From sequence record DRR723986_6333: DNA of 32,951 nucleotides; one strand, 5' to 3'. The translations under genes and the position numbers were made by a program. The notes under the pieces are model-generated. The model was not told where the DNA came from. It worked only from the letters and a program-made list of their open reading frames with translations, and made no database searches. Shown here piece after piece: positions 1 through 32,951 of the stretch. Every line of letters starts with the position of its first letter. Positions within the stretch are counted from its first letter, which is position 1.

Positions 1-28
1 GGAAGTTCGAGTCTTCTCGACCGCACCA
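1..28 (+). tRNA. 3' fragment of a tRNA, probably tRNA-Leu (truncated by window edge)
   Basis: T-arm GGAAG-TTCGAGT-CTTCT, then acceptor 3' strand CGACCGC, discriminator A and CCA at 26-28. The anticodon is outside the window; Leu is inferred from resemblance to alphaproteobacterial tRNA-Leu 3' ends. Confidence 0.85.
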
Positions 29-104
29 TTCTCCCAAGAATTGAACAGCCTTGCGCTATGCAAATGCGATGATCGCCGATCAGATCATCTGCGTCGCCAC
101 CGGA

Positions 105-719
105 TCAGACAACACCTGCATCCTTGCCGATCATGGCCGCATGGGTCCGGTTCTTGGCGTCGAGCTTGCGGCACAGGGTCTTGACGTGCAGCTTGATCGT
201 GACTTCCTGCAAATCGAGTTCGCGGGCGATCTCTTTGTTTGACAGGCCCCGGCACAGGCCGTCGAGAACCTGCGATTCACGTGCGGACAGTAGTGCCGAC
301 AGTGCCGTTTCGGGTGTCGTCTCTTCTGCATTCAGGAAACCCAGTGGCACATAGACCTCGCCCACGGCCATAAAGCGAATGGCATTCACCACCGACTTCG
401 CCGCCATGGTCTTGGGCAGAAACCCGATGGCGCCATTGTCGATTGCGGTTTGCGCGATTGCCTTGTTCGCGGTGCCCGACATCAGGGCCACGGGGCGCCC
501 GTTGGACAGCTTGATGGCCTTCGCCAACCCGTCCAGCCCGTTCATTCCCGGCATCGAATAGTCGAGCAGCACCAGATCATACGGGGCGGAGTTGCCAATT
601 TTGGTGCAGGCCGCGTCCAGCGTGTCTGCGGTGTCAACCTCGAATGCCCCCTGAGAGGTCAGGAACGCGCTGAGGGTTTCGATCATCAGATCGTGGTCGT
701 CGGCAAGAAGGATCCGCAT
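105..719 (-). CDS. NarL/LuxR-family DNA-binding response regulator (RR1)
   Basis: REC domain (MRILLADDHD, LLDYSMPG phospho-Asp, FLPK) plus LuxR HTH (LSARESQVL..GLSNKEIARELDLQEVTIKLHV). Start placed at ATG 719, 10 bp after the kinase stop. Confidence 0.93.
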   Translation of the reverse strand: MRILLADDHDLMIETLSAFLTSQGAFEVDTADTLDAACTKIGNSAPYDLVLLDYSMPGMNGLDGLAKAIKLSNGRPVALMSGTANKAIAQTAIDNGAIGFLPKTMAAKSVVNAIRFMAVGEVYVPLGFLNAEETTPETALSALLSARESQVLDGLCRGLSNKEIARELDLQEVTIKLHVKTLCRKLDAKNRTHAAMIGKDAGVV

Positions 720-729
720 GGTATCAACT

Positions 730-3480
730 CTATCTCTTTGTGACTGCCACGGCCAGCGTGCGGGACAGTTCTTCCAGGTCAATCGGCTTGGCTAGTATAG
801 CGGCAGTTTGTGCCTGAATAAGACGAGGATCTGACAATCTCTGGGCCAGAGCGGTGACGACGATGATCGGCATGTCGGGCGAAAGGGCGCGAACCTTCTG
901 TGTCAGCTCGCCGCCATTCATGATCGGCATGTCGTAATCCGTGACCACCGCGTGCCAGTCGTCGGGGTCTTCCCTGATCGCGTCTAGCGCGTCCCTGGGA
1001 TCCTTACAGACGGCGACTTCCAGCCCTTTCGCCTCCAGATAGGAGGATATGACCGCGGCGACATTGGGATCGTCATCGACCACGATGACCGACAGGCCCT
1101 GCAACCGACTCAAATCTACCGAGCCTTTCGCGGTCGGCAGCAGATCGAGCCCGGCCAGTGGCCAATAGATGCGGAAGCTCGTCCCCCGGCCCGGTTCCGT
1201 GTCAAGCCCGATTGCGCCGCCGATGGCCTGGACCTGAAGCGCGGCAGTCGCGAGGCCAAGCCCAGTTCCCAACCTGCCCTTGGTCGTGAAGAACGGTTGA
1301 AAGACCTTCTTGGTCATCTCGGGCGACATGCCCGCTCCGGTATCGGTCAATCGCAGGCAGAGATAACGGTTTGTCGGGTCCAATTGCCCGAACGAAATGC
1401 TTTCCGCCTCCGAGGCCGCGCAGGCCCGGGTGTCGAGGATGATGCGGCCGTCCTTGTCACCAATCGCGTCCCGGGCGTTCAGGATCATGTTCACCAGCAC
1501 CTGGTTCAGCACACCTGAATTTCCCTTCAGGATATGGGCCACACCGTCGGTCTGGATGTCGAACGCAATCCTTTGAGGAATGTTGGTGCCCAGAAGTTCC
1601 GGTAATGTATCAAGGTTCGATGCCAGGTCGAAAACGCTGGTCTTGTCCGATCCGCCGCCAACATCCAGCAGCCGCGAAATCAGCTTGGCGGACTGCACGC
1701 AGGCCGCATTGATCCGATCGACATGCGGCTGCAACGACGGCACAAGATCGTCAGACAGCGAAATCAGGGTCGCAGAGCCGTTGATCGCCGCGAGCAGGTT
1801 GTTGAAGTCATGGGCAATGCCGGCAGTAAGCTGCGCGATGGCCTGCTGGCGCTGCAATCTGGAAAGCTCCTGCACCATTTCGGCTTCGCGCCGTTCGACT
1901 GCGAGGTTTTCAGAGATGTCCCGAATGACCAGCACCGACCCTCCGCCCTCCAGGGGCGAGCCGGTGATTTCGTGCGTTTCCGCCACGCCCGGGGCCTTGC
2001 GCGCCAGGCTCACCTCGAATGCAGCGTCAAGCCCTTCCGCCGATCGGGTGTAATAGGCGCGCCACCATCGCTTGCCCAGCCCGCCGCTGGCCCCTTTGTA
2101 GCCAAGCAGGGCGACCGCCGCCGTGTTGAGATAGACGATCCGGCCCTCGTCATCGGTCACGACGATCCCGTTCTGCACGGCCTCGATGGCGGCCAGTCTT
2201 TGGGACAGCAGGTGCTGTGCGGATTTCATCGCCGTGACATTGGTTGCCGACAGAACGATTCCGCCATCATCCAGCCTGCTGGCGCGTAACAGAACGCTGC
2301 GCCCGTCCGGAAGGTCCACCTCCTGCGCGGTGGCCAGATCGCACAGGGCGGCAAGGTCGGGTTCGAACATCTGTGACGGTTTTTCACCCGGATAGTCCCT
2401 GCAGCCCTCAAGATAGGACGCCCAGTTGTCCGCGAAGCTGCTTCCAACCGCCCAGTTGTAATCGGTGGCGGGAAACAGATGGTTCACGGCGGCATTTGCC
2501 ACCGCAACGCGAAGGTCGCGCTCGAGGACAAGAAACGCATCTTCGGTGGCCGAAAACGCCCGTTCCATCCGGGCGCGGGCGTGGTCCCGCTGTTCGGCGG
2601 CCTCGACGCGGGCGGTTACATCGGTTTGCGTTGCAACAATGCTTTGCACTTCGCCCGTTGCCGATTTGACTGGATAGAGCGTCATTTCGTTCCAGAACAG
2701 CGCGCCGGACTTGCGTTGGTTGCGCAGCAAGAAGGTGCCGCCCGCACGATCCGTCACGGCCTGGCGCAATCGCCTGCGTTCGGGGGAATCTGGTGCTTCG
2801 GCGGTCAGAAATCGACAATTGCGGCCCAGAACCTCGTCTGCCCTGAACCCGGACAGCCGTTCGAAGGCTTGGTTGACATAGACAAGCGGCTGATCCGCGT
2901 GCGTCGCATCCGAGATCGCAAAGCCTGAGGACGATCCCGATATTGTTGCTGCCAGCAGATCCTTTTCGACGTTGATATCCCGGTTGATCAAGGCTTGGGC
3001 GGCAAGCCCGGCAAGCCGCCGCGCCAGGTCGTAGTCGGATTTGCGGAAGCTCTCGGACGGTTTCCGAACCGAAATCAACGCCGTGTCCTGATCAATGAGG
3101 GCAACGAGGCAGCCGCCATAGGCGCTGGCGTCGAACGACCCGGACCAGTCGCCAAGTACCGGCAGGGAATAGATGTTTCGCGAGCGGGCAAAGAGATCGA
3201 CCGGAGGGCGCAGTTGCGCACCGATAAAGGATGCATCGTCCCCGGCCCTGACCTCGACATATCCATGCGCCTTGCGCACCACGATCAGGGACAGGACCGC
3301 GCCGATTTTGTCCCGCAAGGACAGGAAGATCGAATTAAGCGCGCTAACCGGATCCTGCGCGCTGGAATACGCCTCCAGGCAGTCCAGAAGCGCTTGCGTT
3401 TCATCCAGGATCTGCGCCTCTCGGTCACGAAGAAGCTGCAATTCATGCAAGGCTTCGCGCAGACGCTCGTCTTCTGACAT
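730..3480 (-). CDS. Hybrid sensor histidine kinase: GAF-like region, LOV, two further PAS domains, HisKA, HATPase, REC
   Basis: LOV motif EVLGRNCRFL (GRNCRFL at 2806-2826) with DQPLVYVNQAF and ATQTDVT; H-box AGIAHDFNNLL; N-box NMILNARDA; G-boxes DTGAGM, PFFTTK, GTGLGL; C-terminal REC (VVDDD, VTDYDMP, AKP). Confidence 0.93.
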   Translation of the reverse strand: MSEDERLREALHELQLLRDREAQILDETQALLDCLEAYSSAQDPVSALNSIFLSLRDKIGAVLSLIVVRKAHGYVEVRAGDDASFIGAQLRPPVDLFARSRNIYSLPVLGDWSGSFDASAYGGCLVALIDQDTALISVRKPSESFRKSDYDLARRLAGLAAQALINRDINVEKDLLAATISGSSSGFAISDATHADQPLVYVNQAFERLSGFRADEVLGRNCRFLTAEAPDSPERRRLRQAVTDRAGGTFLLRNQRKSGALFWNEMTLYPVKSATGEVQSIVATQTDVTARVEAAEQRDHARARMERAFSATEDAFLVLERDLRVAVANAAVNHLFPATDYNWAVGSSFADNWASYLEGCRDYPGEKPSQMFEPDLAALCDLATAQEVDLPDGRSVLLRASRLDDGGIVLSATNVTAMKSAQHLLSQRLAAIEAVQNGIVVTDDEGRIVYLNTAAVALLGYKGASGGLGKRWWRAYYTRSAEGLDAAFEVSLARKAPGVAETHEITGSPLEGGGSVLVIRDISENLAVERREAEMVQELSRLQRQQAIAQLTAGIAHDFNNLLAAINGSATLISLSDDLVPSLQPHVDRINAACVQSAKLISRLLDVGGGSDKTSVFDLASNLDTLPELLGTNIPQRIAFDIQTDGVAHILKGNSGVLNQVLVNMILNARDAIGDKDGRIILDTRACAASEAESISFGQLDPTNRYLCLRLTDTGAGMSPEMTKKVFQPFFTTKGRLGTGLGLATAALQVQAIGGAIGLDTEPGRGTSFRIYWPLAGLDLLPTAKGSVDLSRLQGLSVIVVDDDPNVAAVISSYLEAKGLEVAVCKDPRDALDAIREDPDDWHAVVTDYDMPIMNGGELTQKVRALSPDMPIIVVTALAQRLSDPRLIQAQTAAILAKPIDLEELSRTLAVAVTKR

Positions 3481-3498
3481 TTGGTGCCTTTGATTGGT

Positions 3499-4674
3499 CT
3501 AGCCAAACACTATGCACGAGATCATGAGATTACCATGGCGATTTCCGGCGCGAATCAAGGCGCCCTGTTCGCCGAAGGTGAATGTCCCCAGGAAGGGCGC
3601 ACCATCCAGGGCGTCGTTGACCCCGGCCACGACCTCGTCCAGCCGATCCTGCACCGACAACATGCAGCCCCCGCAATAGACCATTAGCGCCCCGGATATT
3701 GGCGACGCGGCCAATTGGCCCGAGGACCGCGCCAAGCTGGCAACGCGGCCTGCGCGGGCGATCAGGCCGTCTTTCGTGCCGGTCATCAGTGTCAGTTTTT
3801 CGCCGGTGGCGACGGTCGCAAACAGGTCGATCGACCCGTCCGCCCGCGCAACGGCGGGGTGGGCCAGCAGGTAGAACGGCACGCTGCCCAGTTGGCCAAC
3901 TTCGCGCCCGAGCGGCCAAAGCGTGCTTTCGGCAAGGATGGCTGTTTCCGGTTCGGAGATGTCGGGTTGGGGAATCGCGCCATTGGTCCAGGCGCGATAC
4001 ATATCGAGGGCAGGGCGTCCATCGATTTCAAAGACCCGGCGGCCCGAGGATTGCGTAACCGTGCCGCTATGGCCGGTCGGGGAATAGCCGTTCTGGTAAG
4101 CGAAGGACACTGGCGCCGAGGGGAACAGCACCGACACGACCACCCCGTCGCCGCTGCGGTGCTGCCGGTCGAAAACGAACCATTCGGCGGATATGCTGTT
4201 ATCCGCCGCGCTGCCGCCGATGATGGGCACATCGGTTCCGATGGCGTCCTCGATCCCGGCCAGAACGTCTTCCTCTGCGCCGGGAGTTGCTGACAGCCAG
4301 ACCAGTTCCGGTCGCTCGCCCATCCGGTCGGCCGCTGCCAGTGCCCGGAGGGTGGCTGTGCGGGCCGCTGCCCGAGGGTCGGCAGACATGGGCTCCAGTG
4401 CGGTGCCATAGGCCCCGTCCGGGTCGCTGATGGCAAAGACGCCAACGCCTTCGGTATGGCCCGCATGAGTCATCGCGCCTCGGCAGGAGGTTGCACCATG
4501 AAGCTGAGCGGGGCCCGCGACAGAATGGGCCGCGCGTTCCATGGCGGTGCAATTGCCGTGGATCACAACGAAATCCGTTGCCCTGCCCTTCAAAAGGGAC
4601 AGCGCGGTTGACAGGTCTGGGGACTGCTCCACGAAGACTTTCAAGGCTCGCTCCCTATCTTTAGAAGAGCGCAT
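3499..4674 (-). CDS. FIST-domain signal transduction protein (NosP-like)
   Basis: FIST-type motifs GATSC, PIIGGSAAD, VFEIDGRPA, YCGGC and GTFTFGEQG..HGN; 391 aa; directly upstream of a histidine kinase. Confidence 0.85.
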   Translation of the reverse strand: MRSSKDRERALKVFVEQSPDLSTALSLLKGRATDFVVIHGNCTAMERAAHSVAGPAQLHGATSCRGAMTHAGHTEGVGVFAISDPDGAYGTALEPMSADPRAAARTATLRALAAADRMGERPELVWLSATPGAEEDVLAGIEDAIGTDVPIIGGSAADNSISAEWFVFDRQHRSGDGVVVSVLFPSAPVSFAYQNGYSPTGHSGTVTQSSGRRVFEIDGRPALDMYRAWTNGAIPQPDISEPETAILAESTLWPLGREVGQLGSVPFYLLAHPAVARADGSIDLFATVATGEKLTLMTGTKDGLIARAGRVASLARSSGQLAASPISGALMVYCGGCMLSVQDRLDEVVAGVNDALDGAPFLGTFTFGEQGALIRAGNRHGNLMISCIVFG

Positions 4675-4717
4675 AGCTGCTTTCCGCGCTGTTCACATCA
4701 TCTCAGGAGAGTAGATT

Positions 4718-4733
4718 ATATCCGAAAGTATAG
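4718..4733. promoter_or_regulatory. Candidate operator, copy A (ATATCCGAAAGTATAG)
   Basis: AT-rich imperfect palindrome upstream of the FIST-kinase-RR1 genes; near-copies at 13984, 21809 and 30809. Confidence 0.5.
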
Positions 4734-5141
4734 TCAGCCTTGATAGGCTGCCGAGACCATCGCCCTTGCCAGCCCGTCATAGGTTTCGCGCCAGGCGGCT
4801 TCGTCCTGCGCACTGAAGCTCTGCCCCAGAATCTGTTTCAGGGCGTCGATCAATGCGGCACCGACGGCGTCATATTGTTCGGGGGTGACGCCATAGCCCA
4901 CATGGCGTTTGGCAAGCTGCACTGCGGCGGGCAGCAGATTGTCGGGCTCTTCGAGATTGTCGACGATGAAAGACAGGGTTTGCGCCAGCTTGCGCCCCTG
5001 CAATTTCATGTCGCCCGCAAACAGGGTCTTCGATCTTGGGTCGATCCGGAACAGGCAGGAATAGAACAGACGCGACATCCGATCCGCATCGGTCGCAGCA
5101 AGGGCCCAACTGGCCTGAACGCGGTCAATGGTTTCGGTCAC
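4734..5141 (-). CDS. Single-domain globin (flavohemoglobin-type globin domain, no reductase)
   Basis: 135 aa; VQASW, LFY(B10)..LF..DP..KTLF(CD1), Q(E7)GRKL, LAKRH(F8)VGYGV, YDAVGAAL. Confidence 0.9.
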   Translation of the reverse strand: MTETIDRVQASWALAATDADRMSRLFYSCLFRIDPRSKTLFAGDMKLQGRKLAQTLSFIVDNLEEPDNLLPAAVQLAKRHVGYGVTPEQYDAVGAALIDALKQILGQSFSAQDEAAWRETYDGLARAMVSAAYQG

Positions 5142-5263
5142 GTGAGATCAAACCTGTTGTTGGCACACCCGCACTCCTATCAGGCGGGCAGGCACGAGGG
5201 AAGCCCGGCATCGGCGAACCTGTCGTGGCATACGGAAATTCTGCGTCCCCAATTGCTGGAGCT

Positions 5264-5638
5264 TCACCCCAGAACGATCAGCCCCCAGCATAGGCCCCAC
5301 AGCCCGCCAGTCACCATGACTGCTGCGCTTGCGATGTCCTTTGCTTTCTTTGCCAGCGGGTGGCGGTCGGTCGAGACATAGTCAACCGTTGCCTCAACAG
5401 CGCTGTTCAGCAATTCAACGACCATCGTCAGCCCGCCAAGCGCGACCAGAAGGGCGGTTTCTGCGGTTGAGAACTCTCCCAGCATCAGCATCAGCCACCC
5501 AAGGGCATTCAGTCCGGCCCATTGCCTGAGGCTCTTTTCCTCGCGCCAGCACAGGCGCCATCCTTGCATCGACCAACTCGCTGTTTTTTGAAGACGCCAG
5601 ATTTCTCTGGCCAGGTGAGAGGTAACTGAACGTATCAT
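5264..5638 (-). CDS. dgkA: Diacylglycerol kinase (prokaryotic membrane DAGK)
   Basis: 124 aa, hydrophobic, signature VELLNSAVEATVD..HPLAKKAKDIASAAV; ATGA overlap with the upstream gene. Confidence 0.92.
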   Translation of the reverse strand: MIRSVTSHLAREIWRLQKTASWSMQGWRLCWREEKSLRQWAGLNALGWLMLMLGEFSTAETALLVALGGLTMVVELLNSAVEATVDYVSTDRHPLAKKAKDIASAAVMVTGGLWGLCWGLIVLG

Positions 5639-8600
5639 TGCGACGGGTCCTGCTGACAGGGGGTGGAAAGGTCCATCAACTGATCCAGATCCTCGGTCCC
5701 CAGATCGTCGGAATAGATGCCGGTTGCCCCTTGTCGCAGCAGGCAGGCTGCGGTGGCCCGGTCGTTGATGGTGTGAACATAGACCGGCATTCCGGTTGCG
5801 CGTGTCACCGCGCCAAGCAGGCCATCTTCGGCTACGGCAAGCGGCATGGTCAGAGCATCCGGCCTGTAGGCGAGGGCGGCTTCGATAACCCTGTCGGGGT
5901 CGCTGCCGAAGCGGTAAAGCGTCCAGATAACCTGCTTGAACCCAAGCTCGCGATAGAGGGCAATCTCTTCCGGCTGATAGGCTTGGGGGACGAACTGCGC
6001 AAGGATATCGGGATGCCTGGTTGCGATGATCTCATGCGCGGCGGCGGGGTCGCTTTTGACATCGGTCACAATCAGGATGTTCGGGTTTGCCCGCATCCAT
6101 CCCGCCAGCCCGTCAAGATCGCAGTTCCTGGGCTGATCGGGACTGGCGGCAAGCAGTTGTCGAAACTGGCCAAGATCGAGGGGCGAATCCGTTGCTGCCC
6201 CGAACCGGCTGGTGAAGCTGTCCTGCCAGTCATGAAGGCAGACCAGTTCCCCGTCGGCGGTCCAACTAAAATCGATCTCGAACACGTCGAACCGGGCGAG
6301 ATTGGCGGCCATGGCCTCAAAGGAATTGGATATCGCGATGCCGCCAAGGCGTCCGCCCCCATGCGCAACAGAACGGCCAAAGAGGGCGGGCTGCGTGGCT
6401 CTTAGCCGGAGGGACTGGACCATCAGGCCAAGCGTGCGGGAGTCGTCACTGATTTCGCGCGCGGCAGGGCATGCCAGCGTCGCCCCTTGCAGTGACAGAA
6501 CCAAAGGGATCGCGCGGCCCCGTGGTAGCGTGCTGACGTCAATTACCAGAGGGGCGTTGATTCCCGTTTGCTGCCTGCCGATCGTGGTGCCCTGATAGGA
6601 CACGGCGACATCGACTGTGTCTGACTCGAAGGCGGCTGTTGCCACGGCCAGTGACAGTGAAGCCGGCTGGTCCGGCAGCACAACTTCGAAGGTCGCGACC
6701 TCTGCGCCCATCCAGCGCCCGAACTCCTCTTGCGGCCACCACCCGCCAGCGAAGGACACCCCCCTTGTGGCCATCGCCTCGGCCAGCGGCACGATCCTGT
6801 CGACCGGCAGGGCGGTCTCTGCGGGCAGGGGGGGCTGCGCGGCTGAGGGGGGCTGGCATCCCTCCTCAACGGCGACCGCTTCTGCCGGGACCGCAGGCAC
6901 GGGCGTTGCAAGCGCCTGAAAAGGCGCAGGTTCGTCGGCGATGACGTCGCCAAGCATCGCGCCGATCAGCATGGCCGCCATCTGACGGGGATCGGTGCCG
7001 CTGCCTTGTGCCGAAGGGCAGGTCAGCGCGTCGCCACCGGCAATCAGGTCGAACGTGACGGGCTGCCCCCTCGGCACACCAGTCAACCGGGCCGAGATCG
7101 CGTCGCGCCCGGACAGGGTTGTCTGGGTCAGGATACGCCCATCAAAGGCAAGCTGGATGTTTCGGCTGCCCGGCACCGCAAGCTCTAGGGTCAGTTGCAG
7201 GTCGTTCGCAGTCTCGGGCAGAACCAGAGTCAGACGGGCGTCACGCGATCCCATCCAAAAACCGCCGGGTTCCTGTCCCCACCAGCCCGTGGGAAACCCG
7301 ATAGGCCCGGCCAACGCGCCGCCGGATATGCGCTGTCCGATTTGCAGGGGAGCGACCGGGGCAGGTGACGCGGGGGGCGTGGGGACGATGCATTGCCGCG
7401 TTTCGGCGGCGGGTGCCGCGATGGCGACGACACGATGCTCAACCACGTCATCCTCGTGCTCAACTTGCCTGGATGGCTCGGCTCGGGCCAGGGCCGCCGG
7501 GGCGGCCGCGATTGTCGCCTGGCCGGGCGCTGCGGCTGGTTCTTCGGCGACGACGGGTTCGGCCAGCGGGTCGAGGAAGACGCGGAGACGTGGAAAGTGC
7601 CGGTTCGCGAACTCTGCAATGCGGTGATCCGGCCCGATCACTGCAAGATAGGGTTCGCGCATCTCTGAAGCGCGTAATTCGGGCAATGAAAGCCCCTGTA
7701 GGACCGGAGTGATCGGTGCGATCTCGGGTCCGCAGAACGCCGTGTCGTGAACGGCGAGAATATGGGCGATGAACCTGTCGCGTGATGCGTCGATCTGATC
7801 CGCCCATAGGGAATGAGAGGCCGGATCGAACCCGGTTGCACATTGGTCCAGACGGTCGAGAATTTCGGCGCGCCCGTCAGGGCCTATTCCGATCAGGCTC
7901 AGGCCGCGCTGCAGAACCCAGTCTTCACCGGCCTCAAGGCTTTCGGTGGTCTGACGTCTGACGAAGCTGGCCCCGGCACCGAAGGCAGAGGACTGCAACA
8001 GGATCCCGCGTTCTCCGGTGGCCAGCGATGAGATGGTGATCGGCAGGGGCAGATCCCCGCGTGCTTGCCCGATCCGGATCAGCCCGTCTGCTTCCTGTTC
8101 CGCCGAAACCGCAGTTGCATTCGTCAGCATTTCGACCAGTTGCTGCCGGGAGAAAAAGCGCGATTGAGTGAGCGGGTGCAAGGCCGCGCCGGTTGTGCGG
8201 TCTCCGGTCAGAAGGCAGAGCCCGTCCTGATCGGCCATGCCCGCCTCTGGGGCCATCAGGCCAAGTGCGTGGCAGTCATCAAACCAGAAATAGCGCGTAC
8301 CGGCAGGCAGGTTCAGCGCAGTCTGCGACAGGGTCTCTTGCGCGCGCAGATCCCCGAGGGTCGCCTGCGAGATCGCTTCGCCCTCGTCAAAGGCAAACAG
8401 GGCGGGCAGCCGAAACCTGCTGTGGCCGAACTGGACCTGCCCGGCCTCGGTATTGGCGTATAGCCCGTCCGACAGATCCGGATAGGCCCAAAGCCGCGCA
8501 TAAACGGATTGAAAGCCCATGACGTGATTGTTCAGGGCGCGCTGATCGTCGGCGGCGACGTCGAGCGTTTCGGGCAGGGTTGGCGAAGCGCCAAGCAGAT

Positions 8601-9966
8601 CGGCGCCAAGCCCCATGCGCGGTACGTCGAAGCCAAGATAGCTGAGCAGGGTCGGGCCGATATCGAGTGTCGTGCCGCGCCGGTCAATCGTCCGGCCGGG
8701 TTGGTCCGTCTGCCGGTCCAGGATCATGAACAGGTTGCGCCGGGGACCGGCTGTCAGCAGGTCGGTGACGCTGTTCACCATCGCCAGATGATCGGACATG
8801 ACCGCAATGACGGTGTTGTCGCCATTGGGCCCCGACAGGATGTCCTCGATGAATTGCCCCGCGAGATGGTCCGCGCATTGCACCGAGTTAAGCATCGGGT
8901 TGTCACCGTCGCCAAAGCGCATCCCTGCGCAGGCCCGGTTGGTATCCGCATGACCATTGGGATGGTGGGTGTCGAGCGTCAGCAGGGTCAGAACGAAGGG
9001 CGATCCGGCCTCTGACAGCGTGTCAAACCGTTCCCGCGCCAGGTCGAACAGGGTATCGTCCTGCAAGCCCCATTCAGCGATGTAATCGGGGTCGTCCAAT
9101 GTGGGCAGCAGCTGGTCCAGCCCGGTGACCTGGTCATAGGCATGACTTTCATAAAACGCCCCTTTCCCTGCGAATTCCACCGAGGCCCCGCCAAGATAGG
9201 ACAACGTGTAGTCGGCCTCGCTCAGAATATCGCCCAGACAGGTCGCCCCTGACAGAAACCGGCTGACGCGCATCGAATTGGCCCCGCCTGACAGGATCAG
9301 CGGCACCCCGCATTGCGACGCCACCATGCCCCCGACGGTGAACCCCGCGCCGGTGGTTTGCCCGATATCGGTGAAGGACATCGCCTGTCCCTCCAGCGCG
9401 GACAGACGGGGCGTCAGACCGGCAAAGCGGCTGTCATCCAGATAGGTGCGTTCAAGGCTTTCAAGATAGAGGATCACAAGGTTGCGGGGCTGTTCGGGAC
9501 CGTCTGGATCCAGTTCGGGATCGACAAAGCCCTGGCTTTGCTGATCCACCATGGCAAAGCGCAGCGCGTAGGAGGCGGTTGCCGTTGAAACCGGGTGCAG
9601 GGCCAGCGCGCCGATGACCAGCGACAGGATGGCGATATCCCAGGCGCGATTGCGGGTCAGCGCGCCGGGCCGCAGCCAGCGCCGCCCCCACCACAATCCA
9701 GCACCGACACCTGCGACCGCCAACACTGCGGCGATCATCGAGCCTGCATATTGGCTGATGTCACCGCCCTCAAGGCCGGTGCGCATGTGGTAGAACACCG
9801 CCCCGTTGACGCCTTCGCCGGTGATCTGGGTCAGTCCGATCTGTATGCCGGTCAGAACAACCAAGCTCAGACATCCGATCTGGACGGCCCATGTCAGCCA
9901 CCGTGCATGGCCAAAACGGCGAAGCAGCGCAATTGCGGCAAGCAGGACAAAACTGGAAACGAGCAT
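5635..9966 (-). CDS. OpgB/MdoB-like phosphoglycerol transferase (LTA-synthase/sulfatase fold) fused to extra domains and a C-terminal glycerophosphodiester phosphodiesterase (GDPD) domain
   Basis: N-terminal TM helices; OpgB-like motifs YLESLERTY, FTVGGMVASQCGVPL, WGLQDD, TLDTHHPNG, SDHLAM. C-terminal AHGGG..SNS.EA..FEIDFSWTADGELVCLHDW..VTDVK..YVHTIND..GIYSD. Confidence 0.85.
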   Translation of the reverse strand: MLVSSFVLLAAIALLRRFGHARWLTWAVQIGCLSLVVLTGIQIGLTQITGEGVNGAVFYHMRTGLEGGDISQYAGSMIAAVLAVAGVGAGLWWGRRWLRPGALTRNRAWDIAILSLVIGALALHPVSTATASYALRFAMVDQQSQGFVDPELDPDGPEQPRNLVILYLESLERTYLDDSRFAGLTPRLSALEGQAMSFTDIGQTTGAGFTVGGMVASQCGVPLILSGGANSMRVSRFLSGATCLGDILSEADYTLSYLGGASVEFAGKGAFYESHAYDQVTGLDQLLPTLDDPDYIAEWGLQDDTLFDLARERFDTLSEAGSPFVLTLLTLDTHHPNGHADTNRACAGMRFGDGDNPMLNSVQCADHLAGQFIEDILSGPNGDNTVIAVMSDHLAMVNSVTDLLTAGPRRNLFMILDRQTDQPGRTIDRRGTTLDIGPTLLSYLGFDVPRMGLGADLLGASPTLPETLDVAADDQRALNNHVMGFQSVYARLWAYPDLSDGLYANTEAGQVQFGHSRFRLPALFAFDEGEAISQATLGDLRAQETLSQTALNLPAGTRYFWFDDCHALGLMAPEAGMADQDGLCLLTGDRTTGAALHPLTQSRFFSRQQLVEMLTNATAVSAEQEADGLIRIGQARGDLPLPITISSLATGERGILLQSSAFGAGASFVRRQTTESLEAGEDWVLQRGLSLIGIGPDGRAEILDRLDQCATGFDPASHSLWADQIDASRDRFIAHILAVHDTAFCGPEIAPITPVLQGLSLPELRASEMREPYLAVIGPDHRIAEFANRHFPRLRVFLDPLAEPVVAEEPAAAPGQATIAAAPAALARAEPSRQVEHEDDVVEHRVVAIAAPAAETRQCIVPTPPASPAPVAPLQIGQRISGGALAGPIGFPTGWWGQEPGGFWMGSRDARLTLVLPETANDLQLTLELAVPGSRNIQLAFDGRILTQTTLSGRDAISARLTGVPRGQPVTFDLIAGGDALTCPSAQGSGTDPRQMAAMLIGAMLGDVIADEPAPFQALATPVPAVPAEAVAVEEGCQPPSAAQPPLPAETALPVDRIVPLAEAMATRGVSFAGGWWPQEEFGRWMGAEVATFEVVLPDQPASLSLAVATAAFESDTVDVAVSYQGTTIGRQQTGINAPLVIDVSTLPRGRAIPLVLSLQGATLACPAAREISDDSRTLGLMVQSLRLRATQPALFGRSVAHGGGRLGGIAISNSFEAMAANLARFDVFEIDFSWTADGELVCLHDWQDSFTSRFGAATDSPLDLGQFRQLLAASPDQPRNCDLDGLAGWMRANPNILIVTDVKSDPAAAHEIIATRHPDILAQFVPQAYQPEEIALYRELGFKQVIWTLYRFGSDPDRVIEAALAYRPDALTMPLAVAEDGLLGAVTRATGMPVYVHTINDRATAACLLRQGATGIYSDDLGTEDLDQLMDLSTPCQQDPSQ

Positions 9967-10220
9967 TGGTGGCTCCGACGATGCAAAAGACCCGATGCCG
10001 GATCTGTTTCCGGCGCAATTGGGGTGTGCTGAATTGTGGCGGCTGCCGCGAGACAGCCCGAACGGCCCTGAAGCCGGACGTTATGGACGCGCGCCAGGCG
10101 AGTGGACTGCCGATCCACTCCCATTGGCATGCGCGGGGTCATTGTTGGCGGGCATCGGATCGGCGTGACCGGAAAGCGGCAGCCGACGCGAACCCGTTTG
10201 ACACCTTTGGCGGTGTTGTC

Positions 10221-11630
10221 TCAGGCCCTTGCGTAGATATCCTCGTATCGCACGATATCGTCCTCTCCAAGGTAACAGCCGGTCTGTACTTCGATCAGAC
10301 GAAGCGGCAGCTTTCCGGGGTTTTCGAGTCGATGAATTTCACCAAGCGGAATGTAGACGGACTCGTTTTCACTCAGCAGCTTCACCGTGCTGCCGACCGT
10401 GACCGAGGCCGACCCTTCGACGACCACCCAATGTTCGGACCGGTGGAAATGGCTTTGCAGCGACAGTCGTCCGCCGGGCTTTACGACGATGGATTTGACC
10501 TGGAACCGAGGGGCGAGGGACAGCGTTTCATAGTGGCCCCAGGGCCGTTCCTCGCGGCGATTGCCCTCTGCCTGCGGCCAGCCGCGCGCCTTTGCGACCG
10601 AGACGGCCAGTTTGACCCCGTCCGCGGTGGCCATGTCCGCCACCAGAACTGCGTCGCGGGTCGCGATTGCAGCAATATTCCTCAGCCCCACGCCGATAAC
10701 CGCGATTTCGGGGTCGGTTGAAGACAACAGGCTGTCGCGGCAATCAATCGCCTGTGCCTTTCCCTGACAGACAACACCCTTGTCGTCCTGATCAGAGATC
10801 TCCCACAAGGCCCGCCAACTGCCGAGATCGGACCAACCGGCGTTCAACTGCACGACGCACCCGGTCTCGAATTCCATCACCGCGTGATCAATGGACAGGG
10901 ACGGTGCCTTGGCGAAGTCCTTTCCAAGGCGCAGAAAGTCCATATCGGGGACCAGGTCCGCAACAGCGGCTTTTGCCGCAGCCAGCACGTCGGGCGCATG
11001 TTTTGCCATTGCGTCATACATGCGCTGCGCAGTGAACAGGAACAGGCCCGCATTCCAAAGATGCTCGCCCCCTGCAACCAGTTGCTCGGCCTGATCCAGG
11101 CATGGTTTTTCGATGAACTGACGGAATCGGCGGGCCGACCCTGGCGTTGTGCAGGGGTCCGCATGAATATAGCCGTAGCCGGTTTCGGCATGATCCGGGA
11201 CGACCCCGAACACGACGATTTCACCTTGGCGGGCGGCGACCACAGCCTCGCCCAGGGCGGCTGCGAATTGCATCTGGTCCTCGATGTGATGATCGGCCGG
11301 GGCGATCAGCAACAGCCGATCCGGGTTTTCGGCCATTGCGTGGACGACAGCCACCGCCACCGAGGCCGCGGTATTTCTGCTTTCGGGTTCCAGCATGATC
11401 GCGCAGCCCTTGGCCGCAATGTCCTGCAACTGTTCCGCAACTGTGAACCGGTAGGTTGACTGCGTGACGATCAGAGGGGCGGCGCAGCCTGCATCCTCCA
11501 GCCGCTGAACGGTCGTTTGCAACGGAGAGAGAGCGCCATTGAGACGGCAGAACTGCTTGGGGCGAGAGGTGCGCGACAAGGGCCAGAGCCGAGTGCCGGT
11601 GCCGCCGGCCAGGATGACGGGAATAATCAT
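10221..11630 (-). CDS. manC: Mannose-1-phosphate guanylyltransferase / mannose-6-phosphate isomerase (type II)
   Basis: PVILAGGTGTRLWPLSR..PKQF, EPESRNTA, ETGYGYI, FIEKP, WNAGLF, GWSDLGSW; cupin RPWG..LSLQSHFHRSEHWVVVEG. Start is ATG 11630 or GTG 11642. Confidence 0.95.
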   Translation of the reverse strand: MIIPVILAGGTGTRLWPLSRTSRPKQFCRLNGALSPLQTTVQRLEDAGCAAPLIVTQSTYRFTVAEQLQDIAAKGCAIMLEPESRNTAASVAVAVVHAMAENPDRLLLIAPADHHIEDQMQFAAALGEAVVAARQGEIVVFGVVPDHAETGYGYIHADPCTTPGSARRFRQFIEKPCLDQAEQLVAGGEHLWNAGLFLFTAQRMYDAMAKHAPDVLAAAKAAVADLVPDMDFLRLGKDFAKAPSLSIDHAVMEFETGCVVQLNAGWSDLGSWRALWEISDQDDKGVVCQGKAQAIDCRDSLLSSTDPEIAVIGVGLRNIAAIATRDAVLVADMATADGVKLAVSVAKARGWPQAEGNRREERPWGHYETLSLAPRFQVKSIVVKPGGRLSLQSHFHRSEHWVVVEGSASVTVGSTVKLLSENESVYIPLGEIHRLENPGKLPLRLIEVQTGCYLGEDDIVRYEDIYARA

Positions 11631-11682
11631 GTCAGAGGTCACGTCGAAATCACTTTCAGGTTGAGGAAGGGGTGAAGGGTTG

Positions 11683-12987
11683 TCAGGACGCGCGCCGCAT
11701 TGCGCGCGCCACAAGGGCAATCGAGACAAGTAGAAGCGCGCCCTGCACGGTGGCTTTTGTGGCCATCATCGCGCCGATCCCGCCTTGACTGCCGCCAATC
11801 CAGAGCGCGGCAATCGACAGGGGAAGCGCGCAGATCGCCACGAAGATGCCACTTCGGTCGCCGAGGGCTGCAAGAAAGGTCGCGGCGAGATATGTGCCGG
11901 TGAAAGAGATACCGGCCAGCACGGCGTACAGCAGATACGGGGCCGCAGGGACGTAGGCGGGCCCGGCCACCAGTTCGACCACGACAGAAGGGGCCAGAAG
12001 CGCAATCGCCGTCAGGATCACACCAGAGCCGGCGATCAGTGCGATCACCGGAAGGGCAGGCCGCAAGGTGGGACGCCCTTCACGCGCGGCTGCGGTGACC
12101 ATCGGCAGCAGGATCCCCGACAGGCCGAAGAACGCATAGAACTGGATACGCTGGATCAGGGTGAGCCCGGCGACCAGCCCAGCCTCATGCTCGGGCAACA
12201 GGGCTGCGGCCAAAAGAACGTCTCCGTCGAGATGGCCGACCATGGCCAGTTGCAGGATTGCGAACGGCCAGGCCAGAGCGACGATGCCGCGCATCAGGCC
12301 GGCCATGTCTGCAGGCTCTTTGAGGTCGGAGCCGCGTGATGACGCGGCCCCGCGCACCGGCAGCCAGCCAGCATAGACCGACAAGGCAATGGCAGCCACG
12401 ATGCCGGCCACACCAAGGTCAAGGGACCATGCCATAAGCGCGCCGCCCAATCGGACGATCATTTCCAGATTGGTGGACAGCACGATGTCTCGCATCGACA
12501 TTTGGCCGAGCGCGGCGCCCCGGGCAATGCACAGCGGGGCAGCAACGGGCAGGATCAGCAGCAGGATGGGAAGCAGGATGTCCGACCCCAGGCCGAGGGT
12601 CTCGGACACGCCGCCAGAGATCGCAATCAGGCCCAGTGGCACGACCAGAACCCCGGAATACAGCGCGCTGAGCTTGTTCAGGCGGGACAGCGCCGCGCGG
12701 GTCCGGTTCTTGTCTGCCCCGTCGGCGACCATCTGGGAAACAGCCAGTTGCGCGGCGCTGATCACGGATAGCATGGCCAGCTTGAGCGTCAGGATGACCA
12801 TGAGATCGTGGAAAGCCGCCGGGCTTAGCAAACGGCTGAAAATCATGTTGAACGCAAGATTGCCCGCATTGGCGAGGTTTGTTGCAATGAAGGTGACCAG
12901 CGCCGGGCTTGCCAGCGCCAGAAAGGCGGTCTGCACGCCAAGGCGGACCCGGCCCGCCGGGGCTTCGTATACGGAGGCTAAGGACAT
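11683..12987 (-). CDS. Polysaccharide/oligosaccharide flippase (Wzx/MOP superfamily)
   Basis: 434 aa with roughly 12 hydrophobic segments; NAGNLAFNMIFSRLL, RGAALG, LDGDVLLA; located in a glycosyltransferase cluster. Confidence 0.75.
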   Translation of the reverse strand: MSLASVYEAPAGRVRLGVQTAFLALASPALVTFIATNLANAGNLAFNMIFSRLLSPAAFHDLMVILTLKLAMLSVISAAQLAVSQMVADGADKNRTRAALSRLNKLSALYSGVLVVPLGLIAISGGVSETLGLGSDILLPILLLILPVAAPLCIARGAALGQMSMRDIVLSTNLEMIVRLGGALMAWSLDLGVAGIVAAIALSVYAGWLPVRGAASSRGSDLKEPADMAGLMRGIVALAWPFAILQLAMVGHLDGDVLLAAALLPEHEAGLVAGLTLIQRIQFYAFFGLSGILLPMVTAAAREGRPTLRPALPVIALIAGSGVILTAIALLAPSVVVELVAGPAYVPAAPYLLYAVLAGISFTGTYLAATFLAALGDRSGIFVAICALPLSIAALWIGGSQGGIGAMMATKATVQGALLLVSIALVARAMRRAS

Positions 12988-12990
12988 CTG

Positions 12991-13776
12991 TCAGATTGCC
13001 TTGCGGATCGCGCCTTGAGCGCCCTGGGCGTCAAGATGGGCGCGTGCGTCCAGGCGAAGCTCTGCTATCAGGCGCAACATGCGGATGCCGCTTGAAAAGA
13101 TGGCACTTGCCGACACTTTCGACCCGGGCACTTCGCTCCATTCCGCAAGGGGCTGTTCGTAGAAGCGCAGGTTGGCCTTCTTTGCCTTTTCGCAGCTGGC
13201 AATGCGCGCAAAAAGTTCGACATCGAACAGCCAGCCTGCGGTGAACGGCGTAGAGATTGCCTGCGTCAGGGCCGGGGTGGCGCGGAACATCTTTGCTCCG
13301 CATTGGGTGTCCGCAATTGGCAGGCCGATGGCCAGCCGGGCCAGACCCGCGCAGATCCGTGAAACGATGCGGCGCGGTATGGTCCGCTCGACCCGGTGTC
13401 CCAGCATCTTGCGCCTGGATCCGAAGATCACCTCGATATCCGGCTGGCGCAGCGCAATGCGCATGAAATCCTCCACAAGATAGAGGGGGGTTGCCAGATC
13501 GGCGTCCCAATAGGCGACCAGATCGGCCCCGTCCTCGAGCGCACGGCCAAGCCCCGCTCGCACGGCCTCGGCCTTGCCGCCGTTCCGGGTCAGGTCCAGC
13601 ACCTCGATGCGGCCGGGCCGCGCCTCGGCCAGGGCTGTCAGTTTTGCAAGCGACCCGTCGGTGCTGCCATCATTCACAAGCAGCAGGCGCGTGCTGACAG
13701 ACGTATCGATGAAGGTCAGGAAATGCTTGCTTTGGAGGCGCTGTGCCTCGTTGTAGCAGGGAACGACAACGGTCAG
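12991..13776 (-). CDS. GT2 glycosyltransferase, polyprenyl/dolichyl-phosphate sugar synthase-like; start codon unresolved
   Basis: VNDGSTD, NGGKAEAVR.G, YWDADL (DxD), FGSR, DTQCGAKMF, WLFDVE. The frame extends upstream of the track start (13677) through LTVVVPCYNEAQRL, but has no ATG/GTG/TTG before the in-frame TAA near 13877. Confidence 0.8.
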   Translation of the reverse strand: MTVVVPCYNEAQRLQSKHFLTFIDTSVSTRLLLVNDGSTDGSLAKLTALAEARPGRIEVLDLTRNGGKAEAVRAGLGRALEDGADLVAYWDADLATPLYLVEDFMRIALRQPDIEVIFGSRRKMLGHRVERTIPRRIVSRICAGLARLAIGLPIADTQCGAKMFRATPALTQAISTPFTAGWLFDVELFARIASCEKAKKANLRFYEQPLAEWSEVPGSKVSASAIFSSGIRMLRLIAELRLDARAHLDAQGAQGAIRKAI

Positions 13777-13789
13777 TTTATGAGTGTTT

Positions 13790-13808
13790 ACCCCGTAGGT
13801 TACGGGGT
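13790..13808. repeat. Perfect 8-bp inverted repeat ACCCCGTA-GGT-TACGGGGT
   Basis: Read directly; it sits just upstream of the GT2 N-terminal motif and overlaps a GGGGT SD-like sequence on the minus strand. Confidence 0.7.
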
Positions 13809-13983
13809 GTACGGGATGGGCGCCAATCCGTTCTGCCGGCGAAAATGCGTTACTCGTTTTAAATCTGAGAAGGTGTTATGGCGCAGTTTCTCAGAGGTAT
13901 TTGAGCAGAGGCACATTTTGGCGCTGCAAAGGATGAGAAGTCAGACCCCGGGGGAGAGCAGGCAGCGCACAAGAGATGCGCTG

Positions 13984-13999
13984 CTATACTTTTGGTTAT
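13984..13999. promoter_or_regulatory. Candidate operator, copy B (CTATACTTTTGGTTAT; reverse complement ATAACCAAAAGTATAG)
   Basis: 14/16 identical to copy A; upstream of GT2-flippase-manC; overlaps the GT4 stop codon. Confidence 0.5.
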
Positions 14000-15194
14000 T
14001 GAAAGTCGGGCAGGGCAGAGCGCACGCCGAAAATCTTGACCATGTGCCAGTGCGCGATATCGCTCATCGGGATCGCTTCGACGGCGATTCGGTTGGCCTT
14101 TGCAATGCGATTGCATTCAGCGCTATCCGAAAGAAGCGATTTCATCCGGTCGGCAAGGTCACGGGCATCGCCGGGTGCGAAATGGCTGCCGGTCAGGCCT
14201 TCGTCTTCGCACAGGTCGATGAAATCACCGATCCTGGGAAAGATCGGAACAGCCCCAAGGCTGGCGGCCTGATGCAGCACCCCGGACGAGCCGGTCGTCG
14301 CCTCGTAGTCGAACACCGCAAGGCGACCGCTTTCGAAAAAGCCCGGAACATCTTCCTCGGCGACATATCCCGCGAATTGCACGGCGGGATCATCCTTGCG
14401 CTTTAGGGCCAGGTTCGCGACGTAACCGGGCGTGTTCGGGTGATCTGTGCCGCCGATGACCAATTCCACCGGGGGCGTTTCCGGGTCTTCACGCAGAATG
14501 TCGAAGGCGGCAAGAAGGGTTTCCAGCCGCTTGTACGTTCCGAATTTCCCCATCGTGACGATCCGCATGGGACGCGCCTCGATCGGCACCCAGGGCCTTG
14601 CGCCAACATTGAACGTGCCGTGCGGGACCAGCGTCACATCCGCGTTTGGCACACGATCCGACAGCAGGTGGAATAGCTGCGCAGGGTCACGGTCATGTAG
14701 TTGGCCCAACTCATCACGCGGGTGATGATGGCACCACCGGCTGACACGACGGCCTGTCGAAGCCGCTGTCCTTTCAACTGGGTGGAGTCCAGATCAATAC
14801 CGGCAATCACGTTATGGGCGACAATGCCGCTTTTCCACCCCATCAGGCGGCTCAGGGCAGGGCTCATCAACCCAAGCGCGGCGGGGATTTCCCGGTCTCC
14901 GAAACTGGCGGATTGCAGGTTGTAGATCACCGCATCGGGGCGTTCCGCCCGCATTGCCCTGAGCAGGGAAATACATGTCGTCGTGCGGTTGAAATCCCAC
15001 ACCCGCCGTACGCGGATTTTGGGGCCGAGATCCTGCTCGGCCATTGGATGGGGCAGGCGGTCGGCCAAAACGATCACCTCGGACACGTCCGGATGGCTCG
15101 CTAGGGCATTGGCAAAATGCAGGCCGTATTCATTGAGGCTGCGCTGTCCCGGCGGGAAGGCAGAGACGAGGGCGATCCGATATCCTTTGGTCAT
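13996..15194 (-). pseudogene. GT4 (GT-B fold) glycosyltransferase split by a 1-base frameshift near 14670-14675
   Basis: 5' ORF 14634-15194 (IALVSAFPP..SLNEYG..TVTLRSY) and 3' ORF 13996-14709 (HLLSDRVP..VPHG..MGKFGTYKRLE..FAGYV..SSGVLHQA) join into one GT4 if one base is added at TAT-TCCAC. Could be a sequencing error. Confidence 0.78.
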
Positions 15195-15204
15195 CGAATT
15201 TCCT

Positions 15205-16740
15205 TTACGGTTGAGATGAGAGAAAAGCGTCGAACTCTAGATCCACCACGTCCGCTGCCGGTTTGCGTGTTCCGTCGAGAGCGAGCAGACCGAAGCGGGA
15301 TTGCAGACGGCGAACCCAGGGAGAAAGCCCGATTGCAGCGGGGTCGGGGTTGTCGAAATCATGCAGGGTCCAGACGAAGATCCCGTCTGCTGTTGCCAGT
15401 GCCTGCAACCGGCGGGACAGGCGGTCGGCCTGCAGATCCGGGGATGCTGGGAAGATGCCTGCCAGAAGCGAGTAAGAAGTCTCGCCGATCTCGGTCACAT
15501 GCACCGGGCGCTCGCCTGCAAGGGCGCGCACCCGGTTCAGCGCATCCGCGCTCGACGCGACCGCGCCGTAATCGTGGTAGCTGATGATATCGAGGGTGTC
15601 GGCCAGAATGCCCGCGGCCTCGGGGGTCGACCAGCCGATTGTGTAGGGAAGGTCCGGGGCAATGGTGCGGGCTACGCCAAGCATGGCACGCGCCCAGGCT
15701 TCCACCTGTCCCGGATCATCGTGTTCCATGTCGAGATCGGGTTCGTTCTTGAGGTCGACATAGGCGACAGCGCTAGACGCGGCCAGAACGGGCAGAACCC
15801 GCGCCAGCCAATCCGCATCGTTGGCCCATCCGACCGCGCCATAGCCGCCGCGCAGGTCGAACAGTGTCGGGATGACGGACAGCCCCTGCGCCTCGGCAAT
15901 GTCCAGAAGCGCGGCAAGATCGGACAGGGCTCGCGGTGCGGTCGCGGGGTCCAGAAACGGCTCCCGGTGCAAAAAGATCCGCACAGCGTTGGCGCCGATA
16001 TCGGTGATCTGCGCAAAGTCACGCGCGATGATCCGGGCATCGAAGCCGGACCAGAACCCGGTCCAGGGCGTGGTGGCAGGGTAATAGTTGATCCCCGCCA
16101 GTCTGGACGGGACCGGCCTGCCGTCAGCGGCGCTGGCGACAGGCTGCGAGCCGCGCCGTTCATGGCTGAGAATCCGCCAGCCAAAGCGTTCGTTGATCAG
16201 GGTGGTCAGGGTCGTGTCACGGCTGAGGTTGAATTGCAGCAGTTCACCGGTCTCGCCAAGCTGAAAGCGGGCAATCAGGGCATCGGTTTCCACCTGCAGC
16301 AGCGAGCCATCGGCCTGAAAGAAAACAGGACGGGCCGACTGGGTCAGAACCACCATCCGCAGTCCCGATGTGGCAACGGATCGGGTGGCTCGGTCCAGCG
16401 CGACCCCGGTGAAATGATCCTCCAGGCCAAGGGGTATCTCGGTCTCCATCGACACGGCATGCCCGGCCCATGCTTCGGACAGGGTGGTGCCGACCAGATC
16501 CTGCTCGGACGGGCCGAAAACCCGATCCAGCGGGGCAGAGGGTGGCAGCCACCGAACCAGGTTTCCGGACCGGGGCGCCTCGGGGAGCGCGTCATCGAAA
16601 TAGCGATATGTCACATCGCGTTCGGTCGCGTCGGCCAGTGCGCCCGCCACTTGTGTCAGCAGCGCGAACGCGCCCGCGCAAAAGAGACAGAGGAGCAGCA
16701 GCACGCGCGCAAGGCGTCCGATCTTCTGTGCAAGAGCCAT
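15205..16740 (-). CDS. Exported or membrane-anchored glycoside hydrolase, clan GH-A (GH5/GH2-like), with an N-terminal accessory domain
   Basis: N-terminal hydrophobic helix; GINYYP, GANAVRIFL, PTLFD, DLKNEPD (acid/base), ISYHDY, VTEIG (nucleophile), VWTLHD, FGLL..DG..KPA. Confidence 0.82.
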   Translation of the reverse strand: MALAQKIGRLARVLLLLCLFCAGAFALLTQVAGALADATERDVTYRYFDDALPEAPRSGNLVRWLPPSAPLDRVFGPSEQDLVGTTLSEAWAGHAVSMETEIPLGLEDHFTGVALDRATRSVATSGLRMVVLTQSARPVFFQADGSLLQVETDALIARFQLGETGELLQFNLSRDTTLTTLINERFGWRILSHERRGSQPVASAADGRPVPSRLAGINYYPATTPWTGFWSGFDARIIARDFAQITDIGANAVRIFLHREPFLDPATAPRALSDLAALLDIAEAQGLSVIPTLFDLRGGYGAVGWANDADWLARVLPVLAASSAVAYVDLKNEPDLDMEHDDPGQVEAWARAMLGVARTIAPDLPYTIGWSTPEAAGILADTLDIISYHDYGAVASSADALNRVRALAGERPVHVTEIGETSYSLLAGIFPASPDLQADRLSRRLQALATADGIFVWTLHDFDNPDPAAIGLSPWVRRLQSRFGLLALDGTRKPAADVVDLEFDAFLSSQP

Positions 16741-17807
16741 CAGTTGCTGTCCCCGGTCGGTGCAAGCGTCACGATTTCGACCCCACGCGGGGAGGTGACG
16801 CTGAGCGTGGCGGGCAGGGCAGTTGTGGGCAGCGTGATCTCGGTCATGCCGTCAAGCACCCAGCTTTGGGCCTCATGGGGCTGGTTATTGGCGTCGATCA
16901 GACGCACCACAACCGAACTGCCGTCATGCAGGTTGTGACCGCTTGCCGTGGTGAACGGCCCGAGGACAATTCTTGTCGCCTCGATATCGGTGAGGATTGT
17001 AATCCGGGCGCTCAGGGCCGAGCCCGGCAGACTGTCCGCGATGGTCAACCCGATGGCGCGGCTGCTGTGGAACGGAAAATGCATCTGCGCCGTGGCGGTC
17101 CCCGATAGGTCTCGGGTCAGAAGCGGGGCATTGGGCTGACCGCCAATCCAGAGCGCCGGAACCTGCGAAAAGCTGCCATCCGTGTGAGACAACAGAAGGG
17201 TCGACGTGATCCCGTCCGGGATTGTCTGATCGTCCAATGCGGCGGTAACGCGGCCTCGCAGATGCACGACGGTTTCCGGCGACAGGGGTGTTGGCGAGGG
17301 GGACAGATCGGTAGAAAGGCTGGAAAGGGCCGGGGCCACCCGATAGGTTACTCTTTCGGTCTGTCGCAATGCATCGGCGTTGCCGGTTGCTGCCCACGCG
17401 TAGAAGCGGCCCGGAACCGCGCCCGCCGCGACGGCCCGCGCGGCGATGCCGCCCGTTGTGCTAACCAGAGAGGTGCCATCTTCGGCGGTCAAGGCAACCT
17501 CGGTGTCATCCGAGACCAGATTGCCGGCCTGATCCAGAACCAGAGCGGAGATCTGGGCAGCTCCGGTTCCGGCCACGATGCTCTTGTCCCCGAAATGCAG
17601 CAGCAGTGTCTCTGCCGCAGTGGGCAGGATCGTTTCGCCGTCATCGGGCCTTTCCAAAGGCGTAACCAGTCCGGCCCATGTTTGCCGCTCGGGATCGCTG
17701 TCGTCTAGATACAGTCCGAACGCATCGGTCACGATGTCCTGTGCCGGTGCAGACGTGGGGCAGGTCACGCTGATGATGGCCAGAAGGGAAAGGGCAGATC
17801 GGATCAT
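16740..17807 (-). CDS. Secreted beta-rich protein, probable Ig-like (Big/invasin-type) repeats
   Basis: Signal-peptide-like N-terminus; repeated motif LDQAGNLVSDDTEV / LDDQTIPDG / TASGHNLHDGSSV. Start ATG 17807 directly follows the upstream stop (the track starts it at 17825). Confidence 0.55.
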   Translation of the reverse strand: MIRSALSLLAIISVTCPTSAPAQDIVTDAFGLYLDDSDPERQTWAGLVTPLERPDDGETILPTAAETLLLHFGDKSIVAGTGAAQISALVLDQAGNLVSDDTEVALTAEDGTSLVSTTGGIAARAVAAGAVPGRFYAWAATGNADALRQTERVTYRVAPALSSLSTDLSPSPTPLSPETVVHLRGRVTAALDDQTIPDGITSTLLLSHTDGSFSQVPALWIGGQPNAPLLTRDLSGTATAQMHFPFHSSRAIGLTIADSLPGSALSARITILTDIEATRIVLGPFTTASGHNLHDGSSVVVRLIDANNQPHEAQSWVLDGMTEITLPTTALPATLSVTSPRGVEIVTLAPTGDSN

Positions 17808-17808
17808 G

Positions 17809-20800
17809 TCAGAACTCCGGGTCATGGATCATGGACGAGACGGTCAGCCGCAGCGCCGCATAGCCGCCCGCACCGTCCAGCGGGATCGTCCCGATGGTGG
17901 GGTCCGGCAGGTCATCGGCGCTGAAATCCGGCGTCGCATTGTTGAGCGTCAGGCCATCTGCGGTGATATCGGCCAGCGTTTCGACAGCGCTTTCCAGCGG
18001 GATATCGAATGACACCGGCACGCTTTGGCCCGGGTAGATATTGGCGCCCACAAATCCAGCCTCGGCCCATATCGGCAGGCCCTGCGCATCGAGCAGCAGC
18101 GCGGTCAACCGCGTGACAGAAGCGGTCTCGGTCCCGGTATTGACGGCCAGCGCGGTCAGGCGCAGGACGCCCTCGGTTTCCTCGACACGAATGCCGTTAA
18201 GGGAAATGCCGGAATAATACCCGTCGGTCCCCGTCAAGGCACGGGCGTTCAGGCTTGCGCCGACCGGCTCGGCATCGAGCACCGGAGGCAGGAATTGCGT
18301 CGGGTCATAGCCCTGACCGGGGACCGCATCTTCCAGCGACAGAACAGCTTCGAAGTCGATCCGAAAGCCAGCCGTTTCCCCCGGAAGCAGACGTTGCCCC
18401 CCGGTCGTTCCTGCTCCCTGGCTCAGCAGCGTACGGCCGTCTTCGGCGCGCAAGCCCCCGATCAGGGTCAGCGCGGCGGGGTCCATGTCGAGATTGACCA
18501 CCGAACCGACCATGAACAGCCGGTCCTGATAGCGCACCAGACGCGACGCGGGCACCGCAATCTCGGGCCTGTCCAGAAGGTCGCGGTGCAGGTCAGACTC
18601 GGCCCGTGGCTGCCGCCTGCCGGGTGCCGACCATCCGATCTGGGGTTGCCTGTCCAGCCGATGTGGCGATTGTTCGGGACGCAGCCCGATCGGGGCCAGA
18701 TACCAGGTTCCGTCCCGCTCGACCGTGCGGATGGTCAGGACTTCCTCGCGCAGGTCCAGCGCGGTCAGCCAATCCAGCGTCACCCGCCAATCGGCAAGTC
18801 CGGCGCTCTGCTCGATCAGCTCCACGTCGATATTCGTCAGCTTGCCATAGGACGCGACCAGACCGCCGCGCCAGCGCCAAGCAAAGAGCTGGTCTTCAAG
18901 GTCGGGACGGGTTTCCGGATCCAGCCGGTCAAAGGCTGCAGAGAAGCGGCGGAAGTCGAGATCGTCGAAATACGCGGTCACCACATCTTGGGGGGCAAGC
19001 GGGGTGTTGAGGTGCTGCCACAGGCGGGATGCTCCCCAGGCACCGGCAGCCAGCACCACCATGAAAATCCCGATCACCACCCGACGCACACGCAACGGGT
19101 TGGTGAACCCGGCGGCCGGCAGGATGATCGGGCGATAGCACCGGGCAGGGCGCACAGCCCCCCGGCGAATGACCGATCCGGCAAAGACCAGCCCGGACAG
19201 CAGCAGCATTGCGGGCGGAACAATCCCCCACATCAGGCTTTGAACCCGGCCCAGATCGCGGCGTGCGCGCACTGCCGGAAGCGGGCTGACATCGGGGCGT
19301 TCCCAGACCACGACTCCGTTCTGAAGCCTCAGCAGCCGCCGCCACCCGGCGAAGTGCAGCAGCGGGTCGTAGAACTCGTCGTTGGAAAAGACGTATTTCA
19401 GATGGTAATCATCCGCATTCAGCAGGAATTGTCTGAGCGAACCAAGGCCCGGGATGCCCAGATATTTCGCGTTCTCCAGCCGTTCGACCGAAAACCGGGT
19501 CAGGTCGGGCAATCGGCGGACCGAGTGGTAATTGCCGTCAACCGATTGCGCCTCCATCTGCGCCGACAGATAGGCAAACTGATCGCCAAACCCCAGGGTC
19601 AGGTATCTCCAGCGATCATGATCGTCCGAGTTCATGAACTCCACGATCGGCGTGGGGTTGATGAACTCCGGCTGAGTTTGACGTATCGTGGGAAGGATGG
19701 CGGCGAGAACCGCAACAGCGACGAAGCCCAGAAACAGGCCGCCCACGATGATCCCGCGCGCGGCGCGCCCGAAAGCCCCCACGATCAGCCGGCCGCTGCG
19801 CCCGTTGATCAGCCCGTCGAACACGAGGCCAAGAAACGGGAGGATTAGGATCGTCCCCCAGAAGGTGAAGCGATCCAGCGTCAGGATGTCGAAGGCTCCG
19901 CCAAGGATGGCGCGTGAAATCGGCGTTGTGCCTCCGGTGCCGAGAATGAAGCACAGGAACAGCGCGCCGCCGAGCGGCCAAAGCCGTGTGCGGACGCTTT
20001 TCAGCGCGGCATAGGGGAGGAATAGCAGCGCCATGCCCCAGGGCAGCAGGAAGAAAATAAAACCCAGGTCACGCCGTTCGAGATAGTTTTCACGCGATCC
20101 GTGCGGGATCGGGACTTGGGTGATCGGGTCCGAAATCGACCAGATCCAATAGGGCAGGATGGTCAGGACAATGGCGCAGATGAGGCTGACCGCCAGGATC
20201 AGCCCACGCCCGAGCGGCGGCAGAAACCGGGTGACGTAAGGCCAGAACCGATAGGTCAGTGCTGCACGAACCTGGTCTGCCGGTTTTGAAATCGGGTGCA
20301 GGTCGGTCGTTGCGGTCAGAGCATGAAGGCCGATCGGAATGATGAACAGCACCGCCCCACAGATCGTCGTGACATGATGGGCGGCGGTTGTGGCCGCGCC
20401 GAAAATGACCGCTGCGGCAAAGTTCCCAAGGCCGCCTTCGGCGATCCAGCGATACACATAGGGCATTCCGTTCAGGAAAATCGCAAGTGAGAAGATCGTC
20501 GGAAGCTGACCGAACAGATGGACCGTCTCGGAAATCGCCGAGGATAAGGACAGAAAGATTGCCGCATATCCGGCGGCGACCGGTGGCACCCAAAGCAACG
20601 AGAACCGGTAGACTCCGACGGTCAGCAGGATCAGCGCGAGAAGCTGCACCACCACAAAGGCCGCGCGCAGGGGCATGATCTGCGACAGGGCTCCGATGGC
20701 CATATGCGTGCCGGGGGGGGTAGGAGGTCGTCAGAAACCCGGTATACCAGCGGTCGTCCCAATGATCGAACCAGCTTCGAGCATAGCTGTCGCCAAAGAA

Positions 20801-20971
20801 CATGTGGATGAACGCATCATAAGTGTTGCCATGGGTGAAGGGCAGCAGCCCGCCGTGAAACAACACGGTTGCCGCCAATGCGACGACAAGCAAACCCAAC
20901 CCGGCACGCAGATCCTGCGTGACAGGCTGAACGGTGCCAGTCTGATCATTGGCGGAAAGGGTCATCTTCAT
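17809..20971 (-). pseudogene. Large polytopic membrane protein (GT-C-like / PTPS-related membrane domain, C-terminal FxLYD-like domains), frameshifted at a C8 tract (G8 at 20713-20720 on + strand)
   Basis: 5' part (TYDAFIHMFF..WDDRWYTGF.TTSYPP) is in ORF 20090-20971 and the remainder is in ORF 17809-20703. Removing one C gives TSYPPGTHMAIGAL and about 1053 aa. Many TM segments; C-terminal LLPGETAGFRIDF and NIYPGQSVPVSF repeats. Confidence 0.75.
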
Positions 20972-21023
20972 CCTGTTGTTGGGAAATGGTGGCGCCGGTC
21001 AGCGGGCCTGATCCGGGTCCGGT

Positions 21024-21701
21024 TCAGATCAGCCCGGCGTCGCGCGCGATCATCGCGGCGTGAGTCCGGTTGCGTGCATCGAGCTTGCGGCTCAGGGTCT
21101 TGACGTGGAACTTGACGGTAACTTCCTGAATGCTGTGCATCAGGGCGATTTCCTTGTTGGACAGCCCGTCCGCCAGCCCGCGCAGCACGTCCAGTTCGCG
21201 AGGCTTCAGGCCGAAATCGCCGGGGCTGTCCGCTTGCTGCTGATAGTCGTAGGGCAGGTATTTCTCTCCCGCAGCGATGAACTGAATCGCTGCCGCCAGC
21301 GTTCTGGACGACATGGATTTCGGCAGAAAGCCACTCGCCCCAAGCGCAATCGCTTCCTGCACCTTATGGGGTTGCATGGCACCTGACATCATCGCAACCG
21401 GCACGCCCTTTGCGGCCTCCAGCATCCGCTCCAGTCCGCGCAGATTGTCCATGCCGGGCATCTGGAGATCCAGCAACACCACATCGACAGAGTCCATCTG
21501 GTCGAAAGCCAGCAGCGCCTCGTCGAGAGACCCGACCCCGTAGACTTCCGCCATGCCATTTTGCGACAGGAAACAGGCAATCGTTTCGCGCACAAGGTCA
21601 TGGTCATCCGCCAGAAGCACGCGAAGCGCCGCCGGACCCGCCCCACCAAACGGGGATTGCCGGGGCGGTGTCGTGCGGTCCTGGGATCTGAAAGCAGCCA
21701 T
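21024..21701 (-). CDS. NarL/LuxR-family response regulator (RR2)
   Basis: VLLADDHD, LLDLQMPG, FLPK, GLSNKEIA..QEVTVKFHVKTLSRKLDARNRTHAA; AAAGGA RBS before the ATG. Confidence 0.92.
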   Translation of the reverse strand: MAAFRSQDRTTPPRQSPFGGAGPAALRVLLADDHDLVRETIACFLSQNGMAEVYGVGSLDEALLAFDQMDSVDVVLLDLQMPGMDNLRGLERMLEAAKGVPVAMMSGAMQPHKVQEAIALGASGFLPKSMSSRTLAAAIQFIAAGEKYLPYDYQQQADSPGDFGLKPRELDVLRGLADGLSNKEIALMHSIQEVTVKFHVKTLSRKLDARNRTHAAMIARDAGLI

Positions 21702-21808
21702 CGTCTATCCTTTGGTTTGCGCCTTGCATCATCCCGGTAGGCTATGGAACGCTTGCCGCGGGTTCAATTTCTAGAATGGTCAATGGCTGCCGATTACGCA
21801 CATGTCCC

Positions 21809-21824
21809 ATAGCCTTAAGGATAG
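21809..21824. promoter_or_regulatory. Candidate operator, copy C (ATAGCCTTAAGGATAG)
   Basis: Imperfect palindrome, 12/16 identical to copy A, between divergent RR2 and the EamA gene. Confidence 0.45.
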
Positions 21825-21983
21825 CGGTCTGCGCTTTCGTGGTAGAAACGCACCTGTGTCTGCCCGGAAGTGTAAGGTCCAACCGCGCCCACAGCGACGC
21901 GCTCCGAAAGTCCCCGCCAGCGACATCTTCGCGTCGTGTTCGGCAAAGTGGCCTGCGGGTTTTCTGCTTAGGCAGGACAAAGA

Positions 21984-22922
21984 GTGACCCATTCAGACCC
22001 CCATATGACTGCCGCCCTGCCGGGTGAGGCTTCGGACCACCCCCATCGGGCCGGGCTGATCTTCGTGTTCACGGCGGGTGTGTTATGGTCGACCGTCGGG
22101 CTTGGCATCCGGTTGATTGAAGATGCAGTCGTCTGGCAGATCCTGCTCTACCGATCTGTCAGCCTGTCGATCCTGCTGTATGTTGTGGTGCGGCTGCGCA
22201 CCGGGCGCGGTCCGGTCAGCCATATCCGCCAGACCGGCTGGCCTGCCATCGTGGCGGGGCTGTCGCTGGTCGCGGCCTATGCGGGCGGCATCTATGCGAT
22301 ACAGGCCACATCCGTCGCCAATGCCATGCTGCTGTTTGCCACTGCGCCGTTTCTGACTGCGGTTCTTGGGTGGCTGGTGCTTCGGGAACCTGTGCGCAAG
22401 GCAACCTGGCTGTCGATCTTCGTGGCCATAGCCGGGATTGGCATCATGGTGGCGGACAAGTCCGCGGGGGCGGCCCTGGCGGGCAGCCTGGCCGCAATCG
22501 GGTCGGCGCTTGGCTTCGCGATATTCACCGTGGCCCTGAGATGGGGAAAGTCGGGCGAGATGCTGCCCGCCGTCTTCCTGTCGGGTCTCTTTGCAATTGC
22601 CATCACCGCCGCGATCTGCCTGCTGTCGGGACTGCCGCTGGTCCTTTCCGGCAATGATGCTGGCATCGCCATGGGCATGGGGGTGTTCCAGGTCGGTGCC
22701 GGGTTGATTCTCTACACGCTCGGGTCACGGAGCTTGCCAGCGGCCGAGCTGACGCTTCTGTCGCTGGCCGAAGTGCTGCTCGGGCCATTCTGGGTCTGGC
22801 TGTTTCTGGGCGAAACGGCAACGGTCAACACGTTGATCGGCGGGGTTATCTTGCTGGCGGCTATTGTCGGCAATGCGCTGTCCGGGGCGCGGCGAAAACC
22901 GCCTCCCATCACCGCACCCTGA
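21984..22922 (+). CDS. EamA/DMT-family transporter
   Basis: About 10 TM segments in two repeats (WSTVG..YRS; ATAPFLTAVLGWLVLRE; AEVLLGPFWVWLFLGE). Start is GTG 21984 or ATG 22005. Confidence 0.88.
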   Translation: MTHSDPHMTAALPGEASDHPHRAGLIFVFTAGVLWSTVGLGIRLIEDAVVWQILLYRSVSLSILLYVVVRLRTGRGPVSHIRQTGWPAIVAGLSLVAAYAGGIYAIQATSVANAMLLFATAPFLTAVLGWLVLREPVRKATWLSIFVAIAGIGIMVADKSAGAALAGSLAAIGSALGFAIFTVALRWGKSGEMLPAVFLSGLFAIAITAAICLLSGLPLVLSGNDAGIAMGMGVFQVGAGLILYTLGSRSLPAAELTLLSLAEVLLGPFWVWLFLGETATVNTLIGGVILLAAIVGNALSGARRKPPPITAP

Positions 22923-22924
22923 GG

Positions 22925-23524
22925 TCAGACCAGTTGCCGGTCGCGGGCAATCATGGCGGCCTGCGTGCGGTTTCTGGCGTCGAGCTTTCGGCACAATGTC
23001 TTGACATGCAGCTTGATCGTCACTTCCTGCAGGTTCAGGTCGTGGGCGATTTCCTTGTTCGACTTGCCGTCGCATACGGCGTGCAGAACCTCTGTCTCTC
23101 GGGCCGTCAATCTGGATAAGCGACCTTCATCGGCCTGCCTCTGCAGATCGACCGGCAGAAACACCTCGCCAGAGGCCATCAGGCGAATGGCCCCGATCAT
23201 TGCCTTGGCGCTCATGGTCTTGGGGACAAAGCCGATCGCCCCGGCCTTGATGGCGTCTTGGGCGATTGCCGGTGTGGCGGTTCCCGACAGGATCGCCACG
23301 GGCTTGCCCTTCATCACCTCTTTCATCCGCTTGACGCCTTCCAGACCGTTCATGCCGTGCATGTTGTAGTCCAGCAGGGCAAGGTCGAAACTGCTGGCGG
23401 CGGCGGCGGTCAGGGCATCTGGCAGATTCCGGGCGGTTTCAACCTCGTCCACTCCTTCGGATTTCAGAAAGAGACTGACCGTGTCGCGCACCAGATCGTG
23501 ATCATCCGCAAGGATAATGCGCAT
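22925..23524 (-). CDS. NarL/LuxR-family response regulator (RR3)
   Basis: MRIILADDHD, LLDYNMHG, FVPK, LTARETEVL..GKSNKEIAHDLNLQEVTIKLHVKTLCRKLDARNRT. Confidence 0.93.
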   Translation of the reverse strand: MRIILADDHDLVRDTVSLFLKSEGVDEVETARNLPDALTAAAASSFDLALLDYNMHGMNGLEGVKRMKEVMKGKPVAILSGTATPAIAQDAIKAGAIGFVPKTMSAKAMIGAIRLMASGEVFLPVDLQRQADEGRLSRLTARETEVLHAVCDGKSNKEIAHDLNLQEVTIKLHVKTLCRKLDARNRTQAAMIARDRQLV

Positions 23525-23589
23525 GTGTATCCTTTCGAGATCGCTCTGCGGACCATGCTAACGGATGCAACCGCGAGAGGGAATAGCAG

Positions 23590-24525
23590 CTAGCCGTCAC
23601 GGAACGGGACGGCGGCGGCCTGCATGGCGGCGATCAACGCATCCCGCTTGCGGGCGAGGCTTTCCGTCTCGGCACCGGCAGCGGCGGCGGTCATGCCCGC
23701 GACCAGACGTTCGGCGGTTTCCGTGTCCAGATGAGGCGTGCCCAGATCGTCCCACCAGCGGTTGAAGCTGTCGGTGTAGCGGGCGCAGAATTCTGCCAAC
23801 CCGCCCGCGCCCGCCCCCAGATGAAACAGGGTCGTGGGGCCCATTGCCGCCCATCTAAGGCCGGGCCCGGCCCAAACCGCGGTATCCACATCCTCCACAC
23901 TGGCCACGCCCTCATTGACCAGATGGATCGCCTCTCGCCACAGGGCTGCCTGAAGCCGGTTGGCCACATGGCCGGGGACTTCCTTGTTCACGCGGATGGT
24001 GACCTTGCCGACCCCGGTATAGAATCGGTCCGCCATGTCGACCGCGCCGGGGCGGGTTCTGTCATTGCCCATGATTTCCACCAGCGGGATCAGGTGGGGC
24101 GGGTTGAAGGGATGGCCCAGAACCAGCGCGCCCGGATCGCACCATCCGCCCTGCATTTCCGTCAGCGTCAGGCCAGAGGCAGACGAGGCAACCACCGCAT
24201 CCGGGGCCAGCGCAGGTTCGATCCGGGCATATAGCGCGTGTTTGATGTCCAGCCGTTCCGGCACGCTCTCCTGAATGAACCTCGCACCGGCCACCGCCTC
24301 GGCGGGGTCATCGGTGAACCGCAGTTCACCCGGTGCGCCGTCCTTGACCAGCCCAAGCTGTTCCAGCACCGGCCAGGCCCGGTCCACATAAGCCCGGACC
24401 TGTGCCTCGGCCCCGTGGGCCGGGTCACTGACGGCGACGGATTTGCCAGCGGCCAGAAACAGCGCGGTCCAGCTTGCGCCGATGACACCTGCGCCGATCA
24501 CGGCGGTTTGTTCGAGGTTTCCCAT
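23590..24525 (-). CDS. 3-hydroxyacyl-CoA dehydrogenase family protein, carnitine 3-dehydrogenase-like
   Basis: VIGAGVIGASW, IQESVPERLDIK, ASSASG, GHPFNPPHLIPLVE, GHVANRLQAALWREA, GPGLRWA.MGP; ATG overlaps the upstream TGA. Confidence 0.85.
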   Translation of the reverse strand: MGNLEQTAVIGAGVIGASWTALFLAAGKSVAVSDPAHGAEAQVRAYVDRAWPVLEQLGLVKDGAPGELRFTDDPAEAVAGARFIQESVPERLDIKHALYARIEPALAPDAVVASSASGLTLTEMQGGWCDPGALVLGHPFNPPHLIPLVEIMGNDRTRPGAVDMADRFYTGVGKVTIRVNKEVPGHVANRLQAALWREAIHLVNEGVASVEDVDTAVWAGPGLRWAAMGPTTLFHLGAGAGGLAEFCARYTDSFNRWWDDLGTPHLDTETAERLVAGMTAAAAGAETESLARKRDALIAAMQAAAVPFRDG

Positions 24526-25271
24526 CAGAATAGTCCCGGTTGCAGAGGGGAGGCCGCTGTCATCCCGCCATCGACGGTCAGGCATTGGCCGGTGATAAAA
24601 CGCGCCTCGTCAGATACCAGCCATGCGACAGTGCGGGCGATATCTTCGGGGCTGCCAAAACGGCCAGCGGGGTGACGGGCCAGCGCATCGGCCTTGGCGG
24701 CGTCGGGGTTCCTGGCAAGCGCGAAGGCGTCGTCGGCCATGGCGGTCATGATCCAGCCGGGGCTGACCGCATTGCAGCGCACCCTTGGCCCGTGATCCAC
24801 TGCGATAGACCGGGTCAGCCCGTGAACGAAGGCCTTCGACGCGTTGTAAAGCGCCATGGACGGGTCCGCGACATTGCCCGAGATCGAGCCGATATTGACG
24901 ATGACGCCGCCTTCTTTCTGCATCCCCGGCAAAACGGCGCGCGCCATGTTGAAAACGCCCCGGCAATTGGCCCCGATGACGAGATCCCAGTCGGCATCGC
25001 TGCTGTCGGCCACGGTCTTTTCCACCTGAACGCCCGCGTTGTTCACAAGGATCGTGGGCGTGCCGAAAGCGGCTTGCGTCGCGGCGACGATCCGCCCGGC
25101 ATCCTCTGGCCGCGCCACATCACCCGTAACCCAGCCAATCGCATCTGGCAGGCCATCGGGCCGCGCACCGCGCCCGCAGGTCATGACCTTGGCCCCATCC
25201 GCCGCCAACCTGTCGACGATGGCGCGTCCGATCCCCCGGCTGCCGCCGGTCACGATGGCAACGCCCCCCAT
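24525..25271 (-). CDS. SDR-family oxidoreductase
   Basis: TGGSRGIG, LVNNAG, NIGS, YNASK, NAVSPG; TGATG coupling to the upstream gene. Confidence 0.92.
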   Translation of the reverse strand: MGGVAIVTGGSRGIGRAIVDRLAADGAKVMTCGRGARPDGLPDAIGWVTGDVARPEDAGRIVAATQAAFGTPTILVNNAGVQVEKTVADSSDADWDLVIGANCRGVFNMARAVLPGMQKEGGVIVNIGSISGNVADPSMALYNASKAFVHGLTRSIAVDHGPRVRCNAVSPGWIMTAMADDAFALARNPDAAKADALARHPAGRFGSPEDIARTVAWLVSDEARFITGQCLTVDGGMTAASPLQPGLF

Positions 25272-26203
25272 CAGAACGCCACCCGGTCGCCGCCCTTGAG
25301 CGCCAGCCGTTCCCGTGCTTCGGCCGGCGTTGCAACGCTGAGGCCCAGGTTTTCCACGATGGAGCGGATCTTGAGCACCTGTTCGGCGTTGGACGTCGCA
25401 AGTTCGCCCTTGCCGATGTATAGACTGTCCTCCAGCCCGACCCGCAGATTGCCGCCCAAAAGCGCGCTTTGCGTGGCGAAGGGCATCTGGTGGCGGCCCG
25501 CAGCCAGAACCGACCATTCGTAGTTTTCTGCCCCGAACAGCCGGTCCGCCACCTTGTGCATATGCATCAGGTTGTCCAGCTCGGCGCCCACGCCGCCCAG
25601 AATGCCGAACACCATCTGGATGAAGAAGGGCGGCTTGATCAGCCCCTGATCGACGAACCATTTGACGTTGTAGAGATGGCCAAGATCATAGCACTCGAAT
25701 TCGAACCTGGTGCCATGCGTTTCGCCCAGGTTCTTCAGCGCGTATTCTATTGTGGCGAATGTGTTGGGGAAGATGAAATCGCGGGTCATGGCAAGGAACT
25801 CGGGTTCCCAGTCATGTTTCCAGTCGCTGTATTTGTCCAGCATCGGGAAGATGCCGAAATTCATGCTGCCCATGTTGAGGCTGGCCATTTCGGGGCTGGC
25901 ATCAGTGGCGGCGCGCAGGCGTTCCTCCATGGACATGCCAAGCCCTGCTCCGGTGCTGACATTGATCACCGCATCGGTCGCCTGCTTGATGACCGGCAGG
26001 AACTGCTGGAAGGTCTCTGTGCGCGGATCGGGTTTGCCGGTTTCGGGGTCGCGGGCGTGAAGATGGATGATCGACGCGCCAGCCTCTGCTGCCTCGATGC
26101 TGGCGGTGGCGATCTCTGCCGGTGTGATCGGAAGGTGGGGGGACATGGTTGGCGTGTGGATGCCGCCCGTGGGCGCGCAGGTGATGATCACGGATTTGGG
26201 CAT
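25271..26203 (-). CDS. Beta-keto acid cleavage enzyme (BKACE/DUF849; CdhC/Kce family)
   Basis: IITCAPTG, LPITP.EIA, GASIIHLHARDP, PEMASLNMGSMNFG, EFECYD.GH, GGNLRVGLED; start ATG 26203 with GGAG RBS. Confidence 0.92.
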   Translation of the reverse strand: MPKSVIITCAPTGGIHTPTMSPHLPITPAEIATASIEAAEAGASIIHLHARDPETGKPDPRTETFQQFLPVIKQATDAVINVSTGAGLGMSMEERLRAATDASPEMASLNMGSMNFGIFPMLDKYSDWKHDWEPEFLAMTRDFIFPNTFATIEYALKNLGETHGTRFEFECYDLGHLYNVKWFVDQGLIKPPFFIQMVFGILGGVGAELDNLMHMHKVADRLFGAENYEWSVLAAGRHQMPFATQSALLGGNLRVGLEDSLYIGKGELATSNAEQVLKIRSIVENLGLSVATPAEARERLALKGGDRVAF

Positions 26204-26219
26204 TGCGGTCTCCGATGTC

Positions 26220-26242
26220 GTAGGGTGGGCAGTTTGCCCACC
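26220..26242 (+). repeat. GTAG-type REP element (GTAG + GGTGGGCA-GTT-TGCCCACC)
   Basis: GTAG tetranucleotide followed by a perfect 8-bp stem, in the intergenic gap between SDR and BKACE. Confidence 0.7.
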
Positions 26243-26244
26243 TG

Positions 26245-27039
26245 TTATAGCCTCATCTGCTGGACTTGTGCCGAGAGCCCGCCGTCGAGCACCCAGAGTT
26301 GCCCGGACGCATAACGCGCTTCGTCGCTGGCAAGCCATAGAACCAGATTGGCGATGTCCTCGGGCGTCCCATAGCTGCGCATCGGGTGGACGTCGCGTAC
26401 TGCCTGTTGCAGCTGGTCGATGGACTTTCCACCCGCGCCAGACCCGTCGCCAGTGAAGAAGCTTTGCAACATCGGGGTGTCGATATAGCCGGGGCAGATC
26501 GCGTTGACGCGGATGCCCTCTGGCCCGTGATCGCAGGCCATGGCGCGGGTCAGGGCGTGGACCGCACCCTTGGTGGCGCAATAGGCGGCAAGGCCGGGAT
26601 CGGCGATGAAGCCGTCATAGGATCCAAAGTTGATGATGCTGGCAGAGGGCCCCGCCTTGGCAGCGGCGCGCAGCAGAGGCAGGGCGTGTTTCGAGGTCAG
26701 GAAGGTGCCGGTCACGTTCACCGCGAAAGAGCGGTTCCATTCGTCCAGGGTGGTGTGCTCGATCGTCTTTTCGATCTCGATTCCGGCTGCGTTGACCAGA
26801 ATGTCGAGCTTGCCCGCCGCGTCCCGGACATGGGACATGGCGGCGATGGCCTCATCCTCGGAGGCCACGTCGAGGCGGATGAACTCGCCAGCCGCAGGGG
26901 TGCCGCCCAGGCTGCCGGCTTCGCTTAGGTCAGCGGCAAAAACCTGCGCGCCTTCGGCCTCGAACCGATCGCAGATCGCCCGGCCGATGCCGCCGCGCCC
27001 GCCTGTGATCAGCGCTGTCTTGCCCTCGAGTCTGCCCAT
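26245..27039 (-). CDS. SDR-family oxidoreductase
   Basis: MGRLEGKTALITGGRGGIG, LVNAAG, NFGS, YCATK, NAICPG. Confidence 0.92.
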   Translation of the reverse strand: MGRLEGKTALITGGRGGIGRAICDRFEAEGAQVFAADLSEAGSLGGTPAAGEFIRLDVASEDEAIAAMSHVRDAAGKLDILVNAAGIEIEKTIEHTTLDEWNRSFAVNVTGTFLTSKHALPLLRAAAKAGPSASIINFGSYDGFIADPGLAAYCATKGAVHALTRAMACDHGPEGIRVNAICPGYIDTPMLQSFFTGDGSGAGGKSIDQLQQAVRDVHPMRSYGTPEDIANLVLWLASDEARYASGQLWVLDGGLSAQVQQMRL

Positions 27040-27064
27040 CTGGAATATCCTTGTTCTGTGGCTT

Positions 27065-27141
27065 TGCCTGCCCCGGCACCCCGTCCGGGTCGGCGCCCAC
27101 CCACCCACCCCGCCGCCCCGAACGACGTGCCGGGGCAGGCA
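27065..27141. repeat. Long intergenic hairpin with 15-bp perfect arms and a (CCCA)3CCCC loop
   Basis: TGCCTGCCCCGGCAC (27065-27079) pairs with GTGCCGGGGCAGGCA (27127-27141); there is an imperfect inner stem; the loop is 27096-27111. Confidence 0.8.
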
Positions 27142-27146
27142 GGCGA

Positions 27147-28286
27147 TCAGTTTGCCGCGTCTGCGTAGGCGTCCAGCACCAGCCCGTGAAAGTGGTGCAC
27201 GGCATGTTCCGATTTGCCCGATCCCTCGGGGTCGTTCACGATGCGGCCTTGCTGGAAGGCGGGTGTCATCATGCCCCGCTGCACGCTTTCCACGATGGCG
27301 ATATCTTCGGCCTGCAAGACCTCGTCCAGATAGCGCATGCTTTCCAGCTCGGCCTCTGTCGCATCGGGTGTTTCCAGATAGAAATCATAGGTTTCAAGCG
27401 TCCGGTCCGGCCCGACGGGAATGATATTGAGCACGATCATCGAGGACCGGCCCGGATAGCGCATCAGGCAGGTGGTGGGCCAGAGCCACCAGACCGCATG
27501 GGTGCGCACCGTGGCGTTCGACACGTCATAGGCGCTGTTGCTGTCCTTGCCCGCATCGGCCATGTGGCTGGAATAGATGCCGTGGGTGGTGACCTTGTAG
27601 GTGTCCATATCCACCAATGTGCAGAAATCCTTGTGCGCCGTGGGGCAGTGGTAGCATTCGAGGAAATTGTCGACGACGTTCTTCCAGTTCGACTTAATGT
27701 CGTAGGTCAGCCGGTGGCCGAAGGTCAGATCCTCGATATCGGGGGCCCAGTGGCGAATCTCGGTTTCAAGATTGCCGGATTGCCTTGCAAGAGGTTGCGC
27801 CTGTGGGTCCAGATTGACGAAGAGGAAGCCGCAGAACTCCTCAACCTGCACCTGATCCAGACCGACATCGCCAGTGTTGAACTCTTCCAGCGTTTCGGTA
27901 TGCGGCGCGCGTGCCAGTTGGCCGTTCAGCCGGTAGACCCAGGCGTGATAGGGGCACATGATCCGGGTGATGCTGCCTTCGCCTTTCAACAGTTCATGCG
28001 CCCGGTGTTTGCAGACGTTGTAGAAGGCGCGCAATTGGCCTTCCGCATCGCGGACGATGGCGACGGGTTGGCCTGCGATTTCGGCGGTCACGTAAGACCC
28101 GGGTGCGCGCAGCTTTTCCACATGGCAGACCCATTGCCAGCTTTTGGCCAGAACTGCGTGTTGATCGACGTTGTACCAGCGTGGGTCGGTATAGGCGTCG
28201 GCAGCCAGCGACAGGGACCGCGCGGGATTGGTGTCATAGCCGCGCCGGATGGCGGCGAAGTCTTGCGGGGTCGGGCGCTCGGTCAT
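27147..28286 (-). CDS. Rieske non-heme iron oxygenase alpha subunit, CntA/YeaW (carnitine monooxygenase)-like
   Basis: Rieske CKH..CPYH; NWK.VVDNFLECYHCPTAH (bridging Glu plus Fe ligands); ED..IVESVQRG..QGRI....SGKSEH C-terminus as recalled for CntA/YeaW. Confidence 0.85.
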   Translation of the reverse strand: MTERPTPQDFAAIRRGYDTNPARSLSLAADAYTDPRWYNVDQHAVLAKSWQWVCHVEKLRAPGSYVTAEIAGQPVAIVRDAEGQLRAFYNVCKHRAHELLKGEGSITRIMCPYHAWVYRLNGQLARAPHTETLEEFNTGDVGLDQVQVEEFCGFLFVNLDPQAQPLARQSGNLETEIRHWAPDIEDLTFGHRLTYDIKSNWKNVVDNFLECYHCPTAHKDFCTLVDMDTYKVTTHGIYSSHMADAGKDSNSAYDVSNATVRTHAVWWLWPTTCLMRYPGRSSMIVLNIIPVGPDRTLETYDFYLETPDATEAELESMRYLDEVLQAEDIAIVESVQRGMMTPAFQQGRIVNDPEGSGKSEHAVHHFHGLVLDAYADAAN

Positions 28287-28374
28287 CGGGACTTCCTTCG
28301 CGGACGGGGGAATGGGTGAAGTATGTGCCTGAACCCGTCATCGGATGATCAGTCAATTCGCCATCCATTTGCAC

Positions 28375-29397
28375 TTATTCGCCATCCCGTGGTCCGCCGC
28401 GATGCATCGGCCAGGCGCGGAATTCAAAGGGGATGCGGCCCTGTACCCGGTCTTTGCTGGGGGGCAGGCCAAAGCGGTCGCGATAGGATCGGCTGAAATG
28501 CATCGGGCTGGAAAAGCCGCAGGCATAGGCGATCTCGGACAGGCGCAGTTCGGTCTGGGTAACAAGGCCACGCGCGCGATCCAGCCGGATGTCACGATAA
28601 TAGAGCTGTGGGGGTTTGCGGACAAAGCTGTTGAACAGCCGTTCCAGTTGCCGCTGCGACAGCCCGATTTCCTCGCAGATCTCGGGGATGGATACAGGCG
28701 CTTCCAGATTGGCCTCCATCAGACGGATGGCCTTGCGCAGCATGGACGGGGCTGCGCTGCCAAGCGGTTCCACCCGCTGCGGGAATTGCTGGGTGCCCTC
28801 CGGTCGCAGGCTTTCGTGAAAGACATAGCGCGCGGCGGCATTGGCCAGACCGTCGCCATGCAGGCTGCGCAGGATGTGCAGCGCAAGGTCTGTCCCTGCC
28901 GCCCCGCCGCAACAGGTCAGCCGCCCGGTGTCCATGACGAAAAGATCCTCGGTCGCGTCAACCTCCGGGAACAATTCGGCAAAGGCATCGAGATGTTCGT
29001 AATGCACTGTTGCGCGCCGTCCATCCAGCAGGCCAGCCTTGGCCAGCAGAAATGCCCCGGTATCCAGCCCGCCAAGCATTGCCCCCATCCGTGCCCATTT
29101 GCGCAGCCGTGCCAGCAGGGGCTCGGCGCCGTATTCCTCTGGCGTCCAACTGGATGAGACCACGGCCAGATCAGGCTTGTCGGGGATCGTGCTCAAGGGG
29201 TCCGTGGCGAGAGACAGGCCGCTGCTGGCCTCGGTTGGACCGGGGGCAGTGGCATGGATCGACCAGCGGAACAGGGTGCTGCCATTGAGGTAATTCGCCA
29301 CCCGGAACGGATCGAGAAACGCGGTGGTCGTGGCTAGGTTGAAGCGCGGCGTGACGATCACCGCGATCTGGTAGGGGGCTGGTCCCGAAAAGGGCAT
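28375..29397 (-). CDS. GlxA-family (GATase-like + AraC HTH) transcriptional regulator, CdhR/GbdR-like
   Basis: FLDPFRVAN, GLDTGAFLLAKAGLLDG..ATVH, TCCGG, LSQRQLERLF, IAYACGFSS..HFSRSYR..FG.PP. Start placed at ATG 29397. Confidence 0.9.
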   Translation of the reverse strand: MPFSGPAPYQIAVIVTPRFNLATTTAFLDPFRVANYLNGSTLFRWSIHATAPGPTEASSGLSLATDPLSTIPDKPDLAVVSSSWTPEEYGAEPLLARLRKWARMGAMLGGLDTGAFLLAKAGLLDGRRATVHYEHLDAFAELFPEVDATEDLFVMDTGRLTCCGGAAGTDLALHILRSLHGDGLANAAARYVFHESLRPEGTQQFPQRVEPLGSAAPSMLRKAIRLMEANLEAPVSIPEICEEIGLSQRQLERLFNSFVRKPPQLYYRDIRLDRARGLVTQTELRLSEIAYACGFSSPMHFSRSYRDRFGLPPSKDRVQGRIPFEFRAWPMHRGGPRDGE

Positions 29398-29465
29398 GTG
29401 GCGATCCCGGTCAAGTGCGTGGCGAAAACCGTAGGGTCGCGCTGCCACGCTGACAAGTCCTGCGC

Positions 29466-30614
29466 TCACATGCGCTTGGCGACCTCCTCCAGCATCACCT
29501 CGGTCGCGCCGCCGCCGATGGCCTGAACGCGGGCGTCGCGGGTCATCCGTTCGATCGTGGTGCCGCGCATGAAGCCGGTTCCACCGTGGAACTGAAGGCA
29601 GTCATGCATGACCCGGTTCACCAGATCACCGCAAAGCGCCTTGATCATCGAGACCTCTTTGACCACCTCTTCGCCCTCTGCATCGCGCATGGCGGTGGCG
29701 TAGATCAGATGGCGGGCGGCGGTGACCTCGGCCTGCAACATCGCCAGCCGCTGCCGGATCGCCTGTTTCTCCCACAGGGGCGCGCCAAAGGCCTGCCGGG
29801 TTTTCACGTAGTCCACCGTCAGATCAATCGCGGCCTGCGCCTCGCCCATGGCCATGGCACCGATGACGATGCGTTCGTTCTGGAAATTCTGCATGATCGC
29901 ATAGAAGCCGCGGCCTTCCTCGCCCAGGATGCTATCAGCCGGGATCTCGCAATTGTCGAACAGCAGTTCGGCCGTGTCGGAGCTGCGCCAACCGTGCTTG
30001 TCGAGCTGTCGGGCAACGGTGAAACCGGGTGTGCCCTTTTCAACCAGGAACATGGTGACCCCGCGCGACGGCGGGGCGTTCGGGTCGGTCTTGGCGGCCA
30101 CGCAATAGATATCGGCGTGAACACCATTGGTGATGAAGGTTTTGGCCCCGTTCAGAACGAAGGCGTCATTGCCCTTGCGACTGGCGCGCGTGGTGATGCC
30201 CTTCACATCCGATCCGGCGCCGGGTTCGGTGACGGCCACGGCAGTGATGGTCTGGCCTGAAACGATGCCGGGCATCCAGCGGTCACGCTGCGCGTCGCTG
30301 CCTGCGTTGAACAGGTGGACCGAGGCCATGTCGGTATGCACCAGTGCCGTGATCGCGACACCGGAAAAGGTCGACCGGCCCAGTTCCTCGGCCCAGACCG
30401 TGGTGGCACGCGTGTCCATCTCTGCCCCGCCATAGCGTTCAGGGTAGCGGATGCCAAAGAACCCCAGCTCCCCCATCCGGGTCAGAACCTTTCGCGGGAC
30501 CATACCGGTCTCTTCCCATGCGTCTGCATGAGGCCGAATCTCTTCGGCGACGAAGCGGCGGATCTGGTCGCGCAACAGCTCGTGCTCTGGCTCCAGAAAC
30601 AGGGCGTTTGTCAT
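29466..30614 (-). CDS. Acyl-CoA dehydrogenase
   Basis: AVTEPGAGSD, LNGAKTFITNG, GWRSSDT, ERI, RQAFG, QFHGG.G, IGGGATEVM; GGGAGG RBS. Confidence 0.93.
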   Translation of the reverse strand: MTNALFLEPEHELLRDQIRRFVAEEIRPHADAWEETGMVPRKVLTRMGELGFFGIRYPERYGGAEMDTRATTVWAEELGRSTFSGVAITALVHTDMASVHLFNAGSDAQRDRWMPGIVSGQTITAVAVTEPGAGSDVKGITTRASRKGNDAFVLNGAKTFITNGVHADIYCVAAKTDPNAPPSRGVTMFLVEKGTPGFTVARQLDKHGWRSSDTAELLFDNCEIPADSILGEEGRGFYAIMQNFQNERIVIGAMAMGEAQAAIDLTVDYVKTRQAFGAPLWEKQAIRQRLAMLQAEVTAARHLIYATAMRDAEGEEVVKEVSMIKALCGDLVNRVMHDCLQFHGGTGFMRGTTIERMTRDARVQAIGGGATEVMLEEVAKRM

Positions 30615-30808
30615 GGTTTGTCCTCCCAGATCGAAAGCTTGCGCAGGACACACAATCTTGCAAGGGTTCAGGGAAAAGGACGCAGCGGCAGAAGGGGCGG
30701 GTGCAGATCACTCTGTGCCGGTTTTGCGCAGACGGTCATACGAGACTGGTGCTTGCGCAGTCAGCGCTGCCATGTTTCTCGGAAAACGCAGAGACCGTTG
30801 AAGGCAAA

Positions 30809-30824
30809 ATACTCGAAAGGATAG
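30809..30824. promoter_or_regulatory. Candidate operator, copy D (ATACTCGAAAGGATAG)
   Basis: 13/16 identical to copy A; lies in the divergent region between the acyl-CoA dehydrogenase and eutB. Confidence 0.42.
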
Positions 30825-30897
30825 GTTTTTTCTTGAAATTGGACCCGGTAGCATCTCTTTGCATCGGAAATGAATTTATGTCTGTGAAATTGAGCAT

Positions 30898-31902
30898 ATG
30901 AGATTTGGCTTACCAGATATCCTTGCCGCGCGACGGATTCTGCTTGGCCAGGCGGATGCCACGCCCTTTGTTCCTTCTCCTTATATGAGCGAACGGGCTG
31001 GTCACGATTTCTGGCTCAAGCTGGAAACCTGCCAGCCGATCGGTGCGTTCAAGTTGCGCGGCGCGATGAACGCGGTGATGACCCTGCCCGATGGCGTGGC
31101 AGGTGTGACCTGCTGTTCCACCGGCAACCATGGGCGCGGCGTGGCATTTGCGGCAGCGAAGCGGGGCATTCGCGCGGTGATCTGCATGTCGGAACTGGTG
31201 CCGCAGGCCAAGGTGGACGGCATCCGAGCACTCGGGGCCGAGGTGAAGATCGTGGGGCGCAGCCAGGATGACGCATTGGCTGAAAGCCTGCGGCTGGTGG
31301 CGCAGGACGGGCTGGTGGAGATCTCGCCTTTCGATGACCCCAAGGTGATCGCGGGGCAGGGCACGATCGGGCTGGAGATGATCGAGGCGCGGCCCGATCT
31401 GCACACGGTTCTGGTGCCGCTTTCTGGTGGCGGGCTGGCGGGCGGCGTGTCGGTTGCGGTGAAGGCGGTGAACCCACGCGTTCGGGTCATCGGCATCACC
31501 ATGGACCGGGGCGCGGCCATGCAAGCATCGATTTCGGCAGGCCACCCGGTGGAGGTGGAGGAGGTGCCAAGCCTTGCGGACTCACTCGGCGGTGGAATCG
31601 GGATGCAAAACCGGCTGAGCTTCCCGCTGTGCCGAGACAACCTCGACGAAATTGTCCTTGTGACGGAAGAAGAGATACGCGACGCCATGCAGGTTCTGTT
31701 CTATGAGGATCGCATGGTTGCGGAAGGCGCCAGTGTGGTGGGGCTTGCGGCGGTGCTGGCAGGCAAGATCCGGCCCGAAGGTCCGGTCGGCACCATTATC
31801 ACCGGCCGCAATCTGGATATGACTCAGTTCCACCGGATCATGGCGGGCGAAGACATTCCATTGGGGGACAGGATTTTGAAAGGCAGACGCTATGGCGCAT
31901 GA
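30898..31902 (+). CDS. eutB: Hydroxyectoine utilization dehydratase EutB (PLP-dependent threonine dehydratase family)
   Basis: LKLE..QPIGAFKLRGA, CSTGNHGRG, GQGTIGLE, VPLSGGGL, SLADSLGGGIG..NR; paired with an eutC-like gene. Confidence 0.82.
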   Translation: MRFGLPDILAARRILLGQADATPFVPSPYMSERAGHDFWLKLETCQPIGAFKLRGAMNAVMTLPDGVAGVTCCSTGNHGRGVAFAAAKRGIRAVICMSELVPQAKVDGIRALGAEVKIVGRSQDDALAESLRLVAQDGLVEISPFDDPKVIAGQGTIGLEMIEARPDLHTVLVPLSGGGLAGGVSVAVKAVNPRVRVIGITMDRGAAMQASISAGHPVEVEEVPSLADSLGGGIGMQNRLSFPLCRDNLDEIVLVTEEEIRDAMQVLFYEDRMVAEGASVVGLAAVLAGKIRPEGPVGTIITGRNLDMTQFHRIMAGEDIPLGDRILKGRRYGA

Positions 31903-32878
31903 CATCCGTATCGTGACCGAGGACCAGCTGCGCCAGGTGGTGAAGCTGGATCTGACCGCCATCGACGTTGTGGAACGCGCGTTTGCGGCTCTGGCCTCGG
32001 GTAAGGTGGTGATGCCGCCGATCCTGTCCATGGACTTGCCTGACGCGAACGGAGAGGTCGACGTCAAAACCGCCTACATTCCCGGCTTCGACGGTTTCGC
32101 GATCAAGGTCAGCCCCGGTTTTTTCGACAATCCAAAGCTGGGACTGCCCAGTCTGAACGGGTTGATGATCCTGTTTTCGGCCAAGACAGGGCTGGTGCAG
32201 GCGGTGTTTCTCGACAACGGCTATCTGACCGATATCCGTACCGCTGCGGCCGGGGCCGTTGCCGCCCGCCACCTTGCCCCCCCGCATGTTGAAACGGCAG
32301 GGGTGATCGGCACCGGCGTTCAGGCGCGGCTGCAAATGAAGGCGGCGCATATGGTCAGGCCCTTCAAACGGCTGCTGGTCTGGGGCCGGGATTCTGCCAA
32401 GGCGGCCGTTTGTGCCGATGACCTGCGCCTTGAACTGGGGATCGAGGTCGACGCGGTATCGGACCCGGCGCGGCTGGTCGCGGAAAGCCAGCTTGTCGTC
32501 ACCACAACCCCCGCCCGCGCGCCTGTTCTCAAAGCCGACTGGCTGCATCCGGGCCTGCACATCACCGCCATGGGGTCTGATCAAGCCGGCAAATGCGAGA
32601 TCGACCCACGCGCGTTGGCCATGGCCGACGCTTATATTTGCGACAGAGTTTCCCAATGCGAAGTGTCTGGAGAGCTGGAGGCCGCGCAGGCCGTCGGTCT
32701 CTGGACCAAGGGCACGCCCGCGGAATTGGGGGCGGTGATCAGTGGCGCGGCCGAAGGGCGGCGCAGCGCCGAGGACATCACCATCTGCGACCTGACCGGC
32801 ACCGGCGCGCAGGACACTGCGATTGCCAGCCATGTCTATGCGCGGCTTGGATCCGCAGGAACCAGCGTCACAAGCTAG
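31892..32878 (+). CDS. eutC: Ectoine utilization protein EutC (ornithine cyclodeaminase / mu-crystallin family)
   Basis: GEVDVKTAY.PG, KVSPGFFDNP..GLPS, LDNGYLTDIRTAAAGA, GTGVQAR, AMGSD, DLTGTGAQD. Confidence 0.85.
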   Translation: MAHDIRIVTEDQLRQVVKLDLTAIDVVERAFAALASGKVVMPPILSMDLPDANGEVDVKTAYIPGFDGFAIKVSPGFFDNPKLGLPSLNGLMILFSAKTGLVQAVFLDNGYLTDIRTAAAGAVAARHLAPPHVETAGVIGTGVQARLQMKAAHMVRPFKRLLVWGRDSAKAAVCADDLRLELGIEVDAVSDPARLVAESQLVVTTTPARAPVLKADWLHPGLHITAMGSDQAGKCEIDPRALAMADAYICDRVSQCEVSGELEAAQAVGLWTKGTPAELGAVISGAAEGRRSAEDITICDLTGTGAQDTAIASHVYARLGSAGTSVTS

Positions 32879-32951
32879 GGCTGGAAACGGCCACCGGCTT
32901 TGGCTATCCTGCGGCTGACCACGGCAATAAAGGCATTGCGCGCTGCTGCCG

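What the first reader, a model, noticed from the sequence alone, without database searches (positions are those of the whole stretch)
105..5141. Globin + FIST + LOV hybrid kinase + NarL regulator: candidate system integrating blue light with NO/O2
Seen in sequence: four co-oriented genes with gaps of 59, 18 and 10 bp, encoding a globin, a FIST protein, a LOV-containing hybrid kinase and a response regulator. Established: FIST proteins of the NosP type bind heme, sense NO and modulate co-encoded kinases; single-domain FHb-type globins bind O2/NO; LOV domains with the NCRFL cysteine are blue-light sensors. Inference: one kinase may receive a light input in cis and a heme-gas input in trans, with the globin acting as scavenger or second sensor. 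I do not know of a characterised operon combining all three inputs.
Basis: partly seen in the sequence, partly recalled or inferred. Interest (0 to 1): 0.85.

Follow-up and report, generated by a model that had tools for sequence, protein, structure and literature searches.

The report
Light-sensing kinase with FIST and globin partners
Four neighbouring genes for a small globin, a FIST protein, a blue-light-sensing hybrid kinase and a DNA-binding regulator form a conserved, unstudied signalling unit in marine bacteria, usually beside surface-sugar genes, but the FIST protein is not the known nitric-oxide sensor type.

Summary
On the minus strand lie a globin (5141-4734), a FIST protein (4674-3499), a 916-aa hybrid kinase (3480-730) and a REC+GerE regulator (719-105), with gaps of 59, 18 and 10 bp. 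The order is conserved. Among 80 related loci, FIST is followed by the LOV region in 70 of 75 assessable and by LOV + kinase core + regulator in 59 of 64. The globin is directly upstream in 42 of 78, 2-3 kb upstream in 10, and missing from 26. The kinase reads GAF-like, LOV (Cys222; cysteine kept in 70 of 74), two PAS, HisKA, HATPase, REC.

The FIST protein scores 25 bits against the NosP model (cut-off 450), and a related genome carries two separate NosP-like/NahK-like/ErdR-like modules. It is therefore a distinct FIST subfamily whose ligand is unknown. The globin is closest to the HGbRL/HGbI subgroup, with Lys at E10 invariant.

The module usually sits beside an RTX-repeat gene and sugar-nucleotide genes, the likely output. 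Dinoroseobacter shibae carries it, uncharacterised. I read it as a new variant of accessory-sensor two-component systems. Interest is moderate.

The parts
4734..5141 (-). Single-domain globin, 135 aa, HGbRL/HGbI-like. Tyr27(B10), Phe41(CD1), Gln48(E7), Lys51(E10), His80(F8).
   Evidence: Pfam Globin 59 bits. Best solved relatives are 3wfw, the N-HGbRL globin domain (E 4e-26), and 3s1i, HGbI (4.7e-20), against flavohemoglobins at 3.6e-14. The six residues checked (B10 Tyr, CD1 Phe, E7 Gln, E10 Lys, E11 Leu, F8 His) are the same in 53 of 53 cluster-linked globins.
4675..4733 (-). 59-bp gap between globin and FIST. It holds the only sigma-70-like consensus matches of the region, and a weak hairpin overlaps the globin stop.
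   Evidence: sites at 4754..4727 on the minus strand; hairpin 4750..4735. Counts are not above shuffled expectation, so this is only a lead for an internal promoter.
3499..4674 (-). Stand-alone FIST protein, 391 aa (FIST_N 4015-4551, FIST_C 3562-4011). It belongs to a distinct subfamily, not NosP. Subfamily-conserved residues are Cys64, His272, Cys334, Cys337 and His380.
   Evidence: Pfam FIST 98 bits, FIST_C 81 bits. NosP model 25.3 bits against cut-off 450. AF2 model pLDDT 84, with best solved fold FBXO22 (E 1e-7) followed by Toblerone-fold hydrolases. 581 representatives at E<=1e-30. Conservation over 143 sequences: C334 0.97, H380 0.99, C337 0.87, H272 0.87, C64 0.83.
3361..3480 (-). Kinase N-terminal long helix (residues 1-40) with a near-invariant DERLREALLEL motif.
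   Evidence: Alignment A2 of 30 orthologues: M1, E5, L7, R8, E9, L11, E13, L17 and E21 are invariant. The AF2 model has a helix at 2-39. The motif is present in GAF-LOV kinases, including the FIST-less L096, and absent from the variant kinases L097-L100.
3046..3360 (-). GAF-like domain of the kinase (residues about 41-145), followed by a linker helix 146-182 (2935-3045).
   Evidence: AF2 model pLDDT 87.5. VIA-align gives 3trc_A GAF domain Z 14.1, rmsd 3.4, 149 aligned, model 22-172, and 6xhg_A GAF Z 12.2. There is no Pfam hit in this part.
2611..2934 (-). LOV domain (residues 183-290) with GRNCRFL. Photoactive Cys222 is the codon at 2815-2817. The J-alpha helix is 291-312 (2545-2610).
   Evidence: NCBIfam YtvA_fam 113 bits over 175-307. 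Solved LOV structures match at Z 16-18.6 (8c05, 2pr5, 6ph2, 4kuk). Across 74 orthologues: Cys 70, motif Asn 71, motif Arg 70, FWN Trp 74, terminal Gln 74.
1906..2541 (-). Two further PAS domains (PAS_7 at 314-422; PAS_8/PAS_9 at 430-525) of unknown ligand.
   Evidence: Pfam PAS_7 65.6 bits, PAS_8 54.3 bits.
1153..1836 (-). Kinase core: HisKA 549-607 with His557 (codon 1810-1812), and HATPase_c 657-776 (N box at 664, G1 at 713, G2 at 738).
   Evidence: Pfam. Motif positions. Nearest NCBIfam models are PRK13557 at 266 bits (cut-off 631), VirA-like at 209 and Brucella CckA at 188 (cut-off 1000).
757..1089 (-). Fused receiver domain of the kinase (798-908). Asp848 is the codon at 937-939; acidic pair at 802-803; Lys898.
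   Evidence: Pfam Response_reg 72.8 bits. Residues.
105..719 (-). NarL/FixJ-type response regulator, 204 aa: REC 375-713 (Asp53, codon 561-563) and GerE helix-turn-helix 132-293.
   Evidence: Pfam Response_reg 75.6 bits, GerE 65 bits. Best NCBIfam hits are ErdR at 101 bits (cut-off 390) and NarL at 99 (cut-off 250). It is 56-80% identical across loci and follows the kinase in 61 of 64.
5264..11729 (-). Co-oriented upstream context, not part of the conserved unit: diacylglycerol kinase (5264-5638), a 1443-aa sulfatase-family/GDPD membrane protein (5635-9966), and a mannose-1-phosphate guanylyltransferase/isomerase (10221-11729).
   Evidence: Pfam. ManC homologues flank the module in 25 of 46 full-length loci. 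The sulfatase/GDPD protein has a relative in only 1 of 80 loci.

Best explanation
This is a multi-input two-component system whose conserved core is three genes.

Shown by sequence:
- The kinase has every motif of an active hybrid histidine kinase and a canonical LOV flavin pocket with the adduct-forming cysteine.
- The regulator has an intact receiver and a GerE DNA-binding domain.

Inferred:
1. Blue light forms the Cys222-flavin adduct. The signal runs through the J-alpha helix and the two PAS domains to the DHp helices and changes autophosphorylation at His557.
2. The stand-alone FIST protein binds the kinase and sets its activity according to its own ligand, as NosP does for NahK/NosK. The ligand is not known. 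The subfamily-conserved Cys64/His272/Cys334/Cys337/His380 suggest a metal, heme or redox site.
3. Phosphate goes to Asp53 of the adjacent regulator. The fused receiver (Asp848) acts as a competing sink or relay.
4. The regulator controls the neighbouring RTX-repeat and sugar-nucleotide (surface polysaccharide) genes, that is, attachment or matrix production.
5. The globin is an optional add-on. I read it as a Lys(E10)-His hexacoordinate gas/redox sensor of the HGbRL type that feeds into FIST or the kinase, and less likely as a scavenger.
For: Anatomy and motifs.

LOV:
- Cysteine kept in 70 of 74 orthologues; FWN Trp and terminal Gln in 74 of 74.
- Structural matches to solved LOV domains at Z 16-18.6.

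Functional linkage by synteny:
- LOV region directly after FIST in 70 of 75 loci.
- LOV + kinase core + regulator in 59 of 64.
- Globin adjacent in 42 of 78 and 2-3 kb upstream on the same strand in 10 more.

Linkage survives a change of kinase type. Four genomes have the FIST subfamily followed by a longer GAF-PAS kinase without a LOV-grade match, plus the regulator. In 6 of 10 FIST-positive genomes of a 301-genome sample the GAF-LOV kinase is adjacent.

Precedent for a FIST accessory protein that binds and controls the neighbouring kinase: passages of PMC12570481 and PMC8846402. A parallel NosP-like/NahK-like/ErdR-like gene set exists in a genome that also has this cluster.

Output: of 46 loci with full 8-kb flanks, 31 have an RTX/DUF6923 gene and a UDP-glucose dehydrogenase convergent on the regulator, 25 have ManC, 8 have a WecG+Bac_transf sugar transferase, and 41 have at least one of these or the ABC exporter.

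Globin: Lys51 aligns with Lys52(E10) of N-HGbRL, the heme-binding lysine of a putative globin-coupled sensor (abstract and section 7 of PMC4476040). It is invariant in 53 of 53.

Expression: in the orthologous locus L095, contigs of RNA libraries from two studies (X8, X9) cover parts of all four genes and bridge FIST>kinase and kinase>regulator. This is weak, because contigs do not prove one transcript and DNA can be present.
Against: - No biochemical datum exists for any of the four proteins. The D. shibae kinase Dshi_1893, probably the orthologue, is only listed (PMC4335406).
- The FIST subfamily fails the NosP model, so kinase control is by analogy only.
- One genome (G091, locus L096) has the orthologous kinase and regulator with no FIST in 5.8 kb upstream and none found in the genome at E<=1e-60. 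The kinase can therefore exist without FIST.
- The globin is absent from 26 of 78 loci. At least 6 changes of its presence are forced on well-supported branches of the FIST tree.
- A hybrid kinase with a fused receiver normally needs an Hpt protein, and none is encoded in the cluster.
- No conserved regulator-binding motif was found upstream.
- The neighbouring polysaccharide genes may simply share an island with the module.
Confidence: 0.55

Rival explanations
1. The FIST protein is a heme protein that senses NO (NosP-like) and the globin is a second O2/NO sensor or scavenger, so the kinase integrates blue light with NO/O2.
For: - NosP-type FIST proteins bind heme and control neighbouring kinases.
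- His272, Cys334 and His380 are conserved in the subfamily. His272 and Cys334 align with identical residues in a NosP-like protein.
- A heme globin is linked in 52 of 78 loci.
- NO signalling through H-NOX is documented in D. shibae (table in PMC8846402).
Against: - NosP model 25.3 bits against cut-off 450, and 22% identity to a NosP-like paralogue.
- The same genome keeps two true NosP-like modules, so this FIST has most likely diverged in ligand.
- The heme ligands of NosP could not be found in the papers held (not held; silent), so no residue test was possible.
- The original FIST description proposed small-molecule ligands (recalled, not checked here).
Confidence: 0.2
2. The hybrid kinase does not signal mainly to the adjacent regulator. 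It acts as a CcsA-like branch kinase that passes phosphate from its fused receiver to ChpT and so to CtrA, giving light input into motility and cell-cycle control.
For: - The kinase core resembles CckA (188 and 153 bits to the two CckA models).
- PMC7232146 names Dshi_1893 a potential CcsA homologue (passage).
- The fused receiver has all catalytic residues, and no Hpt is encoded in the cluster.
Against: - CckA model scores are far below cut-off (1000).
- The regulator gene follows the kinase at about 10 bp in 61 of 64 loci and is the best-conserved protein of the set, at 56-80% identity.
- The cited paper saw no transcript change and drew no conclusion.
Confidence: 0.15
3. The genes are co-located and perhaps co-transcribed, but FIST and the globin are not sensors for the kinase. 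FIST has another role (small-molecule binding or enzyme-like, given its Toblerone-fold likeness), for example in the polysaccharide pathway. The globin is a housekeeping O2/NO-handling protein under the system's control.
For: - Fold likeness to cyclic amide hydrolases and chorismatase.
- A FIST-less kinase/regulator pair exists (L096).
- The globin is dispensable in a third of loci.
- The whole region is embedded in polysaccharide genes.
Against: - The position of FIST immediately before the kinase persists in 70 of 75 loci and across two kinase architectures, while the flanking polysaccharide genes vary.
- The fold matches have TM 0.3-0.46 and about 10% identity.
- Every experimentally studied stand-alone FIST next to a kinase regulates that kinase.
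Confidence: 0.12

Closest known systems
NosP-NahK/NosK-response regulator systems (Pseudomonas aeruginosa, Legionella pneumophila, Burkholderia pseudomallei)
   Same: A stand-alone FIST_N+FIST_C protein is encoded next to a cytoplasmic (often hybrid) histidine kinase and a response regulator. The accessory protein binds and tunes the kinase. NarL/ErdR-type regulators accompany the NosP-like modules seen here.
   Different: The FIST protein belongs to another subfamily (25 bits against cut-off 450, 22% identity). The kinase carries GAF-like, LOV and two PAS domains and scores 70 bits against the NahK/ErcS C-terminal model (cut-off 400). A globin is attached in two thirds of loci. The ligand is unknown.
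Bacterial LOV histidine kinases (Brucella LOV-HK 6ph4, Erythrobacter EL346 4r3a, NCBIfam BluLightHisKinLov and PRK13557)
   Same: Canonical LOV core with GXNCRFL cysteine and flavin-contact residues, a J-alpha helix and a PAS relay to a kinase. Structural Z is 16-18.
   Different: An N-terminal invariant helix plus a GAF-like domain precedes LOV. The core is HisKA/CckA-like with a fused receiver. Scores are below family cut-offs (95 against 450; 266 against 631). A dedicated FIST partner is conserved, which is not described for any LOV kinase in the papers found.
HGbRL and HGbI globins of Methylacidiphilum infernorum (3wfw, 3s1i)
   Same: Best solved relatives (E 4e-26, 4.7e-20). They share Tyr B10, Gln E7, Lys E10 and His F8. 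In N-HGbRL, Lys52(E10) ligates the heme and the protein is read as a sensor.
   Different: Here the globin stands alone (no longer forms found; weak evidence) and sits in a two-component operon instead of being fused to a Roadblock/LC7 domain. Hexacoordination is untested.
CcsA/CckA-ChpT-CtrA branched phosphorelay
   Same: PAS-containing hybrid kinase with a CckA-like core and fused receiver. Dshi_1893, probably the orthologue of this kinase, was proposed as a CcsA homologue.
   Different: It has its own tightly linked NarL-type regulator. CckA model scores are 188 and 153 bits against a cut-off of 1000.
H-NOX-associated kinases (HnoX-HnoK)
   Same: A separate small gas-sensor hemoprotein encoded beside the kinase it regulates. 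This is a functional analogy for the globin and/or FIST.
   Different: Different folds, and no H-NOX gene in the cluster.

Membership tests
NosP (NCBIfam NF041558, equivalog) | Whole-protein score at or above the curated cut-off of 450 bits | tested here: not met
   25.3 bits, matching residues 132-230 only. The orthologues in G001 and G002 score 29.7 and 29.4 bits, while two other proteins of G002 score 379 and 344.
NosP (NCBIfam NF041558, equivalog) | Stand-alone FIST_N + FIST_C protein encoded beside a histidine kinase | tested here: met
   Pfam FIST 98 bits and FIST_C 81 bits. The kinase follows in 70 of 75 loci.
NosP (NCBIfam NF041558, equivalog) | Binds heme and responds to NO | not testable with these tools
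   The heme ligands of NosP were not found in the papers held (not held).
LOV blue-light sensor domain | PAS fold with the GXNCRFL motif and adduct-forming cysteine | tested here: met
   GRNCRFL with Cys222. Cysteine kept in 70 of 74 orthologues and lost in L010, L063, L079 and L080.
LOV blue-light sensor domain | Flavin-contact residues (motif Asn and Arg, second Arg, Asn of RNxRK, Asn of FWN, terminal Gln) | tested here: met
   All are present in the window. Across 74 orthologues: 71, 70, 71, 73, 70 and 74. Assigning these positions as flavin contacts is recalled knowledge.
LOV blue-light sensor domain | Structural likeness to solved LOV domains | tested here: met
   8c05_A Z 18.6 (rmsd 1.9, 122 aligned), 2pr5_A Z 18.0, 6ph2_A Z 17.9.
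LOV blue-light sensor domain | FMN binding and a reversible 450/390-nm photocycle | not testable with these tools
   Needs purified protein.
Blue-light-activated histidine kinase (NF052306) and PRK13557 subfamily (NF010076) | Score at or above the curated cut-offs (450; 631) | tested here: not met
   94.7 bits (LOV part only) and 265.8 bits.
Hybrid sensor histidine kinase | H box histidine; N, G1 and G2 boxes; receiver with acidic pair, phospho-Asp and Lys | tested here: met
   His557; N box 664; G1 713; G2 738; Asp802/803; Asp848; Lys898. Pfam HisKA, HATPase_c and Response_reg.
NahK/ErcS family kinase (NF041832) | Score at or above 400 bits | tested here: not met
   69.9 bits.
NarL/FixJ (LuxR-type) response regulator | Receiver domain with phospho-Asp plus a C-terminal GerE helix-turn-helix | tested here: met
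   Response_reg 75.6 bits, GerE 65 bits. Asp53.
ErdR (NF041830) / NarL (NF007935) equivalogs | Score at or above cut-off (390; 250) | tested here: not met
   101 and 99.4 bits.
Flavohemoglobin (NF009805) | Globin fused to an FAD/NAD reductase; score at or above 432 | tested here: not met
   69.2 bits over profile positions 5-135 only. The protein is 135 aa with no reductase part.
HGbRL/HGbI globin subgroup | Tyr B10, Gln E7, Lys E10, His F8; closest sequence relatives | tested here: met
   Gap-free alignment to 3wfw over residues 3-130 (E 4e-26) puts Lys51 on Lys52(E10). All residues are the same in 53 of 53. The subgroup is defined in PMC4476040, section 7.
HGbRL/HGbI globin subgroup | Lys-His hexacoordination that opens on ligand binding | not testable with these tools
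   Needs spectra or a structure.

The most novel reading that the evidence does not exclude
This is a three-channel sensory hub not described before. Three inputs converge on one GAF-LOV-PAS-PAS hybrid kinase:
- a LOV domain in cis;
- a new FIST subfamily with a conserved Cys/His metal, heme or redox site in trans;
- a stand-alone Lys(E10)-His hexacoordinate globin in trans, which would be the first free globin acting as a protein-protein sensor for a histidine kinase.

The hub would time RTX-adhesin and surface-polysaccharide production in algae-associated roseobacters to the day/night and O2/NO rhythm of the phycosphere.
Probability: 0.18. Interest if true: 0.8.

Novelty: new variant of a known kind. 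Interest (0 to 1): 0.55.

Why it matters
- Roseobacters live on and around algae, where light, oxygen and NO change together every day. How they couple these cues to attachment is open.
- This module is conserved. 212 relatives were confirmed in one-genome-per-species contigs, and the FIST subfamily has 581 representatives at E<=1e-30.
- It is linked to adhesin and polysaccharide genes.
- It is present in the genetically tractable, non-pathogenic Dinoroseobacter shibae, so the hypothesis is directly testable.
- It would extend the accessory-sensor principle (NosP, H-NOX) to a photoreceptor kinase.
- It would give the FIST family a second characterised subfamily and offer a natural light-AND-ligand gated kinase for optogenetics.
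- If FIST and the globin turn out not to signal, the finding reduces to a well-conserved but ordinary LOV two-component system.

Tried and rejected
- **Complex prediction.** FIST with kinase residues 1-310 gave no verdict (score 0.17, mark 0.34; the alignments were not used). This is evidence neither way.
- **Fusions.** No proteins of 686-2000 aa related to FIST were found. No proteins of 238-2000 aa related to the globin were found at E<=1e-8. The tool states this is weak evidence. Among the top 150 representatives only P0268 (665 aa) is fused, to a weak 7tm_3-like part.
- **Solved FIST structure by sequence.** None. The best hit was phosphoheptose isomerase at E 0.3.
- **Conserved promoter or regulator site upstream of the globin.** A MAFFT alignment of 13 upstream regions showed nothing.
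- **Invariant N-terminal kinase helix as the FIST docking site.** Not supported. The motif is kept in the FIST-less L096 and absent from the FIST-linked variant kinases L097-L100, L074, L076, L079 and L080.
- **RNA contigs.**
  - X1 and X2 give 65-kb and 6.4-kb contigs at uniform depth. They look like whole-genome cover and say nothing on transcription.
  - In X8 and X9 there is no cover before about 2708 or after about 8011 of L095, and the kinase part is fragmentary. This is not usable as evidence of transcript ends.
  - The globin-to-FIST junction is not bridged: only 11 letters lie past the FIST start in X8, and fewer in X9.
- **Heme ligands of NosP.** Three papers are not held and the H-NOX review is silent.
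- **Whole-genome search of the window's own genome.** No genome is held.
- **Earlier findings of the scan.** None.
- **3D clustering of the conserved Cys/His.** Model coordinates are not exposed.

Full report
**1. The observation**

- globin, 5141..4734, 135 aa;
- FIST protein, 4674..3499, 391 aa;
- kinase, 3480..730, 916 aa;
- regulator, 719..105, 204 aa from its ATG.

The gaps are 59, 18 and 10 bp. Pfam confirms Globin, FIST_N+FIST_C, a PAS/LOV-PAS-PAS-HisKA-HATPase-REC kinase, and a REC+GerE regulator. Upstream on the same strand lie a diacylglycerol kinase (122-bp gap) and a 1443-aa sulfatase-family/GDPD protein. The window ends 104 bp after the regulator. Consensus promoter and terminator scans are not above chance.

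**2. Conservation**

The FIST protein has 60-73% identical relatives in Roseibacterium, Dinoroseobacter shibae, Jannaschia, Hoeflea and many marine MAGs. A scan of one-genome-per-species contigs with an alignment of 24 of them gave 251 pattern matches. Of these, 212 were confirmed relatives and the best 80 were kept. A tblastn of the window's proteins on these 80 loci gave:

| Feature | Count |
|---|---|
| LOV region within 1.5 kb after FIST, same strand | 70 of 75 with enough DNA |
| Kinase core | 63 of 64 |
| Fused receiver | 63 of 64 |
| Regulator | 61 of 64 |
| LOV + core + regulator together | 59 of 64 |
| Globin directly upstream | 42 of 78 |
| Globin 2-3 kb upstream, same strand | 10 of 78 |
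| No globin in the locus | 26 of 78 |

In the two 2-3-kb-upstream loci examined (L057, L075), an opposite-strand WecG+Bac_transf sugar transferase lies between globin and FIST, and homologues of it lie upstream of FIST in the other 'far' loci. Kinase orthologues are strikingly uniform in length, 914-951 aa.

On a quick maximum-likelihood tree of the FIST proteins, presence of the globin needs at least 6 changes on well-supported branches. The copies of Ahrensiaceae and Tepidamorphaceae, which lack the globin, nest inside Rhodobacterales copies, which suggests transfer of the three-gene core. With the globin as query, nothing was found in two such whole genomes. Only 36-40% identical globins were found elsewhere in three Rhodobacterales that lack the adjacent copy.

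The module is patchy:
- 6 of 15 genomes of one genus carry it, one of them with the FIST gene split into two frames.
- 10 of 301 sampled genomes of the order carry it at E<=1e-60.
- In that sample the GAF-LOV N-terminus of the kinase was found in 8 genomes, 6 of them with adjacent FIST.
- The four FIST-positive genomes without it have FIST followed by a longer kinase and the regulator. The one read in full (L097) is 1343 aa: GAF, three PAS, HisKA, HATPase, REC; its LOV-like PAS is only about 31-34% identical.
- One genome (G091) has the orthologous kinase and regulator but no FIST within 5.8 kb upstream.

FIST-kinase-regulator is therefore the durable unit. LOV is a feature of the largest branch, and the globin is an accessory.

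**3. The kinase**

An AlphaFold2 model of residues 1-310 from 30 orthologues (pLDDT 87.5) shows:
- a long helix, 2-39;
- an alpha/beta domain, 44-138;
- a linker helix, 147-180;
- the LOV core, 186-287;
- a J-alpha helix, 289-309.

An all-against-representatives structure search gives LOV domains at Z 16-18.6 (8c05, YtvA 2pr5, Brucella LOV-HK 6ph2/6ph4, DsLOV 4kuk). For model residues 22-172 it gives a GAF domain (3trc_A, Z 14.1, rmsd 3.4, 149 aligned).

The LOV signature GRNCRFL (Cys222) and the other residues I recall as flavin contacts are present. The cysteine is kept in 70 of 74 orthologues, and the FWN tryptophan and terminal glutamine in 74 of 74. The H box (His557), the N, G1 and G2 boxes, and the receiver residues (Asp802/803, Asp848, Lys898) are intact. 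NCBIfam places the core nearest to PRK13557 (266 bits, cut-off 631), VirA-like and CckA models, all below cut-off.

**4. The FIST protein**

- It scores 25.3 bits on the NosP equivalog model (cut-off 450).
- In Dinoroseobacter sp. S375, which has the cluster (L028), two other loci encode NosP-like proteins (379 and 344 bits). Each lies between an ErdR-like regulator and a NahK-like kinase.
- The cluster FIST is 22% identical to one of them.
- It therefore represents a separate FIST subfamily arranged in a parallel way.
- The subfamily is large. A full HMMER search of 1.84 billion representatives found 3351 proteins at E<=0.001 and 581 at E<=1e-30. The top 150 are nearly all stand-alone proteins of 380-430 aa.
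- Over 143 of these, Cys334 (0.97), His380 (0.99), Cys337 (0.87), His272 (0.87) and Cys64 (0.83) are conserved, together with several acidic and basic residues.
- No solved structure is detectable by sequence.
- The AF2 model (pLDDT 84) is most like FBXO22, then Toblerone-fold cyclic amide hydrolases and chorismatase. This fits a small-molecule or cofactor pocket but proves nothing.
- Whether the Cys/His residues cluster in space could not be measured.

**5. The globin**

Its best solved relatives are the globin domain of HGbRL (3wfw, E 4e-26) and HGbI (4.7e-20) of Methylacidiphilum. Both are ahead of flavohemoglobins (3.6e-14). The gap-free alignment puts Lys51 on Lys52(E10). In N-HGbRL that residue binds the heme iron in the closed form of what the authors call a putative globin-coupled sensor (PMC4476040: abstract and section 7 read). 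Tyr B10, Phe CD1, Gln E7, Lys E10, Leu E11 and His F8 are the same in all 53 cluster-linked globins.

**6. Neighbourhood and likely output**

Of 46 loci with full 8-kb flanks:
- 31 have a large RTX-repeat/DUF6923 gene and a UDP-glucose/GDP-mannose dehydrogenase convergent on the regulator;
- 25 have a mannose-1-phosphate guanylyltransferase;
- 8 have the WecG+Bac_transf transferase;
- 5 have an ABC exporter;
- 41 have at least one of these.

In the window the ManC homologue lies upstream (10221-11729), among glycosyltransferases. In D. shibae the neighbouring genes Dshi_1895-1904 are called an alginate cluster (passage of PMC9426580).

**7. Literature**

- Full-text searches for FIST + LOV + histidine kinase listed 19 of 21 matching papers, none on this system by title or abstract.
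- 'FIST domain' + globin + histidine kinase gave 0 papers.
- Searches for the D. shibae locus tags gave 3 papers. No description of the cluster was found.
- Endres et al. list Dshi_1893 as a LOV protein with PAS, kinase and receiver domains, without study (passage).
- Another paper calls it a possible CcsA homologue, with no data.
- Proteins identical to those of locus L095 are on record as D. shibae DFL 12 ABV93634 (FIST, 'conserved hypothetical'), ABV93635 ('LOV-regulator, Blue-light sensing') and ABV93636 (regulator).
- Supplements of transcriptome papers were not examined.

**8. Expression**

For L095, 12 runs on record as RNA hold the stretch or part of it. In two runs from two studies (X8, X9), contigs cover parts of all four genes. 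One contig (3264-4577) bridges FIST into the kinase, and others bridge the kinase into the regulator. This is a weak hint of co-expression only.

**9. Reading**

I take the locus as a light-gated two-component system with a dedicated FIST accessory sensor and an optional sensor-type globin, probably controlling adhesin and polysaccharide genes (confidence 0.55). It is a new variant of known kinds (NosP-type accessory sensing plus LOV kinases), conserved, unstudied, and testable in a model roseobacter.

Noticed in passing
window 5264-9966 (minus strand): A 1443-aa protein with an N-terminal membrane part, a sulfatase-family (LtaS/OpgB-like) domain and a weak C-terminal GDPD match. Its end overlaps the start of a diacylglycerol kinase gene by 4 bp (5635-5638). 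Only 1 of 80 related loci has a weak relative. A sulfatase-family gene also lies upstream of the FIST-less kinase in L096.
   Followed up: partly
window 11683-20971 (minus strand): A run of long ORFs (434, 511, 361, 964 and 293 aa) with no Pfam match at E<=0.01. They lie between GT2 and GT4 glycosyltransferase fragments and ManC. This is possibly a polysaccharide locus with unknown proteins, or the frames were wrongly chosen in GC-rich DNA.
   Followed up: partly
window 21024-21701 and 22925-23524 (minus strand): Two more REC+GerE response regulators, with an EamA transporter gene between them. No kinase gene was recognised beside them.
   Followed up: no
L081 and L083 (Dinoroseobacter sp. S375 genome, G002): Two separate modules of ErdR-like regulator, NosP-like FIST (379 and 344 bits, just under the 450 cut-off) and NahK-like kinase. 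Roseobacters thus carry NosP-type systems besides the cluster studied here.
   Followed up: partly
L068 (record titled Oceanobacillus sp. HTM 045): A record labelled as a Bacillota carries a Rhodobacterales-type copy of the whole cluster with the globin 2 kb upstream. Probably a mislabelled or contaminated assembly.
   Followed up: no
L093/L094 (G010:C1:1090053-1091191): In one genome of the genus the FIST gene is split into two frames (residues 12-238 and 244-391). It is a likely frameshifted pseudogene.
   Followed up: no
P0268 (665 aa, representative library): A member of this FIST subfamily (305 bits) is fused behind a seven-helix membrane part that weakly matches 7tm_3 (33.3 bits, cut-off 33.5). 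Its origin is unknown.
   Followed up: partly
L009, L013, L017, L019 (Ahrensiaceae, Tepidamorphaceae): The three-gene core without a globin sits next to a divergent ABC exporter. On the FIST tree it nests inside Rhodobacterales copies, which suggests horizontal transfer between orders.
   Followed up: partly
L097-L100, L074, L079, L080: A sister architecture: the same FIST subfamily followed by a longer kinase and the regulator. L097 is 1343 aa: GAF, three PAS, HisKA, HATPase, REC. Its LOV-like PAS is only 31-34% identical, and in L079 and L080 it lacks the cysteine.
   Followed up: partly

Follow-up and report, generated by a model that had tools for sequence, protein, structure and literature searches.

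The window, meaning the whole stretch of 32,951 nucleotides analysed here (record DRR723986_6333; G+C 63%), carries a co-directional row of glycan genes on the minus strand that is syntenic in relatives. Its first structural gene, as the initial annotation held, is that of a large membrane protein of the GT-C type. Directly upstream, and likewise syntenic in relatives, lies the gene for a response regulator that combines a receiver domain with a LuxR/GerE HTH (21024..21701, minus strand); the identical protein, P0159, occurs on 12 public contigs. Downstream, on the same strand, follow a conserved 361-aa gene of no named family (16740..17825), whose start overlaps the GT-C stop by 17 nt, a conserved 511-aa gene without a family match (15205..16740), the GT4 and GT2 glycosyltransferase genes described below, a 434-aa membrane protein (11683..12987), one allele of which is named 'O-antigen/teichoic acid export membrane protein' by one source, and a ManC-type mannose-1-phosphate guanylyltransferase / mannose-6-phosphate isomerase (10221..11729). 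The 511-aa and 434-aa genes are full length in both haplotype groups discussed below.

The large protein and its fold

Sequence searches of Pfam, NCBIfam and the PDB with the large protein gave no match, and a protein atlas offered leads only, with 17% of one cluster carrying PF10131 and 46% of a second carrying PF13231. Its structural model (pLDDT 81.8) places the TM1 helix at residues 19-47 and, in the first external loop, the two short helices typical of GT-C architecture at residues 51-63 and 84-93. A VIA comparison over model residues ~12-559 gave Z 20.2-15.4 to STT3, AglB and PglB; STT3 chains scored Z 19-20 (up to 20.2; 443-457 residues aligned at rmsd 4.1-4.7), AglB Z 16-18, PglB Z 15-16 and ArnT Z 13. 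Foldseek returned 23 matches with E <= 0.001 (3e-7 to 1e-3), and all those listed are GT-C enzymes. As modelled, the protein has an STT3/AglB/PglB-like GT-C fold, a type with which PMT, DPY19, ALG9/12, ArnT and AftA/AftD are also grouped. An aspartate after TM1 is a candidate for the conserved acidic residue that GT-C enzymes have at the start of the first external loop: among 43 sequences D50 is invariant and D59 nearly so, both lying just past TM1 in the model. The neighbouring GT2, GT4, Wzx-like and ManC genes fit the setting of a GT-C glycosyltransferase. Unlike STT3, AglB and PglB, the protein has ~490 further residues, which form two TM helices together with an NTF2-like domain and beta-sandwiches. 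Oligosaccharyltransferases proper, which act on a protein acceptor, are marked by a WWDYG-type motif in the periplasmic domain; the motif is not seen in this protein, where an invariant WRYLTLGFGDQ occupies that neighbourhood.

A C8 tract splits the GT-C reading frame

The run of eight G at 20713..20720 of the plus strand, pointed out in the initial annotation, corresponds to C8 on the minus strand, which is the coding one and reads ...ACC TCC TAC CCC CCC CGG CAC... at this point. It spans the last base of the Tyr82 codon, the Pro83 and Pro84 codons and one extra C, so that the tract lies at codons 82-85 and its length sets the reading frame. The +1-nt frameshift is real, with the frame lost after codon 84 of a ~1051-aa protein (about 85 codons by the first estimate).

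The 5' part of the gene, in frame A (20721..20971, minus strand), codes for TM1 and the beginning of the first external loop, with the invariant D50. ATG 20965 (MTLS...) is its likely start, having AGGA upstream at a spacing of 5 nt and being used by public gene calls; ATG 20971 is an alternative. Frame A reads ...WYTGFLTTSYPP, then RHAYGHRSP... past the tract, and this out-of-frame stretch (20090..20712, minus strand) ends at the stop at 20090. The 293-aa frame-A product has no counterpart in the protein collection searched, where only nine N-terminal fragments from other species matched. In the 3' part, frame B (17809..20712, minus strand), the conserved reading is back from GGC at 20712-20710 and continues through the remaining GT-C membrane domain, an STT3-like periplasmic domain, two TM helices, the NTF2-like domain and the beta-sandwich domains. 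The longest ATG-initiated ORF in frame B runs from 20703 to 17809 (964 aa), its first residue being the M of ..THMAIG... Given the point of truncation, any product of this 964-codon frame is missing both TM1 and the invariant aspartate of the loop; a functional shorter protein from the internal ATG 20703, which is without a Shine-Dalgarno-like sequence, was considered and rejected.

A tract one C shorter yields the conserved protein, in agreement with what had been predicted for C7. The intact 1051-aa alleles P0002, P0127 and P0128 read ..TTSYPPGTHMAIG.. here, and alleles at 99% identity pass the site uninterrupted as YPPGTHMAIG, the C7 of these intact alleles being deduced from protein sequence. 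The length of 1053 aa given earlier was counted from ATG 20971; public calls start two codons later, giving 1051 aa.

Tract length in other assemblies and in orthologues

Contigs from all four of the runs examined (X1, X3, X4 and X8; separate assemblies from four studies) carry C8 and no other length, in a comparison made on Logan contigs, which drop rare variants and so place C7 minorities within a sample outside its reach. Each run has a piece that bridges the tract with 0 gaps, at depths of 39.8 (X1), 15.5 (X3), 24.7 (X4) and 8.1 (X8) and with no indels in any. Over 2 kb these contigs differ from the window by 0 (X1), 3 (X3), 3 (X4) and 10 (X8) SNPs, and C8 is therefore present on at least three backgrounds. 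Among the 23 runs listed in all, 11 runs from 6 studies (X8-X18), of which X8 alone was aligned, have a word share of 0.85, as the X8 haplotype has; an identical sequence with C8 would give such a value, but we do not count it as evidence.

Scans of metagenomes and genomes gave 58 loci, none closer than 77% identity, the near-identical intact alleles not being among them. All 56 orthologous loci that cover the tract site are in frame there. The comparison of YPP codons in orthologues, suggested in the initial annotation as a check, went against a switch: C7, the longest run, is found in a single locus (L041), and the other 55 interrupt the run with CCG or CCA. With C7 in 1/56 loci, the tract is not a conserved device. 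What is conserved is the peptide: Y82, P83 and P84, which sit in the first external loop, are invariant among 43 aligned homologues, and the YPPG motif is present in 120/120 homologues listed from other clusters. The C-run exists through codon choice alone, since TAC CCC CCC G encodes the invariant Tyr-Pro-Pro-Gly. G/C runs, this tract included, are no more frequent in the window than chance predicts, with 13, 3 and 1 runs of at least 6, 7 and 8 bases against Markov expectations of 11-15, 2.2-3.5 and 0.45-0.85.

Truncated and intact alleles fall into separate haplotype groups

Truncated 964-aa forms of the large protein are represented by P0122 (2 contigs; JGI and Logan) and P0125 (1 contig), and intact 1051-aa forms by P0002, P0127 and P0128, to which a read-through fragment, P0124 (3 contigs), can be added. 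Unrooted grouping by amino-acid differences gives ((window, P0125), P0122, (P0002, P0127, P0128)). The intact alleles are confined to a separate haplotype group, and a single event is therefore enough to account for the pattern.

The 964-codon frame is open in all three truncated variants. On the window branch 2/3 changes are nonsynonymous, one of them at an invariant Phe: F115C in frame B, shared by the window and the X3 lineage, replaces F202 in full-protein numbering, a position without variation across 43 homologues, and would fit relaxed constraint. X4 and X8, both C8, differ at six positions in the first 334 codons of frame B, and 6/6 differences are synonymous (P ~5e-4 to 1e-3 under neutrality). 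Such signs of purifying selection between the two backgrounds are not expected of a gene dead since their common ancestor. The X8 SNPs are clustered, 9 of them lying within 915 bp on the left and a single one within 1086 bp on the right (p = 0.005, for a breakpoint chosen post hoc); given this clustering, the synonymous differences may have entered by recombination from strains in which the gene works.

The GT4 and GT2 genes are also broken

The GT4 gene is split into two pieces on the minus strand. Residues 1-174 of the N-terminal piece (14634..15194) match an intact 399-aa allele, after which the piece runs into an out-of-frame tail and stops, and the C-terminal piece, in another frame (13996..14667), is identical to residues 177-399 of intact P0164 (100% identity over 94% of the listed ORF). 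The frame change falls between residues 174 and 177 of the intact allele, where a 1-nt loss leaves five bases (14668..14672) in place of the two codons of the intact allele, outside any homopolymer; the intact alleles P0164 and P0288 read ..TLRSYVDLLSDRVP.. at this site. Truncated 186-aa forms are P0138 (2 contigs), P0139 (1) and P0140 (6).

In the GT2 gene the body (12991..13854, minus strand) is identical to the 288-aa P0145 at 285/287 residues from codon 2, and the codon in front of it (13855..13857) is ACG where the intact 288-aa alleles P0142 and P0145 have the start Met. The first canonical start that remains, GTG 13677, would remove the VVVPCYNE strand; 228-aa calls occur as P0141 (1 contig), P0143 (2) and P0144 (6). 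A trace of initiation at the ACG might persist. The best family matches of GT2 are polyprenyl-phosphate sugar synthases (ArnC, PpgS, PgfS), all far under the curated cut-offs.

Neither lesion lies in a homopolymer, and both recur on up to 6 contigs from three sources. Among the longest contigs tabulated, lengths of 22697 and 25028 nt come back for GT-C, GT4 and GT2 alike in their truncated forms, the X4 contig that bridges the C8 tract being of 22697 nt, and lengths of 33754, 95441, 7909 and 5658 nt come back for intact forms only. Linkage of the three lesions is deduced here from equal contig sizes in cluster tables, in which the GT4 call of the 95441-nt contig is not among the members listed. 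On that basis, three lesions in three glycosyltransferase genes are co-inherited, and relatives hold intact alleles of each.

Discussion

We consider it probable that the C8 tract is a fixed, inherited defect, and that the homopolymer is one of three hits by which a lineage as a whole has lost a glycan pathway. A real and inherited one-base insertion would cut the STT3/PglB-like GT-C enzyme after TM1 and the beginning of the first external loop. Ribosomes starting at the true start would read ~207 out-of-frame codons and stop 2.3 kb short of the gene end, and expression of the overlapping downstream genes would probably be weakened too. The insertion itself probably arose by slippage in a C7 run, and decay may have begun, or continued, at this slippage-prone tract. 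The C8 allele appears to be fixed in a widely distributed strain group in which GT4 (1-nt loss) and GT2 (ATG to ACG) would be disabled as well, and a sister strain group appears to retain GT-C, GT4 and GT2 intact. Because the C8 haplotypes also carry the GT4 frameshift and the GT2 start loss, restoring C7 alone would not restore the pathway.

The locus resembles known homopolymer frameshift pseudogenes in its one-base change in the length of a G/C run within an ORF, its inheritance within a clade, the other mutations in the pathway and the intact sister alleles. It differs from them in that the downstream frame is open and that, over part of this frame, two backgrounds differ at synonymous sites only. 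From these two features it follows that the loss is either recent or blurred by recombination.

The initial annotation proposed a phase-variation switch at the tract. Its frameshift, its repair by C7 and the position in the first gene of the cluster all stand; the ON/OFF switch itself is not supported. Under that proposal, reversible slipped-strand switching between C7 and C8, at a rate relevant to the population, would turn the first gene of a surface-glycan cluster, and by polarity the operon, ON and OFF. Poly-G/C phase-variable glycosyltransferase and capsule genes are contingency loci in Neisseria, Haemophilus and Campylobacter. The present locus shares with these an early poly-C tract in a surface-glycan gene, here the first structural gene of its cluster, and the occurrence of in-frame and out-of-frame alleles within a species, both states being found among alleles at 99% identity; the open 964-codon frame and the exclusively synonymous X4-X8 differences would also fit a gene that is periodically ON. 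In contrast to those loci, however, no length heterogeneity appears in the four runs, whose contigs are all C8, and ON and OFF states track haplotypes, splitting cleanly into two groups. The tract is short, in a window where G/C runs occur at chance frequency, and the run is broken in all but one of the orthologous loci. The C8 haplotypes carry two more lesions that no repeat could reverse, and a full-text literature search found no report of homopolymeric phase variation for Rhodobacteraceae. What marks a contingency locus, namely length variation among close relatives (judged here on contigs), an otherwise intact pathway and an excess or conservation of the repeat, was not found, and we regard a phase-variation switch as unlikely. 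A fixed pseudogene with only C8 and no population variation, which the initial annotation had named as the outcome that would count against its proposal, is closely approached at the level of contigs.

We give equally little credence to a history in which C7 was a slippage-prone OFF switch whose OFF state was favoured, spread worldwide and was locked by the later GT4 and GT2 hits, periodic ON states or leaky +1 decoding having kept selection on the frame for a while after the slip, which the all-synonymous differences among C8 backgrounds would then record.

Leaky decoding by itself would make the C8 allele a hypomorph, with some full-length enzyme arising when tRNA-Pro slips by +1 over CCC CCC C on the ribosome, or else through transcriptional slippage along the run. 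CCC-C is a shift-prone sequence. The tract offers two consecutive CCC-C contexts like those of the tRNA-Pro frameshifting described in PMC4519876, and a +1 slip on the second CCC yields exactly the conserved ..YPPGTHM..; the six synonymous differences between C8 backgrounds would again fit continued selection. In PMC4519876, +1 frameshifting in E. coli reaches up to about 1% at the second codon, against a background of <0.003%; this figure applies to the most shift-prone position, beside the start codon, whereas the present site is at codon 84, far from the start, with no stimulatory element and no Shine-Dalgarno-like sequence seen upstream of the tract, so that the comparison with PMC4519876 raises leakiness as a possibility only. 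With GT4 and GT2 broken too, trace amounts of the GT-C enzyme would have no pathway to serve, and one of the invariant Phe residues is no longer present in the window lineage. Leaky decoding is in our view very unlikely.

A sequencing or assembly artefact in a gene that is truly C7 and intact, the error that the initial annotation had also allowed for, is extremely unlikely: homopolymers are the commonest sites of indel errors, and the perfectly matching run X1 may be the window's own source, but the separately built contigs of four runs from four studies, at depths of 8-40 and on different SNP backgrounds, agree on C8, the 964-aa calls appear in both JGI and Logan assemblies, sister strains assemble in frame, and the GT4 and GT2 lesions, which are non-homopolymeric, reappear on as many as 6 contigs drawn from three sources.

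Conclusions

A switch at this tract, if true, would give Rhodobacteraceae their first hint of contingency-type phase variation, a reading which the evidence does not support; the probable lineage-wide gene decay is of an ordinary kind. A fixed defect in a decaying cluster would instead document the natural loss of a glycan pathway, in a species made up of strains with an intact cluster and strains broken in three places, both kinds being recovered from many habitats. For annotation, the public calls of 964 aa, 186 aa, 190-237 aa and 228 aa would be fragments, not genes. The two kinds of strain would provide a natural knock-out and wild-type pair from which to learn the product of an unstudied STT3-like GT-C cluster of marine bacteria.

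Results

A tract of eight cytosines lies at 20720-20713 on the minus strand (G8 on the plus strand), where that strand reads ...ACG ACC TCC TAC CCC CCC CGG CAC GCA TAT GGC.... The initial annotation had described a frameshift here, early in the gene for a large membrane protein, and direct reading of the minus-strand sequence and its frames confirmed it. The frame from ATG 20971 encodes MKMTLS...WYTGFLTTSYPP and continues past the tract with RHAYGHRSPV..., an out-of-frame stretch that stays open until a stop at 20090. A 964-aa ORF starting MAIGALSQ... runs from ATG 20703, the first in the next frame, which is open from a point shortly before the tract as far as 17809. The tract as such is statistically unremarkable: in the window (63% G+C), G/C runs of ≥6, ≥7 and ≥8 bases number 13, 3 and 1, where Markov models of order 2-4 predict 11-15, 2.2-3.5 and 0.45-0.85, respectively. 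Two other 7-base G/C runs occur, at 6828-6834 and 32277-32283, the former within an intact gene for a 1443-aa phosphoglycerol-transferase-like protein.

Compared with other alleles of its species, the large gene in the window is broken. Among 2492 homologues of the 964-aa ORF found by protein search, the top one, the public entry P0002 (1051 aa, 99% identity), reads ...TTSYPPGTHMAIGALSQ... across the site. Its 90% cluster has eight members: three of 1051 aa (P0002, P0127 and P0128), a 170-aa fragment in frame across the tract site (P0124), two C-terminal fragments, and two 964-aa entries that start at the window's internal ATG, P0122 (two contigs, JGI and Logan) and P0125 (one Logan contig). 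By amino-acid differences the window adjoins P0125 and the three intact alleles group together, with P0122 in between, such that one mutational event suffices to explain the distribution of alleles. Nineteen public runs from 12 studies contain ≥50% of the words sampled from 19700-21700, and tract length was read in Logan contigs of four of them, X1 (which may be the source), X3, X4 and X8, at depths of 39.8, 15.5, 24.7 and 8.1. Differences from the window of 3 (X3), 3 (X4) and 10 (X8) SNPs place C8 on at least three backgrounds; the X4 contig that bridges the tract is 22697 nt long, the same as that recorded for P0125.

Alignment of 43 homologues, taken from Rhodobacteraceae, Caulobacterales, Rhizobiaceae, Vreelandella, Acidimicrobiia, Anaerolineae and others, shows no variation at Y82, P83 and P84 and almost none at G85, and YPPG[TS]H is present in 120/120 homologues listed from outside the window's own cluster. 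Of 58 related loci compared, all 56 that cover the tract site are in frame there. Their Pro codons, predominantly CCG or CCA, interrupt the run in most of them; the longest, C7, occurs in a single locus (L041), and C6 in four. The tract encodes an invariant motif yet is no conserved device, the run in the window's species being an accident of synonymous codon choice. In two orthologues from other species, P0129 (260 aa, 36 kb contig) and P0136 (279 aa, 21 kb contig), YPPG is read through and out-of-frame tails follow after approximately residue 235-245; unless these are metagenome assembly errors, the large gene seems to have been broken independently elsewhere too.

The large protein has no sequence match in Pfam, NCBIfam or the PDB. 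P0002 was modelled with AlphaFold2 from the 43-sequence alignment (mean pLDDT 81.8, pTM 0.80). The model gave 23 Foldseek matches in the PDB at E ≤0.001, and those listed were all GT-C enzymes (STT3, AglB, ArnT, AftA, AftD and DPY19). VIA-align Z-scores were highest for STT3 chains (20.2-19.1, with 443-457 residues aligned over model range ~12-559), followed by AglB (18.1-16.2), Pmt4 (16.1), PglB (15.8-15.4) and ArnT (13.3); NTF2-like domains match residues 656-762 (Z 12). In the model the tract falls in the predicted first external loop, past the invariant D50 and flanked by helices 51-63 and 84-93, and the product of the 964-codon frame would be without TM1 and this loop. The gene (17809-20971) and related loci L001-L058 belong to a widespread family (Rhodobacteraceae, Caulobacterales, Acidimicrobiia, Anaerolineae and others) of ~1030-1070 aa, for which Pfam and NCBIfam have no model. 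An STT3/AglB/PglB-like fold (Z up to 20) takes up its first ~560 residues; two TM helices, an NTF2-like domain and beta-sandwiches come after it. The family may represent an OST-like enzyme of bacteria that is uncharacterised.

The neighbouring genes fit a lipid-linked glycan pathway. They include the glycosyltransferase genes GT4 and GT2, the latter with polyprenyl-phosphate sugar synthases as weak best matches; ManC; and a 434-aa membrane protein called an O-antigen/teichoic acid exporter by one source. Downstream of ManC, on the minus strand at 5635-9966, lies the 1443-aa protein, with an OpgB-like phosphoglycerol transferase part (E 1e-100, but below the curated cut-off) and a C-terminal glycerophosphodiester phosphodiesterase-like stretch. 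Gene order (response regulator, large membrane protein, 361-aa gene, 511-aa gene, GT4, GT2, 434-aa membrane protein) is kept in five Rhodobacteraceae loci.

Two further genes of this cluster are damaged. GT4 (15194-13996, minus strand) is split in the window into pieces of 186 and ~222 aa, with residues 1-174 of the intact 399-aa allele in one frame and 177-399 in another; at 14672-14668, outside any homopolymer, five bases stand in place of two codons, a 1-nt loss. The window's 186-aa and 237-aa ORFs form one continuous frame in the five Rhodobacteraceae loci, and L014 has a single 400-aa GT4 gene in their place. Intact 399-aa alleles occur in sister strains (P0164, 100% identical to the window's C-terminal piece, and P0288). 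N-terminal pieces of 186 aa with the same out-of-frame tail are recorded as P0138 (identical to the window, two contigs), P0139 (one) and P0140 (six; JGI, Logan, ENA). The GT2 start site (13855-13857, minus strand) is ACG in the window versus ATG in sister strains. Its frame is open for 288 codons and 285/287 identical to the 288-aa P0145; GTG 13677 is the first canonical start still available, with loss of the VVVPCYNE strand of the fold. GT2 calls are of 228 aa (P0141, one contig; P0143, two; P0144, six) or 288 aa (P0142, one; P0145, two). Among the lengths recorded for the longest contig of each allele, 22697 and 25028 nt are shared by truncated forms of GT4, GT2 and the large gene, and 33754, 95441, 7909 and 5658 nt by intact forms only, the GT4 of the 95441-nt contig being absent among the members listed. 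From these equal sizes in nt, we infer that the truncated alleles of the three genes are linked, as are the intact ones.

Discussion

The best-supported explanation is a slippage-type +1C mutation at the tract of the large gene, which would then have been fixed in a clade losing the whole pathway. This reading is favoured by three hits in three glycosyltransferase genes, and by replacement on the window/X3 branch of F202 of the full protein, an invariant Phe.

Over the first 334 codons of frame B, the 964-codon 3′ part, the X4 and X8 backgrounds differ at six sites, in each case synonymously (P ~5e-4 to 1e-3 under neutrality), which argues against a long-dead gene. Two other readings keep some room on this result: leaky +1 decoding of CCC CCC C (a second-codon CCC-C is given in PMC4519876 as slipping at ~1% in E. 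coli, with a background of <0.003%) and phase variation through periodic reversion of the tract, although either would leave the GT4 and GT2 lesions unexplained. A full-text search found no literature on phase variation with homopolymeric tracts in Rhodobacteraceae, and the switch proposed in the initial annotation is not supported. Sequencing or assembly error is an unlikely source of C8, since in 4/4 runs (X1, X3, X4 and X8) one contig piece crosses the tract with zero gaps and the contigs have no inserted or omitted letters relative to the window.

For a fixed frameshift, the synonymous differences could plausibly derive from a patch imported from strains with a working gene. The X8 SNPs are clustered, with nine in 19700-20614 (915 bp) and one in 20615-21700 (1086 bp; p = 0.005, breakpoint post hoc), which suggests a recombination boundary near the tract and makes such an import plausible.

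In conclusion, the C8 tract represents an ordinary frameshift that is inherited and lies in a glycan cluster undergoing decay. Of further interest are the GT-C family, which is STT3-like and uncharacterised, and the natural polymorphism between intact and broken alleles in the window's species.
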